Shown here in pieces: positions 1 through 64,000 of a stretch of DNA of 64,000 nucleotides. The notes under the pieces were generated by a model. The model did not search any database, had not been told where the DNA came from, and saw nothing but the letters and a program-made list of their open reading frames with translations. How positions within the stretch are numbered: position 1 is the stretch's first letter; each line of letters begins with the position of its first letter. This DNA comes from Gammaproteobacteria bacterium (GTDB taxonomy: Bacteria > Pseudomonadota > Gammaproteobacteria > Pseudomonadales > Pseudohongiellaceae), in assembly GCA_050486205.1 (NCBI GenBank), contig JBJHCW010000008.1:5219-69218 (forward strand), given 5' to 3'. A program made the translations under genes and the position numbers.

Positions 1-537
1 GGCGACACCCAGGAGCCGGCGCTGGAAGCGCTGCTGCAGACTTATCGTGATATCGGTTACACGGTACTGCGCTGCTCCTGTGAATCGGGTCGCGGCCTGG
101 ACCCGCTGCAACAGCATCTTCGTGAGCGAACGGCCATATTTGTCGGGCAGTCTGGCGTTGGCAAGTCTTCACTCATCAACAGGCTGCGCAACACCCAGGG
201 AGCAACCGACCAGGATGCCGCCGTAGGTGCGTTATCCGTGGGTCGACAGAAAGGTACTCACACAACCACGGCCACGCGACTGTATCATTTGCCGGACAGT
301 GGTGACCTGATCGATTCACCCGGCATTCGGGAGTTCGGTCTGACACAACTTGATGCGGGGCAGGTGTTCGACGGTTTCATCGAATTCAGACCCCTGGCCG
401 GACGCTGCCGATTCCGCGACTGCCGTCATCTGCAGGAGCCGGGTTGTGCCCTGCTGGCAGCGGCCGAGGCGGGGCAGATCCATCCCCGCCGCCTGGACAG
501 CTATTTCCACATTGTCAGCACCCTGTCGGACGCCTGA
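1..537 (+). CDS. rsgA: ribosome small-subunit-dependent GTPase A, 5' end outside window
   Basis: Frame 1 is open from nt 1 to TGA 535-537. Translation shows P-loop GQSGVGKSSLIN, DSPGIREF and the C-terminal zinc knuckle CRFRDCRHLQEPGC typical of RsgA/YjeQ. Confidence 0.9.
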   Translation, partial: GDTQEPALEALLQTYRDIGYTVLRCSCESGRGLDPLQQHLRERTAIFVGQSGVGKSSLINRLRNTQGATDQDAAVGALSVGRQKGTHTTTATRLYHLPDSGDLIDSPGIREFGLTQLDAGQVFDGFIEFRPLAGRCRFRDCRHLQEPGCALLAAAEAGQIHPRRLDSYFHIVSTLSDA

Positions 538-1479
538 TCAGAAAATTTCCGGCGCGGGCAGGATTGCCTCGGGCGGCAGGAACGGAGAATCCTCTTCACC
601 ACTGAGTAAGCTGCGCCGCAAACGCTGCTCGGTCAGTTCGTTCATTACCAGGATGACAATGCGCCGATTGGCCGGATTGTTCGGATTATCGGCATCAAAG
701 GGGGCCGATGAACCCAGCCCGATGATCTGAGCAAACTGTTCATAGTCCATACCACCTTCGAGCAGCGCACGGCGCGCCGCATTGGCCCGGTCGGTGGACA
801 GCTCCCAGTTGGTGTATTCACCATTGTTGCGCGTGAAGGGCAGTGCGTCGGTGTGGCCATAAACCGTCATCTTGTTCGGCGCCGGGGCCAGTACCTCGGC
901 GATGGTCCAGAGAATCTGCCGGGCAAAGGGCTGCAGCCTGTCCTGACCAATATCAAACAGCGCCCGGTTGTTGCGATCAACAATCTGGATCAACAGGCCT
1001 TCGTCGGTCTGCTCCATCAGAATGTTCTCGTTAAACCATTCAAAGCTTTCATCACCACCAAGCGCATCTTCGAGCTCGGCTGCCAGACGTTCCATGGTTT
1101 CCTTTTCACGCAGCCGGGCAAGTTCCATGTATTCACGAATTTCAAGTTCCTCGGGAGACTCCACCACCTGCTCCTGATCCTCGCGCACCAGTGCGAGATT
1201 CAGTCCCTGGTTGGCCAGGTCCAGCGGACGACCGCCGAGATCAAGCACATAGGGCGTGCCGCCGTCACCGCGATCAGCCAGGCTGCGCGGGTCGGAGAAG
1301 TAGCCGGCAATGACCATTTTCTCCAACTCGGTGGTGCTCTCTATCAACCACAACACCAGAAAAAACGCCATCATTGCCAGTGCAAAATCGGCAAAGGCAA
1401 TTTTCCACGAACCGCCGTGCGCGCCACCGCCACCGCGCTTGGCGCGGCGGATGACTATGGTCTGTTCGGTCTTTTCCAC
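538..1479 (-). CDS. motB: flagellar motor stator protein MotB (OmpA-like peptidoglycan-binding)
   Basis: 313-aa ORF with a single N-terminal TM (WKIAFADFALAMMAFFLVLWLIE) and a C-terminal OmpA/MotB region (VYGHTDALPF, NWELSTDRANAARRAL, NRRIVILV). It lies 20 nt downstream of motA. Confidence 0.88.
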   Translation of the reverse strand: MEKTEQTIVIRRAKRGGGGAHGGSWKIAFADFALAMMAFFLVLWLIESTTELEKMVIAGYFSDPRSLADRGDGGTPYVLDLGGRPLDLANQGLNLALVREDQEQVVESPEELEIREYMELARLREKETMERLAAELEDALGGDESFEWFNENILMEQTDEGLLIQIVDRNNRALFDIGQDRLQPFARQILWTIAEVLAPAPNKMTVYGHTDALPFTRNNGEYTNWELSTDRANAARRALLEGGMDYEQFAQIIGLGSSAPFDADNPNNPANRRIVILVMNELTEQRLRRSLLSGEEDSPFLPPEAILPAPEIF

Positions 1480-1499
1480 AGCTGCTACCTGTCAGCCAC

Positions 1500-2360
1500 C
1501 TAACGGCTGCGTATGTGATTTTCCAGTTCAGTAAAACTCGGTCTGTCTGTCGAGAACAGGGTCTTGCGTGCAAACTCTACCGCCATCTGCGGCGGCAAGC
1601 CGTTGGAGGTGGCAACAATGGCGGCCTTCACGCACTCGAACATCTTGATTTCCTCTTCCGCCACCGCGGCAAGACGCGAGCTCATGGGACCGACAAAGCC
1701 ATAGGCGAGGAAGATACCCACAAATGTGCCAACCAGGGCCGCCGCAACACTCTGTCCCAGTGCATCCGGTGGACCACCGAGCTTCTGCATGGTGATGACA
1801 ATACCCAGTACGGCCGCCACGATGCCGAAACCGGGCAGGGCGTCAGCCACCCGATGCACGGCGTGTGAGGGTTCGTTGAGTTCGTGCATCTGCACTTCAA
1901 TTTCCGAATCGATCATTGCCTCGATTTCATGAGGCGCCAGATTGCTGGTGGTCAGGATGCGCAGATTGTCGGTGACAAACTCCACCAGGCGGCGATCCTT
2001 GAGCAGATTCGGATAGCGGGTAAAGATGCCACTTTCCTCCGGCACCTCGATATCAGCTTCCACCGCCATCATGCCTTCACGGCGCGCCTTGTTGAACAGA
2101 TCGAACAACAGGCTGAGCAGATCCAGATACATCTTCGGTGTCGTGCTGGCCCCAAAAACTGCCCTGGGCAACTGTTTGCCGGTCTCCCTGACCAGATGCA
2201 TGCTGTTGGCAATCAGAAAGGCACCGGTGGCAGCACCAAAGATCATCAGATACTCATAGGGTTGCCACAGAACGGCCAGTATGCCGCCATGCATGACATA
2301 TCCAATGCCTACACTGAGCAATACTGTCAGGAACCCGATAACAAAGACCATTTCAGTCAT
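1500..2360 (-). CDS. motA: flagellar motor stator protein MotA (MotA/TolQ/ExbB proton channel)
   Basis: 286-aa polytopic ORF. The C-terminal channel segment GIVAAVLGIVITMQKLGGPPDALGQSVAAALVGTFVGIFLAYGFVGP is characteristic of MotA/PomA, and the gene is paired with motB. Confidence 0.88.
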   Translation of the reverse strand: MTEMVFVIGFLTVLLSVGIGYVMHGGILAVLWQPYEYLMIFGAATGAFLIANSMHLVRETGKQLPRAVFGASTTPKMYLDLLSLLFDLFNKARREGMMAVEADIEVPEESGIFTRYPNLLKDRRLVEFVTDNLRILTTSNLAPHEIEAMIDSEIEVQMHELNEPSHAVHRVADALPGFGIVAAVLGIVITMQKLGGPPDALGQSVAAALVGTFVGIFLAYGFVGPMSSRLAAVAEEEIKMFECVKAAIVATSNGLPPQMAVEFARKTLFSTDRPSFTELENHIRSR

Positions 2361-2479
2361 CTCATGCTGTGAACTGTACCTGTTCTAAGTCGGCAGCTTG
2401 GCGGGAATGTTTAGGGAACCTCTGAATTACCAGGGAACCTCTGATATGATTCCAGCGCTGTTGGACTGAGGAACCCTGG

Positions 2480-3328
2480 ATGAAAGACCGACTTTTCATA
2501 CTCATGCAGTATCTGGTGCCACAACATCTGTTGTCCCGCCTGGTGGGAGCCATTGCGCGCAGTCGCCTGAGCGTCATCCGCAAACCCTTTATCGGCTGGT
2601 TCGTCCGGCGCTACAAAGTGGACATGAGTGAAGCCAGACAGACCGACGCCATGGCCTACGAGCACTTCATTGCATTCTTTACCCGTGAGCTCAAACCCGG
2701 TGCTCGCCCCCTGGAACCCGATGCCAGCCGCCCGGTCTGCCCGGCTGACGGACACATCAACCAGCTCGGCCCGGTCATGGATGGCCAGCTGCTTCAGGCC
2801 AAGGGTCGCCACTACAGCCTGCTGCAATTGCTGGGTGGGGACGAGGCGCGCGCCAGGCAATTTGCCGGTGGCAGCTTCATTACGGTGTACCTGTCACCGC
2901 GGGACTACCACCGTGTCCACATGCCGATGACCGGGACCCTGACCCAGATGGTCTACGTCCCGGGCAAGCTGTTTTCAGTGAACAACACTACAGCCGAAAA
3001 CGTGCCCGGCCTGTTTGCGCGCAACGAGCGGGTGGTCTGCCACTTTGACACGGAAAAAGGACCCATGGCCCTGGTGCTGGTTGGCGCGATGATTGTGGCC
3101 GGCGTGGAAACTGTATGGGCCGGCGAGGTCTGTCCCGGCAAGCGGCAGGCCTTTACCGTGAACTATCCGGCCGATGCCCCGGCAGTCACATTGCAGCGCG
3201 GCGACGAAATGGGCCGGTTCAAACTCGGCTCCACGGTAGTGGTGGTATTTGGCCCGCAGGCGGCTGCCCTGCGCAGCGATCTGTCAGCCGGCGGCGGCGT
3301 ACGCATGGGGCAGGCTCTCACGGCGTGA
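2480..3328 (+). CDS. psd: phosphatidylserine decarboxylase proenzyme
   Basis: 282-aa ORF starting at ATG 2480. It carries the LGST self-cleavage motif (GRFKLGSTVVVVF) near the C-terminus and a conserved N-terminal FILMQYLVP..LSRL region. Confidence 0.92.
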   Translation: MKDRLFILMQYLVPQHLLSRLVGAIARSRLSVIRKPFIGWFVRRYKVDMSEARQTDAMAYEHFIAFFTRELKPGARPLEPDASRPVCPADGHINQLGPVMDGQLLQAKGRHYSLLQLLGGDEARARQFAGGSFITVYLSPRDYHRVHMPMTGTLTQMVYVPGKLFSVNNTTAENVPGLFARNERVVCHFDTEKGPMALVLVGAMIVAGVETVWAGEVCPGKRQAFTVNYPADAPAVTLQRGDEMGRFKLGSTVVVVFGPQAAALRSDLSAGGGVRMGQALTA

Positions 3329-3399
3329 GTCAGCGCGTCGCGCCTTGCAGCTGCGATTCGGGTGGGCTCTGAAATGGTGTGAACTTACCAGACAGGACA

Positions 3400-4920
3400 C
3401 TAGCGGGCGGGCGCCAGAAAGGTGCGATAGGCAATATTATCGGTTTCGTCCCAGTAGCGGTAACCAAGCTGCCGCACACTCTCGCGAAACGCCGACTGCT
3501 CATCCGGCGGCACCTGAATGCCCATCAACAATCGCCCGTAGGCCGCGCCGTGATTGCGGTAGTGGAACATGGAGATGTTCCAGCGCTCACCCAGATCATC
3601 CAGAAAACGCATCAGCGCCCCTGGTCGCTCGGGGAATTCAAACCGGTAGACCTGCTCGTGCTGCACGGAAGCGGTACGACCACCCACCATGTGGCGGATA
3701 TGCAGTTTGGCCGCTTCGTTGTCGGACATGTCTGCAACGGCGAAGCCCTTGCTCCGCAGATCGCTCAGCAGTTGCTCGCGGCCCTGGTCTGCATCGCGAA
3801 TTTCCACACCCACATAGATCTGGGCGGCGCCGGCGTCGCCAAAGCGATAATTGAATTCGGTGATGTTGCGCTTGCCCAGCACCCGGGAGAAGCGGCGGAA
3901 ACTGCCCGGTTTTTCATCAATGGTCACCGCCAGCACCACTTCACGGCTCTCACCCAGCTCCGCGCGCTCGGACACGTGGCGAAGACGATCAAAATTCACG
4001 TTGGCACCCGTGACCATGGCCATCAGCGTCTGGCCAACAATGGCTTTTTCGCGCACATACTTTTTTAACCCGGCTATTGCCACAGCACCGGCGGGCTCGG
4101 TCACAGCACGCGTGTCATCAAAGATGTCCTTTATCGCGGCGCATATTTCGTCGGTGGTCACCGTCACCACATCATCCACGGTGCGGCGCAGAATGCTGAA
4201 GGTTTCCTTGCCAACCTGGTTCACAGCCACGCCGTCGGCAAACAGTCCCACCTGATCCAGCTTCACGCGACGGCCATGCTCCAGCGCCAGTTTCAGGCAG
4301 GCTGAATCCTCGGCCTCCACAGCAACAAGTCGGATCTCGGGGCGCAGGTATCGGATATAGGCGGACATGCCAGCCATCAGCCCACCGCCGCCCACGGGGA
4401 CAAAAATTGTGTCCAGCTGACCGCTGTGCTGACGCAGGATCTCAACCCCGATGGTCCCCTGGCCGGCAATCACATCCGGATCGTCGAAGGCGTGGACAAA
4501 GGTGTAGCCCTTTTCACGCACCAGCTCCATGGCACGGATGGCAGCTTCATTGTAGGTGTCACCGTGCAACAGCACCTTGCCACCCAGATTGCGTACGGCA
4601 TCAACCTTGATATCCGGCGTGGTCACCGGCATCACAATCACCGTGGCTATACCCAGGCGGGTGCCCGACAGGGCAACGCCCTGGGCATGATTGCCCGCCG
4701 ACGCTGCCACCACGCCGCGCGAGGCCGCCTCCGGAGACAGGGAACGCATCTTGTTGTAGGCGCCGCGCAACTTGAAACTGAAAACCGGTTGCAGGTCCTC
4801 ACGCTTGAGCAGTACCGTGTTATGCAGTCGGCGTGAAAGGCCACTGGCACGATGTACCGGCGTTTCGTCCGCCACGTCATAGACCCTGGCAGCCAGAACC
4901 TGTCTGACGTATTTTTCCAT
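3400..4920 (-). CDS. ilvA: biosynthetic threonine ammonia-lyase (threonine dehydratase)
   Basis: PLP-lysine motif [21 protein letters not shown], and two C-terminal ACT-like regulatory repeats. ATG 4918-4920 (MEKYVRQVL...) is preferred over the ORF-track start at 4971. Confidence 0.9.
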
Positions 4921-5004
4921 TGCTCTGCGCAACTCCGTATAATTCAGCTGTTTGCACAGCCAGGCGTTCAACCACGGGGCTTTTCAACCACGGGACCTTA
5001 TAGC

Positions 5005-5676
5005 ATGGATCAGAATGAATTGAAAAAAGCGGTGGCAAAGGCCGCGGCAGACCATGTTCAGCGCAAGCTGGACGAGCGAACGGTCATCGGGGTCGGTACC
5101 GGCTCCACGGCCAACTGTTTCATTGACTGCCTGGATGCATTTCGCCATGACATCCAGAGCACGGTTGCCAGTTCGGAGGAAACGGCCCGACGGCTGAAAG
5201 CGCTCGGTATTCCGGTGATGGATCTCAACGCCGTGGACGAGGTGACGGTTTATGTGGACGGCGCCGATGAGTCCAACGAACACCTGCAACTGATCAAGGG
5301 GGGCGGGGGCGCACTGACGCGGGAAAAAATCATTGCAGCGGTTGCCCGTGAGTTTGTCTGTATTGCTGACGAAAGCAAACTGGTGTCGGTACTGGGTGCA
5401 TTTCCGCTACCTGTGGAAGTGATACCCATGGCGCGAAGTCATGTGGGGCGGGAGATTGTGAAGCTGGGCGGGGACCCGGTCTATCGTGAAGGATTTGTGA
5501 CAGATAACGGCAATATCATACTGGATATCCACAATCTGGAAATCATGGACGCTGTGGCGCTCGAGCAGGCACTGAACCAGATCACCGGGGTTGTCACCAA
5601 TGGTCTGTTCGCAGTGCGCCCTGCTGACAAGCTGATTCTGGGCACAAAAGCAGGCATCAAGACCCTGGACCGTTAG
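5005..5676 (+). CDS. rpiA: ribose-5-phosphate isomerase A
   Basis: Motifs [23 protein letters not shown] and [14 protein letters not shown] at 5005 (MDQNELKK) gives a typical length of about 223 aa. The 51-codon upstream extension in the ORF track overlaps the ilvA promoter region. Confidence 0.92.
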
Positions 5677-5712
5677 ATCCGGGGCCTTGTTGTCATCCCG
5701 GTCATCATCCTG

Positions 5713-5750
5713 AAAAAAACGCCGGGTCTCTTTCGAAACCCGGCGTTCTT
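5713..5750 (-). terminator. rho-independent terminator of the csp gene (possibly bidirectional, also follows rpiA)
   Basis: 10-bp stem AACGCCGGGT (5718-5727) / ACCCGGCGTT (5738-5747). On the minus strand it is followed by a T7 run (A-run 5713-5719 on plus). Confidence 0.75.
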
Positions 5751-5754
5751 CAGA

Positions 5755-5964
5755 TTACAGGGGTGTGACGTTCTCCGCCTGGGGGCCTTTCTGGCCTTGA
5801 GTCACATCCATCGTGACTTTCTGGCCTTCATGCAATGTTCTTCTGCCACTACCGTTGATGGCACTGAAATGAACAAAGACGTCTTTTCCGCTTTCCTGTT
5901 CAATGAAGCCAAAACCTTTCTCATCATTGAACCACTTCACGGTACCTTGCACTTGATCTGACAT
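5755..5964 (-). CDS. cspA: CspA-family cold-shock protein
   Basis: 69-aa protein starting [21 protein letters not shown], with RNP1 (KGFGFI) and RNP2 (VFVHF) motifs. ATG 5962-5964 is preferred over the upstream start at 5991. The symbol is a family-level assignment. Confidence 0.9.
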
Positions 5965-6202
5965 ATTTCTCTCTTGCTGTTTCACGGGCATTGGGTGGGA
6001 CGGCCAGGCCGTGTCACCCTGTAACCCTTCAATTTATACTAAAGTTGACGATGCCAACCCCGGAGCCAACTGCGACCCCTTCTGGCAGTGTAACGCCTAA
6101 TTATGTCAGAGGAAACATAAATCCAAGGCTTTTCCGGGTAATTTCCCGGTAACGATAGATTTCGTCGCAGGAAATAAGCGATTCATCGACCTGGCACTCT
6201 GG

Positions 6203-7600
6203 TCAGTCAAAAATCTTCCCCGGATTCAGGATACCCGCCGGGTCGAACACTCGCTTTAAAGACCGCATCAGTTCAATCTCGGCCACATCCCGGCTGTAAC
6301 CCAGGTAGGGCTTTTTCAGCAGGCCGACGCCATGCTCGGCCGACACGCTGCCACCATAGGCCTGTACAATACCAAACACTTCCTTGCTGACCGCGTTGCA
6401 CTGGGCAAAAAACGTGGCCTTGTCCAGCGCATCGGGCTTGAGGATATTCAGGTGCACATTACCGTCACCGATATGTCCGAACCATATGATCTCGAAGTCC
6501 GGATAACGACTGTTTACAAGCGTCTCCACATCATCAAGGAAACCTGGCACCTGTGAGACCCGCACGGCTATATCGTTCTTGTAGGGCGTGAATCGAGAGA
6601 TGGTTTCCGAAATATCCTCACGCAGGCGCCAGAGCGTGCTCGCCTGGGTGCTGTTCTGGCTGATGGTGCCGTCCAGCGCCCAACCCTGTTCCACACAGTG
6701 TTCAAAAACTGACATGGCCGTGTCCAGTGTGTCGTCACCGCGGCTCTCGAACTCGATCAGTGCGTAGTAGTTTCCTGCCGTCTCGAACGGACGCTGCAGA
6801 CCCTTTTCCGCGATGACGTGCCGCATGGCCTTTTCCGAGAAGAACTCGAATGCGGTGAGCTCCATCCTGGACTGAAATTCCTTAAGCACTTCCATGATTT
6901 CGTTCATCGAATCCACAGCCAGCACCAGAACTGTCGGATCCTGCGGCGGACGTGTAAGCCCCATGGTCAACTCAACAACCAGACCGAGCGTTCCCTCCGA
7001 ACCGATAAACAGATGGCGCAGATCATAACCGGTATTGTTCTTGAGCAGGCCGCGGTTCAGATTCAGCAGCTCGCCGGTACCCGTCACCACTTTCATGCCC
7101 TGCACCCAGTCGCGGGTCATGCCGTAACGGATCACCTTGATGCCACCGGCATTGGTTGCCACATTACCGCCGATCTGGCTGGAGCCGGCAGAGGCAAAAT
7201 CCACCGGATAGTACAGGCCCCTGTCTTCGGCAAACTGCTGAAGCTGTCCGGTCACCACCCCTGGCTCACAGATCACCTGGCGGTCAACCGGATTAAAATC
7301 CAGAATCCGGTTCATCCGGTCAAAGGCAATCACCACTTCGCCATTGGCCGCCACCGAACCACCACTGAGTCCGGTGCGCCCACCGGCAGGCACCAGGGCA
7401 ATGCCTTTTTCTGCCGCCAGAGTCACCAGCGCCTGTACCTCGGAGACAGCGCCGGGAAACACAATGGCAGACGGCGCCGGCTCGGCAAAACGGGTCCAGT
7501 CCCTTCCCCATGTCTCCAGGGAATCCGGATCGGTCTTCACACGATCATCACCAACAATGGCGGCCAGCGCGATGACCAGTTGTTCGGCTGTCAGGCTCAT
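6203..7600 (-). CDS. FAD-linked oxidase, GlcD/D-2-hydroxyglutarate dehydrogenase-like
   Basis: 465-aa ORF with an FAD-binding PCMH-type N-terminal half (LVPAGGRTGLSGGS) and an FAD-oxidase C-terminal half (EHGVGLLKK ... FDPAGILNPGK). It is divergent from serA, as in Pseudomonas d2hgdh. Confidence 0.75.
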   Translation of the reverse strand: MSLTAEQLVIALAAIVGDDRVKTDPDSLETWGRDWTRFAEPAPSAIVFPGAVSEVQALVTLAAEKGIALVPAGGRTGLSGGSVAANGEVVIAFDRMNRILDFNPVDRQVICEPGVVTGQLQQFAEDRGLYYPVDFASAGSSQIGGNVATNAGGIKVIRYGMTRDWVQGMKVVTGTGELLNLNRGLLKNNTGYDLRHLFIGSEGTLGLVVELTMGLTRPPQDPTVLVLAVDSMNEIMEVLKEFQSRMELTAFEFFSEKAMRHVIAEKGLQRPFETAGNYYALIEFESRGDDTLDTAMSVFEHCVEQGWALDGTISQNSTQASTLWRLREDISETISRFTPYKNDIAVRVSQVPGFLDDVETLVNSRYPDFEIIWFGHIGDGNVHLNILKPDALDKATFFAQCNAVSKEVFGIVQAYGGSVSAEHGVGLLKKPYLGYSRDVAEIELMRSLKRVFDPAGILNPGKIFD

Positions 7601-7757
7601 TCAATCACTCTCGGGGGAAAAAGATGCGGGATTGCAAAAAACATCTATGGTACCATACCGCGCCCGAAAGGAGGGCAACGGCCCTTCTGTCCGTCCATCA
7701 TTATCTTCTGTCCATTGCCCGAAAGCGCAGTAATGACAGAGCGAGAAAACACCGATC

Positions 7758-8987
7758 ATGAAACCGACGTCGCTTGAAAAGAGCAAGATCCGTTTCCTGT
7801 TGCTGGAGGGCGTACACCAGAGCGCCGTCTCCACGTTGAACCAGGCCGGTTACACCAACATTGAGTACCTGAAGACCTCCCTGCCCGAAGCAGAGCTGCT
7901 GGAAAAGGTGCGCGATGCCCATTTCATCGGCATTCGCTCGCGCACCCAGCTGACCGCTGAGGTGTTTGCCGCGGCGAAGAAACTGCAGGCGGTCGGCTGT
8001 TTCTGCATCGGTACCAACCAGGTGGACCTGGATGCCGCGCTGATTCACGGCGTGCCGGTGTTCAACGCACCGTTTTCCAATACCCGCAGCGTTGCCGAGC
8101 TGGTCATCGGACAGATCATACTGCTGCTGCGCGGCGTGCCGGAGAAAAACGCGCTGGCCCATCGCGGCGTCTGGCTGAAGTCAGCGGCCCGCTCTTACGA
8201 AACCCGTGGCAAGAAACTTGGCATTGTGGGTTACGGCAACATCGGCTCACAACTCAGCGTGCTGGCCGAATCCATGGGCATGAAGGTGTATCTCTACGAT
8301 GTGATGACCAAACTGCCACTGGGCAACGCCGTGCAGGTACAAAGCCTGCGCGAACTGATGCAGGTCTGTGACATCGTCAGCCTGCATGTGCCCGAAACCG
8401 CGCAGACGGCCAACATGATTGATGCTGAAGCACTGTCCTGGATGAAGCAGGACAGCATCCTGATCAATGCCTCACGCGGCACGGTGGTGGATATTGACGC
8501 CCTGGCCGAAGTGCTGGCAGCGGGTAAACTCGCCGGCGCCGCCGTGGATGTTTTCCCGGTAGAGCCTCGCTCCAATGATGAGGAGTTCGTCTCCCCCCTG
8601 CGCCGCTTTGACAACGTCATTCTTACCCCGCATGTGGGCGGCAGCACCATCGAAGCGCAGGCGAATATTGGCGTGGAAGTGGCGGAAAAACTGGTGCTCT
8701 ACAGTGACAACGGCACTTCGGCCACGTCAGTGAACTTCCCGGAAGTGGCACTGCCTGCGCACCCCGGCCAGCATCGTCTGTTGCACATCCACAAAAACGT
8801 GCCGGGTGTACTCGTAGAGATCAACAGCATTTTCTCGGAAAGTGGCATCAATATCCGCGCCCAGTATCTGCAGACCAATGACCGGATCGGTTATGTGGTC
8901 ACCGACATTGATCAGGAGTACAGCCAGGTCGCGCGCAAGAAGCTGCAACAGGTGACCGGTACCATCAAGAGCCGGATTCTGTTCTGA
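7758..8987 (+). CDS. serA: D-3-phosphoglycerate dehydrogenase (long form with ACT domain)
   Basis: 409-aa ORF with NAD fold GIVGYGNIGSQLS, catalytic region LINASRGTVVDIDAL..TPHVGGST, and a C-terminal ACT domain (HRLLHIHKNVPGVL). Confidence 0.92.
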   Translation: MKPTSLEKSKIRFLLLEGVHQSAVSTLNQAGYTNIEYLKTSLPEAELLEKVRDAHFIGIRSRTQLTAEVFAAAKKLQAVGCFCIGTNQVDLDAALIHGVPVFNAPFSNTRSVAELVIGQIILLLRGVPEKNALAHRGVWLKSAARSYETRGKKLGIVGYGNIGSQLSVLAESMGMKVYLYDVMTKLPLGNAVQVQSLRELMQVCDIVSLHVPETAQTANMIDAEALSWMKQDSILINASRGTVVDIDALAEVLAAGKLAGAAVDVFPVEPRSNDEEFVSPLRRFDNVILTPHVGGSTIEAQANIGVEVAEKLVLYSDNGTSATSVNFPEVALPAHPGQHRLLHIHKNVPGVLVEINSIFSESGINIRAQYLQTNDRIGYVVTDIDQEYSQVARKKLQQVTGTIKSRILF

Positions 8988-9936
8988 GTTCCCGGTCGAT
9001 GGCCTGGAATATCCGGGAGCGCAGCGGCACCGCCTCATTGACCTTGTGGTGCCGCATGCCTTCCACCATGACAATGTTCAGGCGGCGGAACTTTTTCCGG
9101 ACCTGACGCAGGTTGTAGCGCCAATCCACGGTGCCGTCGATGTCACCCTGCACAACCAGTGTGGGTATGTCGCAGGGCGGATAGGCATGAAATTCCTGCT
9201 GCCAGTCGATCAGCGCTCCAATCCATTGCCCGGCGATGACTCGTGGCTGCAGCGGATCATCCTCGCGCAGAAACTGCAGAAATTCCGGGTCAGAACTGTT
9301 GTGGGAAAAACGTCGCGGTACCGTGGTGATGAATCGCCGCCGCACACTGTAGGCATACTTCACCCATAACCAGCGTCTGGGCCGCACCAGTGGTCCGAGC
9401 AGGAACAGTCTGTCCATATCCGGGTAGTCCGGATCCAGGGTGCTGGCCCGATGCAACACGTAGTCCATGGCGATGCCGGCACCCATGCTCTGCCCCAGCA
9501 GATACCAGGGGCGGGGCAAGCCAGCGTCCCGGGCCAGACGGGCCACACCGGCAAACACATCACGGTAACGCGAATAACGATCAATCGAGACCGGCTCGCC
9601 GCTGGACAGCCCATGACCGGGCAGGTCCGGCATGATCACCGCCAGCTTACGCTCCAGGCAAAAACGCATGACATGACGATACAGCCCACTGTGGTCAAAG
9701 TAGCCGTGCAGTATCAGTACCGTGCCTTCGGGATTTTCCGGCTTCAGACAGTGGCAGGCCAGACGGTAGCCACCGACATCAACATAACCAAAATGATGGG
9801 ATTTCTGCAGCTCGGGCAGATCCACACCGTAATGGCGGATGTAGACCTGCTCCGGTTCGGTGAAGCGGGTGTCGGTCGAAAAGTCGATGGGCCGCAACGC
9901 CGCCTTCAGCGCCGCGGCCTCCTGATCACCAAACAT
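8965..9936 (-). CDS. alpha/beta-fold hydrolase (lysophospholipase/monoglyceride-lipase-like)
   Basis: HG oxyanion motif LILHGYFDHSG and nucleophile elbow LLGQSMGAG. The start is ambiguous (ATG 9936 or TTG 9945) because the 5' end lies inside a 13-nt tandem array. The 3' end overlaps serA convergently by 23 nt. Confidence 0.75.
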   Translation of the reverse strand: MFGDQEAAALKAALRPIDFSTDTRFTEPEQVYIRHYGVDLPELQKSHHFGYVDVGGYRLACHCLKPENPEGTVLILHGYFDHSGLYRHVMRFCLERKLAVIMPDLPGHGLSSGEPVSIDRYSRYRDVFAGVARLARDAGLPRPWYLLGQSMGAGIAMDYVLHRASTLDPDYPDMDRLFLLGPLVRPRRWLWVKYAYSVRRRFITTVPRRFSHNSSDPEFLQFLREDDPLQPRVIAGQWIGALIDWQQEFHAYPPCDIPTLVVQGDIDGTVDWRYNLRQVRKKFRRLNIVMVEGMRHHKVNEAVPLRSRIFQAIDRELRTESGS

Positions 9937-9975
9937 AGTCACCAAGCATAGTCACCAAGCATGGCCACCAAACAT
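9924..9975. repeat. 4 x 13-nt tandem repeat (minus strand ATGYTTGGTGRYY) filling the fba-hydrolase junction
   Basis: On the minus strand ATG occurs at 9975, 9962, 9949 and 9936, exactly 13 nt apart. The units are ATGTTTGGTGGCC, ATGCTTGGTGACT (x2) and ATGTTTGGTGATC. Confidence 0.95.
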
Positions 9976-9976
9976 G

Positions 9977-11026
9977 TCAGCCTTCTTTGGCGTAACGTTC
10001 AGCCATCGCCTCCAGACTGTAGATCTTGCCGATACGATCTATCTGACCGGCCGTACCAAATGCTTCCAGTCTGTCCTTGACGATTCCTTTCATGGCTTTT
10101 ATGGTGGGGGTGAGGAATTTGCGCGGATCGAACTCAGCCGGGTTCTCGGCCAGGAACTTGCGAACTGCGCCGGTGGACGCCAGTCGCAGGTCGGTATCGA
10201 TATTGACCTTGCGTACCCCGTGGCGGATGCCTTCCTGAATTTCTTCCACCGGCACACCATAGGTCTCCGGGATTTCACCACCAAACTCATTGATTACCGC
10301 CAGCCATTCCTGCGGCACTGATGAGGAACCGTGCATGACCAGATGCGTATTGGGAATGCGCTGGTGAATTTCCTTGATACGCTTGATGGCCAGGATGTCA
10401 CCTGTGGGCGGACGACTGAATTTATAGGCCCCATGACTGGTACCCACTGCAATGGCCAGTGCGTCCACACCCGTGGCTTTGACAAAATCTGCCGCCTCTT
10501 CCGGGTCGGTCAGCATCTGCTCCATGGACAGCTTGCCCTCGGCGCCAATACCATCTTCCTCTCCGGCCATACCGGTTTCCAGCGAGCCCAGGCAACCGAT
10601 CTCACCTTCCACTGACACACCACAGGCATGGGCCATTTCCACGGTCAGGCGTGTGACCCGTACATTGTAGTCAAAATCGGTTGGTGTCTTGCCGTCCTCT
10701 CCCAGCGAGCCGTCCATCATCACCGAAGAGAAACCCAACTGAATCGACCGCTGACACACTGCCGGGGATACACCGTGATCCTGATGCATGACAATGGGAA
10801 TGTGCGGAAACTCCTCGATGGCCGCTTCAATCATGTGCTTGAGAAATCGCGACCCGGCGTATTTCCGGGCACCGGCAGATGCCTGGAGTATGACAGGACT
10901 GTGCGCTTCGTTGGCAGCTTCCATGATTGCGCGCGTCTGTTCCAGATTGTTCACATTGAATGCCGGCACACCGTAGCCGTGCTCGGCCGCGTGATCCAGC
11001 AACTGTCGTAGACTGATGAGCGCCAT
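9977..11026 (-). CDS. fba: class II fructose-1,6-bisphosphate aldolase
   Basis: 349-aa ORF with N-terminus [29 protein letters not shown] and zinc ligand regions VMHQDHG and [10 protein letters not shown]. It is the last gene of the tkt-epd-pgk-fba block. Confidence 0.93.
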
Positions 11027-11085
11027 GTCTTGTACCTCGAATACTGATTTTGTTTATAGAATGTATGGTATTTGTAATGATTTTT

Positions 11086-12255
11086 TCAGCGGTCCAGTAT
11101 CTGCACGGCCGGCAATACATCACCCTGGACAAATTCCAGGAAAGCACCGCCACCGGTAGAAATATAGGACACCTGATCCGTTATGCCAAAAGCATCAATG
11201 GCAGACACTGTCTCGCCACCGCCGGCTATGGAGAATCCGCTGTTGTCGGCAATGGCCCTGGCCACCGCTCGCGTGCCACCGGAGAACTGTTCAAATTCGA
11301 AAACACCCACCGGGCCGTTCCAGATGATGGTTTTCATGCCTGCAATCAGATCAGCAAAGCGTGCCGCCGTTTTGGGCCCTATGTCCAGAATCATGTCCTC
11401 ATCGGTCACATCGGTCACCAGCTTCACAGTGGCTTTGGCATCCGCGGAAAAGGCCGTGGCCACCACCACGTCCTCGGGCAGCGGTATGCTGGTTTTTTCC
11501 ATCAGCATTTTTGCCTTGTCCACCAGGTCTTTCTCCACCAGTGACTTGCCAATCGGGAAACCGGCGGCCAGCAGGAACGTGTTGGCAATGCCACCACCCA
11601 CAATCAGCTGGTCCACCTTGGTGGCCAGACTCTCAAGCACCTGCAGTTTGCTGGAAACCTTGGCGCCGCCCACAATGGCCAGCATCGGCCGTTCGGGCTT
11701 TTCCAGCGCACGGGCCAGGGCATCAAGCTCGGCGGCCAACAGTGGACCGGCGCAGGCTTCAGGTGCATATTTCGCCACCCCGTGCGTGGATGCCTGGGCC
11801 CGGTGTGCGGTGCCAAAGGCATCCATGACAAACACGTCACACAGAGCGGCATAGCGCCGCGCCAGGCTTTCGTCATTTTCTGTCTCGCCAGTATTCACCC
11901 GCACGTTTTCCAGCAGCACCAGCTCACCATCGGGCACCTTGAGATCTTTACCGGCGTCCAGATAATCGTGCACCAGATGCACACGCACGCCCAGCAGTTC
12001 CTGCAGGCGCCTTGCCACCGGCTCCAGCGAGGCCTCGGGCTGTTCGCTGATGGGCTTGCCGGCCTCCGGGCGTCCCAGATGCGACATCACCATGACCCGC
12101 CCCCCGGCGGCCAGCGCCTGCCGGATGGTTGGCAGGCTGGCCACAATGCGTGAATCATTGCCCACCTGTCCGTTTTTCACCGGCACATTCAGGTCCTGGC
12201 GAATCAGCACGCGCTTGTTGCGCAGTGCCATGTCCTGCATTTTGCTGATGCTCAT
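11086..12255 (-). CDS. pgk: phosphoglycerate kinase
   Basis: Motifs [21 protein letters not shown] and [13 protein letters not shown] 12253-12255 (MSISKMQDM...) is preferred; the ORF-track 31-codon extension overlaps the upstream gene. Confidence 0.93.
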
Positions 12256-12290
12256 GATGTTGGTCCGTACTCCCTGTCCTGCAAGTTGTG

Positions 12291-13310
12291 TCAATCCAGT
12301 TCGCTGATCAATTGTGCCACGTCCAGCATGCGGTTTGCATAGGCCCACTCGTTGTCAAACCAGGCCAGCACCTTGACCAGGCGCGGACCACTGACACGTG
12401 TCTGACTCAGATCGACAATAGCCGATCTGAGGTCATGATTGAAGTCGCAGGAGGCCAGTGGCTCATCGGTGCAGGCCAGCACATTGGGCACCGAGCGTGC
12501 GGCTGCCTCCCGAACCGCCCGGTTGACCGCCTTCATGTCGGTATCAACGGCCACAGTGACAGTCAGATCGATAGCCGAGACATTGACCGTCGGCACCCGC
12601 ATGGCCTGGGCGGTGAAACGCCCGTCAAGATGCGGCAAGATACGGCCAATGCCGCGAGCGATACCGGTATCCACCGGAATGATCGACCGTACGGCACTGC
12701 GGGTCTTGCGCAGATCCTGGTGATGGTAGGCATCAATGACGGGCTGGTCATTCATGGCCGAGTGAATGGTGGTGATCACCCCGTACTCCACACCAAAGGC
12801 CTGGTCCAGACACTGGATCACCGGCACGATGCAATTGGTGGTGCATGAGGCGTTTGAAATGATGTGATGACTACGTTCCAGCGTGTGGTGATTGACACCA
12901 TAAACAATGGTGGCATCCACATCGGCTTGTGCGGGCTGGGAGAACAGCACACGACGCGCGCCCTGCCGCAGGTGACCCTCGGCGCTTGCCCGGTCGTCAA
13001 ATGTGCCACTGCATTCCAGCACAAGATCAATCTCCAGCTCACGCCAGGGCAGATCCGCCACGCGCTCGTGGCTGAGCACACGGATCCGGCGGCCGTTGAT
13101 GACCAGGGTGTCACCGTTATCAACCGTTATCTGCCCCGGAAAACGCCCGTGTGTACTGTCGTAGCGGGTCAGGTGTGCCAGCGTGACAATGTCGGTGACA
13201 TCATTGATGGCAACAATTTCCATGTCCGGAAAAGCGCCGGACTCGAACAGTGCCCGCAGCACACAACGACCGATACGGCCGTACCCGTTGATTGCGACAC
13301 GGTACGTCAT
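12291..13310 (-). CDS. epd: erythrose-4-phosphate dehydrogenase / GAPDH-family dehydrogenase
   Basis: 339-aa ORF with INGYGRIGR, catalytic SNASCTTNC, and the Epd-like segment [19 protein letters not shown]. Position between tkt and pgk matches epd loci. A GAPDH assignment cannot be excluded without a tree. Confidence 0.8.
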
Positions 13311-13343
13311 GAGTGACCCATGGTTAGTATTATGCGTTACGGT

Positions 13344-15347
13344 TTATGCCGACAACAGGACCTTGGCGCGTGCCAGGATGTTGTCAGCGGTGAATCCGAA
13401 CTCCTTCATCAACACACCGCCGGGCGCCGATTCGCCGAAGGTACGCATACCAATGATGTCACCGTCCAGACCAACAAACTTGTACCAGTAATCTGCCGCA
13501 CCCGCTTCCACCGCCAGACGCTTGCGCACGGCGCCGGGCAATACCTGTTCGCGGTAACTCTCATCCTGCGCTTCGAACACGTCCACACTCGGCATGGACA
13601 CCAGGCGCGCCTTGCTGCCCTGTTCATTGAGTTGTTGCACGGCCTCGCGCGCTGGCGCCACTTCCGAGCCGGTGGCAATGACAATGAGCTCGGGTGTGCC
13701 GTCACAATCCTCCAGCACATAGGCGCCGCGTTCAATGCCAGCCAGCTGCTCATCCGTGCGCGCCTGGTGCGGCAGACCCTGACGCGAGAACACCAGTGCC
13801 GTGGGGCCATGCTTGCGCAGCAGAGCCTGTTTCCAGCTTACCGCCGTTTCCACGGCATCACAGGCACGCCACACCGACATGTTCGGGGTCACTCGCAGGT
13901 TGCTCAATTGTTCCACTGGCTGGTGCGTGGGACCGTCCTCGCCCTGACCGATGGAATCGTGGGTGTAGACCAGAATGCTGTGCTGCTTCATCAAGGCTGA
14001 CATACGCACCGCATTGCGCGCGTATTCCATGAAAATCAGGAAGGTGCCGCCGTAAGGAATAAATCCACCGTGCAGGGCGATGCCGTTCATGATCGCGGTC
14101 ATGCCGAACTCGCGCACACCATAGTAGATGTAGTTGCCGTCTTTTTGCTCGGACACCGGGATGCTGCCCTTCCACATGGTCAGGTTGGAGCCGGTCAGGT
14201 CGGCCGAACCACCAATGAGTTCGGGCAACAGCTGACCATAGGCATCCAGGCAGTTCTGTGACGCCTTTCGACTGGCCACATTCTCACCGGCCTGCTGGCA
14301 CTGGCTGATGTAGCGATCGGCTTCCTTTTCAAAGCTCGCCGGCAGCTCACCCTTGAGCCGACGCACCAGCTCCATTGCCAGCTCCGGATGCGCTTCCTCG
14401 TAGCGTGTCAGTTTTTCTTTCCATGCCGACTCTGCAGCAAACCCTTTTTCGCGCGCATCCCACGCCGCGCTGATATGTTCGGGCACCTCAAACGGCGGGT
14501 GCTCCCAGCCCAGCTCCTTGCGGGTCAGGGCCACTTCATCATCACCCAGCGGTGAACCGTGAATGCCTGCGGTCCCTTTTTTGTTGGGTGAACCGAATCC
14601 GATCACCGTGCGGCAGCGGATGATGCTGGGACGTTTTTTCTCCTGCTTTGCTGCGCGAATGGCCTCGGCCACCTGGTCCGGATCGTGTCCGTCCACGGAA
14701 ATCACATGCCAGTCATAGGACTCAAAACGTTGCGCCGTGTCATCGGTAAACCAGCCGTCCACATCCCCATCAATGGAAATGCCATTGTCGTCATAGAACA
14801 TGATCAGCTTGCCAAGCTGCAGGGTGCCGGCCAGCGAGCAGACCTCGTGTGAGACGCCCTCCATCAGGCAGCCGTCGCCGGCAAACACCCAGGTGTAATG
14901 ATCAATCACATCGTGATCCGGGCGGTTGAACTGCGCCGCCAGTGTTTTTTCGGCCAGCGCAAAGCCCACGGCGTTGGCCACGCCCTGACCCAGGGGGCCG
15001 GTGGTGGTTTCCACACCCGGTGTGTAACCGAACTCCGGGTGTCCAGGTGTCTTTGAGTGCAGCTGGCGAAAGTTTCGAAGCTCCTCGATCGGCAGATCGT
15101 AACCACTGAGGTGCAGCAGGGAATAGACCAGCATGGAACCGTGGCCGTTGGAGAGCACAAAGCGATCGCGATTGACCCAGCCCGGATTGACCGGATTGTG
15201 TTTCAGGAAATCATTCCACAAGACCTCGGCAATATCCGCCATGCCCATGGGCGCACCCGGATGCCCGGAGTTGGCTTTCTGTACAGCATCCATGCTCAGG
15301 GCGCGAATGGCGTTGGCGCGTTCACGGCGCGTGGCTCGATCAGTCAT
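13344..15347 (-). CDS. tkt: transketolase
   Basis: 667-aa ORF with N-terminal [14 protein letters not shown] and thiamine-diphosphate motif GDGCLMEG. Confidence 0.95.
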
Positions 15348-15449
15348 GGGTCGGGAGCTCCTGTCGGGGGGACGGCTTGTTCGGAAAGGGCGTATTTTCC
15401 CGCATTACGCCTCAGGATGCCAGTGCAGGGGAGCCTTGATGAGCTGCGA

Positions 15450-16775
15450 TCAGCGCATCTCCAGTCGCAGGTGCTGCTGCACATGATGGCGCCACACGTC
15501 CGGCACACCTGCCTTGCTGGCATAGTCCGGCCAGCGCCGCAGCACGGCAGCGACCTCTTCAAGGATCTGCCCGGCACGCCCCCGTTTCATGGATGCGGTG
15601 GCAGCACAGGCGCGCAGGTCATCCAGACTGAAATCTTCGCGCTTGCCATTGACCGACATCTGGTGACGGGCAGTCCATGCGCCCTGCGGGTTGTAGCTGA
15701 ATGTCAGATCAAAAGCCGGCGACAGGGACCACTGGCCCGACTGGTCCATCAGAAAAGCAATGTTCTTGGTGTGATCATCCTGGTTGCGGGCCACAATATT
15801 AAAAACCATGCGGCGAAACTGCTGTTCGATCTCCGACATTGACAGGCCCAGGCGTCGCATCACCAGCAGCGCCTGCTCATAACTCCATGCCCCGGCCGCG
15901 TTGTAGTCCATGTGTGCCATCGCGCAAAGAGACTGCATGTGCAACTTGCCACCATCGGCGGTGCGATCGAAGCGCCGGGTCATGAAATGTTGCCGCCCGC
16001 CTTCGGCCAGCAGCCGACAGGGCGTCATGACAATACCGGCATCACGGGCCATCAATGAGTAAGCGTATTCAATCAGGCCATAACCCTGGGGGTCGTTCAG
16101 TTCCCGATCGCGATTGCCGCTGACACCGTCGAACTTGAGCAGCCAGTGCTCGAATCCCTCGCCCGCATCCAGTTGGCCCGAACGCACTTCGCCGGTTTCG
16201 GGATGCCAGGCGATGACTGCCTTGGCCCGGGCGCCGCCGGCCGAGGTGCCCACGCGCAGAATGTCACGCATGCCACTCTGCGCCCGACGGTCATCCAGCG
16301 AGACCTGAAGCGCCTGACGCTGTGACAGGATGTCCGACGCCAGGGCTACCAACTGGTCAATCTGCAGGCTGCGCGCCTCGGTCGCCCGCGGGCCGGTGAC
16401 CGGCGCAAACTCAAGCGCGCCCATGCCCCGACGCCCGGTGTAACAAAGTCGTTCCACGGCATTGAAAGACGCCGGCGTGCGGCCCTGGCTGGCCAGCCAG
16501 GCATCAATCAGTGCATTGCCAAAACGATCCGGCAAGGCGTCAGCGAGCAGGCCGGGCAGGCCGTGAAAAGCGGCAGGGGGCAGATCCGGGAAACGGAAAA
16601 TTCGCTGTGCGGCCGGGGCCTGCGCCGCCGGCAAAGGCATGGTCAGCGGTGCGACCTGAATGCCACTGCGGGCAAAGGCCGGATCGTATTCGAATGTCGC
16701 CACCTGCTCGTCCGGCGCCAGAGCAATCGCCCCGATGGTACGCCCCCACAGACGCACTTCGGCAAGACTGGTCAT
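15450..16775 (-). CDS. hipA: HipA-family type II toxin (Ser/Thr kinase)
   Basis: 441-aa ORF with a HipA N-terminal coupling domain (EVRLWGRTIGAI) and kinase catalytic loop NQDDHTKNIAFL. Its ATG overlaps the hipB stop (ATGA at 16772-16775). Confidence 0.88.
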   Translation of the reverse strand: MTSLAEVRLWGRTIGAIALAPDEQVATFEYDPAFARSGIQVAPLTMPLPAAQAPAAQRIFRFPDLPPAAFHGLPGLLADALPDRFGNALIDAWLASQGRTPASFNAVERLCYTGRRGMGALEFAPVTGPRATEARSLQIDQLVALASDILSQRQALQVSLDDRRAQSGMRDILRVGTSAGGARAKAVIAWHPETGEVRSGQLDAGEGFEHWLLKFDGVSGNRDRELNDPQGYGLIEYAYSLMARDAGIVMTPCRLLAEGGRQHFMTRRFDRTADGGKLHMQSLCAMAHMDYNAAGAWSYEQALLVMRRLGLSMSEIEQQFRRMVFNIVARNQDDHTKNIAFLMDQSGQWSLSPAFDLTFSYNPQGAWTARHQMSVNGKREDFSLDDLRACAATASMKRGRAGQILEEVAAVLRRWPDYASKAGVPDVWRHHVQQHLRLEMR

Positions 16776-17164
16776 GATTCATCCTCAGCCCAGTGCCACT
16801 CCGATGCCGCCTCACCGGAGGCCGTCTCACCGGAGCCCGTCTCAGTTGAGGCCGGTCGGCGCCGGGCACGTTGACGGGGCTTGCCCTGGGAGCGGATCAG
16901 CTGCATCGGGCTTGGGCCAAGCGGCGGCACCAGTTGCGCCAGCCCCGGCAGCAGGCCAAGCACACGCAAGACCCGCACCAGGCTGGTGGTCTGACTGGTC
17001 TCACCAGCCTCCATCCGTTCAATGGTTCGCTTGGAAACACCTGCCTGTTCTGCCAGCATGGCCTGGGTCAGGTCATTGGCAATCCGGTGCCGGGCCAGTC
17101 CCTCACCCAGACGGGCAAGCACCTCATCGTCTGTATACAGCTTGTACTCATGCATTTTGTTCAT
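16772..17164 (-). CDS. hipB: HipB-like XRE-family HTH antitoxin
   Basis: 130-aa ORF with HTH LTQAMLAEQAGVSKRTIERMEAG and a long acidic C-terminal tail ending EWHWAEDES. It is translationally coupled to hipA. Confidence 0.82.
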   Translation of the reverse strand: MNKMHEYKLYTDDEVLARLGEGLARHRIANDLTQAMLAEQAGVSKRTIERMEAGETSQTTSLVRVLRVLGLLPGLAQLVPPLGPSPMQLIRSQGKPRQRARRRPASTETGSGETASGEAASEWHWAEDES

Positions 17165-17170
17165 GGCGTT

Positions 17171-17296
17171 CAGATGTCAGATGTCAGATGTCAGATGTCA
17201 GATGTCAGATGTCAGATGTCAGATGTCAGATGTCAGATGTCAGATGTCAGATGTCAGATGTCAGATGTCAGATGTCAGATGTCAGATGTCAGATGT
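17171..17296. repeat. perfect heptanucleotide microsatellite (CAGATGT)x18
   Basis: 126 nt of uninterrupted 7-nt periodicity counted directly. It starts 6 nt upstream of the hipB ATG (17164). Confidence 0.99.
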
Positions 17297-17495
17297 TGGC
17301 ATGATTTTCGTCTTAAATGTCGATTTAATCGATTATTATGCCTATATTCGTCATATATTGCGATATATAAAGATATATAAAGATATTATTTTGTCGTCAT
17401 ACTTTACGATATATGGCATATTATACTTATATTTCGCATTATATTACGACTAAATATGGTTTTTGATTCATTCAGGGCATCACCAGAAGCAAAGC
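17297..17495. other. AT-rich structured spacer between hipBA and sahR
   Basis: There are 29 G+C in the 120 nt 17341-17460 (24 percent). It contains palindrome TCGATTTAATCGA (17320-17332), tandem GATATATAAA x2 (17362-17381), and the direct repeat CGTCATA-N5-CGATATAT at 17349-17368 and 17395-17414. Confidence 0.9.
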
Positions 17496-17511
17496 ATCAA
17501 AATATTTTGAT
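17496..17511. promoter_or_regulatory. 16-bp perfect palindrome ATCAAAATATTTTGAT, candidate SahR/ArsR-type operator
   Basis: The sequence is self-complementary as read directly. It overlaps the predicted -35 of the sahR promoter, 54 nt upstream of the sahR ATG. Confidence 0.55.
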
Positions 17512-17534
17512 ATAGATAAAATAATTGGTATAGT
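17507..17534 (+). promoter_or_regulatory. sigma70-type promoter of sahR-metK operon
   Basis: -35 TTGATA (17507-17512), 16-nt spacer, and an extended -10 TGgTATAGT (17526-17534), about 30 nt upstream of ATG 17565. Confidence 0.55.
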
Positions 17535-17564
17535 GCGCGCCTCGACACACAATGATCCAGGGCC

Positions 17565-18575
17565 ATGAACACGATTGCCGCAGCCAGGGCTGACAGGAAC
17601 ACACACACCGGGACCCCGGTCAACGGCGCGCTCGCACAGTTGTGCAAGGCGCTTGCTGATCCGCTGCGCCTGGACATCCTGCGCCTGCTGCGAACCGAAT
17701 CCTTCGGCGTGCTGGAAATCAGCCGCATCACCGGTGTGCGCCAATCGGCACTGAGCCACCACCTGAAGGTACTGGCCACCGCGGGCCTGGTGTCCACCCG
17801 CCGGGAAGGCAACAGCATCTTCTATCGCCGCGCACTGCTGCTCGGCGAAGATCATTACCTGGCCATGAAACGCGCAGCATTCAACACCATCGACAACCTG
17901 GCATTGAACGAGGATCTGGCCGCGGGCATTCGGCAGGTGCAGCGCGAGCGCTCCGAACAGTCACTGGAGTACTTTGCCCGGAACGTCGAGCGTTTCCGGG
18001 AGAATCAGGAGCTGGTGAGTCCCTACGAACAGTACGAGGACACGCTGCACAAACTGCTGGATGACCTCAACCTGTCACGCAGCAGCCAGGTGCTGGAAGT
18101 CGGGCCCGGCGAAGGCGCTTTACTGGGACAACTGGCACAACGATTCGACGCGGTGACCGCGCTGGACAACTCGCTGGACATGCTGAACCGCGCTCGACGC
18201 GCCATCGAGGCACAGGGCCTGGACAATGTGGCGTTCGTACACGGCGACACCGAAGTGGCGGTGGCGCAGGCACTGCGCTGCGACCTGCTGGTCTGCAACA
18301 TGGTGCTTCACCATATCCCGTCTCCGGCCGATGCATTGCATGATTGCGCCCGGCTTCTGCAGCCCGGCGCCCGTATGTTACTGATCGATCTGAGCAGCCA
18401 CGACCAGGACTGGGTCCGCCAGGCCTGCGGTGATCTCTGGCTTGGCTTTGACACTGAAGACCTGGATGTATGGGCGGCCCGGGCCGGCCTCGCATCCGCA
18501 CAATCCATGTATCTGGGGCTGCGCAACGGCTTCCAGATACAGATACGTATTTTTATCAAACCTGAACAGGAATAA
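17565..18575 (+). CDS. sahR: ArsR-type wHTH fused to SAM-methyltransferase-like domain (SahR-like methyl-cycle regulator)
   Basis: 336-aa ORF with an N-terminal ArsR/SmtB HTH ([27 protein letters not shown]) and a C-terminal class I MTase motif I ([11 protein letters not shown]). It ends 5 nt upstream of metK. Confidence 0.7.
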
Positions 18576-18580
18576 CCCTC

Positions 18581-19741
18581 ATGACAACAACCCGTCTCTT
18601 CACCTCCGAATCCGTTTCCGAAGGCCATCCGGACAAGATTGCCGATCAGATCTCCGATGCGGTGCTGGACTCGTTGCTGAAACAGGACCCGAAAGCGCGT
18701 GTGGCCTGCGAAACCCTGATCAAGACCGGCATGGTGATTGTTGCCGGCGAGGTCACCACCAGCGGTTATGTGGATCTGGAAGAAATCGCGCGCAAGGTTG
18801 TTGTCGACATCGGCTATGACCATTCGGACAAGGGTTTTGACGGCCATTCCTGCGCGGTACTCAATGGCATTGGCAAACAGTCCTCGGACATTGCCCAGGG
18901 CGTGGACGAGTCGGCGGAAAAAGAGCAGGGCGCGGGCGACCAGGGCCTGATGTTCGGTTACGCCAGCAACGAGACCGACGTATTGATGCCGGCGCCGATC
19001 ACCTACTCACACCGGCTGGTCAAGCGCCAGGCCGAGGTGCGCAAGAACGGCATGCTGCCATGGCTGCGTCCGGATGCAAAGAGCCAGCTCACCTTCCGTT
19101 ACCAGGACGGTAAACCGGTCGGCGTTGAGGCCGTGGTGCTGTCCACACAACACGATCCGGAAATCGAACAGGCAACGCTGCACGAAGCCGTGATGGAAGA
19201 GATCATCAAGCCTGTGCTGCCGGCCGAGTGGCTGGACAAGAACACCAAGTACTTTATCAACCCCACCGGGCGCTTTGTTATCGGTGGCCCCTTTGGTGAT
19301 TGCGGACTCACCGGTCGTAAAATCATCGTGGACACCTACGGTGGCATGGCACGTCACGGTGGTGGCGCCTTCTCAGGCAAGGACCCCTCCAAGGTGGATC
19401 GCTCAGCCGCCTACGCTGCGCGTTACGTTGCCAAGAACCTGGTTGCCGCCGGCATTGCCGATCGCTGCGAAGTACAGCTCTCCTACGCCATCGGTGTGGC
19501 CGAGCCCACCTCAATCAGTGTGGAGACCTTCGGCACCGGACAGATCAGCGAAGAGCGTATTGTTGAGCTGGTTCGCAAGCACTTTGAACTGCGACCCAAG
19601 GGCCTGATCGCCATGCTGAATCTGATTCGGCCGATCTACCTGCCTACAGCTGCTTACGGGCATTTTGGCCGTAATCAAGAGAATTTCACCTGGGAGCGCA
19701 CCGACAAGGCCGACGCGCTGCGCGCCGATGCCGGGCTCTGA
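18581..19741 (+). CDS. metK: S-adenosylmethionine synthetase
   Basis: 386-aa ORF with [18 protein letters not shown] and [12 protein letters not shown]. Confidence 0.96.
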
Positions 19742-19744
19742 GTT

Positions 19745-19779
19745 CAGAGGGCAGAGGGCAGATGACAGATGACAGATAG
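19745..19779. repeat. 5 x 7-nt tandem array CAGAGGG CAGAGGG CAGATGA CAGATGA CAGATAG
   Basis: Read directly. It begins 3 nt after the metK stop codon and has the same CAGAKGN heptamer family as the x18 array at 17171. Confidence 0.9.
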
Positions 19780-19806
19780 CACATTTTGAATCATGAGGTT
19801 AGTGAT

Positions 19807-21192
19807 ATGTTGACGAAAACGGAAGATTACAAGGTAGCTGATATCAATCTGGCCGATTACGGCCGCAAGGAAGTTGAGCTTGCACAGAACGAAATGCCCG
19901 CACTCATGGCGCTGCGTGAAAAATACGCCGCTGAACAGCCGCTGGCCGGCGCAAAGATCCTGGGCTGCATCCACATGACCATACAGACCGCCGTGTTGAT
20001 CGAAACACTGGTTGAGCTGGGCGCGGAAGTGCGCTGGTCCTCGTGCAATATTTTCTCCACACAGGACCATGCTGCGGCCTATATTGCCGCCAGGGGCATT
20101 GCAGTTTATGCATGGAAAGGGCAGACCGAAGAGGAAGGCGAGTGGTGCATTGAGCAGACCATTCTCAAGGACGGCCAGCCCTGGGATGCCAACATGATTC
20201 TGGACGATGGCGGCGATCTCACCGGCATGGTGCATGACAAGTACCCGCAGCTGCTGGACCACATCCATGGCATCACCGAGGAAACCACCACCGGTGTGCA
20301 CCGCCTGCTGGACATGCTGGAAAAAGGCACACTCAAGGTGCCCGCGATCAACGTCAACGACTCGGTGACCAAGTCCAAGAACGACAACAAGTACGGTTGT
20401 CGTCACAGTCTCAACGACGGCATCAAGCGTGGCACCGACATGCTGCTGTCCGGCAAGCAGGCACTGGTGATCGGTTATGGTGATGTGGGCAAGGGTTCTG
20501 CGCAGAGTCTGCGACAGGAAGGCATGATTGTGCGCATTGCCGAGATCGATCCGATCTGCGCCATGCAGGCCTGCATGGACGGTTTTGAAGTGGTGTCTCC
20601 CTACAGGGGCGGCAACAATACCGGTAAGCTGCAAGACATCGACACCGATCTGCTTGGCAAGACCGACCTGATTGTCACCGCCACCGGCAACATCGATGTC
20701 TGTGACAGGAACATGCTGCAAGTGGTCAAACGTGGCGCCATCATCTGCAACATCGGTCACTTTGACAACGAAATCGATACCCGGTACATGCGTGATAACT
20801 GGCACTGGGAAGAAGTAAAACCCCAGGTGCACCGTATCTACCGCGGTGATCCGAAGACCGAGCGCGACAACTATCTGCTGCTGCTGTCCGAAGGTCGACT
20901 GATCAACCTCGGCAATGCAACCGGGCACCCATCGCGCATCATGGATGGCTCCTTTGCCAATCAGGTACTGGCACAGATCTATCTGTACGAGCGCCGTTTT
21001 GCCGACCAGCCCGAAACCACCAAACAGGAACTGCTCAGCGTTCGTGTGTTGCCCAAACATCTGGACGAGGAAGTGGCGGCCCTGATGGTAGGCGGCTTCG
21101 GTGGTGTACTGACAAAACTTCGCAAGGACCAGGCCGACTACATTCATGTGAAAGTGGACGGGCCGTTCAAACCGGACAGCTACAAATACTGA
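19807..21192 (+). CDS. ahcY: adenosylhomocysteinase
   Basis: Motifs [15 protein letters not shown] and NAD fold [15 protein letters not shown] 19807, preceded by GAGG at 19795-19798, is preferred over the TTG at 19786 in the ORF track. Confidence 0.95.
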
Positions 21193-21202
21193 GCAGGCAA
21201 TC

Positions 21203-22048
21203 ATGGACAGCAACAATTCAGCCTCACGTCACAGCTTTGAGTTCTTCCCGCCGCGCACTGCGGCGGGTGAGGACAAGCTGCGCGTGGTACACAGGGAACT
21301 GGCTACACTGAACCCGGGATTCTTCTCGGTCACCTATGGCGCTGGCGGCTCCACGCGTGACGGCACGCGGCAACTGGTCATGGACATTCACAAGGCGGGT
21401 TCGGCGGTAGCGCCGCACCTGTCCTTTGGTGGGTCCAGCACGGAGGCCATCGAAGCGCTGCTGAAACTGTACAAGGATGCGGGCATCAACCGGCTTGTCG
21501 CGCTGCGCGGGGACATCCCCTCTGGCACAGGGCCGGCAACCCAGCACTTCTATGCCAACGAGCTGGTGGAGTTCATCCGTCGTACGACCGGTGACCATTT
21601 CCACATTGAAGTGGCCTGTTATCCGGAGATCCACCCGCAGTCGGAAACCTACGAGCGCGACATCCACTTTTTCAAGAAGAAAGTTGACGCAGGGGCGAAC
21701 AGTGCCATCACCCAGTACTTCTACAACCCCGATGCCTATTTCTGGTTTGTTGAACATTGCCGCAAGGCGGGCATTGAGGTGCCGATAGTGCCAGGTATCA
21801 TGCCAATCACCAACTTCAGCAAACTGGTCCGCTTCAGTGACAGTTGTGGTGCAGAGATCCCGCGCTGGATTCGCCAGCGCCTGCAATCCTACGGGGATGA
21901 CAGCGAAAGCATCCGCAGCTTCGGACTGGAGGTGGTCTCACATCTTTGCGAAAAACTGCTGGCAGGAGGCGCGCCCGGTCTGCACTTCTATACCATGAAC
22001 CAGTCCGATGCCGTCATGAAACTGTGGAAGAATCTGTCACTGTCGTGA
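21203..22048 (+). CDS. metF: 5,10-methylenetetrahydrofolate reductase
   Basis: 281-aa ORF with N-terminal SFEFFPPRT and a conserved TIM-barrel MTHFR pattern. It starts 10 nt after ahcY. Confidence 0.93.
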   Translation: MDSNNSASRHSFEFFPPRTAAGEDKLRVVHRELATLNPGFFSVTYGAGGSTRDGTRQLVMDIHKAGSAVAPHLSFGGSSTEAIEALLKLYKDAGINRLVALRGDIPSGTGPATQHFYANELVEFIRRTTGDHFHIEVACYPEIHPQSETYERDIHFFKKKVDAGANSAITQYFYNPDAYFWFVEHCRKAGIEVPIVPGIMPITNFSKLVRFSDSCGAEIPRWIRQRLQSYGDDSESIRSFGLEVVSHLCEKLLAGGAPGLHFYTMNQSDAVMKLWKNLSLS

Positions 22049-22082
22049 GAGTCACGTCAAGAGTCACGTCAAGAGTCACGCC
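22049..22082. repeat. 12-nt tandem repeat GAGTCACGTCAA x2 plus GAGTCACGCC
   Basis: It occupies every nucleotide between the metF stop (22046-22048) and the rsmE ATG (22083). Confidence 0.95.
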
Positions 22083-22817
22083 ATGCGTATCACACGTGTT
22101 CACACACCTGACCAATCGCTGAGTGTTGGTGACTGTATCACGCTGGAGCGTGACGCGGCACATTACCTGGTGACTGTGCTGCGCCTGCGTCCCGGCGCCC
22201 GTGTTGCCCTGTTCAACGCGCAGGACGGTGAACTACTGGGTGAATTGCTCGCTGCGGACAAGAAACAGGTGTCCGTACGACTGCTGGAACAGCGCCAGGG
22301 TTCAGCCGACCCCGTTCTGCCCGTACACCTGGCAGTGGGTCTGTCGCGTGGCGAGAGAATGGACTATCTGATCCAGAAAGCCACCGAGCTTGGCGCCAGC
22401 AGTGTCACACCGCTGTTTACCGAGCACTGCGAGGTGAAACTGGATCAAAAGCGCACGGAGAAACGGCTTGCCCACTGGCAGAAGGTGGCAGTGTCGGCCA
22501 CCGAGCAGTGCGGCCGCTGCCGGGTGCCGGACGTTCATCCACCACTCGCACTGACAGACTGGCTGCAGGCTGATCACCAGGGACTGACGCTGGTGCTGGA
22601 TCATTGCGCCAGGCAGGGGCCACACAAAAGTGATCAGCAACCCTCCGGGATCACACTGCTCAGCGGCCCCGAAGGTGGCCTGAGCGCTGAAGAACTGTCT
22701 GCCGCTGCCGGGGCCGGATTCCAGCCCGCAGCACTGGGGCCACGTATACTTCGTACAGAAACCGCACCATTGGCGGCCCTGAGTGTGATTCAGTATCTGT
22801 GGGGGGATTTCACATAA
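22083..22817 (+). CDS. rsmE: 16S rRNA (uracil1498-N3)-methyltransferase
   Basis: 244-aa ORF with N-terminal MRITRVH and a SPOUT-knot C-terminus LLSGPEGGLSAEE..LGPRILRTETA. Confidence 0.88.
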   Translation: MRITRVHTPDQSLSVGDCITLERDAAHYLVTVLRLRPGARVALFNAQDGELLGELLAADKKQVSVRLLEQRQGSADPVLPVHLAVGLSRGERMDYLIQKATELGASSVTPLFTEHCEVKLDQKRTEKRLAHWQKVAVSATEQCGRCRVPDVHPPLALTDWLQADHQGLTLVLDHCARQGPHKSDQQPSGITLLSGPEGGLSAEELSAAAGAGFQPAALGPRILRTETAPLAALSVIQYLWGDFT

Positions 22818-22915
22818 GCCTGCAAGGCGCCTTTTGATATACTGCCTCCGCGCCAAATGATAGGGTGCCAAAGACGAAGCACTATAAAGAAGAAGCACAA
22901 TAAAAAGGAGGCCAC

Positions 22916-24277
22916 ATGGTTCCGATGACAAATGCAGCGGCGTTGAACAAGCAACTTAAAGGCGATGTGCTGTTACCCACATCCCCAGGCTTCGATGAGG
23001 CACGCAGGCTCTGGAATGGCATGATTGATCGCAGGCCGGCGTTGATCGCACGCTGCGACAGCGCCGAAGATGTCATGGCAGCGGTAAACTTTGCCAGGGA
23101 CAACGGATTGCGCCCGACAATGCGCGGCGGGGCCCACGGGGTTGCTGGTCACGCCGTTGTGGAAGACGGCCTGATGATCGACCTTTCCCGAATGAATGCG
23201 GTCACGGTGGACGCGGTCTCCCGTACGGCCCGGGTGGGTCCTGGCGCAACACTTGGCGATATGGATGCAGCCACCCAGAAAGTCGGGTTGGCCACCACCG
23301 GGGGTGTCGATTCGCGAACCGGTGTTGCCGGCCTGACGCTGGGCGGTGGCATGGGCTGGCTGGCACGCAGTTTTGGCCTGTCCATAGACAACCTCATTGC
23401 GGTTGATATTGTGACCGCAGACGGCAAGTTGCAACGCGCCAGCGCTGACAAAAATGCCGACCTGTTCTGGGCGGTACGCGGTGGTGGCGGGCGCTTTGGC
23501 GTGATTACCGGTTTCGAGTTCCGTCTCCATCCTGTGGGCCCGAAGGTCGCCACGGCGCAGGTTTTCCATCCCGGCAGTGACGCTGCTGGCGCACTGCGGT
23601 TTTTCCGCGACTTCATGGCCACGGCACCGGACAGCATCGGCTGCTCGGCCATGGTCCTGACCATACCACCGGTGGAACCTTTTCCCGAAGCCCATCACGG
23701 CAGAACAGCGGTAGCCCTGGTCGGCTGTTATTCCGGTCCCGTGGAAGAGGGCCTGGAGGCACTTGAAAAGCTCAAGGACTACGGCGAACCGATTCTGGGA
23801 TTTGTGGCGCCGGCTGACTACGCAGATTTTCAACGCAGCTTCAATGAAGCCACCCCGGACGGAGGTCGATACTACTGGAAATCACAGTACCTGCAGGCAC
23901 TTTCCAATGAGGCCATCGAAGCCTTTGTGCCACATATCGAGTCCCTGCCGGGCCCCTACACTGCCATTGCATTTGAAACCATGGGTGGCGCCATCGGCCG
24001 TGTTGACACCACGGCAACCGCCTTTCCTCATCGCAGCGCACCCTTCAATTTCGGGGCCTGGGCCGGCTGGGTGGATCCTGCTGAAGATGAGAAGTGCATA
24101 GCCTGGGTCAGGGCACTTCACGACGCCATGATCCCCTATTCCACCGGTGGGGTTTACGCCAACTATCTGGACCGGGACGACGGCGACCGACTGAAGAGCG
24201 CCTTCGGTGACAACCACGAGCGCCTGCAGCAGATAAAAGCAAAGTACGACCCGGATAATCTGTTTCAATCGGGCTAG
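22916..24277 (+). CDS. FAD-binding oxidoreductase with berberine-bridge-enzyme-like C-terminus
   Basis: 453-aa ORF with a strong RBS (AAGGAGG 6 nt before the ATG), FAD PCMH domain (TMRGGAHGVAGHAV) and BBE tail (YANYLDRDD ... IKAKYDPDNLF). Confidence 0.8.
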   Translation: MVPMTNAAALNKQLKGDVLLPTSPGFDEARRLWNGMIDRRPALIARCDSAEDVMAAVNFARDNGLRPTMRGGAHGVAGHAVVEDGLMIDLSRMNAVTVDAVSRTARVGPGATLGDMDAATQKVGLATTGGVDSRTGVAGLTLGGGMGWLARSFGLSIDNLIAVDIVTADGKLQRASADKNADLFWAVRGGGGRFGVITGFEFRLHPVGPKVATAQVFHPGSDAAGALRFFRDFMATAPDSIGCSAMVLTIPPVEPFPEAHHGRTAVALVGCYSGPVEEGLEALEKLKDYGEPILGFVAPADYADFQRSFNEATPDGGRYYWKSQYLQALSNEAIEAFVPHIESLPGPYTAIAFETMGGAIGRVDTTATAFPHRSAPFNFGAWAGWVDPAEDEKCIAWVRALHDAMIPYSTGGVYANYLDRDDGDRLKSAFGDNHERLQQIKAKYDPDNLFQSG

Positions 24278-24385
24278 CTGATTGCCTTCTTCACAGGTTA
24301 GTGAGCTATCGGGCGAACTGCTCACCGCTGGCAGAACGGACGATCTGATCCAGAAAGCCGCCGGGCCGGGCGCCCGCGGGGCGCG

Positions 24386-24851
24386 TCATACAGGACACCA
24401 GATGAAAACAAAGCGGTTGATGGCAATGAGTGTGTCACTGACCATGAAGATCAGGGCACCCATCGCCACCCACAGGAATTGATGATCATCACGAAAGGCG
24501 GCTGACCTGCCAACGGCACTGTGTCAGAAACAGCGCAGTGTAAGTGAGCTGCGCCAGCAGAAAAGCAATCAGTCCCTGCACAAACAGTCCATCCAGCGCC
24601 AGTTGCAACAGCAGGGCAATATACAGGAAACTGAAGCCGATGAAGGCTAACAGCCAGAGCAACGAAAGGGGCGCAAGGATACTTTTGGTGGTTGCGGGGA
24701 TTGCCAGCCATGTTCTGTTATCCACTTTTTTCTTTCCATCAACATACATCGGTTTGATATTGGCGTCACTCCACCGGTCTGCCCGACACATGCTTTGGCC
24801 ATCAGAAACGGCAACCACCCTGTAAATAAATCTGTCCCCTTTTTTGGGCAA
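24386..24851 (-). pseudogene. degraded YhhN-family (lysoplasmalogenase-like) membrane protein remnant
   Basis: The ORF-track frame contains a YhhN-like GLIAFLLAQLTYTALF. A +1 frame just downstream (24386-24500) encodes the family C-terminal motif GALIFMVSDTLIAINRF. About 100 residues expected between them are missing, and the nominal TTG start lies inside the amtB terminator. Confidence 0.4.
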
Positions 24852-24876
24852 AAAAAAGCCCCTCCGGGGAGGGGCT
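24850..24876 (-). terminator. rho-independent terminator of glnK-amtB
   Basis: Stem AGCCCCTCC / GGAGGGGCT (24857-24876), followed on the minus strand by T8 (A-run 24850-24857), about 35 nt after the amtB stop. Confidence 0.8.
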
Positions 24877-24910
24877 CAATAGGGGAGTTTCCTGCGATTG
24901 ACCTTGCGGG

Positions 24911-26173
24911 TTACCTGGTGAACTCCGGGTAGGCCTCCAGGCCACACTCGGAAATATCCACACCGGTGTCTTCCTCTTCTTCGCTGACACGAATACCCAT
25001 GATGGTTTTCAGCGCAATCCAGACAATGAAGCTGGTGGCAAATACCCAGACAAAGATGGTGAGAGCACCAACAATCTGGCCAACAAATGTGGCATCAGCG
25101 TTGGTGATCGGCACCAGCAACAGACCCAGCAGACCACAGGTACCGTGTACCGAGATGGCACCCACCGGATCGTCAATGCGGATCTTGTCGAAGGCCACGA
25201 TGCTGCCAACAACAATACAGCCACCGATGGCACCAAAGATCAGCGCCTGCAGGGCAGTGGGTGTGGCCGGCTCGGCGGTGATGGTCACCAGACCAGCCAA
25301 TGCGCCGTTGAGCGCCATGGTCAGGTCAGCCTTGCCGAACGCCAGGCGGGCGGCAACCAGCGCAGCAATCAGGCCACCAGCAGCGGCGGCGTTGGTGTTC
25401 AGGAACACCAGGGCGACTTCGTTGGCGCTGGTGATGTCACCAAGCTTCAGTACCGAACCACCGTTGAAACCGAACCAGCCCATCCACAGGATGAAGGTAC
25501 CCAGCGTGGCCAGCGGCAGGTTGGCACCAGGGATCGGCTTCACCGTGCCGTCGGCGGCGTACTTGCCTTTACGTGCACCCAGCAGGATGACACCGGCCAG
25601 CGCCGCAGCCGCACCGGCCATGTGCACAATGCCAGAGCCAGCAAAGTCAGAGAAGCCCAGGTCGCCCAGATTGAACAGACCGAATACGTCAGCCTCGCCC
25701 CATGTCCAGGAGCCTTCCATCGGGTAGATGAAGCCGGTCAGCACCACAGCAAAAGCCAGGAATGCCCAGAGCTTCATACGCTCGGCCACAGCACCGGACA
25801 CAATGGACATGGCCGTGGCCACGAATACCACCTGGAAGAAGAAGTCAGAAGCATCCGAGTATACCGAGTCGCCGCCGAAGCCTTCTTCGGCAGACGCTGC
25901 CAGGGCGTCAGCAACCAGCGTGTCACCACCGTCTATGCCACTCAGGAAGAAGCCGCCGCCGTACATGATGGCGTAGCCGCAGACCAGATACATGGTGCAC
26001 GAGACCGCATACAATGCGACGTTCTTGGTCAGAATCTCGGTTGTGTTCTTGGAGCGCACAAGGCCAGCCTCAAGCATCGAGAAGCCTGCCGCCATCCACA
26101 TGACAAGGGCACCACATACCAGAAAGTAGAAGGTGTCCATTGCGTACTGCAGTTCAAAAATTTGGTTTTCCAC
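24911..26173 (-). CDS. amtB: ammonium transporter
   Basis: 420-aa polytopic ORF with the Amt signature AGFSMLEAGLVRSKN. GTG start 26173 is preceded by GGAGG at 8-nt spacing. It lies downstream of glnK. Confidence 0.94.
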   Translation of the reverse strand: MENQIFELQYAMDTFYFLVCGALVMWMAAGFSMLEAGLVRSKNTTEILTKNVALYAVSCTMYLVCGYAIMYGGGFFLSGIDGGDTLVADALAASAEEGFGGDSVYSDASDFFFQVVFVATAMSIVSGAVAERMKLWAFLAFAVVLTGFIYPMEGSWTWGEADVFGLFNLGDLGFSDFAGSGIVHMAGAAAALAGVILLGARKGKYAADGTVKPIPGANLPLATLGTFILWMGWFGFNGGSVLKLGDITSANEVALVFLNTNAAAAGGLIAALVAARLAFGKADLTMALNGALAGLVTITAEPATPTALQALIFGAIGGCIVVGSIVAFDKIRIDDPVGAISVHGTCGLLGLLLVPITNADATFVGQIVGALTIFVWVFATSFIVWIALKTIMGIRVSEEEEDTGVDISECGLEAYPEFTR

Positions 26174-26257
26174 CGTTAGTTCCTCCGAAACAGGTCATAA
26201 CCCCTCGTTAATCCCTGCTTGCTGTCATTGTTGATCCTGTCGGGTGAGAGTCGACCC

Positions 26258-26635
<378 letters not shown>

Positions 26636-26664
26636 TCAGCACAGATACACCTGGCACAGCACTA

Positions 26665-26680
26665 TGCACGGGGTGTGCCA
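26665..26680 (-). promoter_or_regulatory. sigma54 (-24/-12) promoter of glnK-amtB
   Basis: The minus strand reads TGGCACaccccgTGCA, with GG and GC at canonical spacing, about 70 nt upstream of the glnK ATG. Confidence 0.7.
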
Positions 26681-26764
26681 GTTAAGGTTTATCTTTTTGA
26701 ATCAGTGATTTGGGGAAGGCATACGTCAAAATACGCAATTTCATGCGTAGACGGCCCCGTGAAA

Positions 26765-26781
26765 CGCACCAAACAGGTGCG
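26765..26781. promoter_or_regulatory. NtrC-type enhancer site
   Basis: cGCACC-aaaca-GGTGCg matches the GCACC-N5-GGTGC core about 100 nt upstream of the sigma54 promoter. A second half-site TGGTGCA lies at 26817-26823. Confidence 0.55.
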
Positions 26782-26930
26782 CTTCGGGTGATCTGGCACA
26801 CAATCGGCGCCCAATTTGGTGCACGCCCGTCCGTAACTGTGCACACAATCGTTCACTGACCCGGCAAAGCGGATTCTGGTATGCTGATGCCATGGGGTGT
26901 GTAAACCCGGCAACACAGGTGAAACAAGCG

Positions 26931-27215
26931 ATGGACAGAAAAATCCTGGACGACATCAGCGAGCAACTGGCGCGCTTGGCGCCGCAGGCCCGGGCAGCAG
27001 GGGAAGATGTGAGACAGACGCTGTCGGCCAGCCTGCAAAAGGGTTTTGCCCGGATGGACCTGCTGACCCGTGAAGAGTTCGAGCAGCAGGCGTTGGCGCT
27101 GGTGCGCGCCCAGCAGCGTATCGATGCGCTGGAACAGACAGTGAAGCAGCTCGAGCAGCGTGTGGCAGCACTGGAATCTGGCCAGACAGAATCGCCGGCC
27201 GCTGGCGCCGACTGA
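26931..27215 (+). CDS. ubiK: UbiK/YqiC-family coiled-coil accessory factor
   Basis: 94-aa coiled-coil protein (MDRKILDDISEQL ... LLTREEFEQQ ... LEQRVAALE). ATG 26931 is preferred over the ORF-track start at 26892. Confidence 0.72.
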   Translation: MDRKILDDISEQLARLAPQARAAGEDVRQTLSASLQKGFARMDLLTREEFEQQALALVRAQQRIDALEQTVKQLEQRVAALESGQTESPAAGAD

Positions 27216-27219
27216 GCAT

Positions 27220-28809
27220 TCAGCCTGACGCCGCCGGCGCTGCCAACTGTTGAAGCCAGGCATCGAGTTGCCGCAGCCCTATGGCTTCTGCCACATGCTC
27301 AGCAGCAAGGATATCCGCATCATCCAGATCGGCTATGGTGCGCGCCACGCGCAGCAGGCGATGGCCGGTCCGCAGGGACAACTGCCGGCGCCTGAGCAGA
27401 TCCTGGAACAGGCGCTGTCCTTCCGGCGCCATGGCACAATGCTTCAGCAGTGACTCACCGCCCAGCTCCGCATTCGCTGCACCACGCGCCTGCTGACGCG
27501 CCCGGCACCTGATGACCTGTTCGCGTGCCCACTGCGTTGTCATTGCCGCCGGGCGGGTATCAAGCGGTGTCCTTTTGCCTGCCGGTTCCGGCACCGGCAC
27601 CGGCACCGGCATGACGGGCCGCTCCATGGCAATGGTCATGTCAAGACGATCGAGCAGCGGCCCGGACAACCTGTCCAGATACCGGCGAATACGCGCTGCC
27701 GTGCAGCGGCAGGCCGTGGTTTCATCCGTGGCATATCCACAGGGGCAGGGGTTCATCGCCGCCAGCAACTGGAATCGGGCCGGATAGGACATCCTGCCGT
27801 GTACGCGGCTGATGGTGATCCGGCCGGATTCCAGCGGCTCTCGCAGCGTTTCCAGCACCGCGCGCGGGAACTCGGGCAACTCATCCAGAAACAGCACACC
27901 ACGATGGGCCAGGGACACCTCGCCCGGCGCGCTGTTTCTGCCCCCACCCACAATGGCCACCCCGGTGGTGCTGTGATGCGGGCTGCGGCAGGGCGGCTGG
28001 TACCAGTCGCCAGCGCTGCGGTGTTGTCCGTGGCCGGCTACCGAGCGGATGGCCGCCACATCCAGAGCCTCTTCCTCGGTCAACGGTGGCAGCAGTGCTT
28101 GCATGGCATTGACCAACAATGTCTTGCCAATTCCCGGCGGACCGCACAGCAGGACGTTGTGGCGGCCAGCCGCCGCAATCATCATGGCGCGTTTGGCCAG
28201 ATGATGACCGTGAATGTCCTGGAGTCGTGGCAGGTCCGACAAGGCAGCCTGCCTGGCCGGCGCCCGGTATCGGCACACCGTCAGATGGCCACCATCTGCC
28301 GGGTCCTGAAGACTGTGGCAGATGCCCAGCAGATCCGCCGCGCTGACCGCGTTCACCTGGCGCAGCAGTGAGGCTTCCCCGGCGTTGGCTGCCGGAATGA
28401 GCAGCGTGCGGTTGTTGTCACGACCGGCCAGCAGGGCAGGCAGCACGCCATCCACCGCCCGCAGCTGCCCGGTCAGTGCCAACTCGCCCAGCACCTCATA
28501 CCGGGCCAGCGCATCGGCAGGAATCTGTGCAGAGGCGGCGAGAATGCCGAGTGCTATGGCCAGATCAAAGCGACCGCCGGACTTTGGCAGTTCAGCAGGG
28601 GCCAGGTTGACGGTGATTCGCCGGGCCGGGAAGACCATGCCGCTGTTGATGATGGCGCTGCGCACCCGCTCACGACTCTCTCGCACCACAGTTTCAGGCA
28701 GGCCAACAATGGCCATGCCGGGCAGCCCATTGGAAAGATGGGTCTCCACCGTGACCAGCGGCGCTTCCAATCCACAATTGGCACGTGTGTACACCACAGC
28801 AAGCGACAT
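27220..28809 (-). CDS. comM: YifB/ComM-family Mg-chelatase-like AAA+ ATPase
   Basis: N-terminal Lon-like domain (VGLPETVVRESRERV), Walker A LLCGPPGIGKT and Walker B GVLFLDELPEF. ATG 28807-28809 (MSLAVVY) is preferred; the ORF-track extension reads through a tandem repeat. Confidence 0.9.
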   Translation of the reverse strand: MSLAVVYTRANCGLEAPLVTVETHLSNGLPGMAIVGLPETVVRESRERVRSAIINSGMVFPARRITVNLAPAELPKSGGRFDLAIALGILAASAQIPADALARYEVLGELALTGQLRAVDGVLPALLAGRDNNRTLLIPAANAGEASLLRQVNAVSAADLLGICHSLQDPADGGHLTVCRYRAPARQAALSDLPRLQDIHGHHLAKRAMMIAAAGRHNVLLCGPPGIGKTLLVNAMQALLPPLTEEEALDVAAIRSVAGHGQHRSAGDWYQPPCRSPHHSTTGVAIVGGGRNSAPGEVSLAHRGVLFLDELPEFPRAVLETLREPLESGRITISRVHGRMSYPARFQLLAAMNPCPCGYATDETTACRCTAARIRRYLDRLSGPLLDRLDMTIAMERPVMPVPVPVPEPAGKRTPLDTRPAAMTTQWAREQVIRCRARQQARGAANAELGGESLLKHCAMAPEGQRLFQDLLRRRQLSLRTGHRLLRVARTIADLDDADILAAEHVAEAIGLRQLDAWLQQLAAPAASG

Positions 28810-28839
28810 GTATTTCTCCAGTACCCTTGGGGTGTGGGG

Positions 28840-28917
28840 CAGGGTTACAGGACAGGGTTGCAGAACAGGGTTGCAGAACAGGGTTGCAGAAAAGAGTGCA
28901 GGCAAGAATGCAGAAAA
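28840..28917. repeat. 13-nt tandem repeat CAGGGTTGCAGAA (4 good plus 2 degenerate units)
   Basis: Units lie at 28840, 28853, 28866 and 28879 (three are identical). Decayed units lie at 28892 and 28905. The array sits between the GGDEF-EAL stop and the comM start. Confidence 0.93.
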
Positions 28918-29018
28918 GGGTGTAATCCAGGTTTTAGTACAGAGTCGGCATTTGTGCAAATGCCCGGTAGTGCCCTGTCTGGTAAGTTCTCATCATGTCA
29001 GAGCTCCCGCGGGGCGGG

Positions 29019-30752
29019 TCATACAAGGCTACTGACAGCGGCAACAGCAAGTTGCTGGACGTGGTGATCCACAAAATCATCACGCAGCAGCAGTTTCTGA
29101 AGTTCTGCAAAGGACACCGGGCGACTGAAATAATAACCCTGGATCTGGTCACAGCGATGACTGGAAAGAAAGGCCACCTGCTCAATGGTCTCGGCGCCCT
29201 CGGCAATCACCTGCATGTTCAGGCTGTGAGCCAGATTGATGATGGCTTTGACAATAGTGGCATCATCATCGTTCACCGTGGCGCTGCTGACAAAGGTACG
29301 GTCCACCTTCAGGGCAGAGATGGGCAGACGCTGGATATGCGCAAACGAGGAGTAGCCGGTGCCAAAATCGTCCAGCGAAATATCAATACCCAGGCGACTG
29401 AGCTGGCGCAGACTTTCATCCACGGACTGACCTTCCACCATCATGGTGGTTTCGGTCAGCTCAAACTCCAGGCGACCGGGTCCGATCCCGTGTTTTTCGA
29501 GGATATTGGCCACTGTGCGCACAAAATTGCGATCCTGGAACTGCTTGAACGCCACGTTCACGGCAATCTGGATATCGGGGAAACCTTTTGCTGCCAGTTC
29601 ATTGAGCTGCTTGCAGGCGCTGTGGATGATCCAGTAGCCCAGCGGCACAATCAGCCCGCTGTCCTCGGCCACAGCAATGAATTCACTCGGGGGCAGCAGG
29701 CCACGCCGTGGGTGTCGCCAGCGGATCAGGGCCTCGGCACCCACAATACGATTGCGCGAGATGTCCACGCGTGGCTGGAACTGCAATTCGAACTCGTCCT
29801 TGCGCAGGCCACGGCGGATCTCCGCCTCCAGCTTCAGTACCTGCTGGGCGGCATCGGTCATGTCGCGGGTATAGAACTGGCAGGTGTTACCTTTCTCGTG
29901 CTTGGCAATACGCATGGCCATATCGGCGTGGGACAGAATTTCGTCCACGGACATGCCCACCTCACTGTTGGTCACGGCACCCATGCTGATGTACATGCGC
30001 ACGGCGTGCTGTGCCACCGGAAACGGTTTGTTCATGGCCTGGATGATCTTGTCGGCTCGCTGGCGCAGCTCATCCTCCACCGAGGCCACAACGCTCTGGA
30101 ACACAACGGCAAACTCATTGCCACCAATGCGGGCCAGACGCTGGTTCGGTGACAGGCAGTCGCGGATGCGCTGGGCAATCAGCTGTATCAAGGCATCACC
30201 GGCGCCCTGGCCGTAGGAAGCGTTGACCTTCTTGAACTGATCCACGTCAATCAGCAGCAAACCGACTGCATTGGCCCGATCGGTGTGAGTCAACACTTCG
30301 GACATCTGATCGCGGAAAGCGTGCCGGTTGCTGAGACCCGTGAGCGGGTCAGGCGTCATGCTTTCTGACACGGCACTGCTTTGCGGCCGGCGTACAACGT
30401 CCCGGCGCCTGGCGCGAGACAACTGGTCAAGGCTCAGGGCATCGCGGTACAGGATATCGCTGGCCTCCGCGCCAATGTCGGCATCCTCGGCGGCACCAAC
30501 ATCATCTGAAATGACCACAATGGGTGGCACCGTCGTGTAACGATCCAGTACACCCAGCAGGCGCATGGCAATGCTCATATCCGACACATCACCCCAGAGA
30601 ATCAACTCATGCTCGGACACCGAGCAATGCCTCAATGCTGTAGGGTCGGCCTTGCACCATGACAGAGGCTCCTCCCTGTCACCATCGGCACCAAGCAAAT
30701 CGGCGACCAGACTGTAATCTGATTCTCGTTCGGATATCAACAATACGCGCAC
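29019..30752 (-). CDS. receiver-like domain / GGDEF (degenerate GGNEF) / EAL c-di-GMP protein
   Basis: 577-aa ORF with RIGGNEFAV in place of GG(D/E)EF. The EAL domain has GAEALIRW and DDFGTGYSS. The N-terminal 120 aa resemble a CheY fold with atypical acidic pocket residues. Confidence 0.85.
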   Translation of the reverse strand: MRVLLISERESDYSLVADLLGADGDREEPLSWCKADPTALRHCSVSEHELILWGDVSDMSIAMRLLGVLDRYTTVPPIVVISDDVGAAEDADIGAEASDILYRDALSLDQLSRARRRDVVRRPQSSAVSESMTPDPLTGLSNRHAFRDQMSEVLTHTDRANAVGLLLIDVDQFKKVNASYGQGAGDALIQLIAQRIRDCLSPNQRLARIGGNEFAVVFQSVVASVEDELRQRADKIIQAMNKPFPVAQHAVRMYISMGAVTNSEVGMSVDEILSHADMAMRIAKHEKGNTCQFYTRDMTDAAQQVLKLEAEIRRGLRKDEFELQFQPRVDISRNRIVGAEALIRWRHPRRGLLPPSEFIAVAEDSGLIVPLGYWIIHSACKQLNELAAKGFPDIQIAVNVAFKQFQDRNFVRTVANILEKHGIGPGRLEFELTETTMMVEGQSVDESLRQLSRLGIDISLDDFGTGYSSFAHIQRLPISALKVDRTFVSSATVNDDDATIVKAIINLAHSLNMQVIAEGAETIEQVAFLSSHRCDQIQGYYFSRPVSFAELQKLLLRDDFVDHHVQQLAVAAVSSLV

Positions 30753-30972
30753 GGCGCGGCTCCAGTTAACGCTGGCAATTATGCTATTATCGGCAGGCTT
30801 CAGTTTTTCATGATATGAAGTGCATCACGAAAACAGACTTCCCTGTCACTAAGGTACTGAATATGCTGGCCAATAACCGGCGTATGATAACGAGTGCCCA
30901 GCGGCAAGACCAGTAATACCCGAAAGAACTGCGTCATTTGACGAAGAAACCAGCAACCTATTTGGCCGTTCA

Positions 30973-32997
30973 GTGAACAGACTCAACAACAGACAGCGTG
31001 AAGCTGTCCAGTACATCAGTTCACCGCTGCTGGTACTGGCCGGCGCCGGCAGCGGTAAAACCAGTGTCATCACACAGAAAATCAGTTACCTGATCAACGA
31101 TTGTGGTATCGCCGCCAATCGCATTGCTGCGGTCACATTCACCAACAAGGCCGCTCGGGAGATGAAAGAGCGCGTCAGCAAACTGGTACGCAATCGCAGT
31201 AAAAGTGCCAGGGGACTCACGGTCTGCACTTTTCATCAACTCGGTCTGACCATCATCCGGCGTGATACGCGCCGCTTCGGGCTGAAGAACGGATTTTCCA
31301 TCTACGACAACCAGGACAGCCTTGCGCTGCTGAAAAACCTCACACTCAAAGACGACGATCTTGGCGACGATCAGCTGCGCAACCTGCAGAACCGCATTTC
31401 CGCCTGGAAGAACCAGCTACTGCTGCCGGACCAGGCCATCAGCTTCGCCGCCGACGCCGAGGAAGCGCTGGCTGCGCGCATCTATGAGTCCTACCAGCAT
31501 CACCTGCGCACCTTCAATGCCGTGGACTTTGACGACCTGATTCTGCTGCCCGCTGCACAGTTCCAGCAACAGCCGGAGTTTCTGGCCCAGTGGCAGCAGC
31601 GCATTCATTATCTGTTGGTGGACGAGTACCAGGACACCAATACCAGCCAGTACCTGCTGGTGCGACAACTCACCGGATCACGCGGCGCCCTCACCGTGGT
31701 CGGAGACGATGATCAGTCAATCTATTCCTGGCGCGGCGCACGGCCCGAGAACATGGCGGAACTGCAGTCCGACTACCCGGACCTGAAGATCATCAAACTT
31801 GAACAGAATTATCGTTCCACCAATAATATCCTGTCGGCAGCCAACACACTGATCGCCAACAATCCGCATGTGTTCGAGAAAAAGCTGTGGAGCGAGCTCG
31901 GGTTCGGTGACCGTATCCGTGTGCTGGCCCTGCCGGATCAGGAAGCGGAAACCGAGCGCATCGCCACTGAAATCCTCAGCCTGTGTGTACATCGCAAAAT
32001 GCGCTTTGGTGACATAGCCGTGCTGTACCGGGGCAATCATCAGGCACGCCTGCTTGAAATCAAACTGCAGGCCCATCAGATTCCCTATCAGATCACCGGG
32101 GGCACGTCGTTTTTTGCCCGCAACGAAATCAAGGACATCATGGCCTACCTGCGCCTGTTGGTGAATCCGGATGATGACAATGCCTTTCTGCGCATCATCA
32201 ACACGCCAAGGCGCAAGATCGGACCTGCGGTGATTGAAACGCTGGCCAACTATGCCAGCGAGCGGGAAATCAGTCTGCTGTCAGCCTGCGGTGAAATCGG
32301 ACTGGAACAGCACATGAGCGCACCACAGGTGGATCGACTGCGTCGTTTCTGCCACTGGCTGGGCAATATTGCCGAGCAGTGCCAACGCGGCAACCCCATC
32401 GGCATGATCCGCGAGATGATCAGTGATATTGACTACGAGAACTGGCTGCATAACACCTGCAATACCCCAAGCGCCGCCGAGCGCGCCCTGGCCAATGTGG
32501 AGCTGCTGGTCAGCTCGCTGCAGAAAACACTGCAGAAGGGCGCCGAGGACAACGACGGGGAGGAGGACATTGAAGCGGCCATCAACAGACTCATTCTGCG
32601 CGACCTGATGGAGCGTCAGGAAGACGAGGACGAGGCCAGCAACCAGGTGCAACTGATGACCCTGCACGCCGCCAAGGGCCTGGAGTTTCCGCAGGTGTTC
32701 ATCATGGGTATGGAAGAGGAGTTGTTGCCACACCGCAACAGCATCGAGAGCGGTGACATCGAGGAAGAACGACGACTGGCCTACGTTGGCATCACCCGTG
32801 CGCAACAGTCACTGGTCTTTACCCTGGCCAGGAAACGCAAACAGTATGGTGAAGTGTTTGTCACCACACCCAGCCGCTTTCTGGAGGAAATTCCCCAGGA
32901 TCAGCTGGTATGGGAGGGACGCGAGCCGGTGACAGAAGAGGAAAGAAAGGAAAAAGGCCAGGCTGCGCTGGCCGGGCTGCGTAACCTTTTCGCCTGA
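30973..32997 (+). CDS. rep: ATP-dependent DNA helicase Rep (UvrD/Rep SF1)
   Basis: 674-aa ORF with a GTG start and helicase motifs LAGAGSGKTSV, VDEYQDTN, EQNYRSTNNI and YVGITRAQ. Confidence 0.9.
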   Translation: MNRLNNRQREAVQYISSPLLVLAGAGSGKTSVITQKISYLINDCGIAANRIAAVTFTNKAAREMKERVSKLVRNRSKSARGLTVCTFHQLGLTIIRRDTRRFGLKNGFSIYDNQDSLALLKNLTLKDDDLGDDQLRNLQNRISAWKNQLLLPDQAISFAADAEEALAARIYESYQHHLRTFNAVDFDDLILLPAAQFQQQPEFLAQWQQRIHYLLVDEYQDTNTSQYLLVRQLTGSRGALTVVGDDDQSIYSWRGARPENMAELQSDYPDLKIIKLEQNYRSTNNILSAANTLIANNPHVFEKKLWSELGFGDRIRVLALPDQEAETERIATEILSLCVHRKMRFGDIAVLYRGNHQARLLEIKLQAHQIPYQITGGTSFFARNEIKDIMAYLRLLVNPDDDNAFLRIINTPRRKIGPAVIETLANYASEREISLLSACGEIGLEQHMSAPQVDRLRRFCHWLGNIAEQCQRGNPIGMIREMISDIDYENWLHNTCNTPSAAERALANVELLVSSLQKTLQKGAEDNDGEEDIEAAINRLILRDLMERQEDEDEASNQVQLMTLHAAKGLEFPQVFIMGMEEELLPHRNSIESGDIEEERRLAYVGITRAQQSLVFTLARKRKQYGEVFVTTPSRFLEEIPQDQLVWEGREPVTEEERKEKGQAALAGLRNLFA

Positions 32998-33131
32998 AAA
33001 GTTACGTCGTTGAAAACGGGCTCAAAATGCTCATCTACTCATTGTAAACTGCGCTTTTTCGCCCGTTTTCGCCTCGTCCCGGCTGCCTCGCCTACGTTTT
33101 CCCGAGGCTGTGGCGGGAATGATCGGGGTGA

Positions 33132-33506
33132 TCAGAGGCTTTCGTCCAGGATGTACTGCAACACCAGCTCCAGCTCTTCGTCCGAGCAGGAGAAACACAT
33201 GCCCTTGGGCGGCATGATGTTGTTGAAACCATTGATGGTGCCGTCCAGCAGTCCTTCATAGCCACGCTCGTCCAAGCGCGCCTGCCAGTCACCGGCATTG
33301 CCAAGACGTGGTGCACCCGCGGCGCCACTGTTATGGCATGCAGCACAGCTCTGGGCGTAGGTACGGGCGGGGTCAAAACCATCTGACACCTGGGCAAGCT
33401 GCAGGGGCGCCTGACTACCTGCAGACACGGATCCGGCGGTCAACACCGCAGCCAACACAACACCGGACACTGCCGCGCCGGCCTTGAAAATACTTGCCAT
33501 TTTCAC
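33132..33506 (-). CDS. cytochrome c5-family monohaem cytochrome
   Basis: Signal peptide followed by CAACHNSGAAGAPR and a C-terminal MPPKG..CSDEE pattern. GTG 33506 is preceded by GAGGAG at 8 nt. Confidence 0.85.
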   Translation of the reverse strand: MKMASIFKAGAAVSGVVLAAVLTAGSVSAGSQAPLQLAQVSDGFDPARTYAQSCAACHNSGAAGAPRLGNAGDWQARLDERGYEGLLDGTINGFNNIMPPKGMCFSCSDEELELVLQYILDESL

Positions 33507-33520
33507 TGGTGAAACTCCTC

Positions 33521-33584
33521 AAAAAAGACCCTGTCAGGGTCGGATAGTCCCGCCATTATCTCCGGTTCAGGCTGAACCGGAGAT
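33521..33584 (-). terminator. intergenic hairpins between the two cytochrome c5 genes (possible partial terminator)
   Basis: A 13-nt inverted repeat ATCTCCGGTTCAG / CTGAACCGGAGAT lies at 33558-33584. A short GACCC..GGGTC stem is followed on the minus strand by T6 (33521-33541). Confidence 0.35.
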
Positions 33585-33624
33585 GAATGCCAGGGGAAAC
33601 TTTAACGTGAAGGGGACGTGCGCT

Positions 33625-34062
33625 TCAGATGACGTCGCCCATCAGATACTCAACCAGTTCGGCGAGCTGCTCATCGGTGCAATCCATGCACATGCCACGC
33701 GGCGGCATGGCGTTGATACCGGTAATGGAGTTCTGCAGGATTTCGTCAAATCCGACTTCTTCCAGACGCGGGCCCCAGTGGGCTTCGTCGTGCAGCAGCG
33801 GGGCGCCAGCCATACCGGAGGTGTGGCACATTGCACAGTACTGCTCATAGGCACCCTGAACGGAGAAGCCGGTGTCCGCCTGCGCCAGCACCGCAGAGGC
33901 ACCGGTCACACACTCACTGCCAGCCACACAGACAGTGTCCACTGACTGAAGACGCTCGGCAATCTGCTGGTCGCGGGTCTGTTGCGCCCAAAGTGAACCA
34001 GCCATGGCAACACCCAGCACCAACAGTGCCAGCTTGGAGAAGCGGGATTTCAGCATGTTCAT
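33625..34062 (-). CDS. cytochrome c5-family monohaem cytochrome
   Basis: Signal peptide and CAMCHTSGMAGAP haem site with a C-terminal MPPRG..CTDEQ pattern. It is a paralogue of the adjacent gene. Confidence 0.85.
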   Translation of the reverse strand: MNMLKSRFSKLALLVLGVAMAGSLWAQQTRDQQIAERLQSVDTVCVAGSECVTGASAVLAQADTGFSVQGAYEQYCAMCHTSGMAGAPLLHDEAHWGPRLEEVGFDEILQNSITGINAMPPRGMCMDCTDEQLAELVEYLMGDVI

Positions 34063-34179
34063 AACTCAAGAAACTCCTGATACAGCGTGAATGGTCTGCG
34101 GCCACCCGAACAAGGGATGGATTAAGCAGCGACATATTATAGCCGGTATTGTGCTCACCGGAAACTCACCTGATGCCAC

Positions 34180-34623
34180 TCAACAGCAATCCGACAACTG
34201 TAATACGTTTACCGGGGGGCAATCAGACCAGCGCTGGTCATTGGTGACAACGGCACTGGCCTGCTGCCGAAGCGCTGTTGCCAGGATTATGGCATCCGGA
34301 GTCCGCAACCCGCGAAGCGCCCGAATCCGGGCCGCGTCCAACAGAATTTCACGGCAGATCGGCATCAATGCCAGGTTGGGAAAATGTGTCAGCAACAACT
34401 CGTATTCGTCAGCAATGTCCTGCCTGTCCTGTTGCAGTGGGCCGACAAGCAGCTCCATGAGTGTCAGCTCTGAAATGATGGCACGGCAATATCCACTTTC
34501 CACTGCAGACAACAACTGTCGCGCAGCGTTTCCAAAATCCGGGTGTGCCTCCAGGTGGTATATCCAGATGCAGGTATCAATGACAATCAGGGATTGTGGT
34601 TCAATGTGTTTCAGGACTTCCAT
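34180..34623 (-). CDS. vapC: PIN-domain VapC-type toxin
   Basis: 147-aa ORF with acidic PIN residues in LIVIDTCIWIY, SELTLMEL, TPDAIILATA and VVTNDQRW. It overlaps vapB by 13 nt. Confidence 0.82.
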   Translation of the reverse strand: MEVLKHIEPQSLIVIDTCIWIYHLEAHPDFGNAARQLLSAVESGYCRAIISELTLMELLVGPLQQDRQDIADEYELLLTHFPNLALMPICREILLDAARIRALRGLRTPDAIILATALRQQASAVVTNDQRWSDCPPVNVLQLSDCC

Positions 34624-34853
34624 GCATCGCGCTCATCCTTGAGATAATGGTCTGCACCTTTTTTTGATGCCCAGACGGACTTGTGCAGTCCTGCCAGGCG
34701 CTCGACATAATTCGCCGGCTTGGGTATCAACACCACCCTGTCTTCCTTGACCAGCACCAGCAACTGTCCGCCCGGCCCGATATCCAGCTTTTCCCGTGCT
34801 TCCCTGGGTACAACAATCTGATTCTTGCTGCTCAAAGTCACTGTAGTAGTCAT
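34611..34853 (-). CDS. vapB: AbrB/MazE/SpoVT-family antitoxin
   Basis: 80-aa ORF with the swapped-hairpin motif SSKNQIVVPREAREKL, immediately upstream of the PIN toxin. Confidence 0.8.
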   Translation of the reverse strand: MTTTVTLSSKNQIVVPREAREKLDIGPGGQLLVLVKEDRVVLIPKPANYVERLAGLHKSVWASKKGADHYLKDERDAWKS

Positions 34854-34900
34854 TGTCGAATGCCGCCAGGGTTCCAGGGTTGTAGTAGCTTATGATGGCA

Positions 34901-34921
34901 GAACTGCTGGTAAAGCAGTTC
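34901..34921. promoter_or_regulatory. inverted repeat GAACTGCT-N5-AGCAGTTC upstream of vapB (operator or upstream-gene hairpin)
   Basis: Perfect 8-bp arms read directly, 48-68 nt upstream of the vapB ATG and 35 nt after the YidC-like stop. No T-run follows. Confidence 0.3.
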
Positions 34922-34955
34922 CTGGATATCACTTTACCAACAGGCAGTGCGGCAT

Positions 34956-36464
34956 TCAAGCTGCATGCGACCTGTGCCGGCGCCAACGCTCCACCGCCAG
35001 TTGCTGCAACAGATGCAACACATTGGCCATGGTCCAGTACAGGACCATGCCGGCGGGGAATGGGTAAAACAGCAGCAGGAAGCCCAGGGCCATGAGCACC
35101 TGAAAAAAGGTCTGCCGGCGACTGGCGGCGGCATCTGCGGCCGGGGCCGGTGACAGCTTGATGGTCGCCAGTGTGGTCAGCGCCATCAGCACCGGCATCA
35201 GATTGAACCAGGCGCCCAGCAAAGGCACATCAAAACCAAACGCAAACAGCCTGTCCGGTTCTGCCAGCGTGTCCATCCACAGAAAGTTGGCATCACGCAG
35301 CTCCCAGGCCGAGCCCAGCACGTGAAACAGAGCCACAAACACGGGAATCTGGATCATCACGATCAGCAGCGGTTTCAGGCCTGCCAGCGGGCTGACCCTG
35401 TGTGTCTTGTACAGATCCAGAATCATTTCACTCTGCTCACCGCCCTTGTACTCACGCTTGATACGCTGCAGCTCGGGCTGGATCTTCTTCTGCACTTCGG
35501 CGAATGCGGCCTGGCTCTGCAGGGCCCGCCTGGCAACCGGATACATCAGCATTCGCACCAGCACGGCCAGCAGGATAATGGCCAGGCCCCAGCTGGGCAC
35601 CAGCGCATGAATAGCGCCCAACAACCACAACAAGCCGAAACTCAGCTGCCGCATCCACTGCCAGAGGGACGGGAACAACAGGGCCTGATAATTGCTGGCC
35701 CGGGCAGTGGCGGCAAGATTGTCACGGGTCTTGGGTCCGGCAAATATCGAAAACTGCCACTCTCGCTGTTCATCGGGCGCCAGTTCAGAGGCATCCAGCA
35801 GAACACCCAACGCTGGCAGGTAACGTCCCGGCAGGCCAGGCAGCTCAGCGCTACTGCTGCGGTATCGCATGCCGATCACAGCGCCGGACAAAGGCTCCAT
35901 GGTCAGCGCGTTATAACGGCTGTGCAGGCCCGCCCACGCCGCGTCAACGTCCAATGGCTGCCATTCAGCATTGTTGTCCCCGGCCGGAAAACGGTGCAGG
36001 TCACCGTCTTGCCAGGCAAAAGGCTCAACAAAGGAATACAACCGCTCGGCTATACCCAGACCTTCTACCGGGTACTCCCCCAGGCCCGGACCGATCTGCA
36101 ACATCAGCTCGTCGCCGGGGTCCAGCGACTGTCCGCTGGTGTTGCTCAATACAAGACGGTAGAGAAAATGATGGTCGCTGACGTCGTCCGGGATCAGTTG
36201 CCAGTCAAGTGCAAGATCGCCGGAGGCGAGCAGAGCATCAAGCGCCGGACCACCCAGGCGCAGGTGATTGCTGACCGGCGTTCCATCGGGCAACTGCGTG
36301 GCGAGTAACTGCAGTGATGCGGGCAACTCATTAATGTCGGGGCCGGCCGGGGTTTGAGATGGGTTTGGAGATGGGGTTTCAGCCGGAAGCTGGGCGGTCG
36401 CAGTTGCTGCCACCAGCATCGCCAGACACAGCAGCAAGGCAGGAGATGCAAGGCGACGCTTCAA
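34956..36464 (-). CDS. YidC/Oxa1-family membrane insertase paralogue with divergent periplasmic domain
   Basis: 502-aa ORF with a signal/anchor and a roughly 250-aa periplasmic region. The 60-kDa-IMP core follows (GLAIILLAVLVRMLMYP ... IQIPVFVALFHVL ... PFPAGMVLYWTMANVLHLLQQ). Confidence 0.8.
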   Translation of the reverse strand: MKRRLASPALLLCLAMLVAATATAQLPAETPSPNPSQTPAGPDINELPASLQLLATQLPDGTPVSNHLRLGGPALDALLASGDLALDWQLIPDDVSDHHFLYRLVLSNTSGQSLDPGDELMLQIGPGLGEYPVEGLGIAERLYSFVEPFAWQDGDLHRFPAGDNNAEWQPLDVDAAWAGLHSRYNALTMEPLSGAVIGMRYRSSSAELPGLPGRYLPALGVLLDASELAPDEQREWQFSIFAGPKTRDNLAATARASNYQALLFPSLWQWMRQLSFGLLWLLGAIHALVPSWGLAIILLAVLVRMLMYPVARRALQSQAAFAEVQKKIQPELQRIKREYKGGEQSEMILDLYKTHRVSPLAGLKPLLIVMIQIPVFVALFHVLGSAWELRDANFLWMDTLAEPDRLFAFGFDVPLLGAWFNLMPVLMALTTLATIKLSPAPAADAAASRRQTFFQVLMALGFLLLFYPFPAGMVLYWTMANVLHLLQQLAVERWRRHRSHAA

Positions 36465-36524
36465 GATGCACTCCCAGGCGCTATTCCAGTCGCGTTTCCA
36501 AATGCTTTCCCGGAGTGCAAGAAC

Positions 36525-36782
36525 TCATTGCTTGCTGTCAGCGGATTCTTTTGACTCGGAGTTGCCGTTTCCGTCACTGGACTTTTTCTCCGGTTTGCGC
36601 AGACCAAGCAACTTCAGCAGTCGATGCCAGTACAGTTTTGCGGTCACTGCCAGCGCCGCAAATGCGGCCAGCACACCCTGGATGATTGCACTGCCGGTAC
36701 CCGGATCCAGGTAGGCATGTGCGTGACTGCTCAACAGCAGCGTTGCCGCCACGGCCAGCAGGGCTGTTCGGTAATGGGTCAT
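36525..36782 (-). CDS. small secreted/membrane protein, unknown function
   Basis: 85-aa ORF with a signal peptide (..SSHAHA), YLDPGTGSAIIQG, one TM and a lysine/serine-rich tail. Its location between coupled envelope genes supports coding. Confidence 0.5.
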   Translation of the reverse strand: MTHYRTALLAVAATLLLSSHAHAYLDPGTGSAIIQGVLAAFAALAVTAKLYWHRLLKLLGLRKPEKKSSDGNGNSESKESADSKQ

Positions 36783-36881
36783 TCTGTGCTCCCGTCCATT
36801 GAGCGCACAACTTTAACAGATGTATGACAGGGGTTCGACTCTCTGACATCACAAGGCCTCTTCAGAGCCGTTACAGACGCC

Positions 36882-38027
36882 TCACAGACACGACACCAGA
36901 TACGCGGCAGCAACGTTTCCACTTTTACCGCAGTGATAAATGTTCTGTTCACGCACTTGCCGGATTCTTTCAGGCCACGCCCTGTTATCCGACATCATCT
37001 GTGATGCCACCGCGCCAAGCGTGTCCAGCGCGGTCTCCGGCACAAGCTCGCCGATCTGCGTGCGAATGCTCGCTTCAAGCGGCTCAATGCCCAGCGCCTC
37101 GTACTCCGGATTCAGCACCTTGCGCGGCACGTCCACAAACAGCACCGGCCGCTCCAGGCCCAGCGCAAACTCCAGCGCAGCGCCGGACCAGTCGCTGACC
37201 ATCAGCGCTGAATCCATCAGCGTCTGTTTGCCATCGGTATTTTCATCGAGCTGGAAGCGCTCATGGCCGGAGAACTCCGCGGTGATGGCCTCCAGCACGG
37301 TCGGGTTGAGCTTGCGTGTGCGCGGATGCGGTCGCAAGACCACATTGAACCCGGCGTTGAGCAATGGACCAATCACGGCAGCGCCATGACGTTCCAGCAG
37401 GGCATGTTCGCCCCAGCTCGGTGCCACAATTATCTGATCGGGGTCGGCATCTGTTATACCTGTTGAGTCCGAACATCTGTCGGCCAGAATGCTGTCCAGA
37501 CGCCCATAACCCGCCTCCACCAACGTTTTGGCAGGCAGACCTTTGGCTTTTTCACGCGCGCGGATTTCCTGCACATGATGAGGCCCCACGCACAGCACGG
37601 CATCAAAGTGGTCAAAGGCGGCCGCGCGGTAGATCATATGAGTGCTGACCATGGAGTGATGCAGGTAGACATAGTGCACATCATGCGGGGAACGCTTGAT
37701 GTGGTAGCTGTGCAGATCCGGCATGGTCATCAGCAGTACACGCGCCTGCAGCCCGGCAAAGAACAGCGTGCGGATGCTGCCCTCACCGATGCAGAAAGGC
37801 ACCAACCCTCGTGGTGGATCGATGCGCAGTGGATCATCCGGGTCTGATGTCACATAAAGAACTGTCTCGCCATGCGTGTCGCGAAGCGCACGAAACACCG
37901 GCTCGAAGTGGGTCCAGTAGCCTCGCCCTTCCGAATAGATGACGATGCGCCGCTGTTGCACCGGCACCGCAAGAAAGCGCCGGTATTCGGCACGCTCCTG
38001 CCGCAGTCGTTTCAACCAGGCAAACAT
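36882..38027 (-). CDS. CDP-glycerol glycerophosphotransferase (TagB/TagF)-family transferase
   Basis: Family motifs IIVAPSWGE, VVLRPHPRT and LMVSDWSGAALEFALGLERPVLFVD. ATG 38025-38027 overlaps the upstream stop by 1 nt (TGATG). The ORF-track extension to 38120 is rejected. Confidence 0.75.
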   Translation of the reverse strand: MFAWLKRLRQERAEYRRFLAVPVQQRRIVIYSEGRGYWTHFEPVFRALRDTHGETVLYVTSDPDDPLRIDPPRGLVPFCIGEGSIRTLFFAGLQARVLLMTMPDLHSYHIKRSPHDVHYVYLHHSMVSTHMIYRAAAFDHFDAVLCVGPHHVQEIRAREKAKGLPAKTLVEAGYGRLDSILADRCSDSTGITDADPDQIIVAPSWGEHALLERHGAAVIGPLLNAGFNVVLRPHPRTRKLNPTVLEAITAEFSGHERFQLDENTDGKQTLMDSALMVSDWSGAALEFALGLERPVLFVDVPRKVLNPEYEALGIEPLEASIRTQIGELVPETALDTLGAVASQMMSDNRAWPERIRQVREQNIYHCGKSGNVAAAYLVSCL

Positions 38028-38809
38028 CAGTCTTCCAGCCGCATGAAACGCTGAAGACTGCCTTCGGCCTGCAGGCGATGAAAGTGCTCCAGGTCCTGCG
38101 CTGTATCCACCTCCAGCCAACCATTGTCGGTGAAGGCGGCGCGCGCCTCCCAGCCAGCGTCGATCAGATACTGCAGAAAGCTGGTCATGTACATATTGTC
38201 GAAATCCTTGCCGTCATACTGCGCCTGCCTGTCCATTGCGTGGTATACCTGGCGCAGTGCCGCCACCTTGTCAGCACGCACTTTCAGCAGCCCCATATAC
38301 TGGCCCTGGATGTCCTCGTAGCCACGGGGCTTCTGGCCCAGCTCCACAATACGCGAGCCGTCCTGAAGCCTGAGTGTTTCCGCATCACTCAATGGGTCGT
38401 CCATGCGCGCCTGCCAGAAACTGCGCCACTGTCGGTCAACAGCAATACACAGCGGGGCCTGGCATTGCAGCACAGCCTGCAGCACGCGCGGTTCATAGAT
38501 GATGTCGGCGTAGCTGATCAGCAGGTCCTGCTCATCATCCATCCACGACTCGGCGCAGAACAGTGTGCTGACCATATTGGTCTCGGCGTATCGCGGGTTC
38601 AGTACCAGCTGCGCATCCTGAAGCTCGAGCCTGTCGCTACGGTAACCACCGACCACCACAGTATCTGTGATACCTGCTGCTTTTATGGTATCCAGCTGTC
38701 GATGAAGCAATGGCACGCCGTGCAGCGCCACCATGCACTTTGGCCTGTCGTTGGTATAGGGACGCAGTCGACTGCCCTGTCCGGCCGCAAGTATGATTAC
38801 GCGCATCAT
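38027..38809 (-). CDS. LicC/Cj1416-type nucleotidyl(cytidylyl)transferase
   Basis: 260-aa ORF with the G-loop ILAAGQGSRLRPYTNDRPKCMV, LLISYADIIY and NMYMTSFLQ. Its ATG overlaps the upstream stop (ATGA 38806-38809). Confidence 0.8.
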   Translation of the reverse strand: MMRVIILAAGQGSRLRPYTNDRPKCMVALHGVPLLHRQLDTIKAAGITDTVVVGGYRSDRLELQDAQLVLNPRYAETNMVSTLFCAESWMDDEQDLLISYADIIYEPRVLQAVLQCQAPLCIAVDRQWRSFWQARMDDPLSDAETLRLQDGSRIVELGQKPRGYEDIQGQYMGLLKVRADKVAALRQVYHAMDRQAQYDGKDFDNMYMTSFLQYLIDAGWEARAAFTDNGWLEVDTAQDLEHFHRLQAEGSLQRFMRLED

Positions 38810-39441
38810 GCGCTCCTGAACAAGGTATCCATCAAGGTGATATCATTTTTATGAAATGGCAGTTCGCGCTCCGGATGCCACATGATGCCAACCCAGGGCA
38901 GATCACTGTGGCTGACGGCTTCCACACTGCTATCGTGGGAGGCTTGTGCACAAATCGTCAACTCCCCGGCAATATCCTGCGCCAACATGCCAAGATTGTG
39001 GTAGCTGTTGACTTCGCGGTGGTTCATGAACAGTGTGTCGCCGGCACGCACCTGCAAGACATGGCGCGTCGCCACATGCCCGCCCAGCTCACGCAGCGAG
39101 CCACCCAGCACACAATTCATCAGCTGCATGCCCCGGCAGACACCCAGCACCGGCAGGCTGCGGCTACGCGCCCATTGCAACAGCAACTGTTCAGTGGCAT
39201 CACGCTCAGGCGCAGGATTCTTCGGGTCCGGCAGATCCGCCAGATCGTTGCCACCACTGAGAATCAGACCTGACACCTGCTGCCGCTCAATCCATGGCAA
39301 CACCCGTTTCAGGTCATTGGGCACCGGCACAACATCAAAACCTGCGGTCTCCAGCAGTACCGACCACTGCTGATCCAGGCAATCACGGCGTTCGCCGTAG
39401 TCGGGCACAAGTTCCACGCGTTGGGTGATGGCTATTTTCAT
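38806..39441 (-). CDS. class I glutamine amidotransferase-like / peptidase C26 gamma-glutamyl hydrolase
   Basis: About 211-aa ORF with nucleophile elbow VLGVCRGMQLMN and GIMWHPE histidine. The start (ATG 39441 or GTG 39444) overlaps the upstream stop. Confidence 0.8.
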   Translation of the reverse strand: MKIAITQRVELVPDYGERRDCLDQQWSVLLETAGFDVVPVPNDLKRVLPWIERQQVSGLILSGGNDLADLPDPKNPAPERDATEQLLLQWARSRSLPVLGVCRGMQLMNCVLGGSLRELGGHVATRHVLQVRAGDTLFMNHREVNSYHNLGMLAQDIAGELTICAQASHDSSVEAVSHSDLPWVGIMWHPERELPFHKNDITLMDTLFRSA

Positions 39442-42400
39442 CACAGGCTCCCCAGTATTCGCCGGTTGACCGGATCCAGCACCAGCGTTGAGGCGCCGCT
39501 GAGCTGCGCGTAACGCGCCTCGCCCACCCCAATGGCCGCTGGCAGGCCAAACTCGGCCGCACGAATTGCCATATGTGAATTGGCGCCGCCGTACATCGTG
39601 ACCAGCCCCGCAATGCCCTGGCCGAACAACCAGTCGTAACCGGGGTCAGCCTGGGGCACCAGCACAATACAGCCGCGGGTCTGCTGATGTGTTGCTGCCG
39701 GATCCAGCTCGATGCACGGCGCGGTAACCGGTGTTGCGCCTACAAAATTCGGTTGGGCCGCCGGATAACGGAATACCGCAAAGTCCGACGCCGCGCTGAT
39801 CAACGGCGGCAATTCAATGGCTCGTGCCTGATGACGCCAGTGTGCACCTTCGCGCGCCCGCACGGCAAGCCAGGCCGCCGTGTCACCGGTGGCAGCACTG
39901 CCGCTGGCAACGGCAAAAATGTCTTCAATGGCAATATTGGACAGCGCTTCCCTGTCCAGTCCCTGCTGCTGACCCCACTGGGCCAGCAACTCAAGCGCCA
40001 TGGAAAGGTTACGGGTAAACAGGAACTTGGCGTATTCGCGACCCTCAATGGCCGTGCGCATGAACTGCTCCACCGCCGCGCCTGCCTGTTTCTCACACAA
40101 ACCGGCCGCTTGCATGGCCTGCGTGAAATCGTTTCGTGCAGCGGCCCATACCTTGCCGGCTGTGCCGCCCTGCCCGGTCGGTTCGGTGGATGCAGCGGCA
40201 ACCACCGGCGCCAGATAACGCTGCGGATCGCTGGCATAACAGTCCGCCGTGATGTCATAGGTACCGGGGCGCAGATGCCCATAACGTTGCACAAATGCCT
40301 GCCATGACAACTCACCGCTGGCGCACAGGCGTGCATCGTCGGAGAGGCGATGGCTCACGGTGCGGATGCCGGCCATGAAATCGTCCATGGCAGCGCTGCT
40401 GATCACGTTCTGCGCCACGGCCGAACGCAGCAGGGCAGCGGCGATGAAGCCGCTGCGCGCCAGGTGGGCAAAAGGCAATACCCCGTGCTCACGCGCGTCA
40501 GCCAGCAACAGCCTCACCCGTTCCAGCGCCGGTGTATCGGCATTGAGGCATTCATCGAAGCGCCGCGTCAGTGTATGGGTGCGGTCAAGATCCTGTTGCG
40601 GGCGCTTCAGGGCGTTTCGGGTAATGTTGAGCAATGAGTGGTGCAGGGTGTCGATCTCTGACGGTGAAAACCCACCCTGGGTCAGGCGCTGGCGCCAGCG
40701 ATCAAAGTCCAGCGCCACGCAGGTGGGCACCACGTCAAATTCCACCTTGTCGTGCAAGGTCGGATTGGCCAGCAACCAGTCAAGACAGAAATCCACCAGC
40801 CTGCCAGCAAGCCCGGCATCAATGTCTGCCGGTACAAAAGAGTTAAAGCTGGCACGCACATCCACATAGGGGTGACCGGCGAAGCTGCGCAGCAGAGGCG
40901 TGGGGCGCAGATCGCGATAGCCGTATTCTGCCCGCTGCCTGGCCCAGCTGTCGTCGGTGACCAGGTAACGATACAGACTGAGGGCCAGGCGTCCTGGTCG
41001 GGTACCGATGATTTCTGCCGGATTCCAGTCCGGCATCAGACCAAACACCGCACGCTGGCCCAGCACCGGAAAGAGTGGCCGCTGAAGGTCATGAAACTGC
41101 TGTTCGGCCTGGTGCAACCATGAGTGGGTATCCGGTTCACTGACGCTCAGTGCGGCGTGATCCACTGCAATCGGGCGCACCTGCAGGATGTGAACCTGCG
41201 ACCGGGCAGCAATGGCAAACTCCACGTCCAGTGAATCGTAGTCAAGCAGGGTCTCGATTTCCTGCAGTGCCGGCACCAGCGGTGCAATCGCCGCAGGTAA
41301 CTGCGCGGCGATCTGCCCGATCCGGTCTCGCCGAATGTACACGGTCTCTTGTTCACCACGCTGACCACTGGTCACCGAACTGGTGCTGCCACTCACGGCG
41401 TCATAATTGATCACGTACCAGGGCGCGCCGTAATCCAGCGTGCGGGTGAACGCCACACCACTGACCTGCACATCGGCCACCATGGGCTGCACCAGCACCT
41501 GGTTGTCTGCATGGCCATCGGGATAGGAGGCAATGACACGATCCACGGCATCGGACACGGCGGCCCGATCCGCAGCAGGCACATCCAGCACAGATGTGTA
41601 GGCGCCGGCATTGGTGCTGGAAAATCCATCCTCGCTGAGCGCGCTGCTGCGCACCACAAGCCGGTGACTGTTGAAGGTCGCCTGCACGGCGTCCAGGGTG
41701 TCTGCCCTGGACGTTTGCCAGTCTGCCACCGTAAAGGCAATCTGATCTTCAATACGGCTCTGGCTCACCAGACCCTGCAGTCGCTGAAGTGTCTGCGCTT
41801 TGGTGCCGAGAATGAAATGGGCAAGGTCCTGGGGTTCATTCAACTCTGCCCAGTCACCTGCAAGGTCCACAGCGCCAACACTGAAACCCTGCATGCGCAA
41901 CCACTCAATCAGCGGCGACAGCTTTGCGCTGCCAAAGCGTTCGGCAACAGTGGCACGGTGTTCGCGCAGATATTTCACAACCGGTGTGGAGAAATGTACC
42001 AGGCCAACAAACTCCGCATTGGCCAGTGTCGGGTCGAGTTCGGCGCCCAGGCGGGTCACAGTGCCATGCGTCACATGTACCTTCTCACAGCGTCGGATGT
42101 CCTGCTCACTTCGCCCGGCGTATCGGCTGCGCCATTGACCGTCCACGGCAATGCTGATGTCAGCACGCGGCGCCAACAGTCGCGTCACCGCCTCACGATG
42201 GAACACAATATCGGCGTAGCACACGATGGCCGGCTGCGCGAGTGCGCGTGTGCTGGCGCCAGTGTCCGCACCATCATCAGCAAAAAGCGGAGCCATCAGC
42301 AGTGATGCGGCCGCGCCGGTATCGAGCCAGTGCTCGTTATCGGTGTAACGCAGTTGCGGGTATTGCGCCTTCACCGCTTCGCCGGCGTAACCGCAGACAA

Positions 42401-42614
42401 AATCCACCTGCCGCGCAAAGTCACTGACCGCAGCCAGCAACCAGTCCAGCACACGCTCTTTTCCATGGGCACTGGCAGCCTCGTCAATGGCGCTGCCGGG
42501 CGAATCGTCCTGGGGCGCATCCTGCAGCACACTGGGCGCCTCCCCGCGAAACGGGGGTCCGGCGCCCAGAATAATGACGGTCCGTTCTGTCAAGGCAATC
42601 CGATCAGTCAACAT
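39441..42614 (-). CDS. PEP-utilising-enzyme-family kinase (ATP-grasp PPDK_N plus C-terminal swivel-His domain) with N-terminal degenerate nucleotidyltransferase domain
   Basis: 1057 aa from ATG 42614. It has LVVRSSALSEDG (ATP-grasp) and the extreme C-terminal GGANSHMAIRAAEFGLPAAIGV (phosphohistidine swivel), with no TIM-barrel PEP domain. The N-terminal 290 aa are paralogous to the neighbouring cytidylyltransferase. Confidence 0.8.
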   Translation of the reverse strand: MLTDRIALTERTVIILGAGPPFRGEAPSVLQDAPQDDSPGSAIDEAASAHGKERVLDWLLAAVSDFARQVDFVCGYAGEAVKAQYPQLRYTDNEHWLDTGAAASLLMAPLFADDGADTGASTRALAQPAIVCYADIVFHREAVTRLLAPRADISIAVDGQWRSRYAGRSEQDIRRCEKVHVTHGTVTRLGAELDPTLANAEFVGLVHFSTPVVKYLREHRATVAERFGSAKLSPLIEWLRMQGFSVGAVDLAGDWAELNEPQDLAHFILGTKAQTLQRLQGLVSQSRIEDQIAFTVADWQTSRADTLDAVQATFNSHRLVVRSSALSEDGFSSTNAGAYTSVLDVPAADRAAVSDAVDRVIASYPDGHADNQVLVQPMVADVQVSGVAFTRTLDYGAPWYVINYDAVSGSTSSVTSGQRGEQETVYIRRDRIGQIAAQLPAAIAPLVPALQEIETLLDYDSLDVEFAIAARSQVHILQVRPIAVDHAALSVSEPDTHSWLHQAEQQFHDLQRPLFPVLGQRAVFGLMPDWNPAEIIGTRPGRLALSLYRYLVTDDSWARQRAEYGYRDLRPTPLLRSFAGHPYVDVRASFNSFVPADIDAGLAGRLVDFCLDWLLANPTLHDKVEFDVVPTCVALDFDRWRQRLTQGGFSPSEIDTLHHSLLNITRNALKRPQQDLDRTHTLTRRFDECLNADTPALERVRLLLADAREHGVLPFAHLARSGFIAAALLRSAVAQNVISSAAMDDFMAGIRTVSHRLSDDARLCASGELSWQAFVQRYGHLRPGTYDITADCYASDPQRYLAPVVAAASTEPTGQGGTAGKVWAAARNDFTQAMQAAGLCEKQAGAAVEQFMRTAIEGREYAKFLFTRNLSMALELLAQWGQQQGLDREALSNIAIEDIFAVASGSAATGDTAAWLAVRAREGAHWRHQARAIELPPLISAASDFAVFRYPAAQPNFVGATPVTAPCIELDPAATHQQTRGCIVLVPQADPGYDWLFGQGIAGLVTMYGGANSHMAIRAAEFGLPAAIGVGEARYAQLSGASTLVLDPVNRRILGSL

Positions 42615-45348
42615 AGTCGATGACCATCTCGTCGGCGCGCAGGCCGAGGCTGCGTGTGTCAGGCGACATACCCAGGTCAGCCGGGGCCAGCGGATCACTG
42701 ATGTTCAGTTGCACGCGCAGCACGTCCTGTCCTTCAATGACCCGGGCCGGCAACAACGCCTGATACCAGTCGGATTCACTGAGCTGCCATTGATCGATTT
42801 CATTGTCATTGACATAAAGTGTGACCTGCTGCTGTGCGAGTACGTCATCCCCCAGAAAAGGCCGGGCAAGCAGGCGCAGTGCCATATCACGCCCCGCGGC
42901 AACAGGTTCGTCCAGTGCAATCTCCAGTACAGCAATTTCGCCGTCGGTCCAGCGATGTGTCGGTTCGGCCAGCGCCCAACCCTCACGTACAAACCGGTCA
43001 GCCTGTGCGCCTTCGGCGAACAGCAGGCTGTCACCGGGTGTATAGAGCGGCAGCGGCTCCAGACGTAGCTGATGCAGGAAGATGCCAAGACGCCTGTCAT
43101 CGGTGCCAGCAAGGTGTTCCACCTGAGACACGGCATCGGGCAACTCCAGCACCACATTCAGACTGCTGGCATTGCCACGAATTGCCTCACTGATCTCCAG
43201 TTCATACCAGCGCGACTCACTGACCACCCAGTCTGCAACGTGCTCACCGTCAATGCGGACATGCACGCGTTGCGCATCCACAATATCATCAATCAGAAAA
43301 GGCGCCAGTTGCATTGATATTGTGAACCGCCCCTCCACTGACTCGGCCAGCGGCAGGTTGATGATGGCGCGGCGGCCATCACTCCAGAAACCGTCACGCT
43401 CCTGCCCACTCCAGCCTGACCCCAACACCTCATGGCCGGGGCTGCCGTCATGGAATCGCAACAGCTGCCCTTCTGCCAACGGCTGGAGCCGGGCGGCCTG
43501 TGTCGGCTCTGCCACAGCCTCGCCCACCAACTGCTCCCCACTTGCCTGCCAGGACTGTGGCAGCCAGCTGTGACCCAGCACCCGGTACTCGGTCATTGCC
43601 GGCAGGTAGTCATCGGTCCAGCCGTCGAACCGGTATTGCAGGTAACGACGTTCGCGCGCCTCACTGTTGCTATAGGGCCAGTTGTCACTGAAAAGGTCAT
43701 GACCATCAAGTGCTGCCGAAGAATCCACCGTGGCCATCAGGGTGGCGGCCAGATCCGCCACCGACGCCGGCCGCTCACTGATCTGCAGCTCACCCGTGGC
43801 CCCGGGCGGCTTGAGCAGCATCAGCGCCAGTCCGGACTCATGATGACTGGATGGCAGCCGGAGCTGTTGTGGCTCGCCCAGATCCGGTGGCAGCGTTGTG
43901 GCGTTTACACCCACACCGTACTCACCACCGCCGTGCTCTGACACGATGGCAATAAAACTGTTGTTGTACACATTCAAGGCGCGTAGTTGGTCCAGAAACC
44001 GGCGCATGAGATTCAGGCTCGCCACCGAGTGCCGATAGAATCCCTCGCGGTCTATTGACATGTTTTCCATTTCCAGCGCCTCATTGAGCAGGAACGGCGC
44101 GTGGGGCACAAACAGGTGATAGAAACGAAAAGTGGGCGCACTGGCACCAACCGAGGACAAGGCCTCCATATCTTCCAGCCAACGCATACTGTCATGGGGA
44201 TGGTCGCTACGCGGGAGGTTACGCGGGAGATTGTTGCCGGCAGCAGGCCCGGCACTGTCATCACCCAGCGGCAGTTGTGTCACCCAACGGCGGGCGCGCC
44301 ATTCATGATCATTGAGCCAACGTGGTTTCAGGAAATGAGGAATGACCCTGAACAACCCCACATCCACAAATTCACCGAACGCCGCCATGCGATCGGACTC
44401 GCTGCGATCACGGACAAAATTGCTGGCCACACGCTCGTCAAAGTGGAAAGTGCGCGGAAACAACGGATGCAGGCCCACATCCCAGCCCTGGGCGAGCAGG
44501 CGCTGCGGCACCGAGCCGTCCAGATACGCGCGGCGCATGAACGACAACATGGGTTCGGTGTTCTCGTACCACTGACCGGACAACATCAGGGGAATGGAAG
44601 GGTAGGTCTTGGCATAACCGGCCAGTGTATCGCGGAACCAGGTGAAACCCTGGAAATCCTGACGGTACGCCGGCTCATTGCTGATGATTTCACCCAGCAC
44701 ATCAGACTGAAAGGCATCCAGCACCACCACGATGATGTTGCTGTCCTCCGAGTAAGTGAACTGCTCATCATCCAGCGCTGTGTAAAAGTGATGGCTTGGT
44801 GGCTGGGGCGCCTGCCGAACGGTGAAGGTCAGTCCGGCGGCCTGCACGGCCAGTAGTGCCACACACAGGGTCACGGCGTTGGCAGCAATGGCGGCGGAGA
44901 AACGCCAGGCTACAAGCATGGCGGAAAACCACACCACCAATTCGAACACGCCGTGCCAGGTGTAGTCCCGCCAGTTGATGGCACCGCCATCCAGCACACC
45001 ATAATCCTGCACCAGCAGGTTGGCCTGCAACCAGGCCGCCAGTGCAAGCATGACCAGTGTGCTGAGGGCCAGCGTACGCCATCGGGCAGCAAGTGTGTGG
45101 TTCACCAGCATGCTGGCAGCCAGGGCCAGCAAGAACAGCAGGGCGCTGAGCAGCACAACAAGCACTGCCGCAGGTGCGATCAGATCAGCCCAGGCCACAC
45201 TGAAGTCATGCACATTGCCGAAATACACGGTCAATGCCGGAAACAGCACGGCGGTGAGGACAACAGTGACCGAAGCCAGCAACATTGGCCCCGGCAACAG
45301 GGCTGCCATCCGGGTTCTGCCCGGGGATCTGTGTAATTGCTTCGGCAT
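42604..45348 (-). CDS. LtaS/sulfatase-family (alkaline-phosphatase superfamily) membrane phosphotransferase with duplicated C-terminal beta-rich domain
   Basis: It has about 5 N-terminal TM segments and a sulfatase core beginning NIIVVVLDAFQSD. Two homologous C-terminal modules of about 125 aa follow. ATG 45348 is preceded by GGGAG (the ORF-track GTG is at 45363). Confidence 0.75.
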   Translation of the reverse strand: MPKQLHRSPGRTRMAALLPGPMLLASVTVVLTAVLFPALTVYFGNVHDFSVAWADLIAPAAVLVVLLSALLFLLALAASMLVNHTLAARWRTLALSTLVMLALAAWLQANLLVQDYGVLDGGAINWRDYTWHGVFELVVWFSAMLVAWRFSAAIAANAVTLCVALLAVQAAGLTFTVRQAPQPPSHHFYTALDDEQFTYSEDSNIIVVVLDAFQSDVLGEIISNEPAYRQDFQGFTWFRDTLAGYAKTYPSIPLMLSGQWYENTEPMLSFMRRAYLDGSVPQRLLAQGWDVGLHPLFPRTFHFDERVASNFVRDRSESDRMAAFGEFVDVGLFRVIPHFLKPRWLNDHEWRARRWVTQLPLGDDSAGPAAGNNLPRNLPRSDHPHDSMRWLEDMEALSSVGASAPTFRFYHLFVPHAPFLLNEALEMENMSIDREGFYRHSVASLNLMRRFLDQLRALNVYNNSFIAIVSEHGGGEYGVGVNATTLPPDLGEPQQLRLPSSHHESGLALMLLKPPGATGELQISERPASVADLAATLMATVDSSAALDGHDLFSDNWPYSNSEARERRYLQYRFDGWTDDYLPAMTEYRVLGHSWLPQSWQASGEQLVGEAVAEPTQAARLQPLAEGQLLRFHDGSPGHEVLGSGWSGQERDGFWSDGRRAIINLPLAESVEGRFTISMQLAPFLIDDIVDAQRVHVRIDGEHVADWVVSESRWYELEISEAIRGNASSLNVVLELPDAVSQVEHLAGTDDRRLGIFLHQLRLEPLPLYTPGDSLLFAEGAQADRFVREGWALAEPTHRWTDGEIAVLEIALDEPVAAGRDMALRLLARPFLGDDVLAQQQVTLYVNDNEIDQWQLSESDWYQALLPARVIEGQDVLRVQLNISDPLAPADLGMSPDTRSLGLRADEMVIDYVD

Positions 45349-45428
45349 GGAGCTCCCTTTCACCGATCATGTCGTCCGAGATGACGGCCCAATGATACAG
45401 GAATTGGATCGGTGCCACATTGGCGGGT

Positions 45429-46958
45429 TCAATCGGGCTTCACAATCAGATTCACAGCTGTGGCGTGAAAATACAGCTCGTCCGGATTGCTGTACACACC
45501 ATAACCGAAGTAGAAATCCACTTCTATCTGCTCGATGCCTATGTCCCGGGCAACCATCTGGGTGAGCACGTCAATGTGCTCCACGGCGCCCAGCACGCGT
45601 TGCTCGTTCACCGGCACAAGCTGCACCTCGGGCTGGTACTCAACAAACTCGCCTGCGGCGTTCTTGATCAGGGTTTCACCCGCATCGGTAATGCCGGCAA
45701 TCACAATGTAGCCCGACTGGCCCTGATGGGCCGGGTCTATTTCTATACGCCCCCGCACATCAAAGGCCTGATCGGCACGCACCCGGTTGTGATAGGTCTG
45801 CCCGCCATCGGTGGTCACACCACCAAAAAAGCGCGCCTGCGACTCACCACCCTGGAAACTTTCCCGGCCGGGCAGCGTCAGCAGCTCCGGGCTCTGGTAG
45901 GTCATTGCCAGGCGATAATCACCCGTTCCCGTGCTGGAGCGGCGGCACGGCGGGTTGCTGCTGTAGGTATTGGCCAGCAACAGGTATTCACCCGCCTGAA
46001 GGTTCATGGTGATACGGGGATTACAGTTGCCCGCACTGTTTTCATCCAGGGCAATGATGTTGAGCCCGGGTTCGGTCAGCAGCAGCACACCGTCAAGTGA
46101 CATTGCCGCGTCCATCTCAACAGTCACCTGCAGATCATCGGCCAGATTCAGGCGGTAGACATCAACCAGGCTGGTGTCGGTGCCGCCGACCATGATCTGC
46201 TGCACCCGACAGGCACCCGGTTGCAGGGCGCCATCCGTCAGACCAAAACCAAGGGGCCGGTTCTCACAGTTGAATTCACCGGTATACAGTGTATCTGCCC
46301 CGGCAATATCATCATCCTGCAGGCGGAAAATGTTCCCGACACGCGAGGCCATGATGGCCGGTATGCCCGGGCCGTCCTCATGCCCCAGGCCAATGACGTG
46401 GCCGAGTTCGTGCAATGCAACCCGGCGGAAATCATATTCACGCGTAGCGTTCGGACCCGGGCGCAGCGGCCCATCGTAGACATCAAAGTTCACATTGGCG
46501 TTAAAAATCACATCCGATTCAACGATATCGACCGAACCCAGTATGTTGGCTTCACTGGAGGTGATGGTGACCGCCAGCGTGCTGCTGTTGAAGGCGTCAC
46601 CACAGACAGTGCTGGCGAAGTCAAACCCGTTTGCCCCGTCACCACCACCGCCGACAAAATTGTTGTTGCCGGTGGGGAAGTAACCAATACAGGGATTGCG
46701 GTAAGCCGGCGAGATGATGAATTCAAACGCCGTGCTGTCGGTCCACTCCTGCGCGGCATCGGCCAGCGCCGTGGACCAGGCAATGCCGCTGGGTGAAACC
46801 CCCGGCATGCCCACGTGAATGGTGGCCCTGGCGCCTGGCCATTTGGTGCCCAGGGCACTGATGTCAAAGGCCAGTGCCTTGAAGGCCAACGGCGCGCCGA
46901 GCGTGGCAAGCAATGCGGCTGCGCCCAGGCGGCGGCCTATGGTTGATACCCCGCTCAT
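45429..46958 (-). CDS. secreted metzincin-type zinc metalloprotease with pre-peptidase C-terminal-like domain
   Basis: 509-aa ORF with a signal peptide, zinc motif HELGHVIGLGHE followed by a Met-turn (PAIMAS), and a PPC-like segment (VDVYRLNL...LQAGEYLLLANTYS). Its ATG overlaps the upstream stop (ATGA). Confidence 0.78.
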   Translation of the reverse strand: MSGVSTIGRRLGAAALLATLGAPLAFKALAFDISALGTKWPGARATIHVGMPGVSPSGIAWSTALADAAQEWTDSTAFEFIISPAYRNPCIGYFPTGNNNFVGGGGDGANGFDFASTVCGDAFNSSTLAVTITSSEANILGSVDIVESDVIFNANVNFDVYDGPLRPGPNATREYDFRRVALHELGHVIGLGHEDGPGIPAIMASRVGNIFRLQDDDIAGADTLYTGEFNCENRPLGFGLTDGALQPGACRVQQIMVGGTDTSLVDVYRLNLADDLQVTVEMDAAMSLDGVLLLTEPGLNIIALDENSAGNCNPRITMNLQAGEYLLLANTYSSNPPCRRSSTGTGDYRLAMTYQSPELLTLPGRESFQGGESQARFFGGVTTDGGQTYHNRVRADQAFDVRGRIEIDPAHQGQSGYIVIAGITDAGETLIKNAAGEFVEYQPEVQLVPVNEQRVLGAVEHIDVLTQMVARDIGIEQIEVDFYFGYGVYSNPDELYFHATAVNLIVKPD

Positions 46959-47605
46959 GGCTGATCCCCGGCCCGCACCAGCTCTCGCACGGATTCCCGG
47001 AAGCTGGCAGCGCTCAGCGCGGTGCCGGCGCTGCCCAGCGACTGCACCTGCACCCCGGCGGCAGTGCCGTGACTGATACCCAGCGGCTGCGCCTGGCGCG
47101 GTGTGTTCGGGGACGGCACACTGTAAACCGGCTGGTCGTCTGCCGTGTGCACACGCTGCTCGCCGTCAGCCCACTGCTGCAGGCGGTAGTGGCCCTGTGC
47201 CCAGCCAACCAGCGGATGCACCAGATTGTCAGACAGCGATTCCACAAAATAGAAACCGGTTTCCCCGACCTCGGGCAACTGCATCTCACCCACCTGCATC
47301 ATACGGTTACCCACCTGGCCGCCAAGATACCGCAAGGTGATGGCAGACGCTGCGTAATCACCCTTGATCACATGAAGGATATCGAATTCCACAAAGCTGT
47401 GAATGGTACCCGGTCCGGTCTGGCGCGCCTCTACCGACAACACCCGTCCCTCGAAGATGAATTCGGCAGTGCCCACCACCTCCTCAAAACTCAGCTGTGC
47501 CACCGTGCTGGCCTGCGGCGCTGGCACAAAAAGGAGCAGGAGGGTGAACAGACTGGCAACAAGCAAACCTGGTGCGGTGCGGATCCATCGAAGCATGACA
47601 GTCAT
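46955..47605 (-). CDS. secreted hypothetical protein co-translated with the metalloprotease
   Basis: 216-aa ORF with a signal peptide (LLLLFVPAPQAS), 4-nt overlap with the protease gene, and no recognisable motif. Confidence 0.55.
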   Translation of the reverse strand: MTVMLRWIRTAPGLLVASLFTLLLLFVPAPQASTVAQLSFEEVVGTAEFIFEGRVLSVEARQTGPGTIHSFVEFDILHVIKGDYAASAITLRYLGGQVGNRMMQVGEMQLPEVGETGFYFVESLSDNLVHPLVGWAQGHYRLQQWADGEQRVHTADDQPVYSVPSPNTPRQAQPLGISHGTAAGVQVQSLGSAGTALSAASFRESVRELVRAGDQP

Positions 47606-47636
47606 ACCACTATGCCTTTTTCTGGTGGGCTATTAT

Positions 47637-48518
47637 TCAAAGAACAGGCGAGGGCAGCATTTCGCTCAGCACCCGCCGCAATTCCCGACGCCAGTGTTCG
47701 GGGTGACAGCCCAGCGCCTCAATCGTCGGCGTTTTGTCCAGTACCACACAAGGTGGTCGCTTGGCCGGCGTCGGATAGGCCGTGGTCGGAATGGCCCGGA
47801 TTGGCACCGCACGGTCCAGCAAACCCAGCGCCTGGGCCTCGTCCTGTATGGCCACGGCAAAATCATACCAGCTTGCCACACCCGCATCTGTCCAGTGCAT
47901 CACACCTGTGGGCTGCCGCGCCACGGCGGCGCCAATACAAGGCAAAAGGCCAAAGGTGGACGTGGGCGTGCCCCACTGGTCATCCACCACACTGAGTTCG
48001 TCGCGCTCGCGCATCAGGCGCAGCATGGTGCTGACAAAATTGTGGCCATACGGTGAATGCACCCAGGCAGTGCGCAGCACCAGGCTGTTGGCTGGTGCCA
48101 GGTAACGCACATGCAGCTCGCCCTCAAGCTTGGTACGCCCGTAGATATTGACCGGATCGGGTTGGTCATCGGGGAGGTAGGGGCGGTGGTTGCGCCCGCA
48201 GAAAACGAAGTCGGTGGAGATCTGCAGCAGCCAGGCCTGATTGGCCGCCACCCAACGCGCCAGATACTTGGGTCCGAAGGCATTGACCTCACGCGCCACC
48301 AGGTCATCGGATTCGGCCGCGTCCACCGCCGTGTAGGCTGCGGCGTTGATGATGATATCCGGTTTCAGTGCGTCCAGCGTCTGGCTTACGGCCTGCTCAT
48401 CACGGATATCCAGCGCCGCCCTGTTCAGGGAAGTGAGTGCATACTTTTCCTGCAGATCACTTTCAGCAATGGTTTTGCCCAACTGCCCGTTGGCGCCCAG
48501 CAGAACAAGTTTTTTCAT
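47637..48518 (-). CDS. rfbD: dTDP-4-dehydrorhamnose reductase
   Basis: 293-aa ORF with a Rossmann N-terminus MKKLVLLGANGQLG and the RmlD pattern YGRTKLEGE. It overlaps the rfbC stop by 1 nt. Confidence 0.88.
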   Translation of the reverse strand: MKKLVLLGANGQLGKTIAESDLQEKYALTSLNRAALDIRDEQAVSQTLDALKPDIIINAAAYTAVDAAESDDLVAREVNAFGPKYLARWVAANQAWLLQISTDFVFCGRNHRPYLPDDQPDPVNIYGRTKLEGELHVRYLAPANSLVLRTAWVHSPYGHNFVSTMLRLMRERDELSVVDDQWGTPTSTFGLLPCIGAAVARQPTGVMHWTDAGVASWYDFAVAIQDEAQALGLLDRAVPIRAIPTTAYPTPAKRPPCVVLDKTPTIEALGCHPEHWRRELRRVLSEMLPSPVL

Positions 48519-49090
48519 CAGCGCGTCACCTGACAGGCCGGTGCATCCTGCAGCAACAGGCCATCACGATCCTTGTCCGACAGCACCGGCTCACCGGCGC
48601 CAGGCACCAGTGGCCAGGCAATGGCCAGCGCCGGATCATCCCAGCGAAGTGAATACTCATCGCCCGGGGCGTAATAGTCAGTGCATTTGTACACCATCTC
48701 GGCGCTTTCACTGATCACGTAGAAACCATGGGCAAATCCGGGCGGCACCCAGAGCTGGCGCCGATTCTCTGCCGACAGATGCACCCCGACACTCTGTCCG
48801 CGGGTGGGCGAGTCGGCCCGCATGTCCACCGCCACGTCATAGATCTCGCCGGCCACCACGCGCACCAGTTTGCCCTGCGGCTGTTGTAGCTGATAGTGCA
48901 GCCCGCGAAGAATACCCTGGCTGGAGCGGCTGTGGTTGTCCTGCACAAACTGCACGCCCGGTGCGTGGTCATCGAACCAGCTCTGGCGAAAGGTTTCCAT
49001 AAAAAAACCACGGTGGTCGCCGTGAACAGTGGGTTCCAGGAGGAGGATATCGGGCAGGGAGGTCGGGGTGATTTTCATTGAAGGAAGCAT
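48518..49090 (-). CDS. rfbC: dTDP-4-dehydrorhamnose 3,5-epimerase
   Basis: About 186-190-aa ORF with cupin motifs GDHRGFFMETF, LRGLHYQ and FAHGF. The start is ATG 49090 or 49078. Confidence 0.9.
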   Translation of the reverse strand: MLPSMKITPTSLPDILLLEPTVHGDHRGFFMETFRQSWFDDHAPGVQFVQDNHSRSSQGILRGLHYQLQQPQGKLVRVVAGEIYDVAVDMRADSPTRGQSVGVHLSAENRRQLWVPPGFAHGFYVISESAEMVYKCTDYYAPGDEYSLRWDDPALAIAWPLVPGAGEPVLSDKDRDGLLLQDAPACQVTR

Positions 49091-49141
49091 TCCAGATCTG
49101 CTGCTAAACTTTCTGTGTGCGCCATATTATAAGGACATAGT

Positions 49142-49402
49142 ATGCAAAAGCACGGGAAGATCCTCGAGAAAATCCTGCGTGGAGAATCTGATGCCAATAT
49201 CAGGTTCCCGGACATGCGAATGGTGTTACATCACCTGGGGTTCAGTGAGCGAATGCGCGGTAGCCACCACAGTTTCAGAAGGTCCGGCATAGCAGAGAAA
49301 ATAAACATCCAACACAGTGGCAAACTCGTCAAACCCTATCAGGTAAAGCAGGTACGTGCCATAATTCGCAAGTACCGACTGCAGGTAAATTGCCATGTTT
49401 AA
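49142..49402 (+). CDS. hicA: HicA-family mRNA interferase toxin
   Basis: 86-aa ORF with the YcfA/HicA pattern (LHHLGFSERMRGSHHSF ... VKPYQVKQVRAII). It overlaps hicB by 8 nt. Confidence 0.78.
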   Translation: MQKHGKILEKILRGESDANIRFPDMRMVLHHLGFSERMRGSHHSFRRSGIAEKINIQHSGKLVKPYQVKQVRAIIRKYRLQVNCHV

Positions 49403-49607
49403 GTACGAATTGCTCATCTATTGGAGCGAAGAGGATAGTGCCTTCATTGCGGATGTGCCAGAGCTACCAGGCTGTATGGCACATGGGGAATCCCCTGTCG
49501 AGGCTGTCAGGAATGCTGAACAGGCAATTCAGTTATGGATAGATACCGCGAGAGAGTTCGGTGATCCCGTGCCCGAACCCGGCCAGCCGCCTCTAAGGCA
49601 GGTGTGA
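49395..49607 (+). CDS. hicB: HicB-family antitoxin (UPF0150 fold)
   Basis: 70-aa ORF with YWSEEDSAFIADVPELPGCMAHGESPVEAV, typical of the HicB N-terminal domain. Confidence 0.78.
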   Translation: MFKYELLIYWSEEDSAFIADVPELPGCMAHGESPVEAVRNAEQAIQLWIDTAREFGDPVPEPGQPPLRQV

Positions 49608-49617
49608 CCTGAATTGC

Positions 49618-50484
49618 TCACCTGAGCAATTTCAGCAGATACTGGCCGTAACCACTTTTGGCCAGCGGTTTTGCCAGGCGGCGCAGCTGTTCAGCGCTGA
49701 TATAACCCTGATGGAAGGCAATCTCCTCCGGGCAGGCAATCTTCAGGCCCTGCCGCTCCTCCAGTACACGAATGAAATTGGCCGCATCCAGCAGTGACTG
49801 CACCGTGCCGGTATCCAGCCAGGCCGTGCCGCGGCTGAACAGTTCCACCTGCAGCGTGCCGCGCGCCAGATAGGCTTTGTTCACATCGGTTATTTCCAGC
49901 TCACCGCGCGCCGAGGGGCGTATGCCACGGGCAATCTCCACCACGTCATTGTCATACAGGTACAGGCCGGTGACCGCGTAGTTGGACTTGGGCTTTTGCG
50001 GCTTCTCCTCCAGATCAATGGCGGTGTTGTTGTCATCCAGGGCCACAACACCATAACGCTCGGGATCATTGACGTAGTAAGCAAACACTGTGGCGCCACT
50101 CTCCTGTTTCAGCGCCTGCTGCAGCTTTTCCTCCAGCGAGTTGCCATAGAAGATGTTGTCCCCCAGGATCAGACAGACGCTGTCGCCGCCAATGAACGAC
50201 TCACCAATCAGAAAGGCCTGCGCCAGACCTTCGGGTCGGGGTTGTTCGGCATACTGCAGATTCAGACCCCACTGGCTGCCATTACCCAGCAGGTGCTGGT
50301 AAAGCGTCAGGTCACCGGGTGTGGTGATAATGAGTATGTCCCGAATACCCGCCTGCATCAGCGTGCACAGTGGGTAGTAGATCATGGGTTTGTCGTACAC
50401 CGGCATCAACTGCTTGCTCACCGAGACGGTCATGGGGTGCAGGCGGCTGCCGGTGCCTCCGGCAAGGATGATTCCCTTGGTCAT
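49618..50484 (-). CDS. rfbA: glucose-1-phosphate thymidylyltransferase
   Basis: 288-aa ORF with [16 protein letters not shown] and a conserved RmlA core ([22 protein letters not shown]). Confidence 0.94.
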
Positions 50485-50501
50485 GCTTCAGTGACGCCTT
50501 G

Positions 50502-51506
50502 TCATGGGTTGTTGCGGGTATTGTTGCCGTCACGCATGTGATCGGCCTTGTGGGCAACACCCAGCGCATCCAGTATATCCGGCAGTGCGCTGTAGAATGT
50601 TGCGCCCGGATTATAACGCAGATACTCACGGCTTGTAGTGTCGTCCACAAAGCTGCCCTGGGTGAGCGCTCGATAACTTCGCAGCCCCGGTGCATTCTTC
50701 AGGCGGAAGATCCGGCCCAGCAGTTCCATACCCAGCGCGGCCAGATACAGGCCGGGCGCCGGCATGGACCAGTCCGGCTGACCCATGTCAAAGGCCTCGC
50801 GTATGGCGCCTTCAACGGACTTGACCGTGTAGCGGGTGCCATCGGTCACCGGATAGATCGGTGTGAACACTTGCTCACTGGCATCTTCCTGTAATCTTTG
50901 AGCGGCACACACAACCGCCTGACACAGGTCGTGCACACCAATCAGCGACAGTGGCTGATCGGTTCTGGGCAGCGGCGGGAAAAACCCGCGGCGTATCATA
51001 CGAATCATGCTCAGCAGATTGCCTTTCATCTGCGGGCCATAGACATTGACCGGGCGCAGTATGCAGACACGAATGTCGCCGGCCCGATGCGCAGCCAGCA
51101 ACAGCTGCTCGGCGTCGTATTTTGACTGACCGTAAGCGGTGCGCGGCTGATCATGTGCCGGATCGGCCTTGATGCTGCTCATGAAGATAAAGTGTTTCGC
51201 GCCCTGGCTGCAGGCCGCGCGCAGCAGGTTTGCCGTGCCGTCCACATTCACTGCTCGCAGCCTGTTGTCATCGGCATGGTTGATGTGGGCATAAGCTGCC
51301 AGGTGGAACACCGTGTCTACCCCCTCGCAGAGCGGCAGCAGTGAATCGGGCTCCAGCAGATCGGCACCTTTTGCTGCGCTGCTGCGGTTCAGTGTACGCA
51401 CCTGGTAGCCCTGTTCGTGCAAGCTGGCCAGCAGGTGGTGACCAATAAAACCGGTGCTGCCAGTGAGCAGGGCTGTACGGTCTGGTGTGGCGGTTGTGTC
51501 ATTCAT
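50502..51506 (-). CDS. NAD-dependent epimerase/dehydratase-family SDR
   Basis: 334-aa ORF with LLTGSTGFIGHHL and the catalytic YGQSKYDAE (YxxxK). It does not look like a canonical RmlB. Confidence 0.8.
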   Translation of the reverse strand: MNDTTATPDRTALLTGSTGFIGHHLLASLHEQGYQVRTLNRSSAAKGADLLEPDSLLPLCEGVDTVFHLAAYAHINHADDNRLRAVNVDGTANLLRAACSQGAKHFIFMSSIKADPAHDQPRTAYGQSKYDAEQLLLAAHRAGDIRVCILRPVNVYGPQMKGNLLSMIRMIRRGFFPPLPRTDQPLSLIGVHDLCQAVVCAAQRLQEDASEQVFTPIYPVTDGTRYTVKSVEGAIREAFDMGQPDWSMPAPGLYLAALGMELLGRIFRLKNAPGLRSYRALTQGSFVDDTTSREYLRYNPGATFYSALPDILDALGVAHKADHMRDGNNTRNNP

Positions 51507-51772
51507 TGCTTGAGCACCTTGTAAACATGCTTGCGGTGCGCCACTTTGACCACAATAACAATCAGTTCAGCATCGCGTATTTCATAAAGGATACGATACA
51601 CGCCCTGGCGAATACGGTATTTCTCCTGCGCAGACAATTTCTCCACTCCCGCGGGTCGTGGATTGTCTGTCAATTGCTGGATGCGCTTGAGAATACGCGT
51701 AAGGTCCTGACGAGGCAGCCGGCGCAGGTCCCGGGCTACCGAGCGCCGGAAGCCGACCTCATAGACTGCCAT
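51503..51772 (-). CDS. RelE/ParE-family toxin
   Basis: 89-aa ORF with a typical RelE/ParE pattern (LRRLPRQDLTRILKRIQQLTDNPRP ... YRIRQGVYRILYEI..ELIVIVVKVAHR). Its stop overlaps the SDR start (ATGA 51503-51506). Confidence 0.78.
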   Translation of the reverse strand: MAVYEVGFRRSVARDLRRLPRQDLTRILKRIQQLTDNPRPAGVEKLSAQEKYRIRQGVYRILYEIRDAELIVIVVKVAHRKHVYKVLKQ

Positions 51773-51992
51773 GCTTCTTCAGATCATCCAGCAAGGCTTC
51801 ATAACTCATTACCGGCTCTGCAATCCGTTGATCAAATGCTGCCAGGTCTTCCTGATCCTCGGCCAGCACACGCCGCACGGCATCATTCACAATATCAGAC
51901 ACCGATCGCTCGGACTGCGCCGCTTTCAAACGCAATGCAGCATGCAAACCTGGTTCAAAATAGACCGTTGCGCGCTTTGACTTTCCGCTCAT
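51759..51992 (-). CDS. ribbon-helix-helix (CopG-like) antitoxin
   Basis: 77-aa ORF with an N-terminal RHH segment (KRATVYFEPGLHAALRLKAAQSERSVSDIVNDAV). It overlaps the toxin by 14 nt. Confidence 0.7.
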   Translation of the reverse strand: MSGKSKRATVYFEPGLHAALRLKAAQSERSVSDIVNDAVRRVLAEDQEDLAAFDQRIAEPVMSYEALLDDLKKHGSL

Positions 51993-52025
51993 GTGTTGCT
52001 CTCATGTAAGGGTTTTCGAAAAAGA

Positions 52026-52060
52026 CATGACGTCAAGTCACTATAGCGCCATGACGTCAA
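52026..52060. promoter_or_regulatory. duplicated CATGACGTCAA boxes (each with palindrome TGACGTCA), candidate TA operator
   Basis: Identical 11-mers at 52026-52036 and 52050-52060, 24 nt apart, 34-68 nt upstream of the RHH antitoxin ATG. Confidence 0.5.
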
Positions 52061-52070
52061 TCTGTCCATT

Positions 52071-52901
52071 TCAGAACCAGCGCCAGCCATGGCTGCTGAA
52101 AAACCGTATGGCCGAGCGGCCGAACATCAGGATATGCCGCAGTCCCTTGCGCGCGGTGTTGCCGCCAAGGTGGGTGATACGCATGGCTGGCACAAAGGTC
52201 AGGCTGCCGTGTTGGTGGGCGCGCAGCGACAGGTCAAAGTCCTCAAAGTACAGGAAGTAGCGCGGATCAAATCCGTCCAGGGCGCGCAGTGCACTGCTGC
52301 GCCACAACATACAACAGCCACTGATGATGGGAATGTTGTCGGTGGGTTCGCTGTGGCTGAGCGCCTGCATGCTGTAACGGGCCAGGCGGCGCTGGAACAG
52401 CCTGCGCACAAAGCCTGGCGCAAAGCCGCGCAGCAACAGGTCCAGTACCGATGGGTATTGCTTGCAGGCTGATTCGGGTTCACCATCGCCGTTGCTGATG
52501 GCAGGCGCCACCGCCACGGTTTCCGGCCGGCTCTGCAGCCAGGCCAGTCCCTGCACCAGGGCATCAGGCTGCAGATAAACGTCGGGGTTGAGTACCAGAT
52601 GGTACTCGCAGGTGGTTTCGGTGATGGCAAGATTGTGTCCGCGCCCATAACCGATGTTGCCGTGGCCGGTTCTGGTCAGCAGTTCCAGGCTGGAAAGATC
52701 AACGGACTCAGGCAGACTGTCCAACAGGGCATGGTTGTCACTGTTGTTGATCAGGTACAGCGAAGCCTTGTTCAGGACGCCTGCCATACGCGCCTCGTTC
52801 GCGGCTTTCTCGAGACAGGCAAGCACTCGCTCAAGCACGGGCTGGTTCAGTTCGTGGACAACAATGGAGATGCTGAGATCGGTGGGTGGGGTAGGTGACA
52901 T
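52071..52901 (-). CDS. family 2 glycosyltransferase
   Basis: 276-aa ORF with the GT-A N-terminus ISIVVHE and the GT2 segment DPRYFLYFEDFDLSLR. Confidence 0.8.
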   Translation of the reverse strand: MSPTPPTDLSISIVVHELNQPVLERVLACLEKAANEARMAGVLNKASLYLINNSDNHALLDSLPESVDLSSLELLTRTGHGNIGYGRGHNLAITETTCEYHLVLNPDVYLQPDALVQGLAWLQSRPETVAVAPAISNGDGEPESACKQYPSVLDLLLRGFAPGFVRRLFQRRLARYSMQALSHSEPTDNIPIISGCCMLWRSSALRALDGFDPRYFLYFEDFDLSLRAHQHGSLTFVPAMRITHLGGNTARKGLRHILMFGRSAIRFFSSHGWRWF

Positions 52902-52910
52902 CCGGTTATT

Positions 52911-53036
52911 CTACAGCAGGTGATCCTGGATCGACGACAGCGACACAAACAGGCGCCGGCTGTCATCCGGAAACGGCTCAGAGAAATCAAACTGGGTATA
53001 GAACCGGGCGGCTGCCTCGCGGCGCAGGACGCAGAA
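52911..53036 (-). pseudogene. 41-codon C-terminal stump of a GNAT (TacT-like) toxin
   Basis: The frame starting 1 nt after the antitoxin stop reads FCVLRREAAARFYTQFDFSEPFPDDSRRLFVSLSSIQDHLL*. This matches the ..A..FY...GF......LFL...I tail of DUF1778-associated acetyltransferases. There is no room for the roughly 120 N-terminal residues. Confidence 0.5.
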
Positions 53037-53037
53037 C

Positions 53038-53337
53038 TCAGCGTTTGTCAGCATCCAGTGCAAATCCCTTTGCGTCGAGTGTCCGAGCAGCCTTGCTCAG
53101 CTTTTCGTTGGGTGCAACACTGCGTTCGCACAGCGCCGCGAACCTGTCGTATTGTTCACAGGTGAGAGTTATCTGTGCCTGTTCGGTCAGCACACGGGCA
53201 GCGTCCTTGCGCACGAGCTGGCTCAAGTATGCTTTGATACTGCCAAATCCGGCGGCAGTCGCCGCGCGCTCGGCCAGCTCATGGGTTTCAGTGCCCCACT
53301 GAACCTCATAACGTTGAACTTTGGGTTGTGTTGCCAT
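53038..53337 (-). CDS. DUF1778 (TacA-type) antitoxin
   Basis: About 99-aa ORF with an RHH-like N-terminal part (ELAERAATAAGFGSIKAYLSQLV) and ITLTCEQYDRFAALCERSVAPNEKLSKAA, typical of DUF1778. ATG 53337 is preferred. Confidence 0.65.
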   Translation of the reverse strand: MATQPKVQRYEVQWGTETHELAERAATAAGFGSIKAYLSQLVRKDAARVLTEQAQITLTCEQYDRFAALCERSVAPNEKLSKAARTLDAKGFALDADKR

Positions 53338-53408
53338 GGTTTGCTCGCCCGACTCCACGTCTTACGGAATATTTCCGTATTGTTTCCGAATCTTGGGCCT
53401 TTTGCAAT

Positions 53409-54161
53409 CTACTGCTGCTGAATCTCGATCACCCGATCACCAAAGGGCGTGCGCACCACGCGGTAACCTTCCGGTACCTGGGAGGGATCGATACGGCGGC
53501 GCTCGAAACGCTCGGCCTGGGCGCGCATCACAGCTTCGTCCTCCGGGTTGCGTTCGCGCGCAGCACGAAGCGCGGCGGCAAAGGGGTTCTGAGGCGCTTC
53601 GGCGTTGTCGTTCCCATCACCATTTCCGGCACCATTGCCCCCACCACGACGATCACGGCGGCGCTGGGGTTGCTCGGCTTGCGGCGGCACAATGGGTGCG
53701 GCCGTCGCCACGGTCAGGCGGGCAGTATTACCGCTGCAGTTCACGCCCTTGTCCGGCGCGTCCACACAGGGCGCATTGTCGGGATGTGCAATGGACACAT
53801 TACGACTGCCGGTTTCGATGAGCCGGTATCCGGGGTGCCCGGGAACAGGCATTTCGGTACCCGGCGCACCGTTCACGGTGATGACCTGCCCGTCACGAGC
53901 CCGGATGCGTATCCGATAGTCATCACCAAACCGGCTGGTGCCAACCAGCTCAAACGCCGGGCCATTGGCCTGGGGCTGAACAGGCCGGACAGCCTGCACC
54001 TGGTTATCGGGCCGGACAGCCTGTTCCACAGGCTCAAAAAGCTGCAACTCCTGGGCGCCGGACGGCGATGACACCAGTGCCAGCAACACCAGCGCAACCA
54101 TGGCAGCGGCGGGCAGATACCAGGATCGATCAGTCCCAGGCAAGGCAGATGATCGGTTCAT
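53409..54161 (-). CDS. secreted hypothetical protein with RG/GN low-complexity linker
   Basis: 250 aa from ATG 54161 (GGGAG RBS 7 nt upstream), with a signal anchor and a central RRRDRRGGGNGAGNGDGNDN tract. No recognisable family. Confidence 0.55.
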   Translation of the reverse strand: MNRSSALPGTDRSWYLPAAAMVALVLLALVSSPSGAQELQLFEPVEQAVRPDNQVQAVRPVQPQANGPAFELVGTSRFGDDYRIRIRARDGQVITVNGAPGTEMPVPGHPGYRLIETGSRNVSIAHPDNAPCVDAPDKGVNCSGNTARLTVATAAPIVPPQAEQPQRRRDRRGGGNGAGNGDGNDNAEAPQNPFAAALRAARERNPEDEAVMRAQAERFERRRIDPSQVPEGYRVVRTPFGDRVIEIQQQ

Positions 54162-54719
54162 GACAATACTCCCGGGCAAGGTTTGCCCTATATGGCCATC
54201 AGAATAGCATACTGTTGTGTGTTGGACGCAGTGTCCGGCGCTTTGGTTCTACATCCTCATATCACGCCCGTTATCGCCGCTATCACTACCAAAGGATACC
54301 CGCACATCCTGAACATACCCTTCGATGACACCTGCCACATAGGGCCAGAAGGCTTCCTGTTCCAGGGTGCGCATGGCAAGCTCAGGCGCAACAAACCGGC
54401 TCATCTCCTGATAGAAGTCATCTTTTGTTTCACCATTGTGCCGGATTTTCGGGGGGATTACACCTGGACCAGGCCGCTGCCAAACGCCACAACAAGGCCA
54501 AATGCCCAAAGCAGACTGCTACGCTGCAGCCGTTCAGAATATCGCTCTCTCATCGTATTGCCCTCAATACTTGCCGCCAGACACTGAATTGACCCGATTC
54601 TACTGACAATCATTCAATTGGTCGCAAGTATTCCGACTTTGGTTTTTGCGCAAACATCAGATTGACACAATCGACAAGCCGGCACCTCAAATTTACACCA
54701 ACAATCAGGTGCGGAATGC

Positions 54720-55514
54720 TCAGTTCAGCTTGCCAAAATCGATGTTGCCACCATCATCATTGAGAAAGTCGAGATCCAGCGCAAGGCCTGCCGCCTTGTT
54801 CTGGGCGTCACGCCTGGCAACAAACTGCGGAATACGACCAAGAAGCTGAATATTCTGCATGGATATCAATTGGCAATAGGCCAGCTGTAAAGTGTTGGAG
54901 TGACGCAGCCGCAGAAACTGCTTGTCATCCAGGGCAATCAGTTTGTCCTCGTCAATCTTGTAAAGACCCTTGATTTCTTGCTCGCCGCTGTCCAGACGCA
55001 CCTTCAGTTTCCAGGGCACCAGCAGGCCCAGCTCATTCAGCAGATTTGCCATTTTGGCCGTTTCTATCCGCGACTTCTCTACTTTACCAAGAATTTCCAT
55101 GAGGCCTTGAACAACTTCAGTGGGTGTGCCGTCCTCATCAAAAAATGCCTGGTCTTGTTCATCACTGCTCATCAACCCGCTGGTCTCATCAAAACACAAT
55201 GCCAGCTGTCCTTCTTTCTCAGTGGGCAACATCCTGAATGGGTAGGTGCGGATGATTGCAGGTTTGTACGCACCAAGCCATTTGCCGTCATGGTCAATAA
55301 AAACGTTCTTGTCCGAACCCAGGGATGTCAGTGCCACAAGATTGAACTGATCGTCATCGGGCACAAAACACAGAGGCAGATTGATAGTAGCAGCATGCAG
55401 TTCATCGGCCACGATGGGGAGCACCTGCTCCTTGCCAAAGAGTGTATAGGAGGTATTCGGCTTCCAGAACCGGCCTTTGTGCGTTTCCTGGCTGATCACG
55501 GTGTAACGGGTCAT
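54720..55514 (-). CDS. SapC-family protein
   Basis: 264-aa ORF. The N-terminal half (HKGRFWKP...LPIVADELHAATINLPLCF...FNLVALTSL) matches my recollection of the SapC family pattern. It lies downstream of the S-layer-like gene. Confidence 0.65.
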   Translation of the reverse strand: MTRYTVISQETHKGRFWKPNTSYTLFGKEQVLPIVADELHAATINLPLCFVPDDDQFNLVALTSLGSDKNVFIDHDGKWLGAYKPAIIRTYPFRMLPTEKEGQLALCFDETSGLMSSDEQDQAFFDEDGTPTEVVQGLMEILGKVEKSRIETAKMANLLNELGLLVPWKLKVRLDSGEQEIKGLYKIDEDKLIALDDKQFLRLRHSNTLQLAYCQLISMQNIQLLGRIPQFVARRDAQNKAAGLALDLDFLNDDGGNIDFGKLN

Positions 55515-55545
55515 GCTTGTACTCCCGGTGCAAATTCTCTGTCCG

Positions 55546-55585
55546 TTAAAAACGAAAACCCCGCCCCTGGATCAGGAGCGGGGTT
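55546..55585 (-). terminator. rho-independent terminator of the S-layer-like gene
   Basis: 13-bp stem AACCCCGCCCCTG / CAGGAGCGGGGTT with one mismatch (55557-55585), followed on the minus strand by TTCGTTTTT. Confidence 0.8.
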
Positions 55586-55627
55586 GTCGTCGAGTACCGC
55601 AGATCAGACTGCGGTGTATGTCATCGA

Positions 55628-58315
55628 TCAGGCGAAGACGTAGAGCTCGCCGGCGGCAATGGCGTCCAGACCGCCAACGTCTGTCATACCGGCCAGCTTG
55701 ATCAACACACCATCGTTGACACCATCTTCTCCGTAGATGTAGCTGTTACCTACATACTCGAAGACCACGGCTTCGTTGGCACCAGCCGCAGCGGCGGCGA
55801 TGTCCACTGCCTGCTCCAGTGTGGACGGACCTGCACCCAGGAAGGTCAACAAGCCGTCTTCGATTTGCCAAGTAGCACCATCCGTGCCGTCTCCGGCCAC
55901 ATCAACACCCGTGGCTTCGATGACATCGAACCCGGCCTGGGCAGTTTTGCCTTTGGCATCTGCCTGGCCAAGACCTTCAATCACTCGGTGTGCAGCAATG
56001 ACAGCAGCAGAACCGGTTGCCACAGACTGTGCACCTATAACGTCATCGCCAGAGCCCACTTTCAGTGTGCCAGTGGCAGCGATGTCATCCAGCTCAATGG
56101 TCAGTGCGCCCGTCATGGCGGATGCGTCAACAGATGCGAAGGCGTTGCCGCTTGAAGTAAGCGTCAGCGCCTGGGAACCGTCAACAGTCACTACCTTCGC
56201 ACCAGTACCACCTGTGTTGATGTCGGCCACGTTGCTGGCTTTGGCACCACCGGAAGTGATGTTGTACGTATTCGCCGCGTTAGCTGCTGTCAGATTGATG
56301 GTCTGAACATTGTCGGCAGCCACTGAGTTCGCATGCGTGTTATTGCTGTCAAACACCAGGTTCAAGGTTGTCGCGTTGGTGGCGTTCAGCGTTGCAGTGT
56401 TCGCATTGGCAGCTGCTGTAGCGCTGTCGGTATCCATGGTGATCGTAAGAGCACCGGCAGTCTTCTGTGTCAGGCTAAGCGTAGGACCTGCCATGTCACC
56501 TGTAATGCGGAAGCCTACACCGGCACCAACATTCTGCAACGTAGAGGCGCCAACCAATGCGGCAGAACCGATCAGTTCACCCACGGTATTGTTCTGGGCC
56601 AGGATGTCCATGTCCAGATTACCGTTCATGCCAGCGACATCAAAGCGCTGGAAGTTGCTGAACACACCCGCATTGGCTGAACCCACACCAGACAGACCCA
56701 GTGTGTTGGTACCACTGCCGCCGCTGATGGAGTCGCCTGCACGTACAACACCGCCGCCGAAGGCGAATGTGTCATTGCCAGCACCCAGATCAACATTCAA
56801 TGTACCAGTAGCACCACGAGCCACCAGGGTTACAGTGTCGTTGCCGGCACCTGTGTTGATGGTGGTCGCACCAGTGCTTGTTCCATTGACCGTTACAGTG
56901 TCATTACCGCCGCCGGACGTTACGTTGGTAGCACCCGCACCAGCGGTGTTGACAGTAATGGTGTTGTTGCCGGCACCCGCGTTCAGGTTGGCAGCAACAG
57001 TTGCTGTTGTGCCAGTGGAGATGGTCACCGTGTCATTGCCGGAACCCGTATTGATAGTGCGCAGGTTTGCAGCAGCAGTGGTCTGACCACCAAAGGTGAT
57101 CGCACCGGTGCTGTCACCCGCGTTCAGGGTATGCAGTGCAGCGCCTGTCAGCGTCAGCGTTGTTGCAACCGCTGTGTTGACGTTGGCAGCAGTCTGGGCT
57201 CCGCCTGTTTCTAGGTGGGCAGCCAGCGTAGCACCCGTTGCCATGCTACCGGAGATGTTGAGCGCATTGGTTGCAGCAACACCCTCGGCATTCAGGGTAT
57301 TCGCACCTGATACACCGCTCAGGGCTACATTGACTGTAGCGCCGGTACCGGTGACCGTGTTGTTCATTGCGGTTATGCCGTTAAAGCCGGCAGTCACAGA
57401 CGCACCGAGGCCAGAGACGTCACTCGCCCAGCCGAACTGCCAAACCTGCTGGGCACCCTCAAAACGGCTGGCTACAACAGTTGCGCCATCTGTGGTGAAA
57501 GGTGTGGTGCCATCCAGATTACGGATGTTGATGGTTTCTATGTTTTTGATGGTGGCGGAATTCGGCAGCGTTTCGTTGCGCTCGGTAGTACCATCAAACT
57601 CGCTATAGATGTTGAGAGTATCATTTCCAGCACCACCATCCAGCTGATCAAAAGCGGTCAGTGTCGATGCAGGGTCACCAGCAGCATTGATGGTCAACGC
57701 GTTGAACGTATCGTTACCGTCACCGCCCACAAACTCGTCCGGACCTGTTGTCAGGCGGAAAGTCTGTCCGGGAACGGATGTTGTACCGTCAGCCTTGGCC
57801 TTTCCGGCTGTAACACTGGCTTCAGTTTCGTCAACGTCGGCAATCACGTCCTGCAGGTCGGCCAGGCTGGCACCGTCTTTCTGCAGTGTGACGGAGAAGT
57901 ACTCGGCAACCTCTACACGATTGGCGAACGCCTGGGAAGCATCGCCCCAGTTCTCGTCGTCTGCCGGTACGTCGCGCAGCGCCTGGATAGCGGCAATGAT
58001 GACCTGGGCTTTTGTGGCACCGGCATTCATTTCAGCTGTCAGCGTGTCGATGGCCCACTGACGATCCTCTGCAGCGACCTTGCCGCCAACAACGTTATCA
58101 ACGAAGCGGGTAACAAACTCTTGATTGGTCAGGAAAGCAGGGTACTTGTTGGTAAAGATCGGGTTTTGTGTAAGGTTTTCGGTCAGCGACTCGAATGTAC
58201 CACCCGCCTGGAAGTACGCAGCCAGTTCAGCAAGATTTGTCTTGCCGGGCGCTGCGCCCCATACGGCAACCGACAGCGCGATGATATCGGTTCTATCTTG
58301 GACAGTGAAAGACAT
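55628..58315 (-). CDS. RTX-like, RsaA-type surface-layer / type I secretion substrate protein
   Basis: 895-aa Gly/Thr/Ala/Asn-rich ORF with no Cys and no signal peptide. It has seven GGxGNDT-type repeats (GGDGNDTFN, GGAGNDTLN, GSGNDTVT, GGGNDTVT, GAGNDTVT, GAGNDTFA) and a hydrophobic acidic C-terminus (..IKLAGMTDVGGLDAIAAGELYVFA). There is a strong RBS (GGAG, 6 nt) and a dedicated terminator. Confidence 0.7.
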   Translation of the reverse strand: MSFTVQDRTDIIALSVAVWGAAPGKTNLAELAAYFQAGGTFESLTENLTQNPIFTNKYPAFLTNQEFVTRFVDNVVGGKVAAEDRQWAIDTLTAEMNAGATKAQVIIAAIQALRDVPADDENWGDASQAFANRVEVAEYFSVTLQKDGASLADLQDVIADVDETEASVTAGKAKADGTTSVPGQTFRLTTGPDEFVGGDGNDTFNALTINAAGDPASTLTAFDQLDGGAGNDTLNIYSEFDGTTERNETLPNSATIKNIETINIRNLDGTTPFTTDGATVVASRFEGAQQVWQFGWASDVSGLGASVTAGFNGITAMNNTVTGTGATVNVALSGVSGANTLNAEGVAATNALNISGSMATGATLAAHLETGGAQTAANVNTAVATTLTLTGAALHTLNAGDSTGAITFGGQTTAAANLRTINTGSGNDTVTISTGTTATVAANLNAGAGNNTITVNTAGAGATNVTSGGGNDTVTVNGTSTGATTINTGAGNDTVTLVARGATGTLNVDLGAGNDTFAFGGGVVRAGDSISGGSGTNTLGLSGVGSANAGVFSNFQRFDVAGMNGNLDMDILAQNNTVGELIGSAALVGASTLQNVGAGVGFRITGDMAGPTLSLTQKTAGALTITMDTDSATAAANANTATLNATNATTLNLVFDSNNTHANSVAADNVQTINLTAANAANTYNITSGGAKASNVADINTGGTGAKVVTVDGSQALTLTSSGNAFASVDASAMTGALTIELDDIAATGTLKVGSGDDVIGAQSVATGSAAVIAAHRVIEGLGQADAKGKTAQAGFDVIEATGVDVAGDGTDGATWQIEDGLLTFLGAGPSTLEQAVDIAAAAAGANEAVVFEYVGNSYIYGEDGVNDGVLIKLAGMTDVGGLDAIAAGELYVFA

Positions 58316-58433
58316 GTAAAACTCCTTTAATTTTTAAGGTTTTGCTCTTTTCATTTCAGACAAGCAATTGCTGACTGATGAATACTATTTGCCACGATCG
58401 CCGGTAATACTACACCCGGCCTGATCCGGACGG

Positions 58434-58449
58434 TGTGATCACAGTCACA
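58434..58449. promoter_or_regulatory. perfect CRP-type box TGTGA-TCACAG-TCACA upstream of the S-layer-like gene
   Basis: Read directly. Both half-sites match the TGTGA-N6-TCACA consensus, 119-134 nt upstream of ATG 58315. Confidence 0.5.
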
Positions 58450-58624
58450 GGCACCCTGAAAGCAAAGGCTTTCGTGGATTTCCTTTCTACACGCCCTCAC
58501 CATCAGTGACTTCAGTTGCGGGCATAATTGCGCAGCAGATTGTACCTTCTGGCCTGCACTGATACAACCACATATTGAACGAGTTTAAGTATTATTCGCA
58601 AATCTTTGTTTATTAACAAATATT

Positions 58625-60013
58625 TTAAAAACTGTAGCGCATTCCCAGCTCGACGGCGGTATCATTGCTGCTGAAAAGAACAATATTGCTGCGCTGGCGT
58701 TGTCGGTAGAGGTTTATCAGCAGGATACCGCCCAGAACCGTGGGTTGACGGTACTGGAGCTGGACAAAACTGCGGCTCAGGGCACGACGCTGGCCGTTGG
58801 CCAGCAATTCGCTGTATATGTCCCGATCCTCGAGTCGGGTATGTCCGGCCTGGGCCGCCAGCACACCGGCCAGAACGGGTCGCTGCCAGTCCATGCGAGC
58901 CTGCCAGCCCACCCTGTCACCACCGGGGCGGCCACCTCGAACGGCAAAACTGTTCAGCAGGCCCAGCTCGGCTGTATAGACGGCCCCGGAACCCTCATTC
59001 CGGCAGTGCAAGCCGCCTGCATTGCGGGCCTCCACCGTATTCAGATTGCCGTTCCCCTGGTGGTAGTGCTGGTACTGCGCGGCGACCGTATAATACGGCG
59101 CGCAACTGTGCTCGTTCTCCACCTGGTACCGGGCGTTTGTTTCAAAAGCGCTGAACAGCGGGTTTCCACCCACGGCCAGGTGGGCCAGGGCGCCTCCCAG
59201 TTCCCAACTGTGATCACGCGCCGGGCGCAGCCAGGCGTATCTTGTATTGATCTGCGTAATGTCCGAACGCGTGTCCTCACTGATCCTGCCACTGATTTCG
59301 GCCAGAAAGTTATGACTGTGACCGGGGGCAAACTGCGTGAAATGACCAGCGAGCCTGACGTTGCCATAAGCGCCGCTGATCGGCAGGAACTCCGGGCTCA
59401 GTTCCAGATCCACAGGTTCCCCGGATAAGGTGAGGGTTATTCGATTGCTTAATGGTCCGCGGTTAAGATTGTTGTCAAAACCAGCCAGAAGGTCCAATTC
59501 GCCACCCAGTCGCCGGGTCATGCTCTGCCATTCCGCCTGACGGCGCCCCAGCATGATCTGCAATGCTTCAGGCAAATCCGGACGGGCCAGTACCTGGCGA
59601 TTCATGTCCAGTGCAGGGAACAGTTGCCCCTGCAGAAACAGCGCCTGTGCATAGTCAATCTGGGCAGCACCGTAATCCGGGTCAGTCAGCAGCGCACGCT
59701 CCAGTGACTCAATGGCTGCAGATACCTGCCCGCTGTTCAGCTGTGCCGCACCGTAAAGCGAAAAATACTCGGCACTGTCCAGACACAGGGGCATCAGCCG
59801 GGAAAGCTCGCGCTCCAGCACAAACCAGTTGGTCTGCTCATCGGGGTAATAGGCGCCAAGATCCGGGCAGGAAAGACGCTCATCAGCATGTCCGGCCAGG
59901 CTGCCCATCAGCAGGCTGGCACACAACACCCAGCCAGACCAAAGCAACAGTCCCGACCTGACAGGCCGGGACTGGCCGGAATCGGAGGTCGGCACGGGAT
60001 GCGATTTCAACAT
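58625..60013 (-). CDS. outer-membrane beta-barrel protein with N-terminal TPR region (Slam/DUF560-like)
   Basis: Signal peptide (..SLAGHA), two or more TPR-like repeats (AIESLERALLTDPDYGAAQIDYAQALF), a C-terminal half with alternating beta pattern, and terminal VELGMRYSF. ATG 60013 is preferred. Confidence 0.6.
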   Translation of the reverse strand: MLKSHPVPTSDSGQSRPVRSGLLLWSGWVLCASLLMGSLAGHADERLSCPDLGAYYPDEQTNWFVLERELSRLMPLCLDSAEYFSLYGAAQLNSGQVSAAIESLERALLTDPDYGAAQIDYAQALFLQGQLFPALDMNRQVLARPDLPEALQIMLGRRQAEWQSMTRRLGGELDLLAGFDNNLNRGPLSNRITLTLSGEPVDLELSPEFLPISGAYGNVRLAGHFTQFAPGHSHNFLAEISGRISEDTRSDITQINTRYAWLRPARDHSWELGGALAHLAVGGNPLFSAFETNARYQVENEHSCAPYYTVAAQYQHYHQGNGNLNTVEARNAGGLHCRNEGSGAVYTAELGLLNSFAVRGGRPGGDRVGWQARMDWQRPVLAGVLAAQAGHTRLEDRDIYSELLANGQRRALSRSFVQLQYRQPTVLGGILLINLYRQRQRSNIVLFSSNDTAVELGMRYSF

Positions 60014-60109
60014 GCGGGGATTATCAAGAATTGGCCTGCTCCGTGCAACTACGATTCCCTGAAACGTGACACCGTGCAAGCACACCTGTCTATCAGGCGC
60101 TCAGCCGTG

Positions 60110-62134
60110 TCAGGCTGCCGGCCCCTGAGAACGCCCGCCCACCAAAACCTTAAGGGCAGGGCTGCCGGTTCTGGTTTGATCGGGGCTGGTCGCATTGTCG
60201 GCAATGGCCAGCGAATACAGAGTCTGAGGCACTCTCAGACCGGGTAGCAGATAACGCCCCTGGGACTGCAGGCTCTGATCACCGGCAAGTCGGGCCGCGC
60301 CTTCACCCACCAATACTGGCAGGGCAAGCTCAGCGGTCATTTCCTGCACACGCAGGGCAATAGTCACAGTATCACCCAACAGGGCATGGCTGCGCCGCTG
60401 GGCCGGGCCTATGGAGCCCATCAGCACAGGCCCCTGTTCCACACCGATGCCAAGACCCAGTGGCTCCAGTCCTTCAGGCGCGCGGGCTGGCAGCAGATCA
60501 CGCTGCATGACAATCTGCATTTCCCGGGCAGCGTCCAGCGCCTGATGGACACCTGCGGAGTCGCCACTCCATACTGCCAGCAGACCATCACCCTTGAATT
60601 CATGGACGCGACCGTCATGACGCTCGATGATAGCTGTGGCCAACAGCAGAAAGCTGTGCAGCAACGTAGCAGATTCCTCTGGCGGTCGCGCCTCGGTGTA
60701 GGCAGAAAAATTACGCAGGTCAGCGCTCAAGAGTGTCACTTCCAGCCGACGGGCATTGATATCCGAGCTGGGCACACTGTAGGCGATCTCACGGGCGACG
60801 TCCGATGGCAGATAACTGTTCAGGTTGCTGTAAACACGATCATGCTCCATTCGAACGCGGCTGTGCTCCAGCAATAACAGCAGGGTACCGGCCAGCACAC
60901 TGAACAGGCTCGGCACCAGCCAACCCAGCCAGATATTTGCCGAACCAAGCAGCACAGCATGCAGCACCAGCATGGAAACCGGCAGCAGCACGGCTGCCAC
61001 GGGCAGGCCATACATGGCCAGACGCTGGCGGAAACTGGCCAGCACCAGCAGAACCACACCTGCTATACCGGCAAGCATCCACATCAACAGGGGTGCGCCG
61101 CGCGGGGTCCACGGCATGTCAGCATCCAGCAGGCTGCTGATAATACGTGCCTGCAGCTCGACACCAGGTGTGATGCCGCTGTGAGGTGTAGGCACGAAGT
61201 CACGCAGCCCGAAGGCCGTCGCGCCGATCAGCGTCCAGGTATTGTCCAGCATGGCCGGATCGAAATTGCCATCCAGCACGTCAGCCGCGGATATTGCCTG
61301 ATAGGCGTCTGGCAGGTTCCTGTAGGAGACTCTGATATTGCCGTTGGCATCCAGCGGAATTGAAAGACCCGGATAGGCGTCCAGCTCAAGCGTTGAGGCC
61401 GGTGCCAGCAGGGACACACCGGGCTGCACGCGTGCGTGCCACTCATTGCCATCCGGCTGCGCACGCACAGCCGTAAGCAAGGCGCTGATGGCAAGTGCCG
61501 GGTACGCCTCACCCTCCACGCAAATATAGGCGGGCACATGACGGACACCGCCATCGCTGGCAACAATGGGGGTGATATGACCCTTGGGCAGACCGGCAAA
61601 TCCGCTGTTATTGGCAAGATAATTGTGAGTCGCGGGCACACCGGCACAACTGACACCTGTCAACGCATGTGTCATGGTGCCAGCCTGTATGCTCTGGCGC
61701 GCACCGATCACCGGCACCTGAGCCAACACACCGTTACCGGCCGTCAGGGCCGCCATGAATTGCTGGTCCCCTTCACGTTGCTCAGGGAATACGACATCGT
61801 AAATCTGCAGCTGCGCGCCAGCATCGGTCAGGGCCGTGGAGAGTGCTGCCATGGTTTCTCGCGACCAGGGCCAGGGGCCAATGCGGGCCAGACTTCGCTC
61901 GTCAATGGCAATCAGGGTCAATCGCTGCTCGGGAATCGATTCTGCGCCCAGTTTCCAGGCTTCACTACCTACACGCTCCTCAAGCAAACGTAGCTGGCTT
62001 CCAAAAACCAGCAGCAGAACAACAGTCAGCAAAGCGGCCACCAGCAGCGTCACTAGCCGTGCCAACGCCGGTGAAAGACGCAAGGTCAACACCAGCGGGC
62101 CGGACAGACCGCGAGAGGCGGACGGCAGTTTCAT
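60110..62134 (-). CDS. CHASE2-domain sensor fused to class III adenylate/guanylate cyclase
   Basis: 674-aa ORF with an N-terminal TM, a roughly 300-aa periplasmic domain, three TM segments, and a cyclase core (VTLLSADLRNFSAY ... EFKGDGLLAVW ... LLGDTVTIALRVQ). Its ATG overlaps the FecR-like stop (ATGA 62131-62134). Confidence 0.82.
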   Translation of the reverse strand: MKLPSASRGLSGPLVLTLRLSPALARLVTLLVAALLTVVLLLVFGSQLRLLEERVGSEAWKLGAESIPEQRLTLIAIDERSLARIGPWPWSRETMAALSTALTDAGAQLQIYDVVFPEQREGDQQFMAALTAGNGVLAQVPVIGARQSIQAGTMTHALTGVSCAGVPATHNYLANNSGFAGLPKGHITPIVASDGGVRHVPAYICVEGEAYPALAISALLTAVRAQPDGNEWHARVQPGVSLLAPASTLELDAYPGLSIPLDANGNIRVSYRNLPDAYQAISAADVLDGNFDPAMLDNTWTLIGATAFGLRDFVPTPHSGITPGVELQARIISSLLDADMPWTPRGAPLLMWMLAGIAGVVLLVLASFRQRLAMYGLPVAAVLLPVSMLVLHAVLLGSANIWLGWLVPSLFSVLAGTLLLLLEHSRVRMEHDRVYSNLNSYLPSDVAREIAYSVPSSDINARRLEVTLLSADLRNFSAYTEARPPEESATLLHSFLLLATAIIERHDGRVHEFKGDGLLAVWSGDSAGVHQALDAAREMQIVMQRDLLPARAPEGLEPLGLGIGVEQGPVLMGSIGPAQRRSHALLGDTVTIALRVQEMTAELALPVLVGEGAARLAGDQSLQSQGRYLLPGLRVPQTLYSLAIADNATSPDQTRTGSPALKVLVGGRSQGPAA

Positions 62135-63570
62135 TGAGAAGCGCCCCAGAGAGTAATGCCCTGAATCAGGCCACTGCCGAGTTGTTGATCAAAGAAATAA
62201 CCGGCTTCCTTGCCATCCGTGCTGACCGCGCCAGCGATATTCTTGCCCGCACTTCGATTATGGAAGTACCCTCCTGAGAATATCCGCCCCGTAGACGTGA
62301 AATCGAAACGCCCGGTGGCTCTGGAGTCCAGGTTCAGGGTGGTGGCGAAGGTGTTCTGGTCAAAATTGATGCGCAGGTCGCCACCCCTGACGGTCATGGC
62401 CTCTACGGTGCTCGCTCCATGATGGAAGGCCTGGGCGGCATCCAGCGTAAAGCCCACTTCGCCGAGACCCGCATCTACCCTTGCACCATCAGGCTCCTGG
62501 CGGAAGAGTCCGAAATTGGAATTGCCTACAGTGACCTCGCGGCCAGCTCGTGCATCCGAGTAAGCCACTGATATTCCAGGCACCGCCGGTTGGTCACCCG
62601 ATGCCCAGCGGCCCCAGATCAGCTGCCGCTCCCGCAGCGCCTCGGGCGCCAGGGCTGACGCCGGGAGTTTTGGCTGACGGCGAGCCTTGTCAGAGGCAAG
62701 CGCACGTATGGAAACTTCACGCATGGTGACTGATTCCTGATAAAGGTCAGACACTGCATCCTTGGCAATGGCGGCCTCATCCCCTTCACGCAACTCGTCC
62801 AGCTCACTGTCAATCAGCTCATGGAGCTCCTGCTCGGGTCGGGGGCGAAAAACCGGCTCGAGCTGGCCGTGCGCCACCTCGACAATCTGCATCGAACTGC
62901 CCGCCAGTTCGACTCCGCCGCTCAGGCAGGGACCCAGCGCACCCGCGACACAGCCGTCCGAATAAGGCGCGACCACAATCGAGCCTTCATTGACAAGAGC
63001 CCGGACATTGCGCGGGCTGGCGCTGACCACAAAATCTGTGCCACGCACACCAATGGCGGCAATGGGAGTGTCCAGGCGGAATCTGTCACGGGCAGCGCGA
63101 CCGGCGTCACCTGAAATTGACCGGGCTACACCTTCCACCAGTCGAAACTTGACTACCGACTGTTCGGGGCGATCGGCATTGTAGGCGTAGTCGGTTATTT
63201 CCAGGCGGCTGTTGGGCCGAACGCTGACCAGTGCCTGGTCCACAAACCGGATATGGACATGACCGTTGGCCTCAGTGATGATCTGGTCGCTGGCATGGAC
63301 CTGAGATCCAACCTTTACGGGCTTGCGGGAGCTGTCAGCGGCCTGCAGCCAGGCCTTGCCCAACAGCAGGCTGACTTCACCGACGCTGCCATGACCTGAA
63401 ACACCATGACTTTCCTCGGCCACCACCGGATTGCCTGCCAGGAGCAGAACGGTCAGGACAGCAAGAAGTTGTGAAGCGATGCCTGCACGCTTGGCGACAG
63501 GCTTGCTGGAGCTACCGTAACTGTGCATGTTGATGCCCCGGGCAGAAGTGAAATTTTGACTGGACAGCAT
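62131..63570 (-). CDS. FecR-domain periplasmic protein
   Basis: Signal peptide and a FecR-type beta-rich segment (GKAWLQAADSSRKPVKVGSQVHASDQIITEANGHVHIRFVDQALVSVRPNSRLEI). The alternative start ATG 63528 is equally plausible. Confidence 0.72.
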   Translation of the reverse strand: MLSSQNFTSARGINMHSYGSSSKPVAKRAGIASQLLAVLTVLLLAGNPVVAEESHGVSGHGSVGEVSLLLGKAWLQAADSSRKPVKVGSQVHASDQIITEANGHVHIRFVDQALVSVRPNSRLEITDYAYNADRPEQSVVKFRLVEGVARSISGDAGRAARDRFRLDTPIAAIGVRGTDFVVSASPRNVRALVNEGSIVVAPYSDGCVAGALGPCLSGGVELAGSSMQIVEVAHGQLEPVFRPRPEQELHELIDSELDELREGDEAAIAKDAVSDLYQESVTMREVSIRALASDKARRQPKLPASALAPEALRERQLIWGRWASGDQPAVPGISVAYSDARAGREVTVGNSNFGLFRQEPDGARVDAGLGEVGFTLDAAQAFHHGASTVEAMTVRGGDLRINFDQNTFATTLNLDSRATGRFDFTSTGRIFSGGYFHNRSAGKNIAGAVSTDGKEAGYFFDQQLGSGLIQGITLWGASQ

Positions 63571-63592
63571 AACCAGACCGGCGTCATCAGCC

Positions 63593-63608
63593 AGTGATTG
63601 CGGTCACA
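63593..63608. promoter_or_regulatory. CRP-like box AGTGA-TTGCGG-TCACA in the cyclase-operon / crp-like divergent spacer
   Basis: 9 of 10 half-site positions match TGTGA-N6-TCACA. It is 23 nt (or 65 nt) upstream of the FecR-like start. Confidence 0.4.
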
Positions 63609-63651
63609 CGAAAATCAGATATGCTCAAGAAGCCCTTGAGCAGCTCCTTGA

Positions 63652-63679
63652 TTGATATTCTACTTCAAGACTCTATAAT
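63652..63679 (+). promoter_or_regulatory. sigma70 promoter of the Crp-family gene
   Basis: -35 TTGATA (63652-63657), 16-nt spacer, and perfect -10 TATAAT (63674-63679), about 57 nt before ATG 63736. Confidence 0.55.
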
Positions 63680-63735
63680 CAGTCAGCATCCATGGATCCA
63701 GCTCTCCGCATGCCACTCCCGGGAATATTAAGCAC

Positions 63736-64000
63736 ATGCAGGTCACACCGGAGCTACTGAGCGCCTTTCCTTGCCTGAAACCACTACCTCATGCGACCTT
63801 GCTCCAGCTGGCACGCCATTGCAGCGTACAGCGCTTCGCGCGCAGAGCGGTGGTTCTTAATGCGGGTGTAAGAGAAGGCCACATCTGCTTTCTTTTTGAA
63901 GGCCATCTGCAGGGCGTGGATTTCACCATCGACGGCCGGGAAGTGGGGCTGTACTTTGTTGAGCCGGGCGATTTCTGTGGCGAGCTGGGGATTTTTGACA
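63736..64000 (+). CDS. Crp/Fnr-family cyclic-nucleotide-binding regulator, 3' end outside window
   Basis: My own translation from ATG 63736 is MQVTPELLSAFPCLKPLPHATLLQLARHCSVQRFARRAVVLNAGVREGHICFLFEGHLQGVDFTIDGREVGLYFVEPGDFCGELGIFD. The GDFxGELGxF beta-roll motif is typical of cNMP-binding domains. The frame stays open to the window edge. Confidence 0.75.
   Translation, partial: MQVTPELLSAFPCLKPLPHATLLQLARHCSVQRFARRAVVLNAGVREGHICFLFEGHLQGVDFTIDGREVGLYFVEPGDFCGELGIFD

Follow-up and report, generated by a model that had tools for sequence, protein, structure and literature searches.

A conserved FecR-protein, CHASE2-cyclase, outer-membrane protein and Crp-like gene cassette with two CRP-type boxes in marine gammaproteobacteria

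Analysis of a 64,000-nucleotide stretch of Pseudohongiellaceae DNA (the window) points to a conserved four-gene signalling cassette of the NsrA-CyaK/CyaD-Clr kind, with its sensor modules split between proteins, that would activate two promoters carrying CRP-type boxes; we put the probability of this reading at a little over one half (about 0.55). Genes for a FecR-domain protein, a CHASE2 class III cyclase and an outer-membrane protein (OMP) with TPR and beta-barrel parts lie on the minus strand, with a Crp-family gene transcribed divergently. All the features that a sequence-only reading had placed at positions 58625-64000 were found there, and direct reading of the sequence confirmed both the ATGA overlap of the FecR stop and cyclase start (62134-62131) and the 96-nt gap between the cyclase stop (60110) and the OMP ATG (60013). 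In the pathway that we infer, the outer part of the sensor would consist of the OMP, with an outer-membrane barrel and a periplasmic TPR region, and the exported FecR-domain protein, whose TbpB-like C-terminal barrel would pair with the OMP. The FecR domain would touch the periplasmic CHASE2 domain and so alter the activity of the cytoplasmic cyclase, the nucleotide produced, possibly not cAMP, would act on the Crp/Vfr-like regulator, and the regulator would bind two TGTGA-N6-TCACA boxes centred at about -41.5, activating transcription of the sensor operon and of the neighbouring large repeat-protein gene. The repeat protein would probably leave the cell through a PrtD/HlyD/TolC type I secretion system whose genes lie on the far side of the crp-like gene. 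The cassette appears to switch on a neighbouring gene for a secreted surface protein.

The OMP gene is immediately preceded by the cyclase gene at 80 of 80 species-level loci of Pseudohongiellaceae type, and the FecR gene lies ahead of the cyclase gene in every one of these whose contig extends there, indicating that the gene arrangement is not due to chance. Crp and type I secretion genes are also present wherever the contig reaches. The FecR-cyclase-OMP order is kept in all five loci with OMPs only 22-25% identical, four of which have the divergent Crp gene, and in distant clades the cyclase and OMP reading frames overlap or abut. The same gene order was observed on a Methyloprofundus plasmid, with repA inserted between the cyclase and OMP genes. 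The trio, for which conservation had been a conjecture, thus co-occurs beyond the source genome in close loci, distant loci and on a plasmid, and together with the divergent Crp-family gene it forms a conserved unit in close and distant clades. This four-gene unit, a putative sensor, is common to many marine gammaproteobacteria.

The OMP gene (58625..60013, minus strand) encodes 462 aa from Met25, as in the public record, comprising a signal peptide, about three TPR pairs and a beta-barrel; the reading frame could extend to a GTG at 60085. TPR matches were obtained with Pfam, whilst the barrel matched no Pfam family. The AlphaFold model (pLDDT 87, pTM 0.76) assigns aa 63-164 to TPR helices and aa 167-461 to a closed barrel of 15-16 DSSP strands with a terminal Phe, supporting the barrel previously proposed from the sequence. 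Assignment of this barrel to DUF560/Slam was not supported by family searches: in a family of 1558 representatives at 50% identity (E<=1e-3), Pfam SlipAM (PF04575) was found in one of 48 close members (E=0.12) and was not listed for 48 distant members, with faint TPR_Slam matches (best E=0.003). Foldseek returned BcsC (2.7e-9), OmpG, CymA, PelB, AlgE and general porins. Given that BcsC, PelB, AlgE and general porins are the best of these matches, and that rhamnose-synthesis and glycosyltransferase genes lie in the neighbourhood, with a Wzm/Wzt transporter in relatives, the OMP might be an ordinary porin or a BcsC/PgaA/PelB-type polysaccharide-export channel belonging to the surrounding surface-polysaccharide and S-layer island and unrelated to signalling. 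This is very improbable, however, as the genes flanking the cyclase-OMP pair change between loci whilst the pair itself is maintained in both close and distant loci, no cognate synthase gene is adjacent, and the module has moved onto the Methyloprofundus plasmid as a unit.

The FecR-domain protein gene (62131..63570, minus strand) is an open reading frame of 479 aa, although translation more probably starts at ATG 63528 (Met15), giving 465 aa, because the first ATG (63570) falls within a conserved -10-like hexamer. The protein comprises a predicted Sec signal peptide, read off the sequence as LLAVLTVLLLAGNPVVA/EE, a FecR sandwich, a low-confidence linker and a C-terminal beta domain. The FecR domain (aa 95-198; 62977..63288, minus strand; Pfam PF04773, E=2.1e-14) was matched by all 47 aligned homologues. 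The C-terminal domain (aa about 310-479; 62134..62643, minus strand) is modelled with pLDDT above 90 as a beta-barrel of TbpB/fHbp/lipocalin type; a Foldseek search of the PDB ranked 14 TbpB entries first (E 4.5e-5 to 1e-3), with LbpB, fHbp and lipocalins next, although the TbpB matches have low TM-scores (0.2-0.4), similar to those of lipocalins. An end motif, EAGYxF...GxTLW, is kept in the clades with 22-25% identical OMPs. Among the loci inspected, all those having the OMP encode a long FecR protein bearing the C-terminal barrel, whilst three short FecR proteins lack the barrel and are found without the OMP.

Secretors of type XI secretion systems combine an outer-membrane barrel with a preceding periplasmic TPR domain; every known cargo protein has an 8-stranded TbpB-type barrel at its C-terminus, and cargo proteins are encoded beside their secretors (bioRxiv 10.1101/2023.03.15.532718; PMC8406197). 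The OMP and FecR protein could accordingly be a Slam-like secretor-cargo pair, in which the OMP exports the FecR protein, or at least its C-terminal 8-stranded barrel, to the surface. The entire FecR protein might then function extracellularly, not directly linked to CHASE2; alternatively, the barrel alone would be displayed and the FecR domain would remain periplasmic, in which case this explanation merges with the signalling pathway proposed above. The OMP architecture, the structural matches to TbpB, LbpB and fHbp, the co-occurrence of C-terminal barrel and OMP and the faint TPR_Slam matches all fit such a pair, but we consider it unlikely, if deserving of serious attention. The secretor-defining PF04575 was not convincingly detected in the OMP family as described above, Pfam TbpB_B_D was matched by one of 47 FecR protein members (E=0.1), the TbpB TM-scores are low and close to those of lipocalins, and the FecR protein has no lipobox. 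Moreover, many loci without such an OMP have a FecR domain encoded alongside CHASE2, which argues for the FecR domain working in the periplasm.

The CHASE2 cyclase gene (60110..62134, minus strand) encodes a predicted inner-membrane protein of 674 aa. Its CHASE2 domain (aa 37-357; 61064..62026, minus strand; Pfam PF05226, E=1.8e-41) is predicted to be periplasmic from the hydrophobic segments on either side. The class III catalytic domain (aa 465-632; 60239..60742, minus strand; Pfam PF00211, Guanylate_cyc, E=5.1e-10) has the OaPAC adenylyl cyclase as its closest solved relative (E=6e-21). Residue mapping showed that the catalytic Arg and the two metal-binding Asp residues are kept, but the adenine-specifying Lys is replaced by Glu (EFKGD), the Asp/Thr by Ala and the catalytic Asn by Thr. 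In 79 of 80 species the Lys position is Glu; at the position of the transition-state Asn the 80 species have Thr, Ser, Ala or Gly, never Asn. The enzyme is not a canonical adenylate cyclase, and it may have low activity or yield a different nucleotide.

The window contains the 5' part of the Crp/Vfr-family regulator gene (63736..64000, plus strand), amounting to 88 codons that score 29 bits against Pfam cNMP_binding (cut-off 27.5), and the gene continues past the window end. The complete gene, on a contig from the same organism, encodes 233 aa with cNMP_binding and HTH_Crp_2 domains; among proteins of solved structure the closest are Vfr and CAP (E about 1e-16). In 76 of 76 species the recognition helix is SRExVxR, with the R-E-x-x-x-R of E. 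coli CRP. The Arg and Ser of the cyclic nucleotide cassette are the residues that bind the cyclic phosphate; no Arg-Ser is present in the cassette of this clade, where the Vfr 'RSA' aligns with a gap, suggesting that the regulator may not bind cyclic nucleotide in the known way. With the Glu and Thr substitutions in the cyclase and a regulator lacking the phosphate-cassette Arg-Ser, the identity of the messenger is insecure, and the output of cAMP or cGMP with a dedicated effector put forward in the sequence-only reading is not secure either. The replacement of Lys by Glu and of Asn by Thr, Ser, Ala or Gly in every member examined (bar one species for the Glu), the missing Arg-Ser in the regulator cassette and a Pfam cyclase score of 39.7 bits as against 73.6 for CyaK would also fit a cassette that signals without cyclic nucleotide. 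The cyclase domain would then be a degenerate pseudo-enzyme or make something else, the regulator would be ligand-independent or sense another molecule, and the gene linkage would have some other cause, for instance control of surface-layer synthesis by envelope stress. We regard this as decidedly improbable. The metal-binding Asp residues and catalytic Arg are conserved, a distant but related clade (L093) has a regulator with the canonical Pro-Arg-Ser cassette, and pairing of cyclase with Crp is the rule in S. meliloti. In class III guanylate cyclases Glu at the Lys position is linked to a defined substrate, and its near-invariance here likewise looks like selection for one.

For the proposed pathway, a probable output is indicated by two conserved CRP-type boxes, an element missing from the sequence-only reading. 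Box 2 (TGTGACCGCAATCACT; 63593..63608, minus strand), in the divergent intergenic region, has one mismatch to TGTGA-N6-TCACA, and the 64 kb contain just one other site with <=1 mismatch; a <=1-mismatch box is found at this position in 74 of 76 species loci. Since a -10-like hexamer, TATGCT (63566..63571, minus strand), lies exactly 21 nt past the box, the box would be centred at about -41.5 from a predicted transcription start of the FecR-cyclase-OMP operon, consistent with class II CRP geometry, and TAnnnT is present at +21 in 73 of 75 loci. A sigma-70-like promoter match (TTGATA-16-TATAAT, 11/12; 63652..63679, plus strand) was located upstream of the crp-like gene by consensus scan only. Box 1 (TGTGACTGTGATCACA; 58434..58449, minus strand), between the OMP gene and the 895-aa protein gene, is the sole perfect site in the window. 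A perfect box occurs <=700 nt past the OMP stop in 60 of 77 species loci, compared with nine perfect sites across the other 1.40 Mb of these loci; it is missing in the eight loci whose downstream reading frame is unrelated to the 895-aa protein. Again a -10-like hexamer (TAGTAT; 58407..58412, minus strand) lies exactly 21 nt past the box, suggesting class II geometry, and 54 of 61 loci have a TATnCT-type hexamer at +21. These predicted boxes at class II spacing, before the sensor operon and before the repeat-protein gene, are new here; another Crp-family protein, encoded elsewhere in the genome, could be their user.

The probable target gene (55628..58315, minus strand), adjacent to the OMP gene, encodes an 895-aa repeat protein rich in Ala, Gly, Thr, Ser, Asn, Val and Asp with repeated GxGNDT motifs, which had no sequence match in Pfam, NCBIfam or the PDB. 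Homologues with a conserved N-terminal 150-270 aa come after the OMP gene in most loci, and HemolysinCabind is present in the counterparts at loci L006 and L095. The protein is a candidate type I secretion substrate of S-layer-like or RTX-like type, and genes for a PrtD-type ABC protein (746 bits), HlyD (384 bits) and TolC (208 bits) lie beyond the crp-like gene. A strong intrinsic-terminator-like hairpin with a 13-bp stem and T run (55557..55585, minus strand) follows the 895-aa gene, and next is a SapC-family gene (54720..55514, minus strand; Pfam SapC, E=2.9e-61); about 45 of 80 species loci have a SapC-like reading frame 3-9 kb past the OMP gene.

In S. meliloti the outer-membrane barrel protein NsrA is needed for signal perception by the CHASE2 cyclases CyaK, CyaD1 and CyaD2, which act through the Crp-like Clr (PMC7529298, PMC13001267), providing a direct experimental precedent for the trans-envelope route into a CHASE2 cyclase proposed from the sequence. 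A CyaD1 construct without CHASE2 produces cAMP constitutively (PMC5498481). In Campylobacterota, gene clusters of CHASE2-cyclase, phosphodiesterase, FecR and TPR proteins were described in 2022, with the NsrA paper cited for a model that puts a membrane cAMP enzyme under the control of ECF-type modules (PMC9239204). The trio is in essence, then, already described. A strict likeness to FecA-FecR-FecI did not hold, as no TonB-dependent transducer, anti-sigma N-terminal domain or ECF sigma gene was seen. Adjacency of FecR and CHASE2-cyclase genes was also observed in Ruegeria, Methylocystis, Rhodobacteraceae SC52, the cyaD1 locus and Methyloprofundus, the Methylocystis FecR neighbour being a 1221-aa NsrA-like protein. 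Domain searches indicated that NsrA unites FecR (E=2.3e-15), TPR and a C-terminal barrel in one protein, and its gene overlaps cyaK (CHASE2 E=1.6e-37). An hhalign comparison detected no homology between the barrels of the OMP and NsrA (probability 3.7%, TPR only), which leaves the resemblance to NsrA as one of architecture. What is new here is the splitting of the sensor modules and a FecR protein bearing a TbpB-like C-terminal barrel found together with the OMP: the pathway is of the same kind as NsrA-CyaK/CyaD-Clr, but the modules fused in NsrA are here divided among the FecR protein and the OMP.

All three minus-strand ORFs named in the sequence-only reading were found at the positions it gave. 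The first (62131-63570) encodes 479 amino acids with a Pfam FecR domain (E=2.1e-14), the second (60110-62134) encodes a 674-aa protein with CHASE2 (E=1.8e-41) and class III cyclase (Guanylate_cyc, E=5.1e-10) domains and the third (58625 to 60013 or 60085) encodes the outer-membrane protein (OMP), in which TPR matches were obtained. Both the overlap of the FecR stop with the cyclase start (ATGA, 62134-62131) and the 96-nt gap between the cyclase stop at 60110 and the OMP ATG at 60013 were read off the sequence as proposed. A divergent plus-strand ORF begins at 63736, and the 88-codon fragment of it present in the window already reaches the Pfam cNMP_binding threshold, consistent with the Crp-family gene that had been suggested. 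The beta-barrel of the OMP had been inferred only; it was recovered in an AlphaFold model built from 48 homologues (pLDDT 87, pTM 0.76), where TPR helices occupy residues 63-164 and give way to a barrel of 15-16 DSSP strands with Phe as the final residue. The nearest Foldseek neighbours of the OMP were BcsC, OmpG, CymA and PelB, and only generic TPR-barrel or porin matches were returned. A terminator scan flagged a GC-rich 12-bp hairpin with a T-rich stretch (59948-59974, minus strand); it lies inside the OMP coding region, within the part encoding the signal peptide, and was not accepted as a terminator.

By the names its homologues bear, the organism belongs to the Pseudohongiellaceae, a family of marine Gammaproteobacteria. 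One genome per species was scanned with the OMP alignment, which identified a relative in 138 species; the best 80 loci were kept and gene presence in each was scored with a separate HMM per gene. Across these best 80 loci the cyclase gene was directly upstream of the OMP gene without exception, the FecR gene preceded the cyclase gene wherever the contig extended and a divergent Crp gene was present in 76. A search of 1.84 billion cluster representatives placed 1558 in the OMP family at E<=1e-3 and 186 at E<=1e-30. Five of these matches, 22-25% identical to the window protein, were looked up directly for the context of distant members; all five showed the order FecR, CHASE2-cyclase, OMP, and four had the divergent Crp gene. 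Co-occurrence beyond this genome, which the sequence-only reading had left as a check, holds at both distances: the cyclase-OMP pair in 80/80 close loci, with FecR wherever the contig extends, and all three genes in 5/5 distant loci. On a Methyloprofundus plasmid (AP023241; L002:230-6960) Crp, FecR and cyclase genes, the last 36.8% identical, are followed by repA, and the gene after repA, annotated 'hypothetical', matched the OMP family in an HMM search (E=1e-51). This 42-kb plasmid derives from a mussel-gill biofilm metagenome assembly, and in it repA separates the cyclase and OMP genes. The gene order at distant loci together with the plasmid copy indicates that the trio is an old, mobile unit. 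FecR genes directly upstream of CHASE2 cyclase genes were also observed on plasmids of Ruegeria, Methylocystis and a Rhodobacteraceae strain, the Methylocystis FecR gene encoding a 1221-aa NsrA-like protein. Cultured carriers of the cassette include Pseudohongiella nitratireducens strain SCS-49 (locus L086) and Gammaproteobacteria bacterium LSUCC0112 (locus L059). A Pseudohongiellaceae-type cyclase, OMP and CRP box also occur on a 3.8-kb contig assigned to a Klebsiella pneumoniae MAG (CAMCRC010000121.1, L034), probably through misbinning in the public record.

By Pfam and structure model the FecR-domain protein contains a signal peptide and the FecR domain, and it lacks a lipobox. In the model a low-confidence linker leads to a C-terminal beta domain (aa ~310-479, pLDDT >90). 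When the model was compared with the PDB by Foldseek the top 14 matches were all TbpB, with E down to 4.5e-5 and low TM-scores; further matches were to lactoferrin-binding protein B, factor-H-binding protein and lipocalins, the lipocalins scoring similarly. Pfam TbpB_B_D gave a weak match in one of 47 FecR-protein members (E=0.1). The last strands of the domain (…EAGYxF…GxTLW) are kept in distant clades, and a long FecR protein with this domain co-occurs with the OMP in the inspected loci that have an OMP. Short FecR proteins from Ruegeria, SC52 and S. meliloti (SMc02177) lack the domain, and their loci lack the OMP. The N-terminal half of the protein (62977-63390) resembles the periplasmic anchoring domain of a Marinomonas ice-binding adhesin: the first beta-sandwich matched 5ix9 with a Foldseek TM of 0.80, an rmsd of 1.3 Å and 26% identity (profile E=9e-4), and scored 33 bits against NCBIfam 'retention_LapA', under the cut-off of 50. 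Such a module anchors adhesins exported by type I secretion in the TolC-like pore through which they leave, and genes for a type I secretion system lie beside this cassette.

To characterize the catalytic domain of the cyclase it was aligned to OaPAC, the best solved relative (E=6e-21), and to CyaK and CyaD1. The two metal-binding Asp residues and the Arg are retained, the adenine-specifying Lys is replaced by Glu (EFKGD), the second specificity position (Asp/Thr) is Ala, many relatives having Thr, and the transition-state Asn is replaced by Thr. The canonical class III adenylate cyclase set of six catalytic residues is thus incomplete in the window cyclase. Glu occupies the Lys position in 79/80 species and Asn was found at its position in 0/80; cyclases of the distant clades likewise have no Lys here, and Thr in place of Asn, wherever the motif was recovered. 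In class III cyclases Glu at the Lys position is the guanylate-cyclase state. Replacement of the Asn, to our knowledge, fits no characterised enzyme, so no product is assigned to the cyclase.

A full-length copy of the regulator, encoded on a contig of the same organism, comprises 233 aa with cNMP_binding and HTH_Crp_2 domains and is nearest to Vfr and CAP (E ~1e-16). Its recognition helix, SRExVxR (R-E-x-x-x-R), is present in 76/76 species. The phosphate-binding cassette reads GELGIFDNGPQPEYV, with the Arg-Ser-Ala (RSA) of Vfr falling opposite a gap. In E. coli CRP the Arg-Ser of this cassette is R82/S83; the pair is absent from the window protein and clade-wide, and one distant clade has a regulator that retains a Pro-Arg-Ser cassette. 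With non-canonical residues in the cyclase and no Arg-Ser in the regulator cassette, the claim of a cAMP or cGMP output with a dedicated effector is wrong or unproven.

Two predicted CRP-type sites were identified in the window. Box 1 (58434-58449), between the OMP gene and the next gene, is the sole perfect TGTGA-N6-TCACA in the 64 kb, and box 2 (63593-63608), in the crp/fecR intergenic region, is the sole other site with one mismatch or fewer. Box 1 is perfect in 60 of the 77 loci with enough downstream sequence, whereas the other 1.40 Mb of these loci contains 9 perfect sites as background. It is absent from the eight loci in which an unrelated ORF takes the place of the gene for the 895-aa protein found here. 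A TATnCT-type hexamer lies exactly 21 nt past box 1 in 54/61 loci. Box 2 was found with at most one mismatch in 74/76 loci, with TAnnnT exactly 21 nt past it on the FecR-gene side in 73/75; in the window this -10-like hexamer is TATGCT (63571-63566, minus strand). The first ATG of the FecR ORF (63570) is contained in that hexamer, which makes ATG 63528 (Met15) the more likely start, and the FecR protein is probably 465 aa long. Class II CRP-activated promoters, such as E. coli galP1, have the site centred at about -41.5. The 21-nt spacing from box to hexamer would place the centre of each box at about -41.5 from the inferred start sites, consistent with class II geometry. At the sequence level a Crp/Vfr-type recognition helix is accompanied by two conserved operator-like boxes, and the Crp-like regulator is predicted to activate both the sensor operon, in positive feedback, and the neighbouring 895-aa-protein gene. 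This predicted transcriptional output via two boxes is a feature that the sequence-only reading did not notice. As the read-out is predicted to the nucleotide level, in the form of two class II CRP-type promoters, reporter assays should be straightforward.

The gene after box 1 (55628-58315, minus strand) encodes an 895-aa protein with no Pfam, NCBIfam or PDB sequence match. It is rich in Ala, Gly, Thr, Ser, Asn, Val and Asp and contains repeated GxGNDT motifs. Homologues of 720-2406 aa occupy the same position in most loci; they share a conserved N-terminal region of 150-270 residues, the same seven amino acids mostly make up 70-80% of their composition and two relatives contain HemolysinCabind. 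Next after this gene is a SapC-family gene (54720-55514, minus strand), and on the other side of crp, outside the window, are type I secretion genes (L005:4491-8986, on a contig of the same organism). Their products are a PrtD-type ABC protein (TIGR01842, 746 bits, cut-off 510), HlyD (TIGR01843, 384 bits, cut-off 209) and TolC (TIGR01844, 208 bits, slightly under the cut-off of 225), and this cluster is next after the Crp gene in ~70/80 species loci. From the composition, the GxGxD motifs, the HemolysinCabind relatives and the neighbouring secretion genes, the 895-aa protein was labelled S-layer-like or RTX-like, and we infer, short of proof, a surface-layer or adhesin-like role and export by type I secretion. 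The repeat protein, SapC and type I secretion genes together look like a surface-layer or adhesin secretion locus conserved in ~70 species. Further along the minus strand are dTDP-rhamnose genes (NTP_transferase, dTDP_sugar_isom, RmlD), an epimerase and a family 2 glycosyltransferase, forming a surface-polysaccharide region (47637-52901), and a 509-aa Peptidase_M10 (matrixin/serralysin-type) protein (45429-46958) that is possibly another type I secretion substrate. The dTDP-rhamnose, glycosyltransferase and Peptidase_M10 genes mark this end of the window as a cell-surface island.

A single reading that joins these observations is that the OMP and the C-terminal barrel of the FecR protein are a T11SS (type XI secretion)-related secretor-cargo pair turned into an outer-membrane signalling wire; taken with every step that follows it is improbable, and we assign it a probability of roughly 0.15. 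The small TbpB-like barrel would either be presented at the cell surface or form a plug in it, whilst the FecR domain would stay periplasmic and gate the CHASE2 domain. In this way the cell might sense an external ligand or the state of the surface layer that it has made, with feedback on the sensor operon and the neighbouring gene for the surface protein. As messenger the cyclase, with Glu and Thr replacing Lys and Asn, would produce some nucleotide other than cAMP, which the Crp-type regulator would read through its remodelled pocket.

The searchable literature on CHASE2 signals and partners is thin, and experimental study is limited to the Sinorhizobium meliloti system. The cassette represents a second, compact and widely conserved CHASE2 system with clearly delimited partners, namely the OMP, the cyclase and a FecR protein that carries an additional barrel, and it ties cyclic-nucleotide-type signalling to a presumed type I-secreted surface protein. 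It also draws attention to many related proteins, forming a large clade, that go by the default names 'adenylate cyclases' and 'cAMP receptor proteins' although their key residues speak against them. Compared with the sequence-only reading, the outline of the signalling interpretation was right, whilst the DUF560 assignment, the FecA/FecI analogy and the nucleotide output were wrong or unproven.

Comparison with E. coli FecA-FecR-FecI shows likeness only in the FecR-type periplasmic domain and the idea of a signal passing from outer to inner membrane. The OMP is a TPR and barrel protein that matched no Pfam family of TonB-dependent receptors. A cytoplasmic anti-sigma domain and a transmembrane anchor are missing from the FecR protein, the output is a nucleotidyl cyclase and no ECF sigma gene was listed at any of the loci looked up. 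A class II CRP-dependent promoter such as E. coli galP1 shares with the cassette the site, the -10 spacing and a regulator with R-E-x-x-x-R, but the nucleotide pocket of the regulator here is non-canonical.

T11SS cargo proteins are recognised by a C-terminal 8-stranded TbpB-type barrel, and the secretors combine TPR and barrel domains and are encoded beside their cargo (bioRxiv 10.1101/2023.03.15.532718; PMC8406197). Similarly, the OMP has an N-terminal periplasmic TPR domain (aa 63-164) and an outer-membrane barrel, and the product of a neighbouring gene ends in a possibly TbpB-like barrel. However, the 'cargo' carries a FecR domain and no lipobox, and the pair is part of a cyclase operon; Slam loci typically neighbour genes for TonB-dependent uptake. 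Pfam PF04575 (SlipAM/DUF560), the family by which T11SS secretors are defined, gave E=0.12 in one of 48 close OMP-family members, was not listed for 48 distant members and was not matched by the barrel alone at E<=10. In the absence of any credible Pfam signal across these 48 close and 48 distant members the OMP was rejected as a DUF560/Slam protein and is not filed as such, and a T11SS-like pair is kept as a working hypothesis.

A Burkholderia operon termed 'BiofilmReg' and P. aeruginosa PA4035/PA4036 encode a LysM-FecR protein and a CHASE2 histidine kinase (PMC5192318). As in the cassette, a periplasmic FecR-domain protein is encoded directly upstream of a CHASE2 sensor, supporting FecR-CHASE2 as a general partnership. 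These systems differ in having a histidine kinase and response regulator output, LysM on the FecR protein and no TPR-barrel OMP. In Campylobacterota, Mo et al. (mBio 2022) described a CHASE2-adenylate-cyclase gene cluster with FecR and TPR genes, proposed one shared pathway for its products and noted the horizontal spread of the cluster (PMC9239204). They cite the NsrA study for the proposal that a membrane cAMP enzyme is under the control of ECF-type modules (PMC9239204). Their cluster, described by gene neighbourhood only, includes a phosphodiesterase (PMC9239204); none was seen here.

The closest parallel is the NsrA pathway of S. meliloti. There the CHASE2 cyclases CyaD1, CyaD2 and CyaK raise cAMP upon a plant signal, and the barrel protein NsrA is needed for signal perception (PMC7529298); a CyaD1 construct without CHASE2 synthesizes cAMP constitutively (PMC5498481). 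The nsrA gene of pSymB encodes 1219 aa with a FecR domain (aa 85-179, E=2.3e-15), TPRs (aa ~397-606) and a C-terminal barrel; the stop of nsrA lies within the start of cyaK, an overlap like that between the FecR and cyclase genes here. Both systems have CHASE2 and class III cyclase domains on one inner-membrane protein with FecR, TPR and barrel modules encoded adjacent, and both place a Crp-family gene (clr) and a FecR-domain gene beside a cyclase gene (cyaD1). The cyaD1 locus runs clr, cyaD1, a FecR-family gene, a Sel1-repeat gene and a phosphodiesterase gene. The gene between the FecR-family and phosphodiesterase genes, annotated as Sel1-repeat (TPR-like), is the Clr target smc02178 (L001:8757-9218), so this locus too has FecR and TPR-like partners. 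Sequence matches of the OMP to NsrA were confined to the TPR stretch (BLASTP E=0.009; hhalign with the family profile, probability 3.7%), and homology between the two barrels could not be demonstrated. NsrA orthology was rejected, since BLASTP and hhalign of the OMP, the OMP family and the FecR protein aligned only TPRs or an 'IRGTD' motif. Tblastn of the OMP against all plasmids, pSymB included, gave no relative, and Pfam at E<=10 returned nothing useful for the NsrA barrel, OMP barrel or FecR C-terminal domain searched alone. The systems differ as follows: in place of one chain, a FecR protein with a TbpB-like barrel and a TPR-barrel protein flank the cyclase gene; CyaK and CyaD1 have the canonical Lys and Asn and Clr has Arg-Ser, which the window proteins lack; the motif is the E. 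coli-type TGTGA-N6-TCACA, whereas the Clr recognition helix differs (SRPKVNR); and the presumed target is the adjacent gene, which encodes a large repeat protein of secreted type. FecR, TPR and barrel modules occur in at least three combinations: fused (NsrA), split (here) and as FecR alone. Given NsrA and the Campylobacterota clusters, the trio has largely been described before and the concept is not novel; new here are the split sensor with its TbpB-like barrel, the non-canonical cyclase and regulator and a precise prediction of the transcriptional output, by which CHASE2 signalling can be put to the test in bacteria other than rhizobia.
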